From assembly GCA_965248695.1 (NCBI GenBank), contig CBDFKD010000002.1, forward strand, positions 1,792,001 to 1,856,000: DNA of 64,000 nt. The letters are read 5' to 3'. The translations under genes and the position numbers were made by a program. The stretch is from Acidobacteriota bacterium (lineage in GTDB: Bacteria; Acidobacteriota; UBA890; WLXD01). Positions 1 to 64,000 of this stretch are shown piece after piece; the first letter of the stretch is position 1; each line of letters starts with the position of its first letter. The notes under the pieces were generated by a model. The model was not told the DNA's origin. It saw nothing but the letters and a program-made list of their open reading frames with translations, and ran no database searches.

Positions 1-516
1 TACAACCGCTACGTACATCCGTCATCGCGCTTCTACATCGTCGGAGGCGGGAAGGGTCTCGAGGCCTACACGAAGGCGCTCATGGACCTGTTCCGACAGC
101 TCGAGCTGAACGAGCGTGTGGTGTTTCTCGGGCGGGTCTCGCATCGGGATCTGGTGACGCTCTATCGGGCCGCCGACGCCTACCTCTGTACCAGCGCGCA
201 CGAGGGCTTCTGCGCACCTCTGGTGGAAGCGATGCACTTTGGGGTTCCGATTCTGGCGCGTCACGCTACCGCGATCCCGGAAACGCTCGGAGATGCAGGC
301 GTGACCTACGAGGACGATGATCCGGCCCGCGTCGCCGAAGCACTGTGGGTGCTGACCCACGATCGGTCGCTGCGCGCCCGACTGCAGCGGAACGCCCGAG
401 TGCGAGTCTCGCACTTCGCACCGAAGGTTGTCATCCCGCGCTGGATAGCGGTGCTCAGCGAGCTCGCTGGCCGACCGGATGCCACGTCCTCAGCAGCGCC
501 GGAGGCGGTGTCGTGA
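1..516 (+). CDS. Glycosyltransferase family 4, C-terminal part (runs off the left edge)
   Basis: Frame is open from base 1; GT4 motif SAHEGFCAPLVEAMHFGVPIL; stop overlaps the next GTG start. Confidence 0.85.
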   Translation, partial: YNRYVHPSSRFYIVGGGKGLEAYTKALMDLFRQLELNERVVFLGRVSHRDLVTLYRAADAYLCTSAHEGFCAPLVEAMHFGVPILARHATAIPETLGDAGVTYEDDDPARVAEALWVLTHDRSLRARLQRNARVRVSHFAPKVVIPRWIAVLSELAGRPDATSSAAPEAVS

Positions 517-1682
517 AGCTGACCCTGGTCGTGCAGCGCTACGGCACCGACGTCGTCGGGGGAGCGGAGAGACTGTGCCGTGGAGTCGCCGAGGGGCTGG
601 CGGCACGGCACGACGTAGAGGTCCTGACCTCCTGCGCGCAGTCCTACCGAACCTGGGCCAATCACTATCCCGCCGGAAGAGAGAGCCTGAACGGCGTACG
701 CGTGAACCGATTCCGCACCGAGTGCGAGCGCCACATGCCGGACTTCAACGCGCTTTCGAACGAGCTCTTCTCCGGCTCGCACACTCCCGCCGACGAGATC
801 GCCTGGATCGACGCACAGGGCCCGTTCGTGCCGGCGCTCGTCGACCACCTGCATGCGAGTAGCGCCGACGCCGACGCTTTGCTGTTCTTCACGTATCTCT
901 ACTATCCGACGGTACACGGCGTTCATGCCGCTCCTGAGAAGAGCGTTCTGGTGCCGACGGCACACGATGAGGCACCCTTTTACCTGGACGCGTACGAGGC
1001 GGTGTTCAGGCTACCAGCCGGCCTAGCCTTCAACACCGAGGCGGAGGCCAAGCTCGTCCGCGGCCGCTTTCCCGACGCCCAGCCCGAAACGCGCGTCATC
1101 GGCGTCGGAGTGGAGGATATGGACCTCCTCGAGACTGCTCGGAAGACAGCCAGACCGACAGACGGGCCAGTCCTCCTGTATGCCGGGCGCATCGAAGACG
1201 GCAAGGGGGTCGGCGAGCTGATCGCTCATGTACGACGATACCGCAACGAAAACGGCGCGACTCCAACACTTTGGCTGATGGGCGAGACGGCGATGGAGCT
1301 ACCGGATGAGCCGTGGATCAGGGCGCTAGGCTTCGTATCGCACGAAGAGAAGCGCCGCCGGCTCGCCGAGGCCACGGTTCTGGTAGCACCGTCGGCGCTG
1401 GAGAGCTTCGGCATCGTGCTGCTGGAGGCCGGCGTGGCGGGCACCCCGGTGCTGGCGAATGCTCTCAGCGGCGCCTACCTGGAGCATTGCCAGCAAGGTC
1501 GCGGCGGCCTTTGGTACCACAACTACGCCGAGTTCAGCGAGGCACTCGACCTGTTGTTGAAGAACTCCACGCTGCGATCGTCGCTGGCGAGAGAAGGGGC
1601 ACGCTACGCTCGCGCGCACTACTCATGGGACGCCATCGCGGCGAAGTACGACTCGTTCCTGGGCGAGCTACTGCTGCACTGA
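513..1682 (+). CDS. Glycosyltransferase family 4
   Basis: GTGA overlap at 513-516; N-terminal VVQRYG..VGGAE; C-terminal PSALESFGIVLLEAGVAGTPV. Confidence 0.88.
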   Translation: MKLTLVVQRYGTDVVGGAERLCRGVAEGLAARHDVEVLTSCAQSYRTWANHYPAGRESLNGVRVNRFRTECERHMPDFNALSNELFSGSHTPADEIAWIDAQGPFVPALVDHLHASSADADALLFFTYLYYPTVHGVHAAPEKSVLVPTAHDEAPFYLDAYEAVFRLPAGLAFNTEAEAKLVRGRFPDAQPETRVIGVGVEDMDLLETARKTARPTDGPVLLYAGRIEDGKGVGELIAHVRRYRNENGATPTLWLMGETAMELPDEPWIRALGFVSHEEKRRRLAEATVLVAPSALESFGIVLLEAGVAGTPVLANALSGAYLEHCQQGRGGLWYHNYAEFSEALDLLLKNSTLRSSLAREGARYARAHYSWDAIAAKYDSFLGELLLH

Positions 1683-1687
1683 GGCGC

Positions 1688-2128
1688 TTAGCGGCGCTCG
1701 AGCCATCGATCCAGAGTCAGCCTGTCTTCGGCCCGTGGCGCCCACAGCAAGACGAGCACCATCATCGCCCTGGGCACGACATGGGCGTTGAACGGATACA
1801 ACGGCTCCGCCAGCAAATGACCGAAGGTCACCGTCACCAGGACGCCAGCAAGCGCGAGCAACGCCATTCGGACGCGAAAACCCGCGATCAGAAGCGCCCC
1901 GGCGACCAGCTCGACGACCGGGATGGTGACACCGGCAACCCACAGCGACCACGGTGGCAGGAACGAGTCGTCGTAGCCGCTGACGAAGAACTGGCGGGCG
2001 TGCTCAACGGGTCCGAGATCGAAGACCTTCCAGGCACCCGCCATGAAGAAGATCAAGCCGAGCAGCACCCGGACGAAGAGCAAAGCCCAGGCGCGATCAG
2101 ACATCAGCCCCTCGTCGGCATCCGGCAT
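1688..2128 (-). CDS. DoxX-family membrane protein
   Basis: LFVRVLLGLIFFMAGAWKV, ELVAGALLIAGFRVR and C-terminal LTLD; about 4 hydrophobic segments; start could be 2104. Confidence 0.8.
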   Translation of the reverse strand: MPDADEGLMSDRAWALLFVRVLLGLIFFMAGAWKVFDLGPVEHARQFFVSGYDDSFLPPWSLWVAGVTIPVVELVAGALLIAGFRVRMALLALAGVLVTVTFGHLLAEPLYPFNAHVVPRAMMVLVLLWAPRAEDRLTLDRWLERR

Positions 2129-2140
2129 GATCGGCGCACG

Positions 2141-2176
2141 AAAAACGGGGCGCGACTCGCGTGAGTCGCGCCCCGT
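2141..2176 (-). terminator. Intrinsic terminator after the TonB/TPR operon
   Basis: 14-bp perfect stem ACGGGGCGCGACTC / GAGTCGCGCCCCGT with a 4-nt loop, followed by a T-run on the minus strand. Confidence 0.8.
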
Positions 2177-2204
2177 AGATCCAACGCTGGCTTACCGGTA
2201 GCCG

Positions 2205-3323
2205 CTAGCTACCCGCCGCCTGCCGGCGAATGCGTTCCTTGACGCGGTCGATGGCCTCGGTGGTCTTCGACTGCGCCGAGATCGAGGCGGAATCCTCGAG
2301 GGCCGCAAGGGCATCCTCGAAACTGCCTACCTTCTCGTACATGAATCCGAGGTCGTACAGGCAATCGGCGCGGATCGGACTGCCACCCGCGAGATACCTG
2401 AGAGCGTTGCTGTATGACGAGATCGCCTGAGCATCATTGCCGGCAGCGCCGTAGGCCTGACCGAGGTTGTAGTGCGCGTTGCCGTTCGAACCGCGCGACT
2501 GGACGACCTGCGACAGCTGTGCGATCGCCTCGTTGTAGCGACTCGACCCGAGGTACGCGCGCCCCATCATGTTGCGAATCTGCATATTCTGCGGATCACG
2601 CTGCACGGCTTGCTCGAGATAACGCACCGCCTGCGGCCAGTTGGCCTCGTTCAGGTAGAGGCGCCCGAGGTTGGTGATCGCGCTTGCGTTGGAACGGTCC
2701 AGCGTGAGCGTCTTTTCGAACCATGTCCGCGCCTGATCCGAATCGCCCGATTCCATGTATGCGCGGCCGAGCTTGCCCGCAACATCCGCATCGGTGTTCC
2801 GACCCGTCGCGGCATCACCCAGATGGCGGATGGCGTTGCGCCAGTCTTCCTTGAAGTAGTACGCCTGCCCGAGCGTCTTGGAGTGAACGGCGCGCTGACT
2901 CGCGGTGGTCGCGTACTTTCCAGCCTCGTTCTCCGCGGCGATGGCGCGATCGTAGTCGCCCGAGTTGCCGCGAGCGACGTAAACCTGCGCCAGGCTGTTG
3001 TTGGCCGACCAGCGCTCTGAATCCTCCGAGATCAGCTCGAGGGCGGTCTGCAGCTCGGAGATCGCCTCGTCACGCTGTCCGCGCTGGCCGAGACAGACGC
3101 CAAGGACCATATGCAACCAACCCCAGCGGTCGTACGCCTCGCCACCAGCGGAGAGGGCACCGCGCATGTTGTCGATGCAGCCGCGGAAGTCTTCGCTCTG
3201 AAGGGATTGTTGTCCCGCGCGCCAGAGCGCGTCGGGGTCCTGAGCCAATGCCGTAGACGGCCACGCCAGCGCGGTCACGATCAACAGCAAAGGCAGAACC
3301 TGCGAGATTCTTCGAGTATTCAT
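2205..3323 (-). CDS. Secreted/periplasmic TPR protein
   Basis: Signal peptide ending ALA-Q; multiple TPR motifs (NAHYNLGQAY, LYDLGFMYEK). Confidence 0.85.
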   Translation of the reverse strand: MNTRRISQVLPLLLIVTALAWPSTALAQDPDALWRAGQQSLQSEDFRGCIDNMRGALSAGGEAYDRWGWLHMVLGVCLGQRGQRDEAISELQTALELISEDSERWSANNSLAQVYVARGNSGDYDRAIAAENEAGKYATTASQRAVHSKTLGQAYYFKEDWRNAIRHLGDAATGRNTDADVAGKLGRAYMESGDSDQARTWFEKTLTLDRSNASAITNLGRLYLNEANWPQAVRYLEQAVQRDPQNMQIRNMMGRAYLGSSRYNEAIAQLSQVVQSRGSNGNAHYNLGQAYGAAGNDAQAISSYSNALRYLAGGSPIRADCLYDLGFMYEKVGSFEDALAALEDSASISAQSKTTEAIDRVKERIRRQAAGS

Positions 3324-3416
3324 GGGTCACCTGTTAACGGTCGGGCTCCTCGCCACAAGGATCTATTGTAGCGGGGAGCCCGTGTACCTAGCCAGGGAGC
3401 CGCTCGCCCGGCGCGG

Positions 3417-4157
3417 CTACTGGAGCTGGAACTGCACCGTTACCGTCAGCAGAATCTCTACTGGACGGCCATTGTAGAACGTTGGTGTGTACAGCCACTC
3501 GGACACTGCTTTGACCGCCGACTCATCGAGGCCGAGGCCGAGCCCGCGCAGCACGTTCACGTTCGTTACTGATCCTTCGCGGTCGATCGTCGCTTCGAGG
3601 ATGACCACACCGGCAAGTCGAGCACGACGCGCCAGTTCAGGGTACTCGGGCGAGATGTAATGAATGCGCTCAGGCGCCTGGATGTCGCCGCCAACACGCA
3701 TCGGTCCCTGATCGATCACCGGCGGACCTCCCACCGGACCGCCAACCATGAAGTCCGTGTCGACGCGCTCCTCCTCCATCTCGATGTACTCGACCTCGGC
3801 CTCGACGATCGGCTCTGGATCATCCGGCGTCGGATCGGGAATCGGCACGCGCGCGGTCTTCTTCTTTACGACCTTTTTCTCCGGCTGCTGCTTCGGCGGC
3901 TCCGGCGGCTTGTAGCGCTTGATCACTACCGCTTCGCGCGCCTGCTCGGTGGCCTCGCTGCCGCCGAACTCCGGGAAGACCATCACGAACAACAGAAAGT
4001 GGACCATCAGAGCACCCATCCAAGCCACCTTCAGCGGCTGGGCGGATTCCTTCTCGAGCGATGCTCCGAGAGCCATCGAGCGCAGGGGGGCAGCGTCGGA
4101 TGGTTGCGGCCTGCTGGCTTCTTCAGCCCTCTTGCCTTCGTCGTCCATCGTCGTCAA
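3417..4157 (-). CDS. tonB: Energy transducer TonB
   Basis: TM anchor with His, Pro/Lys/Glu-rich linker, TonB_C motif PEYPELARRARLAGVVILEATIDREG; start may be ATG 4148. Confidence 0.88.
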   Translation of the reverse strand: MTTMDDEGKRAEEASRPQPSDAAPLRSMALGASLEKESAQPLKVAWMGALMVHFLLFVMVFPEFGGSEATEQAREAVVIKRYKPPEPPKQQPEKKVVKKKTARVPIPDPTPDDPEPIVEAEVEYIEMEEERVDTDFMVGGPVGGPPVIDQGPMRVGGDIQAPERIHYISPEYPELARRARLAGVVILEATIDREGSVTNVNVLRGLGLGLDESAVKAVSEWLYTPTFYNGRPVEILLTVTVQFQLQ

Positions 4158-4164
4158 CCCCGGC

Positions 4165-4599
4165 TCAAAGAATGTTGCCCCACGAGGCCTTCTCGGCCGC
4201 CGTGGGAATAGAGATGTTCTTCACCTGCGCCTGCTTGAGCTCGTCGAAGGCATTGACCATGCACTTATACGGAGCCTCAGGATCCGGATCGATGATGACG
4301 AACTTGTTCGGATTCCTGGCCAGCTTGGGCTCGATGTAGATCTGAATGTCGCCCAGGCTCATCTGTTCCCGATCGACCTCGTAGACACAGTCGGCTCCCG
4401 CCGGGATCACATGGATGTGGATCGCCTCCTCCTGACTCGAGTCAGGAGGTGTGTCCTGGTTCTTCGGCAGCTGGAACTCCAAGCCGCGCGTGACCGAGAA
4501 CACCGAAGTGATCATGAAGAACACGATCAGCAGGAAGGCAATATCGGCCATCGAAGCCGTCGGGATCTCGACGTCGCTTCCCTTCTTCTTGAGCTTCAC
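4165..4599 (-). CDS. exbD: Biopolymer transporter ExbD/TolR
   Basis: IPTASMADIAFLLIVFFMIT TM motif with conserved Asp. Confidence 0.88.
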   Translation of the reverse strand: MKLKKKGSDVEIPTASMADIAFLLIVFFMITSVFSVTRGLEFQLPKNQDTPPDSSQEEAIHIHVIPAGADCVYEVDREQMSLGDIQIYIEPKLARNPNKFVIIDPDPEAPYKCMVNAFDELKQAQVKNISIPTAAEKASWGNIL

Positions 4600-4611
4600 A
4601 ACCTCCCCCCT

Positions 4612-5031
4612 TTATTCAACGCCTTCTTGCTGCGTCAGCATGGCGATGTTGCGGACGGATGCCTGTCGCAGCTGCTCCATCACCTGGTCGATGAACTGGT
4701 ACTGCGCGTCGCCGTCGGCTTTGACGATGAACCACATGAGTGAGTTCTTCTCGATCACGAAAGCGGCCGCCGGTAGCACGTCGCTCATGTTGATTACGTG
4801 GCTCTGCTCGGTGCCATCCGAGAAGTGCACCACTCCGTCCCGTTCGACCGCGACAACCGCCGCGTCCTTGGGAACCTCGACTCGTTCGAGGCTCGTCGGG
4901 AGAGCCACGGCAGTTCGGTCGACGGTGATGCTCGTCGTGATCATGAAGAACACGATCAGCAGAAAAGCAATATCCGCCATCGATGCAGTCGGAATCATGG
5001 AGTCCGACCGTTTCGGCTGTCTTAGTCGCAT
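4612..5031 (-). CDS. exbD: Biopolymer transporter ExbD/TolR (second copy)
   Basis: IPTASMADIAFLLIVFFMITT; IVKADGDAQY motif. Confidence 0.9.
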   Translation of the reverse strand: MRLRQPKRSDSMIPTASMADIAFLLIVFFMITTSITVDRTAVALPTSLERVEVPKDAAVVAVERDGVVHFSDGTEQSHVINMSDVLPAAAFVIEKNSLMWFIVKADGDAQYQFIDQVMEQLRQASVRNIAMLTQQEGVE

Positions 5032-5080
5032 AGGACCACCTTGCTCCGTTGCGCCTGAGGGGAAGCGCTATGTGTCGGAG

Positions 5081-5716
5081 CTACTCCGAGTCCATCTCGG
5101 CATACGTCTCGAGCAAGACGTTTGCTGCCGTCTCCATCTCGAGCACGAACTTGCCGACCACACCCGTGAAGTAGTTGAACGCGATCAGTACCGGCACGGC
5201 AACCACCAGACCGCCCGCGGTGGTGATCAGCGCCTCGGAAATACCCTTGGCAACCAAACCCGGGTTGGACAGACCGGCACGTGCGAGTGCATCGAACGAG
5301 TTGATCATACCCGAGACGGTGCCGAGGAAGCCAACGAGCGGCGCCGTGTTGGCCACCGTTGCCAGCACACCGAGACCACGCTCGAGGCGATGCAGCTCGT
5401 GCGCCGAGGCCGACTCGATGGTGCGCTCGATCTCCTCTTGGGGACGTCCGTGCTTGATCAGACCCGCTTTCATGATGTTAGCGATCGGGCCCTGATACTC
5501 CTCACAGACCGTGATCGCTTCCTTCACGTTGCGCCGCTTGAGGAGCGCCGTCCGGATCCTGCCGATGAACTCCTGGGTGTTCACGCGCGCCTTCCACATG
5601 GCGTAGAAACGCTCGATGACGAACACCAAGCCCACCAGCGAGAACAAGAGCAACACGTGCATGAACGGGCCGCCCTGGTTGTATAGGCGGAACAGGTTTC
5701 CCGCAGTGAAACTCAC
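5081..5716 (-). CDS. exbB: MotA/TolQ/ExbB proton channel protein
   Basis: APLVGFLGTVSGMI and GISEALITTAGGLVVAVP motifs; SD GGAGG before GTG. Confidence 0.92.
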   Translation of the reverse strand: MSFTAGNLFRLYNQGGPFMHVLLLFSLVGLVFVIERFYAMWKARVNTQEFIGRIRTALLKRRNVKEAITVCEEYQGPIANIMKAGLIKHGRPQEEIERTIESASAHELHRLERGLGVLATVANTAPLVGFLGTVSGMINSFDALARAGLSNPGLVAKGISEALITTAGGLVVAVPVLIAFNYFTGVVGKFVLEMETAANVLLETYAEMDSE

Positions 5717-5866
5717 GTCAGCTTCCTCCCGTTGAAAAACTTCAAGTAGCCCGCAACAAGCGCGCGTGGCGAGCTGCGCTGTGGCGATTCGCCCCGAGGA
5801 TTCGCAAAAGCCGTCTCGGCGCTTCCCCGACGGCCAAACACTGCGTCTGCCTGGGATTGGATCGAG

Positions 5867-5896
5867 CTTTTAGCACGTAGTCGAAAACACTGTCAA
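5867..5896 (-). promoter_or_regulatory. Putative sigma-70 promoter of the exbB operon
   Basis: TTGACA-N18-TAAAAG with extended -10 TG on the minus strand. Confidence 0.5.
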
Positions 5897-6028
5897 CAAC
5901 GAGGCATTCGACGGCGTCGGTTCGAACAGCCGTGATCGCCGGTTTCAGGCCGGCTACCAGGCGAATCCGGAAAGCGTGCCCGACCGGCCTTGGCTCCGTC
6001 TGAGCCCGCGCTGACCGCCCCAGTCGGC

Positions 6029-7309
6029 CTATTCGGCGAAATAACCAGGACGCGACCGGACCTGTCTCTTCGTGTCCGATCCGCGAACTACGACAAGGAT
6101 TTCGACCTCCCTCCATTCGCCCGAGCCACCCGCGGACCGCGGTTCGTAGGTGAGCCGGTACTGCTGTCGAAGGTCATCGGTGATCGTGTCATAGACCTTG
6201 CGCGGATCGCCCATCGTGCTCAGATGCAGCACACGACCGCCAGTCGCCTCGGCCAACTTCTGCAGCACCCAGCGCTCGAAAAAGTAACGCGGGGTCACAC
6301 CGACACCAATCGGATAGACGGCGACCTCGGCCTGTTGAGCGGCGCGGATCGCGTCGTCAAGGTCGGCCATGCTGTTGGCATCGTGCCCGTCCGTCAGCAC
6401 GACCAGGGCACGCCTTCCGGTGTGGCCGACGAACTCATTCGTCGCCGCGATAATCGAGTCATACAAGCGCGTGTAGCGACCCGCGGTGATCAGATCCAGC
6501 GACGCTGACAGCCGAGGCACGTCGTCGGTGAACTCCTGCAGAACTGCCGGCAGATCCGAAAACGACATCACGAAGGCCTTGTCGTGCGGCTGCTGCATCA
6601 ACCCGTCGATGAAACCACCAGCAGTCTCGAGTGCGTAACCAAGACGCTCGACCATGCTGCCGCTGCAATCCACCAGGAGTCCAATCGAAAGCGGCAGATT
6701 GCTGCTGTGCTCGACCTCGAGGATCGGTTGCTCGACGCCGTCTTCGGTGACCAGAAACTCGCTCGAGTCCAAAGGCCTCTCAGGTAGACGTTTGCCGTCG
6801 ACGTGGACGTACATCTCGACGCGCTCCACCCTGCTGGTAAAGCGGCTCGTCAGGCTGACGTCGGGCGGCGCAGCAGTTTCCATCGCGGCCTCCACGATCC
6901 TTCCTGACGGCCCGTAAGCGCGCGCCACGATACGGTGCGCCCTCAGCTCCCGCGTTCGCCAGACGAGCTCGTACGGGGCCGTCGCGTCGGAGAACAGCAA
7001 CCTGCCGTCCACCTCGAACTCCACGAAGAGCACCTCGTCCGGTCGATCGGCATCGACCTCCGCCCGTAGCTCGACCCGGCCGAGAACGTGTTCACCGGAT
7101 AGCGGCGCCGTAAGGCGGACCGCGAAGTCGCGGAGCGGCTCGGTCGAACCGCGCGACGGATCCTGGATCTGCGCGCTAGGTGCCGGCGTGGCGTCGCCGG
7201 TGCGCGCCGCCGGTGTTGCCACCGCCACGCCACAGGTCAACGCGCCGGCGCTGCAAGCCCTCGCCAGTCGCGACCGGCCGAGGCACCGCGCGATCGACTC
7301 GAATCCCAT
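6029..7309 (-). CDS. VWA-domain protein (acidobacterial type) with N-terminal Ig-like domain
   Basis: MIDAS LLVDCSGSM, TRLYDSI, VVLTDGHD; FLVTEDGVEQPI; C-terminal LRQQYRLTYEP...VRSRPGYFA; Ig-like VEFEVDGRLL..APYE. Confidence 0.85.
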   Translation of the reverse strand: MGFESIARCLGRSRLARACSAGALTCGVAVATPAARTGDATPAPSAQIQDPSRGSTEPLRDFAVRLTAPLSGEHVLGRVELRAEVDADRPDEVLFVEFEVDGRLLFSDATAPYELVWRTRELRAHRIVARAYGPSGRIVEAAMETAAPPDVSLTSRFTSRVERVEMYVHVDGKRLPERPLDSSEFLVTEDGVEQPILEVEHSSNLPLSIGLLVDCSGSMVERLGYALETAGGFIDGLMQQPHDKAFVMSFSDLPAVLQEFTDDVPRLSASLDLITAGRYTRLYDSIIAATNEFVGHTGRRALVVLTDGHDANSMADLDDAIRAAQQAEVAVYPIGVGVTPRYFFERWVLQKLAEATGGRVLHLSTMGDPRKVYDTITDDLRQQYRLTYEPRSAGGSGEWREVEILVVVRGSDTKRQVRSRPGYFAE

Positions 7310-7361
7310 CGCTCTCCGCTACACCTGTCTTCGAGCTACCCCACCGATGATGGCGAGCCCG

Positions 7362-8504
7362 TCAGCTGATACCGTCCCGCGACTTGCCCGCCACGCTGAC
7401 ACGATTGGCCTCTTCGAGGCGCCCCTGCGCCCGGTACACGCGCGCCAGCAGGTACCGCGGCTCGGCGTAGTCGTGCTTCAGGGCAATCGCTCGCTCGAAA
7501 GGCTTGATCGACCCTTCGATATCGCCCGCCTGATACTTCGCCAGGCCGAGGTGATAGTGCACGAACGGATTGCTCTTCTGCAGCTCGATGGCGCGCTCGT
7601 ACCACTGCACTGCAAGATCGAACTCACCGCGACGGAGGTAGAGGTTGCCCAGATTGTGACGTGGTGCCGCGAATTCGCCGTCCGACACGAGCGCCGCCCG
7701 GTACGCCCTCTCGGCTGCGTCGTCGTCGCCCAGGCGACTCGCGGCGACTCCACTGTTGTTCTCGGCGCGGGCGAAGCCCGGCATCACCCGGGTCGACATC
7801 TCGAAGTCCTGCAAGGCCCGCTCCCAGGGGATCTCGTCGCCGGCTCCCTGGGCGACGCTGATCGTCTCGTAGCCGCGGTTGTTGTAAAAGTGGGCCAATG
7901 CCTCGAGGTCATCGATGACCCGAAAGGTCCGATAGTTGGAGATCTCGCCGGTAAAATCGACCAGCGACCAGCCGCGGTCGGTATGCACCGTGGCGGCGAT
8001 ATGTCCCGTATCGACGATCAGCTCATCGGCCCGCAGCAAGTCGTTGATACGGTCCGAGGCATCGACGTAGTACGCCGTGAGTCCGACGGCGCGGGCAAGC
8101 CCGATATATAGCGAGGTCAAAGACAGGCAGTTGCCATGACCGTTGGCTACGGTTTCCGGCGCCGTCGTGGTGGTTACGCGTTCGTAGGTCAAGCCGAATT
8201 GCTGTCGGTTGGTGATCGCCCCTACCAGGAGGTCGGCGCGCACGCTGTCGTTCATCGATCCGTCGACATACTCCAGGGCTCTCGCAACCAGCTCGGGGGT
8301 CGCCTGGAAAGGCACCACGATGTCGCGAATTCGCTCCGTGCCGACGCGCGAGGCAATAGCAGATTTCAGATCGTGAGGCGTGTACGCCAGACGTCGGCTG
8401 TTGCCGCAGCCGGCAAGCAGCAGCATGGCTGCCACGGCAACCGCCGCACCGGGCAGCAAGACCGGGCGCCGTAAGGTGCGCAAGGCTCTACGCCTATCAG
8501 GCAT
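7362..8504 (-). CDS. Lipoprotein with transglutaminase-like domain and TPR repeats
   Basis: Lipobox LLLAGC; GNCLSLTSLYIGLARAVGL, TGHIA and LVDF form a Cys-His-Asp triad; C-terminal TPRs; SD GGAGGG before ATG 8504. Confidence 0.78.
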   Translation of the reverse strand: MPDRRRALRTLRRPVLLPGAAVAVAAMLLLAGCGNSRRLAYTPHDLKSAIASRVGTERIRDIVVPFQATPELVARALEYVDGSMNDSVRADLLVGAITNRQQFGLTYERVTTTTAPETVANGHGNCLSLTSLYIGLARAVGLTAYYVDASDRINDLLRADELIVDTGHIAATVHTDRGWSLVDFTGEISNYRTFRVIDDLEALAHFYNNRGYETISVAQGAGDEIPWERALQDFEMSTRVMPGFARAENNSGVAASRLGDDDAAERAYRAALVSDGEFAAPRHNLGNLYLRRGEFDLAVQWYERAIELQKSNPFVHYHLGLAKYQAGDIEGSIKPFERAIALKHDYAEPRYLLARVYRAQGRLEEANRVSVAGKSRDGIS

Positions 8505-8671
8505 CGGAACGTCCCTCCGGGATGGGCCACGAGAGCGACGGATCGGATGCGGCCAGCGCACCCTGGTCGGCAACCAGTGTTGCGCCAGCGCGGTTCCGAA
8601 AGGATCGCCCGTCGCGGCAGCCCTATGAGGGTAGCCCGCCGCGGCAGCTCGGCGCCACGGCGTCGGTGTCG

Positions 8672-10711
8672 CTACTGCGGTTCGCCACCGCGGTCGTCAG
8701 CCTCGAGATGAAACGGTGTCTGAACGACTCGCTCGACGCCGCTGACCAGATCCTTGACCGTGACCTCGATGCGGTAGTCACCGCCTGGTTCCAGGCGGTT
8801 GATCTGAGCGAGCGGAATCTGCTGGCCGAGAATATGGAAGTCGAGCACCTGCGGCGGGATTGTCGCCAGCGACCGGGAGCCCTCGAGCCCGGCGAGCAGC
8901 CGATATTGAACCTCGAGTCTCGGCTTGCCAAGGGCGCCGGGATCCGAGCTCCAGCCAGTTGCGAGCAGGATCACATCGACGATGTCGTCGCGCCGAAAGG
9001 TACGACTCAGGTCGTCATTCACCACCATGCGGCCAAGCCGCATCCCTTCATAGATCGTGCGGGGATCAATCGCCGTCTCGTCGGTGAGGTGCGGCGGCCG
9101 CGCCATCAGGGGGCGCGTCAGCGTCAGCTCATCGACAGCGAAGTCGGGCACTTCGAAGGTCTCGTCGCGGGTCACGGCATTGCCGGTGGTCTCGTCGAGA
9201 ACCCCCCAAGCCAGACGGTACTCACCTGGATAGAGACTCACCCCGAACGACAAAGTGGGGCTCTCCACTTCGTCGCCGTCGGACTCGAGCAGACGGTGCG
9301 GAACGATGAAACGGTGAACAGTGTCCTCGCTGCCGGGCTCACCCTGTAGCACCGCGCCGAACATCTTCAGGTGAGCCCGCGGCTCTCTCGGCCCCTCGAC
9401 ATCATCTTCGTCGACCCTGTCGAGGCCATCGTCGTCGGTATCGTCCAGGCCGACGTCGTCGAGGCTCGCGTCCTCTTCGTTGTCCTCATCGGCGTCACCT
9501 GGGTCTAGGGTGTCATCGGCGGCGGCAATCTCGTCGGCCTCTCCCTCCACCTCGACGTCCCTGCCGGTGTCCGATTCGTCAGTCTCGGCCTCGTCGACAA
9601 ACCCGTCGGCAGCGACCTCGGTCGCCTCGGCGTCTTGGGGATCCTCTTCCTGCTGGACCTCACCGTCGTCCTCGCCATCGCTGCCCTCGTCGTCTTCGTC
9701 GACCCCCGGAACGACGAACTCCAGCGCTTCCTTGCCGACCTTGAAGGACAGCACGGTGTAGGTGGCGTCAGTGGCCGGGAAGTAGTCGAAGCGCTGCCGC
9801 AACTCCAGATCATCGCGACCGGTACCGCCGAAAACCAGCTGCATCCACACCTGAACCTCGGGCGCCACACGGACCGGAGTCGGTCCTTCGTCAGCGCCTT
9901 CGGCCTCCGTGTCATCCTCAACATCCGGGTCAGTCCCTTCCTCCGGCTCATCGTCCGTCTCACCGACGAGCTCGGACGCGTTTTCGTCGTCCGCTTCGGG
10001 CTCCTCCTCGGGCGTCTCTTCGGACTCCTCTTCCGGCTCTTCTTTGGGCTTCGCGATGGCGTCGTCACGACCGCCGACAGCGCGAGCCAGTTGCATGCGT
10101 AGCTCTGACTCGAGGCTGGCCAGGAATGTCTGATTGTCGAGATCGATCTCGATCTCCGGAAACAACCGGTAGCCCCCCTCGAATCGCTCGAACAGAGCGT
10201 CGTCGTTGAGCGGCTCGCGCCGGTACGACCACACCAGCTCCGGATCACCTTCAGCGAGCAGGGCACGCATCTCCTGCGTATCCGGCAGTCCGAGCACCAT
10301 CATCACTCGACCGCGGTCCGTCTGATAACCCGGAACGTCACCCTCGGCGAACAAGCGAGAGGCGCGCTCGGCACGGCGCTCGAACACTCGGCGCACCTCG
10401 TTAACCTCTGTACCCGGCGTCGGGTCGCGCACCTGCCAGAACGTGTCGACGAACAGTTGCCGCTCGGCTTCGGTGCGCAACCGTGCCCAGGCGAGCGACT
10501 CGGACTCCGACATGAGCACCCCGATGAGCTCGTCATATGTCGCCAGCGGCGCGATAGGCTCCGGGGCAGCGACCTGCTGGGTGCCATCCTGCTGGGCGGC
10601 GGCCTCCTGAGCGGCGGCCTCGTGAGCGGTGGCCACCTGAGCAAGCGACGCCGCTGACACGACGACAATCCACAGATACAGCGCGATTCTGAGATGCTGC
10701 GGCCTGCTCAT
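8672..10711 (-). CDS. GWxTD-domain protein with two acidic low-complexity inserts
   Basis: FWQVRDPTPGTEVNE...GYQTDRGRVMMVLGLPD; signal-peptide-like N-terminus from ATG 10711. Confidence 0.82.
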   Translation of the reverse strand: MSRPQHLRIALYLWIVVVSAASLAQVATAHEAAAQEAAAQQDGTQQVAAPEPIAPLATYDELIGVLMSESESLAWARLRTEAERQLFVDTFWQVRDPTPGTEVNEVRRVFERRAERASRLFAEGDVPGYQTDRGRVMMVLGLPDTQEMRALLAEGDPELVWSYRREPLNDDALFERFEGGYRLFPEIEIDLDNQTFLASLESELRMQLARAVGGRDDAIAKPKEEPEEESEETPEEEPEADDENASELVGETDDEPEEGTDPDVEDDTEAEGADEGPTPVRVAPEVQVWMQLVFGGTGRDDLELRQRFDYFPATDATYTVLSFKVGKEALEFVVPGVDEDDEGSDGEDDGEVQQEEDPQDAEATEVAADGFVDEAETDESDTGRDVEVEGEADEIAAADDTLDPGDADEDNEEDASLDDVGLDDTDDDGLDRVDEDDVEGPREPRAHLKMFGAVLQGEPGSEDTVHRFIVPHRLLESDGDEVESPTLSFGVSLYPGEYRLAWGVLDETTGNAVTRDETFEVPDFAVDELTLTRPLMARPPHLTDETAIDPRTIYEGMRLGRMVVNDDLSRTFRRDDIVDVILLATGWSSDPGALGKPRLEVQYRLLAGLEGSRSLATIPPQVLDFHILGQQIPLAQINRLEPGGDYRIEVTVKDLVSGVERVVQTPFHLEADDRGGEPQ

Positions 10712-10788
10712 CGGCTCGGAGGGCCTCGGGAGCGCGATAAAATCACACCGAGCCGCGCCCTTCGCGCGGCAGATCCTGAGTATAGTCC

Positions 10789-12621
10789 ATGCCCCTTGAC
10801 CCATTGGCGATAGCCCGCAGCGCGCTCGCGCGCGGCACGAACGGCATGCTCGCCGCCCTCCTGGGCTCGAGCCTGCTACAGACAGTGCCTGCTGCATCAC
10901 ATGTCAGCCGGTTGAGGTTCACCGATATCACCGCGGATGCCGGCATCGACTTCGTGCACGAACGGGGCGCCGAGGGGCTCAAGCACCTGCCAGAGACGAT
11001 GGGCCCTGGCGCCGCCTGGATCGACTTCGACGGTGATGGCGACTACGACCTCTACCTGGTCCAGAGCGGCGATCTTCGTCGTGGCCTTAGCGGCGGCCAG
11101 GATGCCGGCAACGTGCTGTACAGGAACCGTGGAAACGGCACGTTCGACGTCGTGGCGTCGGGGCTCGAGCACCAAGGCTATGGAATGGGTGTCAGCGCAG
11201 CCGACTTCGACGGCGACGGCTGGGTCGATGTATTCGCGACGAATCTAGGTCCCGACGCGCTCTTTCGCAACAACGGCGACGGCACCTACAGCGAGGCGCA
11301 AACCGGCGTGGCGAACGACGGACGGTGGTCGGCGAGCTCGGCATGGGGTGATCTCGACGCCGACGGCCTACCGGATCTGTTCGTCGCCAAGTACGTCGTC
11401 TACGACCTCGACGATGCGCCGTCGTGTGGTGAGCAGCAGCTCGCCATGCGCTCGTACTGTCACATTGACCTCTACGACGGCGAGCCGGATGCGTTGTACC
11501 GCAACATGGGCAACGGGCGCTTCATCGATATCGCCGCGCAAGCCGGCATCGTCGGTGCCGTTCCGGGTAAGGGACTCGGCGTTGTCATGGGCGACGTTGA
11601 CGAAAACGGCACGACCGACATCGTCGTCGCTAACGATACGCAGCAGAACTTCCTCTACTCGAATCGGGGGAACTGGACGTTTGAAGAGCTCGGGTTGTTC
11701 TCCGGGCTAGGATACGGCGGGGACGGCAAGGCGCAGGCTGGCATGGGCGTGGAGATGGCTGACATCGACGGCGACGGTGGTGCGGACTTCCTGGTGACCA
11801 ACTTCGCATTCGAAGCCAACAACCTCTATCGATCCGTAGCGCCGGGCATCTACCTTGACGATGCGTCGGCGCTCGGATTCGCGGACCCGGGCGTCGCCAA
11901 CCTCTCCTTCGGAATCGTCGCCTTCGACGCCGACGGCGACGGTGACCGCGAGGTTGCCGTTGCCAACGGACACATCCTCGACAACGTCAGCCAGGTGCAG
12001 GACAACACGACGTACGCGCAGCCCAATCACCTCTACGAGAATCGGTTGACCGATCTACGGCGCCAGGCTCTGCGCACCGGCGCCCTGTCCGCCGAACCGG
12101 GATCCGCAGACTGGAGACCCGCCGCAGGCCTGTTGCGACAGGTGGCCGACAGCACGGGGGACGCGTTCGTTGTCGAGCATGTGAGCCGCGGCATCGCCAG
12201 CGGCGATGCCGATGGTGACGCGCGCCCGGACCTGGTGATCACGAACTCGGGAGGGCCGGCTCGGCTGCTGCACAACGACAGCGCTCCCGAGGCCCACCGA
12301 CTGGTCCTCCGTCTACGCGGGCGCCGATCCAACCGAGGAGCGCTCGGCGCCCGCGTCACTGTGCGGCCGGTAGGCGGCGACGCGACAGTTGACGGCGCCG
12401 CCGGGTTCGATCAGGTCGCCGAGGTCCGATCCTCCTCGTCGTATTGCTCCCAGAACGCCGGCGACCTCTACTTCGGGCTCGCCGGGAGCGCCGCGGCGAA
12501 CGTCGAAATAGTCTGGCCGGACGGCGTCACACAGCACTTCGCGGCGCTGCCCGCCGACCATATGGTCCTTGTTTTCGAGGGCTCCGACACACCGGTCGCT
12601 CGCGCCGTGGCTCAGCCATGA
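10789..12621 (+). CDS. CRTAC1-like protein (FG-GAP/VCBS repeats plus ASPIC/UnbV domain)
   Basis: RFTDITADAGIDFVH, repeated DxDGDGxxDL motifs, C-terminal NRGALGARV...SSYCSQ..LYFGL..IVWPDG. Confidence 0.88.
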   Translation: MPLDPLAIARSALARGTNGMLAALLGSSLLQTVPAASHVSRLRFTDITADAGIDFVHERGAEGLKHLPETMGPGAAWIDFDGDGDYDLYLVQSGDLRRGLSGGQDAGNVLYRNRGNGTFDVVASGLEHQGYGMGVSAADFDGDGWVDVFATNLGPDALFRNNGDGTYSEAQTGVANDGRWSASSAWGDLDADGLPDLFVAKYVVYDLDDAPSCGEQQLAMRSYCHIDLYDGEPDALYRNMGNGRFIDIAAQAGIVGAVPGKGLGVVMGDVDENGTTDIVVANDTQQNFLYSNRGNWTFEELGLFSGLGYGGDGKAQAGMGVEMADIDGDGGADFLVTNFAFEANNLYRSVAPGIYLDDASALGFADPGVANLSFGIVAFDADGDGDREVAVANGHILDNVSQVQDNTTYAQPNHLYENRLTDLRRQALRTGALSAEPGSADWRPAAGLLRQVADSTGDAFVVEHVSRGIASGDADGDARPDLVITNSGGPARLLHNDSAPEAHRLVLRLRGRRSNRGALGARVTVRPVGGDATVDGAAGFDQVAEVRSSSSYCSQNAGDLYFGLAGSAAANVEIVWPDGVTQHFAALPADHMVLVFEGSDTPVARAVAQP

Positions 12622-14327
12622 GACCGTGGCCGGCCGCCCTCGTGACGCTGATCGGGGTGGCGTCGCCCCTCGGCGGATACGGAACCCAGACACCGTTGTC
12701 CGTGACCTTCACCGACGCAACCGCCGAGGTCGGGGTGCACTTCCGCCACCACAATGGCAGCTCAGGCGAGCGCTACATGATCGAAACCTTGGGCTCGGGG
12801 CTGGCAGCCGCTGATCTCGACGCCGACGGTTGGCTTGACGCGTACTTCGCCCAGGGCGCGTCGGCGCCGGGTGGAGACGTGCCACCGGAGGGCGGGAACG
12901 TCCTGCTACGCGGCCACCCATCGGGCCATTTCGCGGCTACGCCCGCCTCGACCGGTGTCGAGAGCAAGGCCTGGTCAATGGGAGTGGCAGCCGCCGACTA
13001 CGACGCCGATGGACACCCGGACCTTTACGTGACGAACTTCGGGCGCAATCAGCTGTTCCGCAACAACGGCGACGGCAGCTTCAGCGAAATCGCCTCCAGC
13101 GTCGGGGTCGATGACCCGGGTTGGGGGGCCTCGGCGGCGTGGGGCGATATCGACAACGATGGATGGCTCGATCTGTACGTCGCCAACTACGTCGACTTCG
13201 CGTGGGACAACCACAAGTTCTGCGGCAACCCGCGGCGCAACCTACGCGCCTACTGCCACCCCGACGTCTACAACGCGGTCGCTGACCGCCTGTACCGCAA
13301 CCTGGGCAACGCTAGCTTCATCGAAGTCGGTGCCGGCGCCGGAATCGCCGACACAGTGGACGGCAAGGGCCTGGGCGTTGTCTTCGGCGATCACGATGAC
13401 GATGGCGACGTCGACCTGTACGTGGCCAACGACTCGACGCGAAACTTCCTCTACACCAACGACGGTAGCGGCGTGTTTGCCGAAGACGGGCTGCTCGCCG
13501 GAGTGGCGTTCAGCGCTGATGGACAAGCAGAAGCCGGAATGGGTACCGATTGGGGAGACTTCGATGGCGACCAGCGCCTGGATGTAGTGGTAACGAATCT
13601 CGATTTGGAAACCAACTCCCTGTATCGCAACCTCGGCGACGGCGTCTTCACCGACGTCACCTTCGCTCGGGGTCTGGGCGAGCCCAGCCTGAGGTACGTG
13701 GGCTTCGGCACCAACTGGGACGACTTCGACAACGATGCCGATCTCGATCTGTTCGTCGCCAACGGGCACATCATCGACAACATCGCCGAGTTCCGCGACA
13801 GCATCACCCATGCGCAGCCCAACCATCTGTACATCAACAACGGGGATGGAGAGTTCACCGAGCGTAGCCGCAGCGCTGGCGACGGTCTGGAGATCGTCAA
13901 GGTGTCGCGCGGCTCGGCCACGGGTGACTTCGACAACGATGGCGATCTGGATGTGATCGTCACCAACAACGACCAGGCGGCGGACTATCTACGCAATGAC
14001 GGTGGCCACGAGGCCGGCAACTGGATTCAGCTACGCCTGGTGGGCAGGCAGGCCAACCGCACTGGCGCCGGAGCACGGGTGGTCATTTCCGAGAGCACGC
14101 AGCGGCCACTGCTCCGCGAGCTACGCATCGGATCTTCTTATTGCAGCTCCGGACCGGCAACGATGCACATCGGGCTCGGGGCGGCCACCACGGTGACCCT
14201 CTCGGTACGCTGGCCCGGAGGCACGACCGAAGTTGTCGCCGACGTCGACGCCGGACGCTTCTACGTGATCCAGGAGGGTCGCGGAATCATCGCCGCGCGC
14301 CCGCCGGCGCCCGGAAGCGGAGCCTGA
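12618..14327 (+). CDS. CRTAC1-like protein (FG-GAP/VCBS repeats plus ASPIC/UnbV domain)
   Basis: ATGA overlap with the upstream paralog; DFDNDGDLD repeats; NRTGAGARV..GSSYCSS..HIGLG..VRWPGG. Confidence 0.88.
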   Translation: MRPWPAALVTLIGVASPLGGYGTQTPLSVTFTDATAEVGVHFRHHNGSSGERYMIETLGSGLAAADLDADGWLDAYFAQGASAPGGDVPPEGGNVLLRGHPSGHFAATPASTGVESKAWSMGVAAADYDADGHPDLYVTNFGRNQLFRNNGDGSFSEIASSVGVDDPGWGASAAWGDIDNDGWLDLYVANYVDFAWDNHKFCGNPRRNLRAYCHPDVYNAVADRLYRNLGNASFIEVGAGAGIADTVDGKGLGVVFGDHDDDGDVDLYVANDSTRNFLYTNDGSGVFAEDGLLAGVAFSADGQAEAGMGTDWGDFDGDQRLDVVVTNLDLETNSLYRNLGDGVFTDVTFARGLGEPSLRYVGFGTNWDDFDNDADLDLFVANGHIIDNIAEFRDSITHAQPNHLYINNGDGEFTERSRSAGDGLEIVKVSRGSATGDFDNDGDLDVIVTNNDQAADYLRNDGGHEAGNWIQLRLVGRQANRTGAGARVVISESTQRPLLRELRIGSSYCSSGPATMHIGLGAATTVTLSVRWPGGTTEVVADVDAGRFYVIQEGRGIIAARPPAPGSGA

Positions 14328-14334
14328 AGGCCAG

Positions 14335-16506
14335 CTAGCGATTCTCGCCCGAAGTGACCACCTCGAGGAGGCGCTGCATTTGCGGTTGGTCTGGGTCGAT
14401 CTCGAGCGAGCGTGTCAGCAGCTCACGGGTGCGGTCGACGCGACCATCAGCGTAGTACTCGGAGGCCAGGGCGTTGAGCAGCTCCGGAGTCTCCTCTGCC
14501 CCGGAGATCCGCGCGCGCTCGTAGAAACGGATCGCGTCGTAGTGCTCCGCAAGCTGGGCGTTGACGTCCCCGAGCAACATCAGCAGCTCGCTGTTGTTGG
14601 GGTCGCTCGCCACCCGCGGAGTGAGCAAGGCGTTGAGCTCAGTGTATCGACCGGAGTCCCGGAGGAGCTCGATCTGCAGCTCCACCGCCGTTTCCAGGTC
14701 AGGCTCTCGCCGGAGGGCGTACGCCAGCTCCGATATCGCCTCATCGGTGCGGCCCACCGCACGGAGTTGCCGTGCTCTCGCAACACGCACGAGGGGGCTG
14801 GTAGCGGGCGGGCTGGGTAGGGAGTGGATATGAGGCCGCTTGTACGAATCGGCATTGACGACTCGAAGCGGTAGCGTCGAGCGCTCTTCGATGCCTTCAA
14901 CCTCGGTAACGACCGAGTAGGTCCCTACGGGTAGCTGCCGCAGACTGATCTCCGCGAAGTAGTTCAATACACCGTAGTCATCACGCTCGGATGGATTGAC
15001 TCGATCCACCTTCTCGACCAGCGTGCCACCGGCGGCTCCGAGGATTTCCGTGCGTACCACTACCGATGCGACTCGGTTCGGCGGCACGAACAGCTGACGG
15101 AAGACGGTCACTGTGCCGTCGACCGGAAAGTCGTTTTCGATCGCAGGAATGAGGCTGTAAGCGCCGACCTGGAACGCATACTGGGCGCTGAATGCATTGT
15201 AGGTATCAGGCGCTTGTGTCACCTGACGTACGAGTAATGGCTCACCGACGGTGAGCTGACCCCTGGGAACTTTGGGGTACTTGAGCCGGATCTCGGCGCG
15301 CCCGAACTCGCGGGTGAGGTTGTTCTCGACCATCACCCCGAGAGTGTGCTCGCCGCTGATGACCGGCAGCCGCTCCATGTATGCGACCGGCCCGTCGCGC
15401 AAACGGCGGGCAGTGTCGACGTCGATGTCGGCCTGCAAGGCGCGCGGCTCACGCTCGTGCACCAACCGCGATTGTTCGTCGCGGATGGTGCTACCTATCT
15501 CGAACGTGAAGTAGTAATTGTCTTCGTAGTTGTTGAGGTTGAGGCGGTCGCCCTGGGTGCGGAAGGCGTGGTGAACGAAGGGCAACCCCGAAGGGTCAAT
15601 GAGAACAACCGCAATGGCTCGTAGCGGCAGGGTCTCGAAGCGCACGTCGGATTCGGTGGTGCCGGTGAGCACGTTGTATGCCCACGTCGCCCTCGGCATT
15701 ATCTTGTCGGGGATCTCGAACACTTGCTGTAGCAACATCTCGGATCGCAACGGCGAAACTATTCCGCCGAGACTCTCCCCCGGCACCAGGCTGCGGGCGG
15801 CGCTGGCCAGTTCCGGATGGACGTCCCGCAACATTCGCAGCGCCAGGCTGTCCTCGGTCGATGCGATCCCGCCCTGGCCGCGGAAGCGGTCCGTAGAGCC
15901 GGAAAGGACCTGCGACTGAACCGCCGGGTTGAGCAGCTTGACGACGCCGTCCAGAGCCGGGCTCCACAATCGATAGGCGCCGAAGCCGCGTTCCTTGAAG
16001 AAGAGCAAATAGAAGAACGGCGTCGGTATGAGCCCTGGGTCGATGCTGTAGAACCAAACCTCGACCGGTACCGAGGCGTCCGTGTTGGGCAGCTGCGTGC
16101 GCCCCTGCGGCTTGCCCAACAGCATCCACATGCGACCCTGATCGGTCCGCCATCCCGGCCCCGGCGTATCCCGGCCGATATGCCTGTCAACGTACGCCAG
16201 GCGCTCGTAGTGCAGGTCGAAGTACTCGTTTCTTTTCGTGCCCGGGCTGGGATCCCGATTGGCCCAGAACTCGTCGATGAACCGGTCCCGGTGAGCCTCA
16301 CTATCGAGCCGCAGGAAGACCTCGCGCTCGTCCTTGGTGATGATCCAGACGACTTCCTCCTGCACCCACTTCCGATGCCCCTCACCGATGTCGTCAAGGT
16401 CGAATTTGGGGAACTCGCCGAGATCGACGCGTTGGGCGAGCACCGGCGGCGGGGTCGCCAGGACGGCTGCGAGCAGGAGTATGGGTACCGCGATGCAACG
16501 AGTCAT
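14335..16506 (-). CDS. GWxTD-domain protein with C-terminal TPRs
   Basis: KWVQEEVVWIITKDEREVF, FWANRDPSPGT, PGWRTDQGRMWMLLGKP; signal peptide ending VLA-Q. Confidence 0.9.
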   Translation of the reverse strand: MTRCIAVPILLLAAVLATPPPVLAQRVDLGEFPKFDLDDIGEGHRKWVQEEVVWIITKDEREVFLRLDSEAHRDRFIDEFWANRDPSPGTKRNEYFDLHYERLAYVDRHIGRDTPGPGWRTDQGRMWMLLGKPQGRTQLPNTDASVPVEVWFYSIDPGLIPTPFFYLLFFKERGFGAYRLWSPALDGVVKLLNPAVQSQVLSGSTDRFRGQGGIASTEDSLALRMLRDVHPELASAARSLVPGESLGGIVSPLRSEMLLQQVFEIPDKIMPRATWAYNVLTGTTESDVRFETLPLRAIAVVLIDPSGLPFVHHAFRTQGDRLNLNNYEDNYYFTFEIGSTIRDEQSRLVHEREPRALQADIDVDTARRLRDGPVAYMERLPVISGEHTLGVMVENNLTREFGRAEIRLKYPKVPRGQLTVGEPLLVRQVTQAPDTYNAFSAQYAFQVGAYSLIPAIENDFPVDGTVTVFRQLFVPPNRVASVVVRTEILGAAGGTLVEKVDRVNPSERDDYGVLNYFAEISLRQLPVGTYSVVTEVEGIEERSTLPLRVVNADSYKRPHIHSLPSPPATSPLVRVARARQLRAVGRTDEAISELAYALRREPDLETAVELQIELLRDSGRYTELNALLTPRVASDPNNSELLMLLGDVNAQLAEHYDAIRFYERARISGAEETPELLNALASEYYADGRVDRTRELLTRSLEIDPDQPQMQRLLEVVTSGENR

Positions 16507-16666
16507 CAGAGGCCAGGCAGTTTGGGGTCAGGCACTACGAGGGTCAAGCGAATGAGAATTATACGCCCCAACACCGGGCTGGCGCCGGACAGAGCGCCAA
16601 TCGTGTGCGGGTCGAGCCCGGTCCCCCCTCGGTTGGGTGTGTGTTTGGACTGCTACGATGGCGCCG

Positions 16667-17167
16667 ATGAGCAACGATGAACTCACCCATTTGGACGATC
16701 AAGGTCGCGCTCAGATGGTCGACGTCGGCGGCAAGCCGACCACCGAGCGACGGGCCGCGGCGTCGGGTCGCCTGCTCATGTCGGCAGGCACGCTGGATCG
16801 AGTGCTCGCCGGAGAGATCCCAAAGGGGAACGTCGTCGAAGTAGCCCGCATCGCAGGAATCCAGGCGGCCAAGCGCACCGCCGAGCTGATTCCGCTTTGC
16901 CACCCGCTCCCGCTGTCCTACGTTGGGGTGGAAGTGGAGGCCAAAGCGGACGGGCTGCTCGTTACCGCCACGGCGGCCACCACCGCGCCCACCGGCGTGG
17001 AGATGGAGGCGCTGACCGCGGCCGCCGTTGCGCTCCTCACGCTGTACGACATGTGCAAAGCGATCGAGAAAGGCATGCGCGTCGTCGATCTTCGCCTGGA
17101 ACACAAGAGCGGTGGACGCAGCGGCACGTGGACGCGGCCGTCAGCAGGGAAAAGCGCTTCGCAGTAG
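16667..17167 (+). CDS. moaC: Cyclic pyranopterin monophosphate synthase MoaC
   Basis: LTHLD..GRAQMVDV, ELIPLCHPL, TGVEMEALT, YDMCKA, KSGGRSG. Confidence 0.96.
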   Translation: MSNDELTHLDDQGRAQMVDVGGKPTTERRAAASGRLLMSAGTLDRVLAGEIPKGNVVEVARIAGIQAAKRTAELIPLCHPLPLSYVGVEVEAKADGLLVTATAATTAPTGVEMEALTAAAVALLTLYDMCKAIEKGMRVVDLRLEHKSGGRSGTWTRPSAGKSASQ

Positions 17168-17182
17168 CGGAAAAGAATTACC
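17148..17182. promoter_or_regulatory. Tandem palindromic candidate enhancer sites (GGAAA-N4-TTTCC-like)
   Basis: GGAAAAGCGCTTCG at 17148-17161 and GGAAAAGAATTACC at 17169-17182, 21 bp apart, about 100-130 bp upstream of a sigma-54 promoter. Confidence 0.6.
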
Positions 17183-17276
17183 CACTGAGCCCGGGCAGAG
17201 TCTGAACGGAGGCGGCCAGCTGCGGACATCGACGGGCCTGCCCGAGCCTCCTGGGTGCCGGGCCTCGGTCCCCGGT

Positions 17277-17292
17277 TGGCACACACATTGCT
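17277..17292 (+). promoter_or_regulatory. Sigma-54 (-24/-12) promoter of the EPS plus-strand arm
   Basis: TGGCAC-ACACA-TTGCT, about 50 bp upstream of ATG 17344. Confidence 0.8.
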
Positions 17293-17343
17293 CCAACTCG
17301 GGGTAGCTCTGCATCTGTTGCTCGCAGCAGCCAGCCCCGAGGC

Positions 17344-18807
17344 ATGATGGTCCAGCTCTTCCAGCGCTACGTCCCCTACAGCAGCGTCGTCCATTTCCTG
17401 GTCCAGAGCCTGCTGTGCCTGACGGCGTTCACGTTCGTGATCCAGGTCGCCTGGTACACGCAATTCTACCCGACGCTGCCGTCGCTCACGGGCCTTCGCC
17501 TCGGACGCACCTTCACGACCGTGGCCACCCTCGTGGTCGTCTTCTACTTGACCGGGTACTTCGAGCGACGGAACCATCTGAGCACCGCAACCTTTGTTCC
17601 GCGCCTTGTCCAAGCGGTGCCACTGTCGGCCGCCACGCTGGCCTTGCTCTACACGTTCGTTCCTTCGGTTGCGCTGGGCTGGGAAGTCGCGGGAGCGGGG
17701 CTCGGCCTGATGGCCCTGATGATGGTCGCGTGGCACAACGTGGCCCCGAGCATCGTCAGCGAGGACAGTGCGCTCGCCCACCAGTTGGCGGATCGGATTG
17801 GCAAAGCGGCACCGTGGGGATTCCGTCTCATCGGCTATATACCGGTGGAGGATTCCGCCCCATCCGACACGCCACGGGCCGCCGTGGCAGCGCACGAATC
17901 GAGCAACGGCGCTGAGCCGGCGGCATCGGCTACCGACTCACGCGTGTTGCCGTTTCCGGTTCCGCTACGAATTGACGCGCCATCGCTGGGCCGACTCCAG
18001 GATCTCGACGAGATTCTCGAGCAGCGCGATGTCCATACCGTGGTCGTGGCACTGAACGACCGCCGTGGCAAGCTGCCGCTGGCGGCGCTGATCCACGCCA
18101 AGCTGCGCGGCGTCGCCGTGTTCGATGCCATCAAGTTCTACGAGCGGCTCACTGGGCGACTGCTGGTGTCGCGGATGCGACCCAGCACGATCATTTTCTC
18201 CGACGGCTTCGCCCCCAGCCGCCCCACCAGGGTGGCGAAACGCTGCCTGGACGTGACCGTGGCATTGGTTCTGCTGGCGATCAGCGCGCCGATCCAGCTG
18301 TTGGTAGCGCTTGCCGTGGCGCTGACCTCGCGCGGTCCGGTGCTGTTCCGACAGGAACGCACGGGCATCGCAGGGTTACCGTTCACGATCCTCAAGTTCA
18401 GGACAATGCACGTCGACGCCGAGCGCGACGGCGCCCGCTGGGCGAGCGAGAACGACGACCGCATCACCTCGATCGGAAGCTTCTTGCGCACCTCTCGACT
18501 CGATGAGCTGCCGCAGCTCTGGAACATCGTGATCGGCCAGATGAGCTTCGTGGGTCCGCGCCCGGAGCAGCCGGCGATCGTCAGGATGCTGCGGGATCGG
18601 ATCCCCTACTACGATCAGCGACACGTGATTCGACCCGGCCTGACGGGATGGGCGCAGGTCAAGTATTCGTACGGTGCCACCGTCGAAGAGACCGAGGAGA
18701 AGCTCGAGTTCGACCTCTACTACATCAAGCACAGCTCGACCGCCTTCGACATCTCGATCATGTTCGAGACCGTGCGCGTGATGCTGACCGGTAAGGGCGC
18801 ACGATGA
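17344..18807 (+). CDS. Priming undecaprenyl-phosphate glycosyl-phosphotransferase (WcaJ/TIGR03013-like)
   Basis: N-terminal TM helices; KRCLD, FRQERTG, KFRTM, RLDELPQLWN, MSFVGPRPE, RPGLTGWAQV, KLEFDLYYIK. Confidence 0.92.
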   Translation: MMVQLFQRYVPYSSVVHFLVQSLLCLTAFTFVIQVAWYTQFYPTLPSLTGLRLGRTFTTVATLVVVFYLTGYFERRNHLSTATFVPRLVQAVPLSAATLALLYTFVPSVALGWEVAGAGLGLMALMMVAWHNVAPSIVSEDSALAHQLADRIGKAAPWGFRLIGYIPVEDSAPSDTPRAAVAAHESSNGAEPAASATDSRVLPFPVPLRIDAPSLGRLQDLDEILEQRDVHTVVVALNDRRGKLPLAALIHAKLRGVAVFDAIKFYERLTGRLLVSRMRPSTIIFSDGFAPSRPTRVAKRCLDVTVALVLLAISAPIQLLVALAVALTSRGPVLFRQERTGIAGLPFTILKFRTMHVDAERDGARWASENDDRITSIGSFLRTSRLDELPQLWNIVIGQMSFVGPRPEQPAIVRMLRDRIPYYDQRHVIRPGLTGWAQVKYSYGATVEETEEKLEFDLYYIKHSSTAFDISIMFETVRVMLTGKGAR

Positions 18808-19706
18808 GGCCGACGGCGCACGCCAACTTGCTGACCGTCGATGTGGAGGACTACTTCCACGCCACCGGATTGGGCGGCACGGAAACGCGGCACCTCTGGC
18901 ACACGCTTCCCGGGCGCGTCGAGTACAACACCCGCCGCCTGCTGCGCGTACTCGACCGGCACGGTGTTCGAGCTACGTTCTTCGTCCTCGGATGGGTCGC
19001 CAAGCGTTACCCGGCGCTCGTGCAGGAGATCCACACCACAGGGCACGAGATCGCGTCCCATGGCTGGGGCCACGAGCTTGTCTACCGGATGACGCCGGAG
19101 CAGTTCGAGCAGGATGTGGTGCGAGCCAAGCACACACTCGAGGACCTGATCGGCACCGAGGTGCTGGGTTACCGCGCTCCGAGCTTCAGCATCGTCGAGG
19201 CAAGTTGGTGGGCGCTCGACATCCTCGCAGCCAGCGGCTACCGCTACGACTCCAGCGTCTATCCGATCCGGCGCCAGCGCTACGGCGTGCCGACGGCGCC
19301 GCGCGAGATCCACCCAGTCGTGGACGCCGCCGCCGAGCACGACGGGCTCATCGAGGTACCACCACCGGCGGTGCGGCTGTTCGGACGCAACCTGCCAGTC
19401 GCGGGTGGCGGCTATCTACGTGCCTATCCCATGTGGCTCACCGAATGGGCAATCCGACGCATCAATGGTGTCGAGCAGCGACCCGCAGTCGTCTATCTGC
19501 ACCCCTGGGAGCTCGATCCGGACCAGCCCTTGATGGCCGCAACTCCGGTCAACCGCTTCCGGCACAACATCGGGCTCGGACGCAGCGAGGCGCGCCTGGA
19601 TCGCCTGCTGAAGGCCTTCGCGTTCATTTCCGTCGACGAGTTCTTGCGACTCGATCGCCGCCGCACAGCGGCCGACGTGGCGATCGCTGAAGCGGCATCA
19701 GCTTGA
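18804..19706 (+). CDS. XrtA-system-type polysaccharide deacetylase (DUF3473-containing)
   Basis: LTVDVEDYFH, ATFFVLGWVA, HEIASHGWGH, GYRAPSFS, GGGYLR, YLHPWELDPDQP. Confidence 0.9.
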   Translation: MRPTAHANLLTVDVEDYFHATGLGGTETRHLWHTLPGRVEYNTRRLLRVLDRHGVRATFFVLGWVAKRYPALVQEIHTTGHEIASHGWGHELVYRMTPEQFEQDVVRAKHTLEDLIGTEVLGYRAPSFSIVEASWWALDILAASGYRYDSSVYPIRRQRYGVPTAPREIHPVVDAAAEHDGLIEVPPPAVRLFGRNLPVAGGGYLRAYPMWLTEWAIRRINGVEQRPAVVYLHPWELDPDQPLMAATPVNRFRHNIGLGRSEARLDRLLKAFAFISVDEFLRLDRRRTAADVAIAEAASA

Positions 19707-19756
19707 GCTAGGCGCGCCGGTCAGGGCGCCTCCCGACATCTGTCTGCTAGCTGGCG

Positions 19757-20905
19757 CTACCTGCTTGCCAGCCGCCGCACATCGCGCATTCCTCGCCACA
19801 CCCGCCCGACTGCGTTCTTCCCGATGCCGTCGAAGCTGATCATCTCGCCGGCATCGTTGGATAGGTGGCGCTTGAAGTCGTAGTCACCGGCCATCAAGTC
19901 AAGCCGCCGCAGACCTCGCCCGGCGGCCATGTCCACCGCATGCAGAAGGATCAGGTTCCCGGGCGAGAGCTTCGATGAGGCTCGTGGATCGATGGCCGAG
20001 AGGTAATAGTACAGGGTGTCACCGGCTTCGATGTCGTAGTGCAGCGCGATCCAGCGATCCTCGTGCTTGAGGCCGAAGACCCAGAGGCGGTCCCGGGCAG
20101 CATAGTGGCGGATCATCGCCCGGTGGAATTCCCGGAACGAGGCGCTCGAACACGCGCCCGGCTCACCGCGGGCCTCCCAGTGAGACTGATGGAGCTGCAC
20201 CAGTTGGTCGAACATGCGCAGCGCTTCAGCGGCGGTTCGCGCCGCCACGACCCCGACTCCCGCTTGCTCGCCGCGACGCAGCCAGCGACGAAAACGCGCC
20301 CGACGACTGCTGGAATCGAGCCCGCCGAGGTAGTCGGCGAGCGGCGAGACGTTGACGACGCTGTTGTGGTGCTTGATAAGCGAGGACTCCAGCAGCAGCG
20401 GAGCAAGAAGCTTCTGCAGCTCGATCGCCGGCAGGGTGTCCGGACCCATGTACTGCAAGACGATCCGGTCCCAGGAATGGCGGTGCCGTCTCAGCGCCCG
20501 CGCCACCGCGTCGGTCACCATCGGGACGACTCGCTCACTGGCGAGCCAACCAAGGTTCTCGCCGCAAACTTCCTCGATCTCGGGCTCGCCGGTGCCGATG
20601 AAATGCACCGTTCGGAGCAAACCGCGCAGGCCCCGATCACGGCGACGTATGTACAACGGCGCCAAACCGACGAGCTTGCCTTCCTCGTGTACCCCGACAA
20701 CGAAAACATCTCCAAGGTGGCCCTGACGGGCCCACCATTCGCGAACCCACTCGATCTCCAGCATCGGCGACCGGCGATGTTGCTCCGCCCATAGCCGCGC
20801 CCAATCGATCGACAGAGAATCGATTGCCGAAGCATCCTGGAGGACAACGTAGGTCGCTCCGCCCGGCAGGCGATGATGGGTCAGGTCGGTTCTTGCCGCT
20901 GTCAT
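19757..20905 (-). CDS. GNAT-family (CelD/BcsL-like) acyltransferase
   Basis: LVGLAPL, FDQLVQLHQSHW, SPGNLILL, LDLMAGDYDFK. Confidence 0.78.
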   Translation of the reverse strand: MTAARTDLTHHRLPGGATYVVLQDASAIDSLSIDWARLWAEQHRRSPMLEIEWVREWWARQGHLGDVFVVGVHEEGKLVGLAPLYIRRRDRGLRGLLRTVHFIGTGEPEIEEVCGENLGWLASERVVPMVTDAVARALRRHRHSWDRIVLQYMGPDTLPAIELQKLLAPLLLESSLIKHHNSVVNVSPLADYLGGLDSSSRRARFRRWLRRGEQAGVGVVAARTAAEALRMFDQLVQLHQSHWEARGEPGACSSASFREFHRAMIRHYAARDRLWVFGLKHEDRWIALHYDIEAGDTLYYYLSAIDPRASSKLSPGNLILLHAVDMAAGRGLRRLDLMAGDYDFKRHLSNDAGEMISFDGIGKNAVGRVWRGMRDVRRLASR

Positions 20906-20914
20906 CCCACCACC

Positions 20915-22654
20915 TCAGCCGTAGGTGCCGGTAGGGGCCGATCCACGATGCTTCCATGAACCGGCGTCGAGGGATGCAATGAGCGCCTCCAGCATCCCCA
21001 TCGCTGCGCGGCGATCGTGGGTCGAGCTCATGTCATACGTAAGTCGGCGTGCCAGAGCGTGCACCGGCAGCATCGCCACCATGGCGTCCATCAACGCCGG
21101 GTCGAGCCGGAGCTGGGCCACGTAGTTTTCGAGCAGGGCCGACTCCCACGGCGTCCAGGCGCCGCTCAGCGTTACCTCGGAGAAGACCTGGCCGAATCCT
21201 TCGCCGCGGCGCAGCATGTGGTTGTAGGTCAGCAAGTAGAGGGGATCGATCAGCGGCAGGCCGCGGAGCTGCGACAGCTCCCAGTCGATCACGCCTGTCG
21301 GTCGACGCGTGGCCCGATCGACGACCACGTTCTCGATCTTGAAGTCGCCGTGCACCCAGACCGTGGGTATCGAGGTTCCCATGAGCATGGTTCGCACGTG
21401 CGCCTCTATGCGTTCCAGCATGGCTCGCGCCCGTTGGTGCCGCTGCACCGCCTCATGGAAGAAGCTCCCGCAAAGATCGTCCCACGCCGCCTCGTCCATC
21501 CGAAGATCTGCCCGACTGTGGCGATGCAGGTCAACGAGGAAGTCCGCGGCGGCGGTGCACACCGGCTCCAGGTCACGCACCGGCGCGTCGATGCAGAGGC
21601 CGCGCAACTCCTCGATGACAACGAACGAGGTGTCGAGGAACTCTCCGGTACCGAGCCATCGCGGCACACGCATGCGGAGTGCGTCTGGGAGGCGACGAGC
21701 CTGCTTCAGGATGAGTGCCTCGTGGCGACGCTGACGCGCGCCAGCCTCGGTGCGCGGCACGACCACGACGCGGTCGCCGTGCGCCCCGCTGTCTCCGCCC
21801 AGAGAAAGGATGATCTTGTCGGCCAGCACCACGTAACGCTTGACGGCGGACGGCGAGCTGACCCCATCGACTTGCTCGTCACAGTGTTCGACCAGGGCCT
21901 CGAAGAGGCTGGCGCGCGAATCTCCTTTGAACGCCAGCACGCCGTACTCCGGAGCACACACACGACTCCCCAGGCGGCCCAACAGCAGTTCGCGAAGCTG
22001 TTCTGCGTAACCACCCACATCGGTGAACGACCGATATCCCGATGGCATCAGTACCTGCACCACCTGGCGGTCGTTCCAGGTGAGCAACGGGAAGACGCGC
22101 CCGTGACGATAGCCGGCGCGGCGTACCAGCCGTCCCAGCGGGGCCGCCCCGGCCGTACACAAAGTGCTGTCGGGTCGGTCGTCACCCGACCACATTCCGT
22201 TGTACGCCAGCACGTTGGCGGCTGACGCGAAGATGAAGCCGTCGTCCGTCAAGGCGCCGTGCGCGTCACGCAGGATAGCCTTCAGCTGGCGCCTCGGGAC
22301 TGGCGCCGGAGGGTCACCTGCGCGGCCGCTTGCGCCCCCCACCGTCATCACCAGACCGTCCAACGGCTCAGAGCCCGGGCACCATTCGCCGACTGGCTCC
22401 ACGATCCTGACATTGGTACAGCCAGCCGCCTCCACCTGCGCCCGGATATCGGCCGCGGCCGCGGACACGAGCGGCACGGCAACAACCTCATGGCACAGGT
22501 TGGACAGCGCCAGCGTAGTACGCGCCGCGGCACCGTCAACGCACGCAACACGGCCGTGGGTACCGACCGGCAACAGGTACTTCCAGCCATCGTGGCTACG
22601 AGCGTGATACAGCCGCGAGGTGGTACCAGGTGAGCGCGCGCTATCGGATTGCAC
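20915..22654 (-). CDS. APH-like phosphotransferase with degenerate N-terminal methyltransferase-like domain
   Basis: HGDFKIENV and GVIDWE kinase motifs; Rossmann-like N-terminus (RVACVDGAAA..LALSNLCHEVVAV; ILRDAHGALTDDGFIF). Confidence 0.7.
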   Translation of the reverse strand: MQSDSARSPGTTSRLYHARSHDGWKYLLPVGTHGRVACVDGAAARTTLALSNLCHEVVAVPLVSAAAADIRAQVEAAGCTNVRIVEPVGEWCPGSEPLDGLVMTVGGASGRAGDPPAPVPRRQLKAILRDAHGALTDDGFIFASAANVLAYNGMWSGDDRPDSTLCTAGAAPLGRLVRRAGYRHGRVFPLLTWNDRQVVQVLMPSGYRSFTDVGGYAEQLRELLLGRLGSRVCAPEYGVLAFKGDSRASLFEALVEHCDEQVDGVSSPSAVKRYVVLADKIILSLGGDSGAHGDRVVVVPRTEAGARQRRHEALILKQARRLPDALRMRVPRWLGTGEFLDTSFVVIEELRGLCIDAPVRDLEPVCTAAADFLVDLHRHSRADLRMDEAAWDDLCGSFFHEAVQRHQRARAMLERIEAHVRTMLMGTSIPTVWVHGDFKIENVVVDRATRRPTGVIDWELSQLRGLPLIDPLYLLTYNHMLRRGEGFGQVFSEVTLSGAWTPWESALLENYVAQLRLDPALMDAMVAMLPVHALARRLTYDMSSTHDRRAAMGMLEALIASLDAGSWKHRGSAPTGTYG

Positions 22655-22701
22655 TTGAATTCATTCTCCGCAGAAAAATCGCTATCTGTCGACTGAGCCA
22701 A

Positions 22702-23952
22702 TCAGTAGTAGAGGGCCGCGAAGATCTTCACGGCGAGAAGGAACCCCACAACAGCAAGACCGACGACGAACGCCTCGCGGCGGCCGAGCCCCACCGGTTC
22801 CTCGAGCTGGTTGCCGACGGCGGCGGTCATGCCGATCATGAAGTAAAGGGTCTCGTACTCGAGGGTGACGAACATCGCGCTCACCAGGTAACCCGCCAGA
22901 CTGATAGCCAGAGCAATGGTGTAGGAGCGATCGACCGGGTCTTCGCTCTGACGGTGGAACACGCGCAGCGTCTTGAACGAGATGAACAGGAGCGCCACCC
23001 AGAGGAAGATGCCCGGCAATCCGGTCTCGCCCGCCAGCTCGAGGGCAGAATTGTGCGCAATAAGACGGCCGGTGTACGCCTCGTAGTGGCCGCGACCGAT
23101 CCCGAAGACCGGGTAGTAACGCACCATCTCGACGCCCTGCATCCACATGTCGACCCGGTGCTGGGCCGATCGATTCTCGTCGTACATCTTCGTCATGTAG
23201 GCGGGGGCGGCGACGAAGAGGCTGAAGAGCAGTACCCCGACCACGATCAGCTTGGTCATGGAAACCCGCGTCCGCGCGCCGTAGTGCATTCCCAGGACCG
23301 CCAGCGTGGCGAGAAAGCCACCGCGGCTCCCGGTGTAGTAGATCGCCAGCATCAGTGGGCCGAGGAGGCCCATCGCCAGCAGACGCCAACCGAACGCGAA
23401 CGGCTTGCCGAGATACTGCAGGACGAACGGAAGCGCGAGCGTGAACACCACGCAGAAGACGCCAGGTCCGTCGAAGATGCTTACCCACCGTGTGCGCCCG
23501 GGAACGCCGGTCTCGAGCGCCTCGGCGGAGATCCAGCCGAGCTCTTGCCCCGCCCAGCCCGTCAGCGTGGGGCTGTTCATGTGCTGTATCGACTCCGCCG
23601 CAAGTACGGCAGCGAACAGGATCAACAGCACGCCGGCGCGACGAACGTGGCTCATGCTGGGCAGGCTGGCGCTGACCAGTTTGTAGAGCACCAGCCACTT
23701 GGCGTACATGTACAGGTACCAGTAGTCGATGCCCGAGCTGGCGTTGGCATAGGCCGAGACGAACACCCAGGTCACGAACATCGCCAGCAGCGCGTCCTGC
23801 GCCGTGAACTTGAGCAAGTGTCGGCCGCGTCCGGTGACCAGCAGCGCTGCCAACCAGATCGGATACAGAATGTAGTCCACCGGCAGCCCGACGAGGGGCG
23901 CCACCCAGTCCTGAGGCGCGATCATCAGCAGGGTGAGGTAGGTAGTGATCAT
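22702..23952 (-). CDS. O-antigen ligase/polymerase (Wzy-like)
   Basis: Polytopic; YTGSRGGFL, SAQHRVDMW, PVFGIG, AHNSALELAGETGLPG. Confidence 0.85.
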   Translation of the reverse strand: MITTYLTLLMIAPQDWVAPLVGLPVDYILYPIWLAALLVTGRGRHLLKFTAQDALLAMFVTWVFVSAYANASSGIDYWYLYMYAKWLVLYKLVSASLPSMSHVRRAGVLLILFAAVLAAESIQHMNSPTLTGWAGQELGWISAEALETGVPGRTRWVSIFDGPGVFCVVFTLALPFVLQYLGKPFAFGWRLLAMGLLGPLMLAIYYTGSRGGFLATLAVLGMHYGARTRVSMTKLIVVGVLLFSLFVAAPAYMTKMYDENRSAQHRVDMWMQGVEMVRYYPVFGIGRGHYEAYTGRLIAHNSALELAGETGLPGIFLWVALLFISFKTLRVFHRQSEDPVDRSYTIALAISLAGYLVSAMFVTLEYETLYFMIGMTAAVGNQLEEPVGLGRREAFVVGLAVVGFLLAVKIFAALYY

Positions 23953-23954
23953 CG

Positions 23955-25121
23955 CTACCTCGTCGGCGTCGTCGCGGTACCGGCCCGCGGCGCCAGCGCA
24001 GCAGCACGATGCGGCCGGTCAGCCGCGCGCAGTAACTCACAATAGAGTCCACGCCACAGCGTCGCGACGCGGTCCCAGCGCAGCGACTCGACCGAAGCTC
24101 GAGCCGCCGCCGCCAGCCGCCGCGCTGCGCTGGGATGGTCGGCCAGGAAACAGAGATGGTCGGCCAGAGCCTGGACATCCCCGAGCGGGGCGAGCCTGCC
24201 GCTCTCGCCGTCGCGCAGCAGCCAGGGGATTCCCCCGACATCGGTACTCACTACCGGCAAGCCCGAGGACATCGCTTCGAGGATCGATCCGGGGAAGTTG
24301 TCGAAGCGCGAGGTGTTGATCAGCATTCCGGCCCGGGCGAAGAGAGCGGGCATCTCGGCGTTGGGGATATTGCCAACGAACTCGACCTTGTCAGCAATGT
24401 CGAGCGCCGCAGCAAGCTGTTCGAGCTCCTGTCGCTCGGGGCCGTCACCGGCCAGCACCAGACGCGCGCTCGTCCGATTTGCTGCGAAAAGCGCGAAGGC
24501 CCGCAGCGTGCTGGCGGGATCGTACTTGCGGAAGAGATTGCGGCAGCTGAGCACTACCGGGACGACCACCTCGCGCTCGACGTAGTCAAAGGCATCGACG
24601 TCGAGGGGGTTCGGAATCACTCTGGTGATGTGACCACGACGGGCGAAGACTTCTTCCAGGAACCCCGAGGGCACCACCACGACGTCGGCAGCGCGCATGA
24701 CAGCATCGAATGCACGCGGGTGGCGGGTCGCGAAGGCGTCCGCGTCACCGCTGTGGTAGTGGACGATCACCGGTCGAGCGCAAATACGGGACAACCCGAC
24801 TGCGGTCAAGGTGTGCAGAAAGAACCCGAGCCCGGAGCAGGCGAAGATGTGCACCACGTCAGCACCCGGGATCTGCCGGCACCCGGCCAGGAAGTGGGCC
24901 CACTGGATCAGGCCGCGAACGTAGCGTACGCGTGCCAGCCTGCGCAGCGGCATGTTGGTGCGAACTCGGCGGACGACGACGCCTTCGGCCTCCAGTTTCT
25001 GCGCCACCAGCTCTGCCTGGACGGTCATGCTGCCAGCCGGCGGCGGAAACTCGGCAACCAGCGCCAGTCGCAACGGCGCCGCGACCGATCCTTCGTTGCC
25101 CGAGTCGTCGTTCAGGCGCAT
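23955..25121 (-). CDS. Glycosyltransferase family 4
   Basis: AGDGPER, SRFDNFPGSILEAMSSGLPVVSTDVGGIP. Confidence 0.9.
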   Translation of the reverse strand: MRLNDDSGNEGSVAAPLRLALVAEFPPPAGSMTVQAELVAQKLEAEGVVVRRVRTNMPLRRLARVRYVRGLIQWAHFLAGCRQIPGADVVHIFACSGLGFFLHTLTAVGLSRICARPVIVHYHSGDADAFATRHPRAFDAVMRAADVVVVPSGFLEEVFARRGHITRVIPNPLDVDAFDYVEREVVVPVVLSCRNLFRKYDPASTLRAFALFAANRTSARLVLAGDGPERQELEQLAAALDIADKVEFVGNIPNAEMPALFARAGMLINTSRFDNFPGSILEAMSSGLPVVSTDVGGIPWLLRDGESGRLAPLGDVQALADHLCFLADHPSAARRLAAAARASVESLRWDRVATLWRGLYCELLRAADRPHRAAALAPRAGTATTPTR

Positions 25122-25819
25122 CGCCGGTCCCCGCCGTCAGCAGTCGGCGCGTCGGCCTCCAGTGCGCTCGGCCGTTCTCGGCCGAGCAAGGGCACGAGGC
25201 AAAACCCGAGTTCGCGGATGTCGCGCACCAAACGCGGCAACGCCTCGACGGTCCAGGCGTAGTCCTCGTGCAATAGCACGATGGACCGGCTCCGCAGCGG
25301 CCCGCCGAGAACGGCGGCCACGACCTGATCCGGATCGTTCAGCCAGCTGTCGGTACTGTCTACCGTCCACAGAACGAGGCGGTGTCCTGCGCGTCGCAGC
25401 GCCACCAGCTCGCGCAGCCCGACCCCACCGTATGGCGGACGAAACAGCCGCGGAAGGGCGCTGCCGACAATCTGTTCGAGCACGTCATGACCGCGCTCGA
25501 CGTTGACCATGAACTCGTCGTGTGAGATCTCGCTCAGACGGAGATGTCGGTAGCCGTGGTTGGCCACGTCGTGACCCTGCTGGCGCGCCGCACGGATGAG
25601 CTCGGGCATCCTCTCGGCCTGGTGGCCGGTGAAGAAGAACGTGGCCAAGAGGTCGTTGCGCGCCAGGATGTCGAGGATCTGCGGGGTGTGCTCACGATGC
25701 GGCCCGTCGTCGAATGTCAGGCATACTCGGGCATCGCGGCTGGCGGGCAGGCGAGAGATGACCTGCCTTGGCAACATCGTCCGGGCGACGGCACGCCCCA
25801 GATATCCGAGCAGCCTCAC
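25112..25819 (-). CDS. NodB-type (CE4) polysaccharide deacetylase
   Basis: LTFDDGP, NHGYRH, FRPPYG, DSTDS, IVLLHE. Confidence 0.9.
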   Translation of the reverse strand: MRLLGYLGRAVARTMLPRQVISRLPASRDARVCLTFDDGPHREHTPQILDILARNDLLATFFFTGHQAERMPELIRAARQQGHDVANHGYRHLRLSEISHDEFMVNVERGHDVLEQIVGSALPRLFRPPYGGVGLRELVALRRAGHRLVLWTVDSTDSWLNDPDQVVAAVLGGPLRSRSIVLLHEDYAWTVEALPRLVRDIRELGFCLVPLLGRERPSALEADAPTADGGDRRCA

Positions 25820-27162
25820 GAGCCGCCCCTTGTTTCACTGAGGGAGGCGCTCCCAGGGTCGCCGTCAGGGGCTGACCGGGCGGATGCATGCTCGTATGCG
25901 CCAGCATCGATCCCCGCTCCGTTCGGGCGGGCCGTGCCGGTGATATCCGTCACCGGAGCGACGATGCCCTGCAGTGCCAAAACGCCGGAGTCGATCGCCG
26001 GAGACCCCGCTTTCAGTCGATAGTCGCGCCGACGAGCTCGACGGTAGACTTTCTTGTCGGTCGATTTCTTCGAAGCGCCACCGTGGCCGGCAGCCCGCCA
26101 GTTCGCCAGCGGAATCACGGTTGCCTCACCGTCGAGTGAGAACACGTTGCCGACGATGTTGTAGTTGCTGGAGAAACCGGCGTGCTCGACTGCAACGCTA
26201 CCCACGTCTGACAGGAGCACATTGTTGAAGAGCGTGTGACCGCCGTCGTCCTGAGTCAGCTTGACGGCCCAGCCACCGTTGGCCGAGAAGCTGTTGTTGA
26301 CGATCACCAGGTCGGCAGGCCCGGCGGCGGAATCGATGGCAAACGCACGCAGCCCATGACGGACGTTCCGGTAGATGACGTTGTTGCGCAACGTCGACTC
26401 GCGCACGCCGTCCATATCGAGTCCGTTCTGGCCGTTGTCGTGCAGCAGGTTGGCCTCGATGACGAGACCAGTGTGGACCCCGTCACCGCCGAAGCGCGCG
26501 TCACCGTTGAAGTGGATGCCGTTGAGGTGATTGTCGTAGCAGTCGTTGCCCCGCAACACCGTGTCGTCGGAGCCGGCGTTGGTCAGATAGATGCCGTGCG
26601 CATCGACCGAGTCGTACGCCACGTTGCCCTCGATCAGCGCGTCGCGCGCGTGCGACAGATAGATGTTCGTCTGGTCGGCTCCGTAGACGGTGTTGTTCAG
26701 AATCTCGAGCCCGCGACTGGGCTTGTTGGCCGACGAATCGTGGCTGCCGATGCCGCGCTTCATTCCTCGCGCATCGATCTCGAAGCCTTCGATGGTCACG
26801 TAGGAAGTACGCGACAGGTAGATCCCCTCGTTACTCTCCGCTTCGGTGCCGGTGATGCGCGCCCCCGGCATTCCGACGATCGTGATGCGCTTCTTGGAGG
26901 TCCCCCGCCTGGTCACCCGAAAGCCGTCGTAGTCGCCCGGGAACACCACCACCGTGCGGCCTTTCCGGGCCTTGTCAACGGCATCTTGAATGGTGGAGAA
27001 CTCCTGGGTGTCGCCGGCCACGACATCCACACACAGGGTGTCTGCCCGACCGCAATCGACGCTCGTCGCGACCAGAGCGGCCGGACGCGCGAGCGCCGCG
27101 ACCAGCACCACAGCGAGCGCCAGTCGCAGTCCGTTCCGCGGTGCGCTCGTGCACGCACTCAT
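25816..27162 (-). CDS. Secreted right-handed parallel beta-helix protein
   Basis: Signal peptide; TIQDAVD; repeated xxxGNxxxDN..GI rungs; C-terminal DYRLKAGSPAIDSG..DITGTAR..IDAGAYE; SD AAGGAG before ATG 27162. Confidence 0.82.
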   Translation of the reverse strand: MSACTSAPRNGLRLALAVVLVAALARPAALVATSVDCGRADTLCVDVVAGDTQEFSTIQDAVDKARKGRTVVVFPGDYDGFRVTRRGTSKKRITIVGMPGARITGTEAESNEGIYLSRTSYVTIEGFEIDARGMKRGIGSHDSSANKPSRGLEILNNTVYGADQTNIYLSHARDALIEGNVAYDSVDAHGIYLTNAGSDDTVLRGNDCYDNHLNGIHFNGDARFGGDGVHTGLVIEANLLHDNGQNGLDMDGVRESTLRNNVIYRNVRHGLRAFAIDSAAGPADLVIVNNSFSANGGWAVKLTQDDGGHTLFNNVLLSDVGSVAVEHAGFSSNYNIVGNVFSLDGEATVIPLANWRAAGHGGASKKSTDKKVYRRARRRDYRLKAGSPAIDSGVLALQGIVAPVTDITGTARPNGAGIDAGAYEHASARSAPDGDPGSASLSETRGGS

Positions 27163-27343
27163 GGCGCATTTCTCCTTTGCCGACGGGCTGATATTGGGGT
27201 TCCCCTGCATCCAATGTACCCGCCGCGCAGGGCCCGAAAGAAGCCAAAACGGGTCCATGGGAGAATCGGGGCGGGAGCCGCGTGCCGTTCTACGGTGCGG
27301 CCAATCCGCGATGCGGCGAAACGCCCGCGAGAGCGGCGCGGGT

Positions 27344-28651
27344 TCAACCGCCGACGCTGGTCAGCGCCCCGGCGTCAGGCGCCCGGCCGGCCACACGGCG
27401 CCGGCCCGCGAGGTCGTATTGCGGAGCTCGCCGACCGTTCAGACTGTGCACCCCCAGCCCGCGCGCGGGCGAGGCGGGGCGTAGCCGGAAGTCGTCGTTC
27501 GCCGGAGCCGTGAACAGCTCGGCCGCCACCAGCCGGCGAGATCCGGTGTCGTAGCCGGCCCGCTGCCACCCTTCGAGGCCAACCGTGGTTTCCTCCCCGT
27601 CGAACGAGAATTCCGAGACCACCACGTTGGCGTTGCTGGCCAGATTCCGATGTCCGACCGCAATGCTCCCGGTGAGCGACAACAGGATGTTGTTGAACAC
27701 CGTGTGCCCGCCGTCGTCGTCAGTCAGCTTCAGCGCCCATCCACCGTTACCGACGAACGTGTTGTTGACGATCACCAGCCCGGCGGGGCCGGCATCGGCA
27801 TCGATCGCGTAGCCACGCATGGCATGCCGGCGGTTGGCGAACACGAGGTTGTTGCGCACCTCGGACTCGCGCACACCGTCCATGTTGAGTCCACTCTGAC
27901 CGTTGTGGTGCAGGATGTTGCCGTCGATCAGGAGACCTGTCTGGACACCGTCTCCACCGAACCGTCCGTCACCGTTGAAATGAATGCCGTTGAGGTGGTT
28001 GTGGTGGGCATTGTTGCCGCGTAGCACGGTGTTGTCAGAGCCAGCGTTGGTCAGATAGATGCCGTGCGCGGTACGCGACCCGCTGGTGACGTTGCCCTCG
28101 ACGATCGAGTCGGCAACATGGGACAGATATATGTTCACGTCGTCGGAGTCACTAACCACGTTGTTGCGAATCTCCAGACCACGCGTTGGCCGGTCGGCGC
28201 TCGCGTCTCGGGCCCCGATACCGAAGCCACGCGCACCCCGACGTTCGACCACAAAGCCCTCGAGGGTCACGTAGCTGGCGTTGGCCAAATAGATACTCTC
28301 CTCCAGACCCGGGGCGGCGCTCACCACGCGGGCTCCGCTGCCGGCAGCAACGATCCGTAGCTGCTGGCCAGCGTTGCCACCGCGGCTGATCCGAAAGCCG
28401 CTGTAATCGCCGTCGAAGACCAAAACGGTGTCCCCCGGACGGGCACGATCAACCGCCGACTGGATATCGTGGTACTCGACGCCGCTGCGGGTGCTGTCAA
28501 CGCACAGCACCTCCACCGGTGCACAGGCTCGCGCAGCATCGGTTTGGGGCAGACGCATCGCCCCGATCCCGGTCGAGACCATGGCGACGACCGACAGGAC
28601 CACCGACCACAGCTTCGGAGCGGTCGGGCTCGAACACCTGCTAGGAGGCAC
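27344..28651 (-). CDS. Secreted right-handed parallel beta-helix protein (paralog)
   Basis: DIQSAVDRARPGDTV; same rungs as the downstream gene; DFRLRPASPA..DLAGRRR..PDAGA; SD GGAGG before GTG 28651. Confidence 0.82.
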   Translation of the reverse strand: MPPSRCSSPTAPKLWSVVLSVVAMVSTGIGAMRLPQTDAARACAPVEVLCVDSTRSGVEYHDIQSAVDRARPGDTVLVFDGDYSGFRISRGGNAGQQLRIVAAGSGARVVSAAPGLEESIYLANASYVTLEGFVVERRGARGFGIGARDASADRPTRGLEIRNNVVSDSDDVNIYLSHVADSIVEGNVTSGSRTAHGIYLTNAGSDNTVLRGNNAHHNHLNGIHFNGDGRFGGDGVQTGLLIDGNILHHNGQSGLNMDGVRESEVRNNLVFANRRHAMRGYAIDADAGPAGLVIVNNTFVGNGGWALKLTDDDGGHTVFNNILLSLTGSIAVGHRNLASNANVVVSEFSFDGEETTVGLEGWQRAGYDTGSRRLVAAELFTAPANDDFRLRPASPARGLGVHSLNGRRAPQYDLAGRRRVAGRAPDAGALTSVGG

Positions 28652-31013
28652 GACGAGCCTCCGATAGCTGGTGCGCTTCCTGCGCCAGGCCGGCGGCGAC
28701 GAGAATCCGCTGCGCGTTGTGGTGCCAGGTATGGCGGCGGGCGAGCTGATCGTAGGCAACGCTCGCCAGGCGACGGCGTAGGAACGGCGCCGACAGCATG
28801 CGGTCCACGGTCTGGGTCAAGGCGCTCTCGTCGAGCGGATCGAAGAGCAGAACGCTGACGTCGTCCTCCAGCACGTCTTGAATCCCTGGCAGACGCGGCG
28901 CCACCACCGGGACCCGTCGAGCCATGAGCTCGAACAGAACGATCGGCGAACCGAATATGTTCGAATGCGGCAGGACGGCAACGTCGAGCAACGCCAGATG
29001 ATCGTGGACTTCAGTGCGTGGCACGGCGCCGGTCACGACCACATCGTTTTCCAGACCCAGCTCACGCGCCTTTGCCCGCAGCTGCTCGGCCATCGGTCCG
29101 TCGCCGATCAGCAACGCCGCTAACCCGGGGTAAGCCGGCCTCAGCCGATGCACCGCGTGCAACAGCATGTCGAGCCGATCCCAGTGATCGAACCAGCCGG
29201 CAAACCCGACGACGGTTCGTCCGTGCAGCCCGTACCTGGTAAGCAAGTCCGGACGGCGCGGGCTCGACTGAAGGAGCTGCGGATCAATGGCATTCGGTAC
29301 TACTCGCACTCGCGCCTTGTCCGCGCCCCGCTGTTCGATCAGACGCGCCAGGTAGGAGTTGACGGGCAGGATCGCATCGCATCGGACGAACAAAAAGCGC
29401 TCGAAGCAGCCACAGAGTCGCGGGAATACCTGCAGCCTCGCGCGTTGCTCGATTCCGTTGACCTCGTTGGCCTCGAGAACGAAGCGAATACCGCGACGCC
29501 GCGCCATCCATGCACCCGCAATCAGGTAGAAGGCGTAGCGTTCGTAGATCAGGTCGTACCGCTGCGCGCTCAGGATCTTGCGGAGACGCCACCAGGCCAC
29601 GAGGTTGTATCCGATCTCGGCCAGTTCGAAGAGCGGGGCAGGCAGGTGACGGCTGACCCATTTCCAGAGCGATCCGATTCCGCGCGTCCCTACCGAGGAT
29701 TTGTCGACCGGCGCCATCCCTTCGGTGGCGCGCGCATCGACCGCCGGGGGGCCCGCTATGGTGACGTGGTGTCCCATGGCCTCGAGTGCACGCACGATGC
29801 TGCCAATGTGCACGCTCTCGGCCCCGCGTCCCTGGGTACGGTGGTGGTAGAGGATTCGCAGTCCCGCCGCAGCCGTACGCCTGTCGGCGAACCGCCGGGA
29901 GCCATCGACCGGACCTGAATCATCGTAGATCCGGCCGTAGCACCCGACCATGGCTTCGGCGGAGAAGTGATCCCGGACTCGATCACGACCGCCGGCAACC
30001 AGCTTCGCGGCCAGCGCCGGAGACGTGGACAGTCGCTCGATGGCTGACGCCAGGCCAACCGTGTCGCCGGCTTCGAAGAGCAATGCGCTCTCGCCGTCGA
30101 CAACCGTCTCGGGAACCCCACCGACGCAGGTTGCGATCACCGGCAAGCCCGCCCGCATTGCCTCCAGCAACGCGATCGAGATTCCCTCGTAGCGGGAGCT
30201 CAGGAGGAAGACGTCGGCGTCGGCCAGCAGTTGGGCAACGTCGTTTCTGAAACCCAGAAAGCTCACCATCGACTCCAGGCGCAGCTCAGACGCCCGGCGC
30301 TCGAGGCGCTGCCGCTCGGGGCCGTCACCGACGATGACCAGTCGTGCGCCCGGGAAATCGTCACGCAGCGTCGCCAGCGCCTCCAGCATCAGCTCCTGTT
30401 GCTTGATGGCGTCGAGGCGCCCGACGGTGATGAGCCGCGGACCCGAGACGTTGGTGAACGGGGCCGCCAAGGTGGAGACACCGCGGCTGGAATCGATGCC
30501 GTTGTGAACTGTAGTAACGCGATCGGTGGGCAAGCGCATCACTTCGCGCATATCGGTCGCGATGGATTCGGATACCCCCACGAGCCGGTGGCAACGCCGC
30601 GCCGCAAGCCGCTCGAGCGACCGCCGCAGCCGAGCCTTGGCGCGCTGAACGAGCCCGCTTCCGTGTTTCAGATAGGGACCGTGAGCCGTATGAACGTGGC
30701 GCGCACCCGTCATCCAGGCGGCCAGGGCGCCCTCGAGAAACACTCCCCAGGAGTGCGTGTGGACGACCTCGAATCGGTCGCGGCGCACGAGGCGTGCCAG
30801 CTTGAACGGGACGTTCGCGTCGTTCCCCTCGCCCTTGTCGAACAGAAAGCAGTCGACGCGCGGATCGAGCTCGCCGACGAGCTCGCCGCGCCGCTTCACG
30901 CAACAAATCGCCGACCGGGAAGCGGGCGCCAGGCTGTTCGCGAGGCCCACGACTACGCGCTCGGCGCCGCCGTGCTCGAGCGTCTCCACGACCTGTAGCA
31001 CTGCCGGCTTCAT
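28641..31013 (-). CDS. Tandem double GT4 glycosyltransferase fusion
   Basis: Domain 1: LEHGGAERVV...SSRYEGISIALLEAM; domain 2: RILYHHRTQGRGAESVHI...SPIVLFELMARRVPVV. Confidence 0.88.
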   Translation of the reverse strand: MKPAVLQVVETLEHGGAERVVVGLANSLAPASRSAICCVKRRGELVGELDPRVDCFLFDKGEGNDANVPFKLARLVRRDRFEVVHTHSWGVFLEGALAAWMTGARHVHTAHGPYLKHGSGLVQRAKARLRRSLERLAARRCHRLVGVSESIATDMREVMRLPTDRVTTVHNGIDSSRGVSTLAAPFTNVSGPRLITVGRLDAIKQQELMLEALATLRDDFPGARLVIVGDGPERQRLERRASELRLESMVSFLGFRNDVAQLLADADVFLLSSRYEGISIALLEAMRAGLPVIATCVGGVPETVVDGESALLFEAGDTVGLASAIERLSTSPALAAKLVAGGRDRVRDHFSAEAMVGCYGRIYDDSGPVDGSRRFADRRTAAAGLRILYHHRTQGRGAESVHIGSIVRALEAMGHHVTIAGPPAVDARATEGMAPVDKSSVGTRGIGSLWKWVSRHLPAPLFELAEIGYNLVAWWRLRKILSAQRYDLIYERYAFYLIAGAWMARRRGIRFVLEANEVNGIEQRARLQVFPRLCGCFERFLFVRCDAILPVNSYLARLIEQRGADKARVRVVPNAIDPQLLQSSPRRPDLLTRYGLHGRTVVGFAGWFDHWDRLDMLLHAVHRLRPAYPGLAALLIGDGPMAEQLRAKARELGLENDVVVTGAVPRTEVHDHLALLDVAVLPHSNIFGSPIVLFELMARRVPVVAPRLPGIQDVLEDDVSVLLFDPLDESALTQTVDRMLSAPFLRRRLASVAYDQLARRHTWHHNAQRILVAAGLAQEAHQLSEARRAS

Positions 31014-32077
31014 GCCGCCTCCTTGGCGCCCAAGGGCGCTGTCGCGAGCTCACGCACCTTGGAGTACATCTCCCAGGCGGTCACATAGTGCAGCCGACAG
31101 TCCTCGACATCCCGAAACTGACTCTCGAGCTCCGTCCACAGCGTCTCGAAACCGCCGTTGAACAGCATGTGCTGGCACGTTGGCTGCGCGCCGTGCGTGT
31201 GGAGCTTGATAAAGACGTGCGACTCGGCGCCCGCCACGCTGACGCCGACATCGCCCCACAGGCGAACCCGCTCCGGCGTCGGCGGACAGTCCGGCGCCAC
31301 CTCGCCGTTCTCGATACGCGGCAGCAAACCGAACTTTCGCCGCTTCCAGTTGAGCGTCAGCGGCCCCTGAATGAGGACGATCTCGTCGGCGCGACGCCAA
31401 TCTCCGATAGCCACGTCGCGACCCTTGTCATGCGATTTGCGATGACCGGGACGCCCCTTGGCGCAATAGATCGAGTTCACTTTTCGGGTCTGTGTGGCAC
31501 TCGGTGCCGAGGGCATGGTCATGTCCACGCGGCAGCCGGTCTCAACGAGCACCGCGAGCTCGTTATCGACTCCGCACCAGCGTCCGTCGGGCCGCGAGTT
31601 GTCGAGCGCCCAGTTGCCGTGAACGAATCCGTAGACGATCTCGCCGGACACCGGGTCGCGCCGCAAAAGACCGTGGCGCTGGCTCAGAGTTTGCGTGAAC
31701 GCCAGCAGCTTGGCGCGCAGCGATGCCGGGGTGTCGTGATCGTGATGCAGATGCACCTCGACGTCACCCAGACGACGATCAGCGAAGTCCGCCAGCACGT
31801 CGAGGACCTCGCTGTCGTACTCCTCTTCTGGGTAGAAGAACGTATGCTGTGGCGACCGGCCCTCGCTGTCGTGGTGCCTGGCTGCGAGCTCCGGATATGT
31901 AGTCTGCCAGGCGTGTACTCGGTCGCGCGCTTGATCGCGCGACGCGCCCTGCCAGTAGGGCTCGTAATGGTCCGCAACGCAGACGTAGATGTCTCGCACT
32001 CCGGCGGCCGAGCGCGCCCGGGTAAGCTCACGCTGGGCCCACGCCGGGAACCAGAGGTTGGCGTTGCGCGGCATCAT
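31010..32077 (-). CDS. Hypothetical protein, possible metal-dependent carbohydrate esterase
   Basis: His/Asp/Glu-rich motifs ADHYEP, HTFFYPEEEY, EVHLHH, FVHGNWALDNS, KLHTHGA, HYVTAWEMY; translationally coupled on both sides. Confidence 0.7.
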   Translation of the reverse strand: MMPRNANLWFPAWAQRELTRARSAAGVRDIYVCVADHYEPYWQGASRDQARDRVHAWQTTYPELAARHHDSEGRSPQHTFFYPEEEYDSEVLDVLADFADRRLGDVEVHLHHDHDTPASLRAKLLAFTQTLSQRHGLLRRDPVSGEIVYGFVHGNWALDNSRPDGRWCGVDNELAVLVETGCRVDMTMPSAPSATQTRKVNSIYCAKGRPGHRKSHDKGRDVAIGDWRRADEIVLIQGPLTLNWKRRKFGLLPRIENGEVAPDCPPTPERVRLWGDVGVSVAGAESHVFIKLHTHGAQPTCQHMLFNGGFETLWTELESQFRDVEDCRLHYVTAWEMYSKVRELATAPLGAKEAA

Positions 32078-33240
32078 CGCGAGGCCTTCTGCCAGACGGC
32101 GGTCACGCCATCGCCGGTGAGGAAGCGACGAAGTCCTACCAGCGCGGCGATGTTCATCAAGCTGAAGTACATAGGTACGTATTGCCAGGTCGGCAGCCGG
32201 CCCCGTCGACGGGACGTCCAGCCCAGCAGCGCAACACCGTAGAAGGCCACTTGGGCTGCCAGCAGCATCGCAGCAAGCGGCCGGTCAGCTAGCAGCAGCG
32301 TGCAACCGAGCACCAGCAACAGCGCCAGCGGCACCAGCCAACGCAGCAGCTTGTGGGCGAGAAACGCAAGCGCGAAGGCGCTCGTCGGCGGCAGCAGCGT
32401 CCGCCAGTGTCGCCGCACAGTTTGAAAGCCACCGGCAATCATCCGAACCTTGACGCGGTAGTCGTCTTCCAGCACCGACGAAGCGAGCTCAGTCGATACG
32501 GCGGCAGGCTCATACACGATCCGATACCCCTGACCGACCAGGCCGAAGGTGATCTCGGCGTCGTCGTTGATCACCTCGGCCGCAATCGGGTCGAAGAGCG
32601 CTCGACGGACCGCGAAGATCTCGCCGTCAGCGGTCGTCATCACGCCGAGCGCTCTCTCGGCAGTCTTGATCGCTGTCTCGTAGCGCCAGTAGAGGCCGTC
32701 ACCCTGCGACGACTCACGCTCGTCAGCCGGACGGATACATTTGCGACCGCAGGCTCCCCCGACCACAGGGTCGGCGAAGTGACGCACGAGCGTGCGAACG
32801 ACGGCGGGGTCGAAATCGTTGTTGGCGTCGGACAACAGCACGATATCGCCGCTGGCCGCGCCTACGCCGCGGTTCAGCGCCGCCGACTTCCCGCGTCGAG
32901 GCGGCGAATGCATCGCCAGCACGCCGCGCGAAGCGTACGCCGATGCTATGGCGTGGGTCCGGTCATCCGATCCGTCAGAGACCACAATCACCTGCAGACG
33001 CTCACGCGGATAGTCGAGGGCCAGCGAGTTGGAGATCTTGCGATCGATGACCGCCTCCTCGTTGTAGGCGGCGATCACTAGCGACACGCTCGGCAGCTCG
33101 TCGACCGATTCCTTGCGCGGCACAGCATGCCGGCGATACAACCGCGCCAACGCGATCACCAGCATCGGATAGACGGCGAAATGGAAGACCACCAGTCCGA
33201 GGGCGACCGTCAGCAGCGACCAGACGACAGCGGTTGGCAT
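32074..33240 (-). CDS. Glycosyltransferase family 2
   Basis: PSVSLVIAAYNEE, SDGSDD, GKSAALN, SDAN, NDD; N- and C-terminal TM helices. Confidence 0.92.
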   Translation of the reverse strand: MPTAVVWSLLTVALGLVVFHFAVYPMLVIALARLYRRHAVPRKESVDELPSVSLVIAAYNEEAVIDRKISNSLALDYPRERLQVIVVSDGSDDRTHAIASAYASRGVLAMHSPPRRGKSAALNRGVGAASGDIVLLSDANNDFDPAVVRTLVRHFADPVVGGACGRKCIRPADERESSQGDGLYWRYETAIKTAERALGVMTTADGEIFAVRRALFDPIAAEVINDDAEITFGLVGQGYRIVYEPAAVSTELASSVLEDDYRVKVRMIAGGFQTVRRHWRTLLPPTSAFALAFLAHKLLRWLVPLALLLVLGCTLLLADRPLAAMLLAAQVAFYGVALLGWTSRRRGRLPTWQYVPMYFSLMNIAALVGLRRFLTGDGVTAVWQKASR

Positions 33241-33243
33241 CAC

Positions 33244-34284
33244 TCAGGCCCTCGAAAAGAGCTGTGGCAGCGCCAGCATCGACGCAAAGCTCGTGATCGA
33301 TGTGTAGCGCTCGACGTGGAGACGCCGCAGATCGAAGTGCCGGACGCGCCGCAGGTCGTTGCGCCCCGGAAGATAGGAGGCCGCAAGCTGGAATCCGGCC
33401 GCCTGTGCGGCGCTGAGAGCACGAGCGTCGTAGTCGTCGGAGTAGCCGAATGGATACGACATCACCTGGACCGGACCGCCGGTCTCTTGCTCGAGCCGTT
33501 CCTTGGAGTCGACGAGCTCGCGTCGCAACGCATCATCGTCGCATTGCGACAGCACCGGATGGCTAACCGTGTGGGCACCGAACTCGATGCCGGCAGCCAG
33601 CATCTCGCGCAGCTGGTCCCAGCTCATTGGTTGACTCGAGGAACGATCGCCCGGCGCAATATCGAATTCGATCACGGTGGCCAGCTGCTCGAGTCTTCGC
33701 CGTCGTTGGACGTCAGGAATCCGGCAAAGATGGCGCACGACGATCCGCGTCGCCCGGCGCCGAGAAGCGACATCGCCGAGCTGCAGCCGAGGTCCGAGAC
33801 CTGGTACGGCAATATCGCCAGTCGGAGCACGCATGAGCGCGTGCGCGACGCGGTCGTACCAGAACGTTACTGTGCCGCCGATGTAGCCCGTGGAAACGAA
33901 GATCGTCGCGGGTATCCCCAACTCGCGCAGGATCGGAAAGGCGTTCGTGTAGTTGTCTTCGAACCCGTCGTCGAAGGTCACGACCAGCGGCCGTGGCGGC
34001 ATCGGCGCGCGCCCGTCCAGGGCGGCCAGCAGATCAGCGAAGGTGATCGGGTCGTAGTGAGCGTGGACGAATTCCATTTGAGCCCGGAATTGCGTCCGCG
34101 AGGCACTCACCAGCTCGGGATCGAACGCGAACTCGTCCTCGATGCCCATATCGACGACGCGATGGTAGGCGAGAATCGGCAGATCGTGCTGCCAGCGAGC
34201 ACGCATCGCCCCGAGTGGCCGCAGAACGGCAAGTCGATCCATGATCTCCGCAAGGCGCTCGCGCCTACCCGTCGGCGGCTTCAT
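33244..34284 (-). CDS. Polysaccharide deacetylase (CE4)
   Basis: ILAYHRV, VTFDDGFEDNY, GAHTVSHP, SYPFG. Confidence 0.9.
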   Translation of the reverse strand: MKPPTGRRERLAEIMDRLAVLRPLGAMRARWQHDLPILAYHRVVDMGIEDEFAFDPELVSASRTQFRAQMEFVHAHYDPITFADLLAALDGRAPMPPRPLVVTFDDGFEDNYTNAFPILRELGIPATIFVSTGYIGGTVTFWYDRVAHALMRAPTGDIAVPGLGPRLQLGDVASRRRATRIVVRHLCRIPDVQRRRRLEQLATVIEFDIAPGDRSSSQPMSWDQLREMLAAGIEFGAHTVSHPVLSQCDDDALRRELVDSKERLEQETGGPVQVMSYPFGYSDDYDARALSAAQAAGFQLAASYLPGRNDLRRVRHFDLRRLHVERYTSITSFASMLALPQLFSRA

Positions 34285-35810
34285 GCGCTGCTCTTGTGGG
34301 CCGGAGTGAGCGCGCCCGGCCGTCGCCAGCCGGCAAGGCGACCGGCGAGCCAGTCGACGACCACCTGCCGTTCGTCGTCCCCGAACGCTGCCGAGCAGAA
34401 GGTCGCAACCGCGAACGCGGCGAGCAACACCGCCTTGGCGGGAACGCCGACGAGCGGCTCAAGCAAGAGCAACGGAGCGCCCAGGAAGAAGAAGGCCAGC
34501 GCGATGAGCACGATCCGAGCCGCCTTGTCCAACTGGTAGTCGACCGCGAAGTAGCGCTGTGCCAGCCAAGCGGTCAGCAGCATGGTGACCGTGGACGTGA
34601 TCGCCATCGCCACCACCGCGCCCATGATCCCCCAGGCGAATATCAGGGCCAGGCTGCTGCCCACGTACAAGACCGCGTCACTCAGGTTTATCCAGAAGAT
34701 CTGGCGGGTTTGCTTCTGCACCAGGATTCCGGTCTGCAGCGGATACGTCATCACGCGCGCGATCGACGCCACGAGCAGCAGCGGCAGAAGCGAGGCGGCG
34801 CCGTGAAAAGCCACGTCGGACATCGCCGAGAGCACGTCGCCAGCGAACAGATAGATGGCAAGTGCCGCGAGGAGCGAAACCGCCAGCAGGATCCTCACCA
34901 CGCGGGCCTGGATCTCGGCGGCGTTGTCTTGGTGCATCACCGAGAAGCGAAACGACCCGTACGCCCGGCTGAATGGCTCTCCAATGAGCTCCTGCAGCAG
35001 ACGGCTGAACTTGGTGGCCAAGGCGAACAGACCGAGCGCTTCGAAGCTCAGCAGCGACCGGATGAAGATGCGATCGACGTTCGCTGCCACTATGCCCACC
35101 AGCATGCTTAGCAGGAACGGCAGGCTATAGTGCAACACTGGCAAGGCTTTTCGGCGATCGAACCGCAAGCCGCACTGGCGCACACAGAAGCCGGCAGCAA
35201 GCAGCCAGCCGCAGGCAACCGACAGTAGGTTCCCAGTCAGGACACCGTTGATCCCGGCCCCGGCAAAGACCACCAGGTAAACATTGACCCCCACCTGCAC
35301 GATCAAGCGGACGAAAACCACCACCAGGAAGTAGACCGACCTCTCCGTCGCCCGCAGGTATGCCTGGCCGATCTGAGTGGACAGCTCGAGGACCACCGTC
35401 GCCAGGATGATCGAGATTCCGAATGCGAAGTCGGGCGATCCGAAGAACAGCCTCGAGACGTCGTCGCGGAACCAGCCAATGACAAGCGCGCCGACGAGCG
35501 CCAGCGTCGTCGCTGCCACGAGGTTCGTGCTGACCACGGCACGGCGATCGACATCGTCCTCGTACTCGAAATAGAAGCGCAGCGTCGCGTGCGCGAGGCC
35601 GCCGCACAGCAACGTGGAAGCCACTGCCAGAACAGCGTAGAAGAGCTCCAGTCGACCGTACTGCCCCAGCGTCAGGTAGCTCGTGTAGATCGGGAGGAGC
35701 AGGAAGGCTCCGACCCGGTTCAACACACTGCCGAGAGCGTATATCGACGAATGCTTGGCCAGACGCCCGTAGTCGGACGGCCCCCTGCTGCTGTCGCTCG
35801 TCGACACCAA
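34281..35810 (-). CDS. Wzx-like oligosaccharide flippase
   Basis: LAKHSSIYALGS..FLLLPIYTSYL..YG, DRIFI..ALGLF; many TM segments; start TTG 35810 chosen to avoid a 62-nt overlap. Confidence 0.85.
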   Translation of the reverse strand: MVSTSDSSRGPSDYGRLAKHSSIYALGSVLNRVGAFLLLPIYTSYLTLGQYGRLELFYAVLAVASTLLCGGLAHATLRFYFEYEDDVDRRAVVSTNLVAATTLALVGALVIGWFRDDVSRLFFGSPDFAFGISIILATVVLELSTQIGQAYLRATERSVYFLVVVFVRLIVQVGVNVYLVVFAGAGINGVLTGNLLSVACGWLLAAGFCVRQCGLRFDRRKALPVLHYSLPFLLSMLVGIVAANVDRIFIRSLLSFEALGLFALATKFSRLLQELIGEPFSRAYGSFRFSVMHQDNAAEIQARVVRILLAVSLLAALAIYLFAGDVLSAMSDVAFHGAASLLPLLLVASIARVMTYPLQTGILVQKQTRQIFWINLSDAVLYVGSSLALIFAWGIMGAVVAMAITSTVTMLLTAWLAQRYFAVDYQLDKAARIVLIALAFFFLGAPLLLLEPLVGVPAKAVLLAAFAVATFCSAAFGDDERQVVVDWLAGRLAGWRRPGALTPAHKSSA

Positions 35811-35811
35811 C

Positions 35812-37146
35812 CTATCGTCGGGCGGCGCGTTGGTATTGAGAGTACGCACTGTCCACGCCCGCAGTCGCGGCATTGACCACCGCGCCGATCAGATTGTTGC
35901 CGGGAAGACACTCGATCGCCTTGTTCAGCGACGGCAGACGAGTCTCGCCAGCACGGACCACCATCAAGACGCCGTCAGCGGCGGCGGCAAACGACCGCGA
36001 GTCGACCAGACCACTGAGCGGGGGGCTATCGAAGATCACGATGTCGAACGCCGACCGCATACTGTCGAGGGCCTGCCGCACACGATCCGGGTTCACCAGA
36101 TGACGTGGATTGCCCGGGCGGCCGGCCGACATGACATGCAGGCCTACCTCGGAGACGAAGGCACTGCTTTCTTCGAGCCGGGCACGACCCGACAGCACAT
36201 CCGCCAACCCTGGGCTACGTGGAATCTCGAACAGCGTATGGAACTGCGGACGCCGCAAGTCGCCGTCGACAACCAGCACCCTGTCACCGGTACTCGCTGC
36301 CCACAGAAGGGCCAGGTTAGCCGAGACGAAAGTCTTGCCCGCCGACACCTCTGACCCAGTCACCACCACGGATCTCGAGCCCTCGACGCGCTCGCGTAGC
36401 CAGTCGTCGACGCGCTGACGCAGAACCCGGAACCACTCGGCATGGACACTGTGCGGATCGCTCAGCACCGGCAGGAGCTTCGGCGTATCGAGCGTCAGCG
36501 CGCTCATCGCCTCGCGAAACGGGTCACGGTCGCGCGGTCGCGGCGTTGGATTCACTCTTCCGCCGGCGACACAGGATGGGTGCGCGCCGGTGGCTGACAG
36601 CGACTCCGACGCGGGCTGATCACTCGAGTCCAGAAGGCTCGCCAGTGACGGCACCGCCTCGTCGTCCGGCGCCGCGTGCACTGGCGACGCATCCACACCA
36701 CGGTGACCCGTATCGGTCCAGAAAGCATCCGCAGCGACCGACTCGACGGCGGTGGGCTCCACAGCGACCGGCTCAACAGCAACCGGCTCAACAACGACCG
36801 GATCAAACGCAACGGGATCGGCCGGGGCCGGTTCGACTGGTGCGGAATCGACTGGAATGTGTTCTACCGTGCCCGGCTCGGCTGCCTTTGCGCCTGCCGC
36901 CGAAGGCTCGGCGCGTAGCGACTTGGAGCGCCGGACGCGCAGGCGCAAACGTGACGCCTCGACGTGCGCCGACGTGTCGAGGAAACCCTCCCGGCCGATG
37001 AGCACGATCTGCAGCATGGGCTCCATGCCGGCAGCCTCGTCAAGCATCTCGAAGACCTCGGCTGGGACGCGGTCGGCCTCGTCCACTGCAAGCACGGTCC
37101 AAATGCCCCCTTGGGCGCGCTCGCGTAGGCAGTCGCCCAAGCTCAT
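35812..37146 (-). CDS. CpsD/CapB-type tyrosine kinase with N-terminal ExeA-like AAA remnant (distal part of a probable frameshifted gene)
   Basis: AEWFRVLR, Walker A GSEVSAGKT, VLVVDGDLRRP, VIFDSPP, C-terminal AYSQY; N-terminal TVLAVDEAD...LQIVLIG. Confidence 0.82.
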   Translation of the reverse strand: MSLGDCLRERAQGGIWTVLAVDEADRVPAEVFEMLDEAAGMEPMLQIVLIGREGFLDTSAHVEASRLRLRVRRSKSLRAEPSAAGAKAAEPGTVEHIPVDSAPVEPAPADPVAFDPVVVEPVAVEPVAVEPTAVESVAADAFWTDTGHRGVDASPVHAAPDDEAVPSLASLLDSSDQPASESLSATGAHPSCVAGGRVNPTPRPRDRDPFREAMSALTLDTPKLLPVLSDPHSVHAEWFRVLRQRVDDWLRERVEGSRSVVVTGSEVSAGKTFVSANLALLWAASTGDRVLVVDGDLRRPQFHTLFEIPRSPGLADVLSGRARLEESSAFVSEVGLHVMSAGRPGNPRHLVNPDRVRQALDSMRSAFDIVIFDSPPLSGLVDSRSFAAAADGVLMVVRAGETRLPSLNKAIECLPGNNLIGAVVNAATAGVDSAYSQYQRAARR

Positions 37147-37436
37147 GCGGCCCTCGCGCGTACCAGCGGCCGCCGTCTCGAGCAGCGTCGTCCAGACAGC
37201 GAGGCGCGTTGTGGCGCACGCACACGAGTCCAGCGGAACCCGGCGGGCAGCCGTCGTCCAATGGCGTCTAGCAACGGTGCCGAGCCTAGGCCGTCCTCCA
37301 CCTCCACCAGGAACATGCCCTCGCGGTCCGTCAACGAGGCCACCACTTCATCGGCAACGTTGCGCACGTTGTCGGGCTCCGCAGCGGCACCGGTGGGTAC
37401 CTGATACGGCAGCGAGCTCGTAGATCGAGCGTCCAA
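37143..37436 (-). pseudogene. 5' fragment of the ExeA-like/kinase gene, probably separated by a 1-nt frameshift near 37213
   Basis: SD GGAGGA then TTG; LTDREGMFLVEVEDGLGSAPLLDAIGRRLP resembles the ExeA Walker A region; the downstream frame is open upstream of its ATG (TTRLAVWTTLLETAAA). Confidence 0.55.
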
Positions 37437-37447
37437 AGCCAATCCTC

Positions 37448-39028
37448 CTAGGAACGCATCAGCAGGCGCAGGATGAAGACGACCGTGAGCACGCTGCCGA
37501 CCGTCGACACTGAGACCAGCTGCCACACGCGGCGTCGTCGAACGAGTTGGTCGGTCTCGACCACGGGAATGCTTGCCAGCACGTCGATCGACGCGTAGCG
37601 CTCGACTTCGGAGGCCGAGTTGAGCGGCTCGCGCAGCATCTCGCGCAGCACGACCGAAACACAGGTCAACGCCAGGCCGACAACGATGCCACCCAGCAGG
37701 TAGAGGATCCGGCTCGGGGATCCGGGGACCTCGGGCACCGCTGCCGGATCGACGATTCGAAAACTGGCGAAGGGGCTGCCGATTCGCTGCAGATTGCCCG
37801 CCAGCTCCGCCTCGACGGTGCGTCCCGACAGATCCTGGTACGTCTGCGAAAGGCTGTCATGATCGCGATCTAGCTCCCGCAGCCTCTCTTCGACCGCGGG
37901 TGAATCCACGATGCGCTGCTCGTACTCGGCAATCTGTCTGCGCAGCCCAGCGCGCGTCGTCTCGAGACCGCTGACCAGCTGTCGCGCCACCGAGATCGCG
38001 GGATGCGGCTCCACTCCGACGCCTTGTTCCGTCGTCGACGTCCACGCCGCCGAATAGGCGGGCCCTGCAGCAGCGGCGCGCTCGGCGCGCTCGATCTCTG
38101 CATCAAGCGCCGCCACGTCGGGATGACGAGCGGTGAATCGCTGCAGCAGTGAGCCTCGTCGAAGCCTCAGCGCCTCCAAGCGTACGAGCGGTTGCTCGCT
38201 CGCGAGCCGGGCGTCGAGCCCGACAGCGGAAGTTGACGCGACGATCTGACGTGCCCGGTCCAGCGCCGTCAGGCTGGCCGCCTGGCCGGGTGCGAGCCCC
38301 ACCAGCGCCTCCTCCTGCCGCTGCTGGGCGCGCGCCACGGTCAGCCGTCCGGAGTTATCACGCAGTTGCTGGTTCAGCCCTGCCAGCGTGCTGATGTTGC
38401 TCGCCAGTTGCTCCGGTAGCCTGCCGATGTTCGCTGCTTTGAAATCACGGATCGCACTCTCCTTGCTCTGCAGCTGCAGCCGGACATTGTCGAATTGATC
38501 CTGGATCTCGCTCGAGGTGTTCTGAACCTGGCGCTCTACCGTCCCGGTGCTGTCGGCCATGAAGAATCCCGCCAGCGCGTTGGCAACGGTGGCGGCCATC
38601 TTCGGGTCTTCGTGCGTGTACGAGAGGCGAAAAGCCTCCGTGCCGATGACTTCGACGCCGATGCGGCCGCGAACGCTAGCCAACCTGGTTTCCCAGGGCG
38701 TGGCATCGCCCGGCGTGCTGTACAGATCAAACTCGTCGATGAGCCTTTCGATTCGAGTTCGGCTGAGCGTTTGCTCGCTGAGCGTCCTTAGCTGGGCGCG
38801 AAAGTTTACTGTCGACGTCGAAGCGACGTAGTTGACTGGCAGGTCGAATTCCTCGACCAGCACCAGCGTCGATGCGGTGTAGCGGTCGGGGATGAACAAC
38901 GAGTGGCCGTACGCCAGCGCTCCGACCACCAGTGCGCAGGCCACAGCCATGAACCGGCAACGCCACAGAACCTGAAACAGATCCGCCGGCTGGAGGTCCT
39001 CAGCACGTAGCACGGGCGCTCCTGGCAA
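37448..39028 (-). CDS. Polysaccharide co-polymerase / chain-length determinant (no kinase domain)
   Basis: PDRYTASTLVLVE, LSRTRIERLI, coiled coils, FTARHPDV, FRIVDPAAVP..PSR; TM helices at both ends. Confidence 0.88.
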   Translation of the reverse strand: MPGAPVLRAEDLQPADLFQVLWRCRFMAVACALVVGALAYGHSLFIPDRYTASTLVLVEEFDLPVNYVASTSTVNFRAQLRTLSEQTLSRTRIERLIDEFDLYSTPGDATPWETRLASVRGRIGVEVIGTEAFRLSYTHEDPKMAATVANALAGFFMADSTGTVERQVQNTSSEIQDQFDNVRLQLQSKESAIRDFKAANIGRLPEQLASNISTLAGLNQQLRDNSGRLTVARAQQRQEEALVGLAPGQAASLTALDRARQIVASTSAVGLDARLASEQPLVRLEALRLRRGSLLQRFTARHPDVAALDAEIERAERAAAAGPAYSAAWTSTTEQGVGVEPHPAISVARQLVSGLETTRAGLRRQIAEYEQRIVDSPAVEERLRELDRDHDSLSQTYQDLSGRTVEAELAGNLQRIGSPFASFRIVDPAAVPEVPGSPSRILYLLGGIVVGLALTCVSVVLREMLREPLNSASEVERYASIDVLASIPVVETDQLVRRRRVWQLVSVSTVGSVLTVVFILRLLMRS

Positions 39029-40328
39029 TGCTGAGAGGATTGAAGCCTGGCGCGCTCGACGATCCGATCGGGGCCGGGTTCAGCTGTAGGCGGACGCCAA
39101 CCGCGATGCGATAGGTGTCTACCCCCTGGCCCTGCAGATCTGCTCCGCCAATCTGGTGCGCCTGAAGCGCCATGCCAACTACCGAGATTCCGTTCGCCAC
39201 GCGCACCCCGCCTCCGACGCGTGTCGTCCATGTATCGATGGCGTCCGGGGAGGAGAATCCAGGCGATGCACCGGCAGAACTGAGCGGGTGGTTGCGGGCG
39301 AAGCCGAAGTGTCCAATCAGGCTCCATCGCTGTGTTTGCGTGCCAATGCTGCCGGTAGCGCGGTCGCGGATCGTGGGGCGGCCGATTCCGGTAGTGAACC
39401 CGACGTCGCGTTCTGCCAGCAACCCGAGCGCTACACGATCCACGGCGTGGCTCAGCCGAGCACTGGCGATGTAGCCCGGCGAGCCGACAGCGTCGCCGAA
39501 CCCGGGAGCGTCGATATCCTGCAGCTCCTACAGCCACAGCACCCCGCCACGAATACGGAGCCGGGTTTGCAGCCCCACGCGATAGTCGACGCCGGCGCTG
39601 GCCGATGCGGTGCGTGCTTTCGATCCGTTGTCGAATCGACCCAGGCTGGCGCTCACACCGGCGGACAGCGAAACGCGCTCGGTCACTCCGCGGCCGTAGT
39701 CAACCGACACCGAATAGTCGTCGCTGCCGGTGAGGGAGGCCTCGGTCGGCTCCTCATCCGGGAATCGCACCCGTCGGTATCGGGCCGTCAACGAGACACT
39801 GTCGCGCGGCGTCAGCTGGTGCTGAAGCGCCGCATCGACGTCAGCGCGGGCCTGTCGTGATCGCGGCACGACGATCTCGGTGGCGTCGAGCCCACGGAGC
39901 TCATTCGAGACGTACGCATCACCGTTCAGGAGGAACCGCGTCCGCGGCGATAGCTCACCGACGATTGACACGCGCCCCGACTGCTCGAAGTTGCTCGCGA
40001 TCTGGCTATCGTTGTAGCGCTGATAGCCGGGGCTATAGCTGAGGTCGGCGCTCCATCTCGGGCCCCGGAACTGGAACGGCAAGTCAGCGCTCACCGCCAG
40101 CACCCCGGACTCGCGGGGGTCGCCGGCCAGTCTCAAGGGGTTGCTCGTGAGGCTGCCGAGAATCGTCAGCGCTGGCGCGAAGGTAGAGCGGTTGTCGACC
40201 TGAAGCGTACCCGCCTGTGGGCTCGATGTGGACTGCGCCAACGCGAAGCCGGACGGGCTCACCGCTGTGGCCACGGCCACGAGCGCTGCGACCAGCCACG
40301 CGAAGCTCACGCTCCGGCGCGTCGACAA
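39000..40328 (-). pseudogene. Outer-membrane beta-barrel of EPS export, interrupted by in-frame TAG at 39528-39530
   Basis: Signal peptide ending ALA-Q; alternating beta-strand pattern; ORFs 39528..40391 and 39000..39443 share a frame and the sequence between them is open. Confidence 0.68.
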
Positions 40329-40335
40329 CGCTTCA

Positions 40336-41559
40336 TTAGGGCACATAGATGACGTCTCCCGCTTGCAGCACGAGCTCGCCCGTATCGGCACGACCCTTCA
40401 TCACATCGCCGTAGCGGTAGGGAATGCGCACCCGCTGATTGCCGACAGTGCGCAGGATCGTTACGCCGTTCTGGTTGGCGAACTCGGTGGGGCCACCTGC
40501 CATCGAGATCGCCTGCAACACGTTGATGTTGCGATCGAGCGTGACCGGGCCCGGCTGGCCAACACGGCCGAGGACGTACACGACCAGGCTCTTGATGTCG
40601 GTGACGGAGACCGTCACGGTAGGCATCTGGACGAAATCGAGCAGCAGGCTGGTGATCTCGGATTCCAGCTGGGCCGCGGTCTTTCCGGCAGCCTTCAGCT
40701 CGCCCACGAGGGGCAACGAGATGTAGCCATCGGGACGCACTGGGACCCGCCGGCTCAGTTCCTCGTTGCGCCAAACGAACACGTCGACCTGATCGCCCGG
40801 GCCGAGCCGGTAGTCACCGCTCGCGAACGATCTCGGCCGCGTCGATTGCCTGTCGAACGAAGCCCCGAGCCCGGCGAAGTCGTCTGTCGGCGCGTAGGCT
40901 AGCATCGCAGGCGCCGCAGGCGTCCGACGAAGTGCGCTGGCAGACATCGGTGCCGGAATCGGCGCAGACTGCCCATGGCTCTGCATCGCCCCGTTCATCG
41001 AGGCCTGGCGTGGAAGCCGGCGTTGCACGACCGGCGACACAGGCGGCAGATCGACGACCGTGGGCCCGCCCGCCTGAGCGGCACTATTGCTCGACAGGTA
41101 GGCGCGTACGCCAGCAAGCTCGGCGACATCCGTGGAACGCTGGCCCAGCACAGGCGCCTGATCCGGCGACGCAGGCCACAGACTGTTTTGCTGCGGCAGC
41201 CACGCGACGCCGTCGTCCGCCATCCAGCTCGAATCACCGCCGACGTAGGGACCCGCGAGCACATCGCTCGGGACGACACCGGTCGAACGTCCGGGAAGGC
41301 TCATTACCAACGCTGATCCGGGCGTGTTGGTGATGAAGACGCGATCTTCGCCGGCCGCTGTCGAGACACTCATGGGAGCATCCGCCACACGGACGGGAAT
41401 CGAGCTATTCGTCGAAGCCACGACACGCACCGGGATTCGCGGCTGCGAGCCCACTCGCGGACGGGCGGCCTGCTGGGCGGTGGTCGCTCCCGGCACCAAG
41501 AGTAGGCCGATAAGTCCCAGCGCCGCGACAGCGCGTCCAGCTCGACGTTCGACGTGCAT
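40336..41559 (-). CDS. Polysaccharide export (OPX/Wza-family) protein with long low-complexity N-terminus
   Basis: DYRLGPGDQVDVFVW, VRPDGYISLPLVGELKAAGKT, SLBB motif LQAISMAGG, LQAGDVIYVP; SD GGAGAG before ATG 41559. Confidence 0.88.
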   Translation of the reverse strand: MHVERRAGRAVAALGLIGLLLVPGATTAQQAARPRVGSQPRIPVRVVASTNSSIPVRVADAPMSVSTAAGEDRVFITNTPGSALVMSLPGRSTGVVPSDVLAGPYVGGDSSWMADDGVAWLPQQNSLWPASPDQAPVLGQRSTDVAELAGVRAYLSSNSAAQAGGPTVVDLPPVSPVVQRRLPRQASMNGAMQSHGQSAPIPAPMSASALRRTPAAPAMLAYAPTDDFAGLGASFDRQSTRPRSFASGDYRLGPGDQVDVFVWRNEELSRRVPVRPDGYISLPLVGELKAAGKTAAQLESEITSLLLDFVQMPTVTVSVTDIKSLVVYVLGRVGQPGPVTLDRNINVLQAISMAGGPTEFANQNGVTILRTVGNQRVRIPYRYGDVMKGRADTGELVLQAGDVIYVP

Positions 41560-41627
41560 CGATCTCTCCGCGGACGCGCCTGTCGGCAGCGCCCCGTTTG
41601 GACTCTGGTTCAAGCAGACATCCTCTG

Positions 41628-41643
41628 TGCAATCGCCGTGCCA
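41628..41643 (-). promoter_or_regulatory. Sigma-54 promoter of the long EPS minus-strand arm
   Basis: TGGCAC-GGCGA-TTGCA on the minus strand, about 70 bp upstream of the OPX ATG. Confidence 0.82.
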
Positions 41644-41778
41644 CCTCGAACGGCGGATCGTGCTCTGACGAGAGTCGGCGAACGCCGCGTATGTCGCTTT
41701 GTTCATTGAACTTCCGATGTGTCGGTGGCGACGCCCGGCGATCCGGCCGAAGGCTGGACACTGGAGGCTCCGCGCCGG

Positions 41779-41814
41779 GGAAAAAGGCTTCCGAGCGATG
41801 GGAAAAGAATTTCC
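41779..41814. promoter_or_regulatory. Tandem palindromic candidate enhancer sites
   Basis: GGAAAAAGGCTTCC at 41779-41792 and GGAAAAGAATTTCC at 41801-41814, 22 bp apart. Confidence 0.62.
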
Positions 41815-41815
41815 A

Positions 41816-42739
41816 CTACTCACCGGATGGGTGTTGCGGCGCCAGCGCCCGCAGCTTCGTGGACAGCGCCTTGTAGCTGATCCCGAGCAACGCCGCGGCC
41901 CGATGTCGATCGCCCGCAACGGATTCGAGCGCGCGCGCCAGCCACGAGCGTTCGGCATCTCGGACCACGAGTCGACGAATCTCCTTGAGTCGCACAGGTT
42001 GGCCTTGCTCGAGTGCTTCGAAAGCAGCTGTCTTCGGTTCAAGCGCCCAATCGCCGGCTACAGCACCGGTAAGTCGGCGCACCTCGAGGCGAGCGGCCAC
42101 CCGTGCGTCTCGCTGACGGACGGCGGCAGCGGCGAAGGAGTCAATGTCGGCCAGCGCTCCCGGCCATCGATAACCGCGCAGGTAGCTGAGCGCTCGATCG
42201 ACGCCCCAGGGCAACGCCAGACTGCCGTCTTGCGTATGCCTGGCGAGGTAGTGGTCGAGCAGCGGCGGCAGGTCCGCGTCTCGGTTGCGCAGCGGTTGTA
42301 GATCGACCGCAATCAGCCGATCACGGAGAGCGCGCAGCAAGGATTCGTCGCCTCCGGAGCTGACCGCCAGGATGCGCGCGGTGCGGCGCGATGCGCGCTC
42401 GATCCGTTCTGCCACGTCGAGTTGCGCCGACGCCGCTAGGCGGCCAGGCTCGGCGATCAGGAGCGATCCGCACGCCGCCCGTTTGCAGGCGACGCCAAGC
42501 TCGGCAATTTGATCCTCTGCGGAGCGCTTTCCGAGCGACGTCCCGGCCACCTCCACCAGAGGCGCCTGAGCTCTTCCCGCCCGGTGCAGGGTCGACGCGA
42601 CCCAGCAACGCCCCCCTCCGGGCTCTCCTCTGAAGATCACGCCCACCGGAACGGCCGCCAGGCGATCGATCGTGCGGGCGAGGCCGGATTCCGGAGGCGT
42701 AGGATACGCGACGCTCCGGATATCTATCGGGGAATCCAT
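41816..42739 (-). CDS. Degenerate sigma-54 activator-like protein with Fis-type HTH
   Basis: VIFRGEPGGGR (no Lys), no GAFTGA, LLIAE in place of Walker B; retains PLRNRDADLP and YRWPG; HTH RAAALLGISYKAL. Confidence 0.78.
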   Translation of the reverse strand: MDSPIDIRSVAYPTPPESGLARTIDRLAAVPVGVIFRGEPGGGRCWVASTLHRAGRAQAPLVEVAGTSLGKRSAEDQIAELGVACKRAACGSLLIAEPGRLAASAQLDVAERIERASRRTARILAVSSGGDESLLRALRDRLIAVDLQPLRNRDADLPPLLDHYLARHTQDGSLALPWGVDRALSYLRGYRWPGALADIDSFAAAAVRQRDARVAARLEVRRLTGAVAGDWALEPKTAAFEALEQGQPVRLKEIRRLVVRDAERSWLARALESVAGDRHRAAALLGISYKALSTKLRALAPQHPSGE

Positions 42740-42752
42740 GTGGGCGCTTTAG

Positions 42753-42768
42753 TGCAAGCGATATGCCA
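42753..42768 (-). promoter_or_regulatory. Sigma-54 promoter of the pseudo-activator
   Basis: TGGCAT-ATCGC-TTGCA on the minus strand, 13 nt upstream of ATG 42739. Confidence 0.78.
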
Positions 42769-42886
42769 CGCCCGGGGCGGAAACAGGCCGTCTCCTAGCG
42801 CAACGCTGACACGGTCGTGGGCGTGTCCTGGCCCCTCCTGCCCGGCAAGCTCAAGAAGCGCCAGGCCAGAGCTATGTGGCCAGGAG

Positions 42887-42900
42887 GGAAAGAGTTTTCC
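42887..42900. promoter_or_regulatory. Palindromic candidate enhancer site
   Basis: GGAAA-GAGT-TTTCC with perfect arms, about 120 bp upstream of the 42753 promoter. Confidence 0.6.
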
Positions 42901-42971
42901 CCCTATGGGCACCTAGCAGGCCGTGGTGGAAGTGTGGCGCCCACGCATCGGAGCAGCGAGTTCGCGTAGGT

Positions 42972-44324
42972 TCAGGCGGCGCTGATGCCGCAGTCGCGAA
43001 TCTTGTAGAGCAGGGCCTTGTAGCTGATATGCAGGAGCTCGGCCGCCTTGCGGCGGTTCCAACGTGTCTGCTCGAGCGCCCGGCGGATAAGCTCGCCCTC
43101 GACTTCCAGCGCCGCCAATCGCGAAACCTCTTTGAGCGGCGGGATGGTCCCCTCTGCACCGATCAGCGCATCCACGTCGAAACGGCTCGCGGCTGGCTCC
43201 GGCCTTGAAACCAGTGACTCGATGCTGCCTTCGACGTCCTCGAGAACCACCATACGCCGGATCAAATTTTGTAGCTCACGAACGTTGCCCGGCCAGTCGT
43301 GCTGCGACAGTGCCTCCAGCGTCTGCTGTGACAGCAACCCCAGGCTGCGCTCGTACTCGCGCTCATAGCGACGCACGAAGTGCTGCGCCAGCAGCGGGAT
43401 CTCATCGCGACGCTGGCGCAAAGGCGGCACTTCGACGCGAACGACGTTCAAACGGTAGAACAGATCCTTGCGGAATGAGCCCTCGAAGATCTCTTGCTCC
43501 AGGTCCCGATTGGTCGAGGCAACGACACGGGCGTCGATGTTCATCTCGCACTTGGCCCCAAGTCGATAGTAACTGCCGTCCTGCAACACCTGCAGCAGCT
43601 TCGCCTGTGTTCCGCCAGCGATCTCACCGATCTCGTCGAGCAAGATCGTGCCGCCGTTGGCGAGCTCGAACTTCCCCGGCTTGTCGCGATCGGCGCCGGT
43701 AAAAGCGCCGCGCTCGTAGCCGAACAACTCCGACTCCAGCAGCTGGTCAGGCAGCGCGGGACAGTTGACCTTGACGAACGCACCGGTCGAGCGGCCCGAA
43801 AAGCGGTGCAGCTCACGTGCGACAACTTCCTTACCCACACCACTGTCGCCTGTGATCAGCACCGGGACATCCGTATCGGCCACCTGTCGAACCAACTCGC
43901 GTATCGCACGCATCGGCGCCGAGCCCACCACCAGCTCGTCGCCGCCAAGACTGACAGCCGACTCCAGGAGCCGAACCAATGCCGCATCGATGGCATCGCA
44001 GGCGCCGGCGCGCCTGATTCCCGCGACGCGCTCGCGCTGCGTCAGCGAGTCCATGCCGACGCTATCGAGCTCGTCGCACAGCAGCAGCACCGGAATCGAT
44101 CGACCCGCTGCTTGCAGCGCGTCGAGGGCTCCCTCCAACGAGTCTTCATGGTCGGCATCGAACACGATTGCCTGCGGACGGAAGCCGTTGCGTAGCACTT
44201 CGAGCGCCTCTGTGCGGCTGCTTGCCGCGACGACGCGATATCCGCTTCCGTGCAACGTCGCCCGCAGGCGCGCACCGCCCGGACCGCGATCGACGAGCAA
44301 GATTTTCTTGGGGTCGCGAGTCAT
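42972..44324 (-). CDS. Sigma-54-dependent activator (bEBP) with atypical receiver-like domain
   Basis: ITGDSGVGKE, ESELFGYERGAFTGA, ILLDEIGE, FRKDLFYRLNV, WPGNVREL, Fis HTH; SD GGAGGT before ATG 44324. Confidence 0.92.
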   Translation of the reverse strand: MTRDPKKILLVDRGPGGARLRATLHGSGYRVVAASSRTEALEVLRNGFRPQAIVFDADHEDSLEGALDALQAAGRSIPVLLLCDELDSVGMDSLTQRERVAGIRRAGACDAIDAALVRLLESAVSLGGDELVVGSAPMRAIRELVRQVADTDVPVLITGDSGVGKEVVARELHRFSGRSTGAFVKVNCPALPDQLLESELFGYERGAFTGADRDKPGKFELANGGTILLDEIGEIAGGTQAKLLQVLQDGSYYRLGAKCEMNIDARVVASTNRDLEQEIFEGSFRKDLFYRLNVVRVEVPPLRQRRDEIPLLAQHFVRRYEREYERSLGLLSQQTLEALSQHDWPGNVRELQNLIRRMVVLEDVEGSIESLVSRPEPAASRFDVDALIGAEGTIPPLKEVSRLAALEVEGELIRRALEQTRWNRRKAAELLHISYKALLYKIRDCGISAA

Positions 44325-44501
44325 GCCGACCTCCCAGGTACTAGGGCTGACAGGAATCGGCTGACCCCAGACGGTGAGGCCAGTCGGTCGCAAATCAACC
44401 TATGGGAATCGGATTACCCACAGCAATCCAGAATGTTTCCCACCCTCGACTCGACAGTGATCGAGCGGACAGGAGTTGCGTCTGCTGTGCAGAAGTGCGC
44501 C

Positions 44502-45542
44502 TCAGATTGCGCCCGCTCCGCGTAGCAAGCGCTCGACTGCGCGCTCCCAGGAATGGCGTTGCGCCACCCCGAGACCCGTTCGACCCAGCTCGGGGGCCAC
44601 ATCGGACCGAGTCGCACGCCGCAATGCGGCAGCCACCCCTGCAGGCTCCGGCGACACCACGAATCCCGTCTCGCCGTCGACCACCAGTTCGGCCGGGCCA
44701 CCAGAATCGACACACGTGATCACTGGCTTGGCGGAGCTGAACGCCTCCAGTGTAACGAGGCCATAGTCTTCCGACTCAGCGCCATACCAGACTGCCGAGC
44801 AGCGCGCGTACGCCTCGACGAGCTCAGGCTCGGTGAGGCGACCGAGGAACTCGACTCGGTCACTGATCCGCAGGGACTCCGCCAGCCCGCGCAAGCGCGC
44901 TGCCTCCGGCCCCTCGCCGGCAACGCGAATCGCAACGCCCGGCGCTTCGGCTGCCGCCCGTAGCAACAACGCATTGCGCTTGAGCGGCTGGAGCCGCGCC
45001 ACTGAAAGCACTGCGCCGTCGTAGCCGTCACAGCGATAGGGGCGCTGCGGCGCAGGAGGATGAAGGACCTCGGCCTCGGTGCCACCCCAGCGCTCGAGGC
45101 GGCGACGTATGGTTTCGGATTGCGCGAAGACCTTTCGGCTCCTGCCCAGAAGGCGCCGGTCGAGGCGGTGCAGGAGTCGCCGGCGCGCGCCTTCGACCAG
45201 GCGGCCGCGCACTCCGAGATTGACGCGGAAGCTCTGCCAGAGATCGTAGTACTCGCGCATCCGGTGGTTCAGCCAGACCACGTGATGCGGATGCCGCACG
45301 GCGTAGGACGGAAAGCGCAAGCTGATGACCACATCGATCGGCTCGCCGTCGCCGGTTACGCCGACGTCGGTGAGCCAGGTCGCCAGGTAGGCTGAGAACT
45401 GCCGTCCGAACCGGTTCTGCGGGGTGGTCAGCACCTCCGCGGAGTGGCCCTGGTCGCGCAGCGCACGGACCAGCGAACGGGCGATGACACGGTGCCCACC
45501 CTCCACCAACGGCACGTCGGAAGTAACTACGAGGGCTCGCAA
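44502..45542 (-). CDS. Glycosyltransferase family 4
   Basis: VPLVEGG, HRMREYYDLW, RLQPLKR, EDYGLVTLEAFSSAKPVITCVDSGGP. Confidence 0.88.
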   Translation of the reverse strand: MRALVVTSDVPLVEGGHRVIARSLVRALRDQGHSAEVLTTPQNRFGRQFSAYLATWLTDVGVTGDGEPIDVVISLRFPSYAVRHPHHVVWLNHRMREYYDLWQSFRVNLGVRGRLVEGARRRLLHRLDRRLLGRSRKVFAQSETIRRRLERWGGTEAEVLHPPAPQRPYRCDGYDGAVLSVARLQPLKRNALLLRAAAEAPGVAIRVAGEGPEAARLRGLAESLRISDRVEFLGRLTEPELVEAYARCSAVWYGAESEDYGLVTLEAFSSAKPVITCVDSGGPAELVVDGETGFVVSPEPAGVAAALRRATRSDVAPELGRTGLGVAQRHSWERAVERLLRGAGAI

Positions 45543-45794
45543 GCTATGCGGCCATGGCGGTCATGTGGCGGGCCTGGTTGCAGCGAGCTGTGGGTGCGTC
45601 GATGGTCGTCAACGATGGTGCGATCATCGCCTTCTCCTTTCTCCTACAGCTTCCGCACCGCGGCGATTGTTGCAGAAAAACCACACCTCCGCGGGTCCAA
45701 ATGTGGCACAAACACCACATCGTGCTTCCCGACGAACTCGAGAATCCGCCCGAACCGTCTGGAAACAAAGGACTTCGATCGATCGACACAATGT

Positions 45795-45810
45795 CGGCAC
45801 GGAGATTGCT
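45795..45810 (+). promoter_or_regulatory. Putative sigma-54 promoter of lpxC
   Basis: CGGCAC-GGAGA-TTGCT, 33 nt upstream of the lpxC ATG. Confidence 0.65.
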
Positions 45811-45843
45811 TGTCCATTAGCGGGGATCTACTCGAGAGCTTTG

Positions 45844-46755
45844 ATGACTCTGACCCAAAAGACGATTCGCCGCGAAGTGAGTTGCGCTGGCATCGGCTTG
45901 CATTGTGGCAAGCGCGTGGAGATGCGTTTGTTGCCGGCGGCGCCGGATACCGGCATTCGTTTTCGTCGCGTTGACCTGGACTGGCTCGAGATTCCGGTCT
46001 CGATCGACAACCTACACCGAACCAGCTTTGCCACGCAGCTGAGCCACAGCGATACATCGATCAATACGGTCGAGCATTTGCTGTCAGCCGCCAGCGGCCT
46101 GGGGGTGGACAACCTGGTTGTCGAGGTGGCCGGTGAAGAAGTTCCCATCATGGACGGATCCGCCGCACCGTTCGTCTATCTGTTGCATGAGGCCGGGCTC
46201 CGACGACAGCAGGCGGCGCGCAAGTTCATCAAGATCGTAGAGCCGCTACGCGTCGACGAGGACGACAAATTCATCGCCATATACCCGGCAGAGCGACTGA
46301 AAGTCTCCTATACGATCGACTTCGACCATCCGCTCATCGGCGTACAGCGTGAGACATTCGTCATCACACCGCGCACCTTCACCGAGCAAATTGCGCCTGC
46401 CCGCACCTTCGGCTTCCTGAAGGACGTCGAGACGATGCGCGGCCTGGGCCTGGCACTGGGCGGATCGATCGAAAACGCCGTCGTCGTCGGCGAGAACTCG
46501 ATCCTCAACCCGCAGCTCCGGTTCCCCGACGAGTTCGTTCGTCACAAGATCCTCGACGTTATTGGCGACCTGACGCTGCTGGGCCGCCCTTTGCTCGGCC
46601 ACGTCGTCGCGTATCGTGCCGGACACCGGTTACACGCCGCGCTGGTCGACAAGATCCGCACCGAGCGTGCAGCTTCACAGGTCGTCACCTGGGACGACAT
46701 CGTGTACGGGCTCGCGGCCCGGCGACCCGTGGCACTGGCGGCCGCCCCGGCCTGA
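45844..46755 (+). CDS. lpxC: UDP-3-O-acyl-N-acetylglucosamine deacetylase LpxC
   Basis: QKTI, GIGLH, TVEHLLSA, EVPIMDGSA, IAPARTFGF, DEFVRHKILDVIGDL, AGH. Confidence 0.97.
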   Translation: MTLTQKTIRREVSCAGIGLHCGKRVEMRLLPAAPDTGIRFRRVDLDWLEIPVSIDNLHRTSFATQLSHSDTSINTVEHLLSAASGLGVDNLVVEVAGEEVPIMDGSAAPFVYLLHEAGLRRQQAARKFIKIVEPLRVDEDDKFIAIYPAERLKVSYTIDFDHPLIGVQRETFVITPRTFTEQIAPARTFGFLKDVETMRGLGLALGGSIENAVVVGENSILNPQLRFPDEFVRHKILDVIGDLTLLGRPLLGHVVAYRAGHRLHAALVDKIRTERAASQVVTWDDIVYGLAARRPVALAAAPA

Positions 46756-46868
46756 GCGGCAGACTTCCCCCAAAGTTCCGCCGCGGCCTGCTAGCATTGC
46801 CGGGTTAGAGTGGCCACCCCCTTCCCTGAACCGGGAGACTCGCGCTCCGCTCCAGGTCCCGCCACGCG

Positions 46869-49106
46869 ATGATCCACAGCACAGCAGCCGATCGACAACG
46901 CCGCGCGCGCCATCGCACCCTGATCGTCATCGGTCTGGTGCTTGTCGTGGCAACGTTCATCGCCGTCGAGATCGCCCTGCAGCAGTCCACCGACAGCTGG
47001 CTGCCGGTGTCGAACACGGTGCTGATCCACGCCATCACTGTAATCAACATCGTGCTCTTGCTGGTTCTTCTGCTGGTGCTGGGCCGGAACCTGATCAAGC
47101 TCTACGTCGATCGCCGCCACCGGAAGCTCGGCTCCAGATTCCAGACCAAGCTAATGGCGACCTACGTCGGCTTGTCGCTCGTGCCTACCATCATCCTCTT
47201 TCTCGTCGGCAGCGACTTCATCCAGAAGAGCGTCGATCGATGGTTTTCCAAGGAGGTCACGTCCGTCCATCAGCGCGCTCGTGACCTCGTGCGCGAGGCT
47301 TCCGAGGTCCAGCAACAACAATTGCTCGACATCGGTGCGGCATTTGCCGACGAGATCACCACGGGGCGCCTGTTTCCGAACGAGGCCTGGCAGCTCCTGA
47401 GCCGTGAAATGGGGCGCAAGCTGGAGCTCGCTTACCTCGACATCGACGCCGTGGCCATCTATCGGGACGCGGAGCAGCCGCATGCGCCGGTACTGCGCGC
47501 CGACAGCTTCCTGCAGGGGCGCGAATACCTCCTCAACATTCCGAGCACCTCGATTCTGATGGGTATGTCGGGACAGCCCTTCCGCCACGACACCGAGATC
47601 GAAGGCGGCAACCGACTGGTGCTCGCTGGTGTCCCTATCTACGCGCCCTCCGACCGTCAGGTCGACGGGGTTCTGGTAGTAGCGCGGGTAATCGATGGGG
47701 CGCTGGCAGCGGAGCTCGCTTCGGTCCTCGAGATCTACGCCGACTACACGCAGGGCATCGAGGAAAAGGAACCCATCACCAACGCCTACATCCTCACCTT
47801 CCTGCTACTGAGCCTGCTGATCGTATTCGGCGCGGTCTGGCTCGGGCTGTATCTGGCAAAGGGGGTGACGGGGCCGATACGGAGTCTCTCGGAAGGTACC
47901 CGCGCGGTCGCCGCTGGCAACCTCGATTATCGGGTACAGGTCGAGACCAACGATGAGCTCGGAGCGCTGGTGGAGTCATTCAACCGCATGACCGGGGATC
48001 TCGCGGTCAGCCAGCACAACTTGGAACAATCTCGAACCGAGCTCGAGGGCAGCATCGGCGAGCTCGAGGAGCGTCGCGGTTACATGGAGTCGGTGCTGGC
48101 GAACATCGCCACCGGCGTAGCCTCGATGAACTCCGACGGGCAAATCACGACGTTCAATCGTGCCGCCGCCGACATGCTCGGTATCGACGCCCCGGCGGCC
48201 GTAGGCAGGCCGTACGGAGAGGTGTTCGCGGGCGACAGCTTCACCGAGCTACGGACGCTCATCCGCCACGCGCGCCCGCGGCTGGCGGCGGTCGAAGAGG
48301 AGCTCAAGGTCGAGGCCGCCGGCGAGCGTCTGACGCTGGCGGTGCACTGTTCGAGCCTGCGCGACAAATCGAGCGACTATCTCGGAACGGTCGTGGTGCT
48401 CGATGACCTCACCGGTCGGATTCGAGCTCAGAAAGTCGCCGCGTGGCGTGAGGTGGCGCGCCGGATAGCGCATGAGATCCGCAATCCGTTGACGCCCATC
48501 CAGCTGTCAGCCCAGCGGATCGCCAGACGCTACAAACGCGCCGCCGGAGCCGAGGACGAGTACGCCGTCATCGACGAAGGGACGCGCACGATCCTCCAGG
48601 AGGTCGGCACGCTGAAGGCCCTGGTCGACGAATTCAGCCGTTTCGCGCGCATGCCCTCTGCCAACCCCGTGGCTTCCGATCTGCACCAGATCCTGGACGA
48701 CAGCCTGCTTACGTACCCTGAGCTTCATCCGGAGCTCGAGATCAAACGCCGCTTCGCTGACGACGTGCCCCCGCTGCAACTGGATCCAGACCAGATGCGG
48801 CGAGCGTTCACCAATCTCTACGACAATGCGATCAAGGCGATGTCAGGTAATGGACAGTTGAATGTCACCACGGTTTTCGACGCCGACCTGGAGGTGGTGC
48901 GAGTCGAGGTGGCCGACAACGGCCCCGGGATCCGGCCGGAAGACAAGGATCGTCTATTCGTCCCCTATTTCTCGCGTGAGCGCGACGGGACCGGATTGGG
49001 CCTCGCAATCGTGCGCCAAATCGTCTCGGATCACCGCGGCTACATACGCGTCGTCGACAACGTGCCGCACGGCGCTACCTTTGTCGTCGAGTTGCCGACC
49101 AGCTGA
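46869..49106 (+). CDS. NtrY-like membrane sensor histidine kinase (HAMP-PAS-HisKA)
   Basis: LGSRFQTKL, SVDRWF, HAMP DELGALVESFNRM, AWREVARRIAHEIRNPLTPIQLSAQR, GTGLGLAIV. Confidence 0.9.
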   Translation: MIHSTAADRQRRARHRTLIVIGLVLVVATFIAVEIALQQSTDSWLPVSNTVLIHAITVINIVLLLVLLLVLGRNLIKLYVDRRHRKLGSRFQTKLMATYVGLSLVPTIILFLVGSDFIQKSVDRWFSKEVTSVHQRARDLVREASEVQQQQLLDIGAAFADEITTGRLFPNEAWQLLSREMGRKLELAYLDIDAVAIYRDAEQPHAPVLRADSFLQGREYLLNIPSTSILMGMSGQPFRHDTEIEGGNRLVLAGVPIYAPSDRQVDGVLVVARVIDGALAAELASVLEIYADYTQGIEEKEPITNAYILTFLLLSLLIVFGAVWLGLYLAKGVTGPIRSLSEGTRAVAAGNLDYRVQVETNDELGALVESFNRMTGDLAVSQHNLEQSRTELEGSIGELEERRGYMESVLANIATGVASMNSDGQITTFNRAAADMLGIDAPAAVGRPYGEVFAGDSFTELRTLIRHARPRLAAVEEELKVEAAGERLTLAVHCSSLRDKSSDYLGTVVVLDDLTGRIRAQKVAAWREVARRIAHEIRNPLTPIQLSAQRIARRYKRAAGAEDEYAVIDEGTRTILQEVGTLKALVDEFSRFARMPSANPVASDLHQILDDSLLTYPELHPELEIKRRFADDVPPLQLDPDQMRRAFTNLYDNAIKAMSGNGQLNVTTVFDADLEVVRVEVADNGPGIRPEDKDRLFVPYFSRERDGTGLGLAIVRQIVSDHRGYIRVVDNVPHGATFVVELPTS

Positions 49107-49115
49107 GCCGCGACG

Positions 49116-50492
49116 GTGAGCGAGTCTGGTCGGATTCTGGTCGTCGACGACGAGCCCAATGTGCGCGCCACGCTGAAGGGCGTGCTCGGCGACGAAGGAT
49201 ACGAGGTCGTCGCAGTCGGCAGCGGCGAGGAGAGTCTAGCGGAGCTCGGGCGCGGTGACTACGACCTCGTTCTGCTCGACATCTGGCTACCGGCGATGGA
49301 TGGGCTCGAGGTCCTCGAGCAGATCGGTGGCGCGAACACCGAGTGCGAGGTGGTGATGATCTCCGGGCACGGAAGCATCGACGCCGCGGTCAAGTCGACC
49401 AAGCTCGGGGCGTTCGACTTCATCGAGAAGCCGCTATCTCTCGACCGCGTGCTGCTAGTGGTTGCGAACGCGGTACGACAGCGGCGGCTGGTGCGCGAAA
49501 ACTTGGAGCTGCGAGCCGAGGTCAGCGGTCGCGTCGACATCGTCGGCGACAGTGAACAGATCGTAGCGCTGCGCCGGCAAGTTGATCGAGCCGCACCGAG
49601 CAACGGACGCGTCCTGATCTTCGGCGAGAACGGCACCGGCAAGGAGCTCGTGGCGCGGCGAATTCATGCGCTTTCGAACCGACACGCGGCGCCGTTCGTC
49701 GAAGTGAACTGTGCCGCGATCCCGGACGAGCTCATCGAGAGTGAGCTCTTCGGCCACGTGAAAGGCGCCTTTACCGGTGCGGTTGCCGACAAGGCGGGGA
49801 AATTCGAGCTCGCCGACGGCGGCACGCTATTTCTCGACGAGGTCGGCGACATGAGCCTCAAGACCCAGGCCAAGGTGCTTCGCGTGCTCGAGGAACAGCG
49901 CTTCCAGCCGCTGGGCTCGAACAACACGTTGGACGTCGATGTGCGGGTCATCGCCGCAACAAACAAGGACCTCAGCGCGGCGATCGCGGACGGCTCTTTC
50001 CGTGAAGACCTCTACTACCGTCTCAACGTCATCCCGTTCCATGTACCGCCGTTGCGCGCCCGACGCGACGACATACCGCTGCTGGCTGATCGCTTCCTGC
50101 GGGACCTGGGAACGGAGTACCAGCGAACCCCGAAGCGCTTGAGTCAAGAGGCGGTTGCGTTGTTAGTGAGCCATCGATGGCCGGGCAACGTCCGGGAACT
50201 GCGCAATGTCTGTGAGCGCGCGGTGATCATGGCGGCGACAGATGTGATCACGGACTCGGACGTCGAAACGATGGTTGAAGAGCCGCTCACGGCATCGTCA
50301 GCGCTCGATCAGGACCTCTCGTTGCGGGCTGCCCGCGAGATCTTCGAACGCCGATTGATCATGGCGAAGCTACGCGAGTTCGGCGGCAGCGTTCGTCAGG
50401 CGGCTGGCGCGCTGGGCATCGAACGCAGCCATCTGTATCGCAAGCTGAAAGCCTACGGAATCGATCCGACGGAGACCGTCAACGGTACCTGA
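49116..50492 (+). CDS. NtrX-like sigma-54 response regulator
   Basis: ILVVDDE, LLDIWLP, MISGHG, FIEKP, GENGTGKE, GAFTGA, HTH IERSHLYRKL. Confidence 0.92.
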   Translation: MSESGRILVVDDEPNVRATLKGVLGDEGYEVVAVGSGEESLAELGRGDYDLVLLDIWLPAMDGLEVLEQIGGANTECEVVMISGHGSIDAAVKSTKLGAFDFIEKPLSLDRVLLVVANAVRQRRLVRENLELRAEVSGRVDIVGDSEQIVALRRQVDRAAPSNGRVLIFGENGTGKELVARRIHALSNRHAAPFVEVNCAAIPDELIESELFGHVKGAFTGAVADKAGKFELADGGTLFLDEVGDMSLKTQAKVLRVLEEQRFQPLGSNNTLDVDVRVIAATNKDLSAAIADGSFREDLYYRLNVIPFHVPPLRARRDDIPLLADRFLRDLGTEYQRTPKRLSQEAVALLVSHRWPGNVRELRNVCERAVIMAATDVITDSDVETMVEEPLTASSALDQDLSLRAAREIFERRLIMAKLREFGGSVRQAAGALGIERSHLYRKLKAYGIDPTETVNGT

Positions 50493-50584
50493 TAGCCGAC
50501 CGCGGGGCGCATTCAGGTGACCAAACGTAGCCAGAATCACTGCGTTCACAAACGCTGTTTTGCACAACAATGAGCACTCGTGCG

Positions 50585-50614
50585 TTGACCGTACCTTGCT
50601 GCTGTTGCTAGCAT
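50585..50614 (+). promoter_or_regulatory. Putative sigma-70 promoter
   Basis: TTGACC-N18-TAGCAT with extended -10 TG. Confidence 0.45.
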
Positions 50615-50658
50615 CGGGGATGGGGCGGACAACTTATTAGCGGGAGGCGACGCTCGGG

Positions 50659-51714
50659 GTGGAGCGTGACCCGTTGAAATGTCCGAAATGTGACCTGGTC
50701 ACGTTCGATCATTTGCCGCGATGCCCGTCGTGTAATGTCTCTTTTCGGCTGAACCGCGTGCTGACCCGGCGACGGCGCGATCCGAATCGGCGGATCTACT
50801 TGCCGGTTCCGCCACCACCGGCTCAGGGTACCGATGCGGTCGAAGTGGCAGAGCCGATGGTCGAACCGCGGCCTCGAGAGCTCACCGCGCTGCACCATCA
50901 ACAGCTGCCGCTGTTGGCCTGCGACGAGCCGGCAGCCGTTGAGCCTGTTGCCGCTGTACCTGTCGCCACTGAACTTGCGGCCGTCGAGCCTGCTGTCATT
51001 GAACCCCCGACTGCCGGGCCCGCGGGCGCTGAACGTGTCGTCGCTGAACCCGCGACCCCAGAGCGCGCGGTCGCCGAACCTAGGTTCGTTGGGGCGATTG
51101 TTGCCGAACCCACGGCCATCGAGGCCGTTGTCGCCGAGGCCATTGTTGCCGAACCCGCGGCAATCGAGGCAGTCGCCGCCGAACCGGCGGTTATCGAGAT
51201 CGTCGTCACCGAACCCGCGACCGCGGAGCATGACGTGCACGTCCAGGGGACACTCGGGGTGCCCGAAATCGATGTGGTGGCCCTACCCGCGGCCACCGAT
51301 CCAGTGGGTGCGGTCGCAGCGGGCGAGCTCCAACTACCTGAGCCAACCGAAGCGTCCGGTTTCGCGGCCGCCGCCGACATAGCGGGCAATGATACGAACG
51401 AGGAACGCCATCTGAGCCTGAGCCAACTGGCGGCGGCAGAGCGGCGAAGCGCTCTTGCTAGCGCACCCAGCCGTGGCGTCAGGGCCACGCGCTCGGCACC
51501 GTCGGCACCGTCGGAACCGCCGAGAGCGGATGCGCACAGTCAGGACGCTCAACAGCTGAAGGAACGTATGATGCGCGCCAGCCGGGCCAGGCGAAGACGC
51601 CGACCCGACCTGATAGCCGAGACAGTCGACCCGGCGTTGCCGGGATGGTACGAACCAGGTATCGAGAATCCCGTCGCAGAGCCCGTCACGGCGGGTCGGA
51701 CGTCGGACCGATGA
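50659..51714 (+). CDS. Hypothetical protein: N-terminal zinc ribbon plus Ala/Glu/Pro repeats
   Basis: KCPKC...RCPSC; VVAEPAAIE-like repeats; SD GGAGG before GTG. Confidence 0.65.
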   Translation: MERDPLKCPKCDLVTFDHLPRCPSCNVSFRLNRVLTRRRRDPNRRIYLPVPPPPAQGTDAVEVAEPMVEPRPRELTALHHQQLPLLACDEPAAVEPVAAVPVATELAAVEPAVIEPPTAGPAGAERVVAEPATPERAVAEPRFVGAIVAEPTAIEAVVAEAIVAEPAAIEAVAAEPAVIEIVVTEPATAEHDVHVQGTLGVPEIDVVALPAATDPVGAVAAGELQLPEPTEASGFAAAADIAGNDTNEERHLSLSQLAAAERRSALASAPSRGVRATRSAPSAPSEPPRADAHSQDAQQLKERMMRASRARRRRRPDLIAETVDPALPGWYEPGIENPVAEPVTAGRTSDR

Positions 51715-51738
51715 AGCCATTGCGAAGGAGGGGTCCCG

Positions 51739-54021
51739 GTGTCACGGACCGGTTCTGACCGCGAAGCAGCCGACTCGACGCCAGCAGTCACATCCACCAC
51801 ACAGGATAGTGAGGAGCTGGAGCTGTCATCGGCAGATCCGTTCTCCGGTACACCGGCGGACGGAGGTCCGCCTTTCGGTGATTGGCGTCAGCAACTCCGT
51901 GATCGGGTGCGGGAGATTCGCGCCCGCAAGCTGGTAGACAAGCGTCCGATCGAGCGCGGGGCGGGCGCGCTGGGCGGACCCGCTGACGCGGCACGCGATG
52001 AGAAGCTCCCGACCGCCCGCGAGCACGCTGCGATGATTCACGAGGATTCGGAGCCGAGCTCGTCCGCGGCCGAGGCTGTGACCGAGCCAGCCGCAACCCC
52101 AGAGGCTGCGCCAGACGATCTAGCGAACCTCATGGAGGCACTCCTGAATCCCCCTGAGGGTCTCGAGCCGCTGATCGAGCCGCCGGCCGAAGCCACCGCA
52201 CGCGAGACCGAGGATTGGTCCGGTGAGTGGCAGGCAAGCGCCAGGCCGGACGAAGATGGAACCGGGGAATGGCAAGCCAGCACGTCAACGGAAGATGCGG
52301 GAGCGGCCGATTGGCAGGCCGCCACGTCGCTAGACGATGAGGGGCCGCCTGATTGGCAGGCCAGCACGCCACAGGACGACAAGGGAGTCAGCGAGTGGCA
52401 GGCGACCACCGGGCCCTCGCTCGACGACCTTCCGGTCGAGTCACCAGCGAGCGTCGCGGCGGCGAACCTGACGGAGTTGGCACCCTCCGACGCGCAGGCG
52501 AGCGAGGACTTAGCGGACGTATCCGAGTTCGGCGACGCGCCGCAGACCGAGAAAACCGAGTTGCCTGATCCTCTTGACCCAACTGCCCCACCGGACGCCG
52601 CCGCCGTGCCGTTGTTCCAAGACGACGCGCAACTCATCGACGATAATCCGTTGAGCGAGATCGCCGAAGCGCCGGCGGAGTCTGCTTCAGCTGAACCGGT
52701 CGCGCCCCTACAGGCGACACCGCCTCTCGACGGTTTTCGCACCGAGATACCGGCCTGGTCGAAGCTGGAAGCGCCCGGCGAGTCGTTACCACCGGCCGCG
52801 CAGCCACCGCCACCGGCGGATCTTGCAGCGATCCCGGACGAGCTCGCCGAGATCGACATCCCGGCCTGGGCGGTGCCGCGTCAGCGCGACGACACGGAGG
52901 GCGGCTCCTTCGCTACGAGCACGCCGGGACAGCTCAACGCCGAAGCGCTGCTTGCCGGCGACCCCCTCGAGCGTGCTGCGGCGACACGAGACCCGCATCG
53001 GCGACCGAGGCCCGAAGCAACAGCGACGCCGGAACCGAGTCCCCGGCCGCCGACTGTCCCAGACCGAGGAGCACCGGCGAACGAGGCCACGAACAACCGC
53101 CTGGCGCGGGCCGACGTCCATCTCATAGGCGAATACTCTGCCGGCACCACGCCAGCGTCGCAGTCTGGCCTCGGAGATCCTGCCAAGACGGCAGCACCAC
53201 CGCCGTCGGCCGACACTGCACCTGTTTCTACAGCGACCAGTGCCCCCGTGACCGAACCGCAACCCACCGCAGCCGAGTCGGTAACCATACCCGAGCCGGT
53301 CGTCTCCGCCCCAAAGTGGCCGTCTGCGTTCGAGCCCAACGTTGCGTCCGAGACACCGCCCGCTGTCGACCACGCGGCGACCATGTCGGGCTCTGCCGAA
53401 ACTCAGGATGACAGCGAGCCCCGGTTCCCCGGCCTGTTCGATCCGGTCCACCGCACGTCGACGCCCGAGGTCGCACCAATCGAAACGGACAACCTACCAA
53501 CACCGACACAACGAGAGTCGCAACCGGCGACGGACACGGCAATGGAATGGGACCTTGAAGCACCCTCGGACCCCGACACGATCCTCGACGCTCAGCGCGA
53601 CCCGATGGACCCGACCGCACCGATGTCCGATCGGGTGTTCTCAGCCCTTGCCGACGCGCTGGTGCTAACGACGATTGCCGTGGTGCTGATGGTCGGCGGA
53701 GCAAGCGTGGCCGGTACCGGCGCCCTGTCGTTCGTACAAGCGGCGCCCGTCCCGTTCGCAGGCGCGTGGCTGATCTTCGGTCTCGGTTACGGGATCTTCT
53801 TTGTCGGCACTTGCGGCCAGACGCTCGGCAAGATGGCGATGCGGATACGGGTGATCGGATCGAACCGCTTCCGCGTAGGTTATGGCAAGGCCACGATTCG
53901 GACGCTCAGCTATGCAGCGGCGATGCTCCCCGTCGGGCTCGGGCTGGTCCTGGCGCTGAAGGACGTGGAGCATCGCGCTCTCCACGACCGGCTCAGCGGC
54001 ACGCGGGTGGTGAAGGCCTAG
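51739..54021 (+). CDS. RDD-family membrane protein with long acidic disordered N-terminus
   Basis: C-terminal APMSDRVFSALAD, GQTLGKMAMRIRV, RALHDRLSGTRVV; SD AAGGAGG. Confidence 0.82.
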   Translation: MSRTGSDREAADSTPAVTSTTQDSEELELSSADPFSGTPADGGPPFGDWRQQLRDRVREIRARKLVDKRPIERGAGALGGPADAARDEKLPTAREHAAMIHEDSEPSSSAAEAVTEPAATPEAAPDDLANLMEALLNPPEGLEPLIEPPAEATARETEDWSGEWQASARPDEDGTGEWQASTSTEDAGAADWQAATSLDDEGPPDWQASTPQDDKGVSEWQATTGPSLDDLPVESPASVAAANLTELAPSDAQASEDLADVSEFGDAPQTEKTELPDPLDPTAPPDAAAVPLFQDDAQLIDDNPLSEIAEAPAESASAEPVAPLQATPPLDGFRTEIPAWSKLEAPGESLPPAAQPPPPADLAAIPDELAEIDIPAWAVPRQRDDTEGGSFATSTPGQLNAEALLAGDPLERAAATRDPHRRPRPEATATPEPSPRPPTVPDRGAPANEATNNRLARADVHLIGEYSAGTTPASQSGLGDPAKTAAPPPSADTAPVSTATSAPVTEPQPTAAESVTIPEPVVSAPKWPSAFEPNVASETPPAVDHAATMSGSAETQDDSEPRFPGLFDPVHRTSTPEVAPIETDNLPTPTQRESQPATDTAMEWDLEAPSDPDTILDAQRDPMDPTAPMSDRVFSALADALVLTTIAVVLMVGGASVAGTGALSFVQAAPVPFAGAWLIFGLGYGIFFVGTCGQTLGKMAMRIRVIGSNRFRVGYGKATIRTLSYAAAMLPVGLGLVLALKDVEHRALHDRLSGTRVVKA
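52213..52425 (+). repeat. Five 42-nt (14-aa) degenerate tandem repeats with a WQA core
   Basis: TGGCARGC at 52228, 52270, 52312, 52354 and 52396. Confidence 0.8.
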
Positions 54022-54047
54022 CTCGCGCTACTGGCCTTTGGCAGGCC

Positions 54048-55625
54048 CTAGTGTCGGAAGTGCCGGGTGCCTGTGTGCACGAGGACGAGGTCCGCAGCGT
54101 TGGCGGCAGCGATAACCTCGTCGTCGCGCTTCGAGCCACCGGGTTGGACAATCGCCACGATGCCGGCTTCCGCCAGCGCCTCCAGACCGTCAGCGAACGG
54201 AAAGAACGCGTCGGAGGCAGCACCGGCACCCGCCAATTCGTGACCTGCCGCCAGGGCCTTCAAGACGGCGAAGCGACAAGAATCGACGCGGCTCATCTGT
54301 CCCGCACCGACGCCGAGCAGCTGGCCGGAGCGTCCGACGACGATGGCATTGGACTTCACCGCGACTACAAGTCCCCACAAGAAACGCAGATCCGCGTCCT
54401 GCTCGGGTGTGGGCTGCCGCCGACTGACGACCTCCCAGCGATCGGCCAACGTCGCGTCGCGCCCCTGCACCAGTAGACCGCCGGAGACCTGGCGAAGCTC
54501 GGCGAGGGCGATGATGTCGTCTCCCGGTCCGGGAGCTCGGAGCAGGCGAAGATCCGGCTTGGAGCTCAGCAAGCGCAATGCTCCCGCGTCGAAATCGGGC
54601 GCAATAACGACCTCGATGAACGTTGCAGCGATCTCCTCGGCGGTTGCGGTATCGACGCTGCAGTTGAGTCCAACGATGCCGCCGAACGCCGACGTCGGAT
54701 CGGTAGCGCGGGCGCGCGAATAGGCCTCAGCCGGGAGCTCTCCGATCGCGGCGCCACACGGGTTCGCATGCTTGATAATCGCAACGCCTGGCGACGGAAG
54801 GGACCACGCGAGCTGCCAGGCGGTATCGGCGTCCAGGTAGTTGTTGAACGACAGCTCCTTACCCTGGAGTTGATCCGCCGCCAATAGACCGACAGCCATC
54901 GTGTTCGAATCGGCGTAAACCGCTGCCGCCTGATGTGGATTCTCGCCGTAGCGCAGAGTTGCCCGGCGCCGATAAACGAGCGCCAGGGTCTCCGGGTGCG
55001 GTGTGCGGGTGGGAGACGATTCGAGATCGGCGGTCGCCGCATCGATGGCACACAGGTAGTTGCAGATGGCGGCCTCGTAGCTGGCGGTGTGCTCGACCGC
55101 CTTGCGGGCCCAGTCTAGCCGCTGGGCCAACGTGATCTCCCCGGCTTCGATCGCCTCCAGGACGGAGTCGTAGTCGTGGGGATCGACCGTCACGACAACG
55201 CCGGGGAGGTTCTTGTAGGCGGCGCGCAGCAGGCTCACACCGCCGATATCGGTCTGCTCGAGCGCGTCGATCAGCCGATGCTCCGGCGCCGCCACCGTCG
55301 AGCGGAACGGGTACAGGTTGACGACCACGAGGTCGATGGCGTCGATGCCAGCCGCAGCGATCTCCTGCATCTGGGCGTCATCTTCGCGGCGGGCCAGAAT
55401 GCCGGCGAAGACGACTGGTTGGAGCGTCTTGACACGCCCGCCGATCATTTCCCCCTGTCCGGTAACCTCTTCCAAGGGTGTGACGTTCAGGCCGGCCTCG
55501 ATCAGATGCTTGGCGGTGCCGCCGGTGGAGATCAAGCGCACGCCATGGCGAACGAGGCCGGTGGCGAAGTCCACCAGGCCCGTCTTGTCGTAGACCGACA
55601 AGAGCGCCGTTCGGATCGTGCTCAC
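54048..55625 (-). CDS. purH: Bifunctional AICAR transformylase/IMP cyclohydrolase
   Basis: [63 protein letters not shown]. Confidence 0.97.
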
Positions 55626-55689
55626 CACGTCCGCTCCGGCATTCGTCTGTTCCTCGGTGTCGCGCCTCGAGCGGACGACGACTCGCTGC

Positions 55690-55971
55690 TCAGATCCACT
55701 CGATGCTCCGCACCAGGTCGTTGCCGAGAGCCCCACGCAGCTTCGCGAGCATCGCCGGCTCCAGTTCCTTCAGGCTGTCGCGCCATCGGGCGTCGTCGAC
55801 CTCAACCGTCAGCACACCGTCTTCGATCGATCGGGCAAATGCGTGCTGCGACACCGGATCCCCTGCCACAGTCTTCCACGCGCGCTCGACGATCTTCCAA
55901 CGTAGCTCGGGATCATCGGTCCAGCGCGACACGAGACCGGGCAGCCCGGTGCCTACCCGTTGAAAGGTCAT
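55690..55971 (-). CDS. DUF721 / DciA-like protein
   Basis: WKTVAGDPVSQH..SIEDGVLTVEVDDARWRDSL; ATGA overlap with queA. Confidence 0.75.
   Translation of the reverse strand: MTFQRVGTGLPGLVSRWTDDPELRWKIVERAWKTVAGDPVSQHAFARSIEDGVLTVEVDDARWRDSLKELEPAMLAKLRGALGNDLVRSIEWI

Positions 55972-64000: not shown

What the first reader, a model, noticed from the sequence alone, without database searches (positions are those of the whole stretch)
41816..44324. Activator plus catalytically dead paralog with the same recognition helix: candidate sigma-54 feedback brake
Seen: the upstream bEBP is intact (GKE, GAFTGA, DE, REL). The downstream gene lacks a sensory domain, the Walker A Lys, GAFTGA, the Walker B Asp and the sensor II Arg, yet its C-terminus matches the activator (LKEIRR..ALE...RHRAAALLGISYKAL vs LKEVSR..ALE...RRKAAELLHISYKAL). 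It has its own sigma-54 promoter and a copy of the shared dyad. Inference: the activator induces a decoy that competes for the same enhancers or poisons hexamers, giving a negative-feedback timer on EPS synthesis. I know of no description of this arrangement, but could not search.
Basis: partly seen in the sequence, partly recalled or inferred. Interest (0 to 1): 0.85.

Follow-up and report, generated by a model that had tools for sequence, protein, structure and literature searches.

The report
Dead activator paralog in EPS locus
Next to a sigma-54 activator of a polysaccharide-export gene cluster in a soil-type Acidobacteriota genome sits a conserved, enzymatically crippled copy of that activator, switched on by the activator's own kind of promoter, which most likely tunes the activator down but has not been tested.

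Summary
Window 42972-44324 (-) encodes a sigma-54 activator (bEBP) with an intact AAA+ core. Window 41816-42739 (-) encodes a 307-aa relative with no sensory domain and no GAFTGA loop. Its Walker A has K->R, Walker B has D->A, and sensor I and sensor II are lost. Its HTH is, genome-wide, most like the neighbouring activator's.

The paralog has a consensus sigma-54 promoter 13 nt before its ATG and a GGAAA-N4-TTTCC dyad 118 nt upstream. The same dyad, in tandem, precedes the sigma-54 promoter of the next gene, a Wza-like exporter of an XrtA/PEP-CTERM-type EPS locus.

The paralog is not decaying. It is intact in 4 of 5 genomes of the genus, with dN/dS about 0.2 overall and 0.06-0.13 for the HTH. 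It belongs to a small clade of GAFTGA-less pseudo-ATPases, several of which have lost the HTH. A sister genus has the activator and the Wza promoter but no paralog.

I therefore read it as a dispensable, activator-induced modulator that acts mainly through its AAA+-like domain, most likely by poisoning activator rings. The sign of its effect is inferred, not shown. It is a new variant of known kinds (anti-activators, paralogous bEBP hetero-oligomers).

The parts
42972..44324 (-). Activator bEBP gene (450 aa). Domains: receiver-like, about 43953-44324; AAA+ core, 43425-43922; lid, 43209-43424; HTH, 42990-43139.
   Evidence: Sigma54_activat 217 bits, AAA_lid_14 76.5, HTH_8 39.1, and no Response_reg hit. 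Walker A, GAFTGA, Walker B, sensor I, sensor II and R-finger strings all present. AAA+ and HTH nearly invariant across 9 orthologs; omega 0.04-0.11 for the AAA core, 0.01-0.05 for the HTH and 0.26-0.56 for the receiver-like part.
42887..42900 (.). Single GGAAA-N4-TTTCC dyad (putative enhancer/UAS), 118 nt upstream of the paralog's promoter.
   Evidence: Kept exact at the same place in the four genus-level genomes; 1-2 mismatches in G008 and G007.
42753..42768 (-). Sigma-54 promoter of the paralog, TGGCATATCGCTTGCA. The ATG begins 13 nt after TTGCA.
   Evidence: The same site and the same 13-nt spacing occur in all 6 genomes that carry the paralog. rpoN is present in the genome.
41816..42739 (-). 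Degenerate paralog gene (307 aa). Domains: AAA+-like core, about 42335-42697; lid, 42110-42334; linker; HTH, 41846-41983.
   Evidence: Motifs and homology. AlphaFold2 model with mean pLDDT 79.7 and blocks of residues 11-170 mostly 86-96; top Foldseek hits are ZraR (1ojl), NtrX, NtrC1, PspF and VpsR; omega about 0.2.
41779..41814 (.). Two tandem dyads: an exact one at 41801-41814 and a one-mismatch one at 41779-41792. They begin 2 nt after the paralog's stop codon and form the putative UAS of the Wza promoter.
   Evidence: The tandem TGGAA..TTTTCCC / CGGAAGC.TTTTTCCC block is conserved in G000-G003. Related TTTCC-rich blocks follow the activator's stop codon in the paralog-less genus.
41628..41643 (-). 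Sigma-54 promoter of the Wza-like gene, TGGCACGGCGATTGCA.
   Evidence: An equivalent site is present in every relative inspected.
40336..41559 (-). Wza-like polysaccharide export gene, first of the EPS operon. The start at 41559 follows a GGAGAG Shine-Dalgarno.
   Evidence: Poly_export and SLBB; the best NCBIfam hit is the XrtA/PEP-CTERM export protein, 143 bits, below its cut-off of 180; start coordinate.
17169..17292 (+). Third putative target. A one-mismatch dyad at 17169-17182, with a weaker copy just upstream, and the sigma-54 promoter TGGCACACACATTGC at 17277-17291, ahead of the priming glycosyltransferase gene 17344-18807.
   Evidence: TIGR03013 at 395.6 bits, over its cut-off of 393.35. 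The next gene scores 353.9 bits for TIGR03006, also over its cut-off.

Best explanation
The 307-aa protein is a pseudo-subunit of the neighbouring sigma-54 activator: an AAA+ fold that can no longer hydrolyse ATP or touch sigma-54, plus an activator-like HTH.

The activator binds the GGAAA-N4-TTTCC enhancers and fires three sigma-54 promoters. These drive the Wza-led EPS operon, the priming-glycosyltransferase operon, and the paralog itself from a single-dyad promoter.

Once made, the paralog joins the activator, which lowers the number of productive hexamers and damps EPS gene expression. It would do so by co-assembling through the AAA+-like domain, helped in this genus by binding the same enhancer through its HTH. 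The result is an activator-induced negative feedback.

Shown: the anatomy, the conservation, the purifying selection, the promoter and enhancer sharing, and the dispensability in a sister genus.

Inferred: that the activator binds the dyad, that the two proteins co-assemble, and that the net effect is negative.
For: 1. Catalytic and sigma-54-contact elements are lost clade-wide by different routes. Of 15 aligned members, 0 have a GAFTGA-like string, 0 have both a Walker A Lys and a Walker B DE, and 0 have the sensor II Arg. The Walker A to Walker B distance is 47-54 residues against 65 in the activator. The fold is nevertheless a confident bEBP AAA+ domain.

2. The gene is under purifying selection rather than decaying. 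Pairwise omega among 4 genomes is 0.18-0.23 overall, 0.20-0.28 for the AAA-like core and 0.06-0.125 for the HTH, with dS 0.6-1.2.

3. Its regulation is coupled to the activator. A consensus sigma-54 promoter is found in 6 of 6 genomes carrying the gene, with the dyad upstream. The same dyad precedes the Wza promoter. In the paralog-less genus a related TTTCC-rich block sits right after the activator's stop codon, so the enhancer belongs to the activator.

4. The HTH specifically resembles the activator's: the two are reciprocal best hits genome-wide.

5. The paralog is dispensable. Genus g3 (3 of 3 genomes) has a 59-61% identical activator directly followed by the Wza promoter, and the family profile finds no member there. 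This argues against an obligate co-activator.

6. HTH-less members keep the AAA+-like domain, which points to a protein-protein mechanism.

7. Complex prediction of the activator AAA+ domain with the paralog's AAA-like domain gave weak support. The score was 0.57 and the best of 3 controls 0.00. The mark was reached by 116 of 157 solved complexes and 2 of 215 mismatches, but scores at or under 0.60 came from only 18 of those 157 solved complexes and from both mismatches that passed. The runs agree in at least 60% of contacts and the partner's pLDDT is at least 83. bEBP rings are solved, so this pass may reflect likeness only.

8. There is precedent that an inactive paralog blocks an active bEBP in hetero-oligomers: RedR1/RedR2 (PMC10084136, section 8 read). 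Trans-acting negative regulators are also a recurring bEBP theme: PspA and HrpV (PMC3105312, passages) and FleN (abstract start).
Against: - No measurement of any kind bears on the sign of the effect.
- The complex score is weak, and a resemblance to solved homomeric rings could produce it.
- In the tree the clade does not branch from the local activator. It is separate from all ordinary bEBPs sampled (93/93), so origin by duplication of this particular activator rests on the HTH likeness alone.
- Both R-finger-region arginines are kept in this genus (LRALRDRL). That would also suit a subunit supporting ATP hydrolysis in its neighbour, as a structural co-activator would.
- Most orthologs keep Walker B DE and an Arg in the P-loop, so nucleotide binding, and hence a sensing role, is not excluded.
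- The recognition helix differs from the activator's at 2 of 9 positions. One of them is variable among the paralogs (T/A/E), so identical DNA specificity is not assured.
Confidence: 0.48

Rival explanations
1. Pure DNA-level brake. The paralog does not enter activator rings. It simply occupies the shared dyads as a non-activating dimer and so excludes the activator from its enhancers.
For: The HTH is the most constrained domain in this genus (omega 0.06-0.125). It is the activator HTH's reciprocal best match genome-wide. The dyad is shared between the paralog's promoter and the Wza promoter.
Against: Related members keep the AAA+-like domain, the position between activator and Wza, and the sigma-54 promoter, yet lack any HTH. 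This holds for G007 at 254 aa and for the G008-like P0028. HTH-less rows fall in three places on the tree. The AAA-like core is itself under purifying selection (omega 0.20-0.28), which a mere DNA-binding decoy would not need.
Confidence: 0.15
2. Positive partner. The paralog is a structural subunit or assembly factor of a hetero-oligomeric activator, in the manner of HrpR/HrpS or FleQ/FleT. This would give positive feedback on EPS genes.
For: The genes are tandem paralogs, as with HrpR and HrpS, where 'partial paralogue degeneration' accompanies an active hetero-hexamer (PMC3105312, abstract and passages). The R-finger-region arginines are retained. The activator has a receiver-like domain without a phospho-acceptor in most orthologs, so it may need another input. 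The predicted contact has weak support: 0.57 against a best control of 0.00, with the calibration counts given under the best explanation.
Against: In HrpRS both sigma-54-binding motifs are required, whereas here the loop is deleted. Genus g3 has the activator and the Wza promoter without the paralog. In RedR1/2, hetero-oligomers with an inactive partner gave no activation. FleQ/FleT is recalled from memory and was not looked up.
Confidence: 0.15
3. Independent regulator of the TyrR/DhaR/HupR/VpsR kind. On this view the paralog is a GAFTGA-less bEBP homologue that uses its HTH at sigma-70-type promoters, or as a classical repressor elsewhere. Its degenerate P-loop would bind a nucleotide or second messenger as the signal.
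For: GAFTGA-less homologues are known to act with sigma-70, and VpsR regulates polysaccharide genes (PMC3162934, passages; PMC6158489, abstract start). VpsR (7v2b) is among the structural matches. The P-loop glycines and a basic residue are kept, and 5 of 7 orthologs keep DE.
Against: The paralog has no sensory N-terminal domain. The only exact dyads followed by promoters genome-wide are the two local sigma-54 ones. The HTH-less relatives cannot be DNA-binding regulators.
Confidence: 0.12
4. Decaying duplicate with no function.
For: Catalytic motifs are lost. The gene is absent from one genome of the genus and from a sister genus.
Against: The frame is intact in 4 of 4 genus-level genomes that hold the locus and in further metagenome proteins. 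Omega is about 0.2 at dS 0.6-1.2. The promoter and its spacing are conserved across three genera. In G004 the activator is missing too.
Confidence: 0.03

Closest known systems
HrpR/HrpS of Pseudomonas syringae (tandem paralogous bEBPs forming a hetero-hexamer)
   Same: The genes are tandemly arranged paralogs made of AAA+ plus HTH. One partner is partly degenerate, and subunit-specific roles are proposed (PMC3105312, abstract and passages).
   Different: Both Hrp proteins keep, and need, the sigma-54-binding motif, and they activate together. Here the L1/GAFTGA loop is deleted. That the hrp genes are co-transcribed is recalled, not read; here the paralog has its own sigma-54 promoter. A sister genus lacks the paralog altogether.
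RedR1/RedR2 of Aromatoleum anaerobium (interacting paralogous bEBPs)
   Same: Hetero-oligomers form through the central domains, and an inactive form of one paralog abolishes activation by the active one (PMC10084136, abstract and section 8).
   Different: RedR1 and RedR2 are near-identical, fully competent activators whose inactivity is conditional. Here the inactivity is hard-wired in the sequence.
Non-homologous trans-acting negative regulators of bEBPs: PspA (PspF), HrpV (HrpS), FleN (FleQ), NifL (NifA)
   Same: The proposed logic is the same: a protein that binds the activator's AAA+ domain and restrains it. That some of these are also induced by their target activator is recalled, not read. 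The restraint itself is supported by PMC3105312 passages and by the abstract starts of PMC8528422 and PMC12998190 in the listings.
   Different: None of them is a bEBP homologue. The present protein is a degenerate copy of the activator family itself, and Pfam and NCBIfam give no hit to those families.
GAFTGA-less bEBP homologues TyrR, DhaR, HupR and VpsR
   Same: They have an AAA+ bEBP fold without a working sigma-54 contact loop. VpsR controls polysaccharide genes (PMC3162934 passages; structural match 7v2b).
   Different: Those keep N-terminal sensory domains (recalled, not read) and act as stand-alone sigma-70-dependent regulators. This protein has no sensory domain, sits under a sigma-54 promoter beside an intact activator, and shares that activator's enhancer.

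Membership tests
Bacterial enhancer-binding protein / sigma-54 activator (Pfam PF00158) | Score over the family's gathering cut-off | tested here: not met
   The paralog scores 15.1 bits against a cut-off of 20.2. The activator scores 217.4 bits.
Bacterial enhancer-binding protein / sigma-54 activator (Pfam PF00158) | GAFTGA (L1) loop that contacts sigma-54 | tested here: not met
   No GAFTGA-like string in the paralog or in any of the 15 clade members. The Walker A to Walker B distance is 52 residues against 65 in the activator.
Bacterial enhancer-binding protein / sigma-54 activator (Pfam PF00158) | Catalytic set: Walker A Lys, Walker B Asp-Glu, sensor I Asn, sensor II Arg | tested here: not met
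   The changes are K->R, D->A (DE is kept in 5 of 7 orthologs), N->S and R->A.
Bacterial enhancer-binding protein / sigma-54 activator (Pfam PF00158) | AAA+ fold of the bEBP type with a C-terminal Fis-type HTH | tested here: met
   The AlphaFold2 model has mean pLDDT 79.7. Foldseek's best hits are ZraR 1ojl (E 3e-10), NtrX, NtrC1 and PspF. HTH_8 scores 30.8 bits against a cut-off of 22.
Trans-acting negative regulator (anti-activator) of a bEBP (functional class: PspA, HrpV, FleN, NifL) | Binds the activator's AAA+ domain and lowers its output | tested here: inconclusive
   Only a prediction is available: weak support at 0.57, best of 3 controls 0.00. The mark was reached by 116 of 157 solved complexes and 2 of 215 mismatches, but scores at or under 0.60 came from 18 of those 157 and from both passing mismatches. 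Run agreement is at least 60% and partner pLDDT at least 83. The pass may stem from likeness to solved rings. Output was not measurable here.
Trans-acting negative regulator (anti-activator) of a bEBP (functional class: PspA, HrpV, FleN, NifL) | Expression driven by the activator it restrains (feedback). This is a feature of the model proposed here; that it holds for some known members is recalled, not read. | tested here: inconclusive
   A sigma-54 promoter plus the shared dyad is conserved in 6 of 6 genomes. No RNA holder was listed, so dependence on the activator is inferred.
HrpR/HrpS-type co-dependent paralog pair | Both partners carry a functional sigma-54-binding motif and are mutually required | tested here: not met
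   The loop is deleted in the paralog. Genus g3 has the activator and the Wza promoter without a paralog. The requirement in HrpRS is from PMC3105312 passages.
TyrR/DhaR/HupR/VpsR-type sigma-70-dependent bEBP homologues | N-terminal sensory or regulatory domain retained (recalled, not read); acts at sigma-70 promoters | tested here: not met
   The paralog's alignment to the activator begins at residue 14 of the paralog and residue 135 of the activator. The local promoters are sigma-54 type, and no sigma-70 consensus was found in 41500-44700. Promoter usage itself cannot be tested with these tools.
PrsR, PEP-CTERM-box response regulator (TIGR02915), considered for the activator | Score over the equivalog cut-off | tested here: not met
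   298.1 bits against a cut-off of 502.6. No Response_reg hit, and no histidine kinase gene lies beside it in the ORFs listed.

The most novel reading that the evidence does not exclude
A small clade of pseudo-bEBPs has evolved as dedicated, activator-induced 'dead subunits'. These would be natural dominant-negative AAA+ proteins that intercalate into their parent activator's ring at the enhancer. They would be made from a leaderless sigma-54 transcript, since the ATG lies at predicted +4 in all six genomes. The HTH would be an optional tether, kept in this genus and lost at least three times elsewhere. This would be the first natural case of a sigma-54 activator restrained by a hard-wired inactive copy of itself.
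Probability: 0.4. Interest if true: 0.75.

Novelty: new variant of a known kind. Interest (0 to 1): 0.55.

Why it matters
Control of sigma-54 activators is usually described in two ways: cis-acting sensory domains, or unrelated trans-acting negative regulators such as PspA, HrpV, FleN and NifL. A conserved, hard-wired inactive paralog placed under the activator's own enhancer and promoter logic would be a third route. It would be a bacterial counterpart of dominant-negative isoforms, and it would give a natural system for asking how many live subunits a bEBP ring needs.

It also gives a concrete, testable regulatory circuit for XrtA/PEP-CTERM-type exopolysaccharide genes in Acidobacteriota. 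I know of no such circuit described for this phylum. One literature search found none in the library, but the field was not searched systematically.

Its reach is limited. The clade is rare: 6 of 301 sampled Acidobacteriota genomes, plus a handful of metagenome proteins. The organisms carrying the locus that have a record title are metagenome-assembled genomes.

Tried and rejected
It found nothing for P0052 in genome contigs and nothing for alignment A6 in metagenome contigs. In genome contigs, A6 recovered only the G008 contig and a 43-residue chance-level hit in a Gemmataceae MAG.
- The listing of cluster members gave no names for 8 members.
- Expression: no RNA holder was listed for window 41500-44500. 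The 3 holders are DNA-type contigs of one study.
- Rfam gave no credible family in 41000-45000; the one hit was a miRNA model at E 0.74.
- The sigma-70 promoter and terminator scans of 41500-44700 found 0 of each.
- I considered an internal start codon for the paralog (GTG at residue 32) and rejected it. The N-terminal AYP..P.S.L...RL segment is conserved in distant members and is modelled with high confidence.
- I considered a c-di-GMP-binding role by analogy with FleQ and VpsR. No motif-level test was possible and nothing specific supports it.
- The tree could not place the clade's origin next to the local activator.
- Literature search returned nothing. Searches returned no paper describing a GAFTGA-less dead paralog next to, and induced by, its parent bEBP. 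Subscription-only papers are outside that library.
- The first script failed on a pattern and was rerun.
Full report
WHAT IS THERE

On the minus strand of the window lie, in order:
- a GT4 glycosyltransferase gene (44502-45542);
- a 450-aa sigma-54 activator gene (42972-44324);
- a 307-aa gene (41816-42739);
- a Wza-like export gene (start 41559);
- genes for a Wzz/GNVR chain-length protein, a tyrosine-kinase-like ATPase, a flippase, glycosyltransferases and deacetylases.

NCBIfam places the locus with the XrtA/PEP-CTERM exopolysaccharide systems. TIGR03013 (395.6 bits) and TIGR03006 (353.9 bits) pass their cut-offs. The export and chain-length proteins have those systems' models as best hits, but below cut-off. 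Close relatives carry record titles of Acidobacteriota MAGs, and the genome has rpoN.

THE TWO PROTEINS

The activator has a canonical AAA+ core, lid and HTH_8, with Walker A, GAFTGA, Walker B, sensor I, R-finger and sensor II strings all present. Its N-terminal domain gets no Response_reg hit. In 7 of the 8 orthologs whose sequence reaches that position, Gly stands where the window's VFDAD has Asp, at the expected phospho-acceptor position. That part evolves at omega 0.26-0.56, against 0.04-0.11 for the AAA core and 0.01-0.05 for the HTH. It therefore looks like a pseudo-receiver. No histidine kinase gene adjoins it.

The 307-aa protein aligns to the activator from the activator's residue 135 onward, at 25% identity and E 9e-17. 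Only HTH_8 passes a Pfam cut-off, and no NCBIfam model is reached. The changes, residue by residue:
- Walker A is GEPGGGRC (Lys->Arg).
- The L1/GAFTGA segment is missing: 52 residues separate Walker A from Walker B, against 65 in the activator.
- Walker B is LLIAEPG (Asp->Ala).
- Sensor I is Asn->Ser.
- Sensor II is WPGALADI, with no Arg.
- The R-finger region keeps both arginines (LRALRDRL).

An AlphaFold2 model built on 11 sequences has mean pLDDT 79.7 and pTM 0.67, and the blocks over residues 11-170 are mostly 86-96. Its best PDB matches are bEBP AAA+ domains: ZraR 1ojl at E 3e-10, then NtrX, NtrC1, PspF, FlrC and VpsR.

- The Walker A Lys is replaced by Arg.
- 5 of the 7 genus-level orthologs covering the site still have Walker B DE.
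- The recognition helices are 7 of 9 identical rather than the same.

SPECIFICITY OF THE HTH LIKENESS

I searched the last 60-65 residues of each protein against the six-frame genome. Each finds the other as its best hit (49% over 47 residues, E about 3e-7). After that the activator's HTH finds one further HTH at E 1e-3. The paralog's next hits are E 0.011 or weaker, and those that look like bEBP HTHs are at E 0.14 or more. The shared ISYKAL..K.R string is thus a property of this pair and not of Fis-type HTHs in general.

PROMOTERS AND ENHANCERS

- The paralog is preceded by TGGCATATCGCTTGCA (42753-42768).
- The Wza gene is preceded by TGGCACGGCGATTGCA (41628-41643).
- The priming glycosyltransferase operon on the other strand is preceded by TGGCACACACATTGC (17277-17291).

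The whole genome has only 17 sites of this strength.

The exact dyad GGAAA-N4-TTTCC occurs twice in the window against 0.03 expected. One copy lies 118 nt upstream of the paralog's promoter. The other lies 157 nt upstream of the Wza promoter, where a one-mismatch copy stands in tandem. A one-mismatch copy, with a weaker one beside it, lies about 95 nt upstream of the third promoter. Genome-wide there are 4 exact dyad loci, and only the two local ones are followed by a sigma-54 site.

CONSERVATION OF THE LOCUS

A search of 41 related genomes found clear orthologs at 66-75% identity in G001-G003 of the same genus. It found diverged ones (30-35%) in G007 and G008, each lying between an activator ortholog and a Wza-like gene.

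The remaining genomes of the family differ as follows:
- G004 (same genus) and G005 lack the activator ortholog as well; their best hit is 44-45%.
- In genus g3 (G006, G009, G010) a 59-61% identical activator is followed directly by the enhancer-like block, the sigma-54 promoter and the Wza-like gene, with no paralog.

In all 6 genomes that have the paralog:
- a sigma-54 promoter precedes it;
- the ATG begins exactly 13 nt after TTGCA;
- the A of the ATG therefore falls at about +4 of the canonical start, which predicts a leaderless or near-leaderless mRNA.

The upstream dyad is exact in the four genus-level genomes and has 1-2 mismatches in G008 and G007.

SELECTION

Nei-Gojobori estimates on the four genus-level genes give omega 0.18-0.23 overall. 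By domain they give 0.20-0.28 for the AAA-like core, 0.135-0.355 for the lid, 0.13-0.32 for the linker and 0.06-0.125 for the HTH. dS is 0.5-1.5 and nearing saturation, so the values are rough. The paralog evolves several times faster than the activator but is clearly under purifying selection, with the HTH most constrained.

A WIDER CLADE

The word-based search of 5.8 billion proteins found 8 proteins, including the query, at 64% identity or more. The other 18 hits were ordinary bEBPs at 22-30%.

A profile of the AAA-like part was searched against 1.84 billion representatives. It gave 7 proteins at E <= 1e-30, followed by further short relatives. I inspected 15 proteins from that list and aligned 11 of them with 4 close orthologs, which makes 15 rows. 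In that alignment:
- G38, G43, W46 (the tryptophan two residues after the Walker A Lys/Arg position, as in G.G[RK]xW), D140 and W192-P193 are invariant.
- 0 of 15 rows have a GAFTGA-like string.
- 0 of 15 have both a Walker A Lys and a Walker B DE. The five rows with Lys lack DE, and the two rows with DE have Arg.
- 0 of 15 have the sensor II Arg.

Six of the 15 rows have no HTH at all: P0027 (which is G007's protein), P0028 (76% identical to G008's), P0029, P0030, P0031 and P0035.

In a 23-row tree the 15 form a clade (93/93) apart from the local activators and the other bEBPs. The HTH-less rows fall in three places. One caveat is that the HTH columns were part of the alignment.

Several HTH-less proteins end in peptides such as GKSFSHPG or RKLFTQARG. 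My inference is that these are read-through of a TTTCC-type enhancer just after the gene.

Among 301 sampled Acidobacteriota genomes, the profile found members only in G000-G003, G007 and G008 (E <= 7e-66). The next best score was 2.4e-37, and the lower matches whose open frame I checked were mostly of ordinary bEBP length. This tally includes one unpublished genome, G071, on which nothing else rests.

No source gives any member a name. The ESM Atlas look-up shows that short lid-plus-HTH proteins with a poorly recognisable sigma-54 domain form clusters in several phyla. These are leads only.

HOW IT MOST LIKELY WORKS

1. The protein cannot activate. It has no L1 loop, and in every clade member at least one half of the ATPase site is broken.

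2. It is kept by selection, and it is wired to the activator's own promoter class and enhancer.

3. It is dispensable for the activator, because genus g3 lacks it. An obligate hetero-hexamer of the HrpRS kind is therefore unlikely. In HrpRS both sigma-54 motifs are required (PMC3105312, passages).

4. The part conserved across the clade is the AAA+-like domain and not the HTH. The common mechanism should therefore be protein-protein contact.

5. Inactive partners are known to block active bEBPs in hetero-oligomers. In RedR1/RedR2 any combination containing an inactive form gave no promoter activity (PMC10084136, section 8).

6. A two-chain prediction of the activator AAA+ domain (residues 125-372) with the paralog (residues 8-215) gave weak support:
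   - The score was 0.57, and the best of 3 controls was 0.00.
   - The mark was reached by 116 of 157 solved complexes and 2 of 215 mismatches.
   - Scores at or under 0.60 came from only 18 of those 157 and from both mismatches that passed.
   - The runs agree in at least 60% of contacts, and the partner's pLDDT is at least 83.
   - Because bEBP rings are solved, this may show likeness only.

Taken together, the best reading is an activator-induced pseudo-subunit that lowers productive ring formation at the enhancer. In this genus it is tethered there by its HTH. The single dyad at its own promoter, against tandem dyads at the two biosynthetic promoters, would fit later or weaker induction, but that is speculation. 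I put this reading at about 0.48. The rivals are:
- enhancer competition alone, 0.15;
- a positive partner, 0.15;
- an independent TyrR/VpsR-like regulator, 0.12;
- a functionless relic, 0.03.

COMPARISON WITH WHAT IS KNOWN

- GAFTGA-less bEBP homologues are known (TyrR, DhaR, HupR, VpsR; PMC3162934, passages). They are stand-alone regulators that work with sigma-70. That they keep sensory domains is recalled, not read.
- Trans-acting negative regulators are known (PspA and HrpV; FleN and NifL, abstract starts in the listings). None of them is homologous to bEBPs.
- Paralogous bEBP hetero-oligomers are known (HrpRS, RedR1/2), but both partners are competent activators.
- A truncated LuxR-type paralog that inactivates TraR (TrlR/TraS) is a conceptual parallel. 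I recall it from memory and did not look it up.

Six full-text searches turned up no description of a hard-wired dead bEBP paralog placed under its parent's enhancer and promoter. The library lacks most subscription journals, so this is not proof of absence.

VERDICT

It is a new variant of known kinds. It would be of moderate interest to sigma-54 and AAA+ specialists, tempered by its rarity and by the lack of any functional data.

Noticed in passing
window 44395-44500 (sense on the minus strand), between the glycosyltransferase stop codon and the activator start codon: A non-coding block is nearly invariant between two genera whose activators are only about 60% identical. It reads TGGATTGCTGTGGGTAATCC..TTCCCATA.GTTG, preceded by TTCTGC.CAGCAGACGCAACTCCTG. 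It has no Rfam match and no sigma-70 consensus. It contains an ATTCCCAT resembling the enhancer half-site, so it may be the activator gene's promoter or operator.
   Followed up: partly
window 42737-42768, and the equivalent places in L002-L006: The paralog's ATG begins exactly 13 nt after the TTGCA of its sigma-54 promoter in all six genomes. This predicts a leaderless or 3-nt-leader mRNA with no Shine-Dalgarno. The Wza-like gene, by contrast, has a leader of about 57 nt and a GGAGAG.
   Followed up: partly
window 43953-44324 (activator N-terminal domain): The receiver-like domain gets no Response_reg hit. In 7 of the 8 orthologs whose sequence reaches that position, Gly stands where the window's VFDAD has Asp. 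It evolves at omega 0.26-0.56. No histidine kinase gene is adjacent, so what switches the activator on is unknown.
   Followed up: partly
window 17147-17292: A third sigma-54 promoter, with one-mismatch and weaker dyads directly after the stop codon of the preceding gene, lies ahead of the TIGR03013 priming glycosyltransferase and the TIGR03006 deacetylase. The putative regulon therefore spans both ends of the EPS locus.
   Followed up: partly
window 46869-50492 (+): An NtrY-like histidine kinase (NtrY_N, HAMP, PAS, HisKA, HATPase_c) is followed by a complete response-regulator bEBP with a normal Response_reg domain. It lies just beyond the EPS regulators and on the opposite strand.
   Followed up: no
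window 60001-64000: G+C falls to 0.57-0.58 from about 0.65, with a more negative GC skew. This may be a foreign or otherwise distinct segment.
   Followed up: no
window 39528-40391, 31010-32077, 22682-24241 (-): Three sizeable ORFs inside the EPS locus have no Pfam or NCBIfam hit. The first lies between the Wza-like and chain-length genes.
   Followed up: no
L033-L035, L037, L039, L049, L052, L055 (genus g45): A set of open frames of about 413-475 aa match the pseudo-bEBP profile over 277 positions with only about 259 residues, scoring 1e-30 to 1e-35. This is slightly better than ordinary bEBPs. They may be another group with a shortened L1 region.
   Followed up: no
ESM Atlas clusters: Clusters of short (231-338 aa) proteins carry AAA_lid_14 and HTH_8 but an unrecognised or only partly recognised sigma-54 domain. 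One has 55 members, commonest in Actinomycetota, and another has 60 members, commonest in Acidobacteriota. Degenerate bEBP-like proteins may be more widespread than this clade.
   Followed up: no
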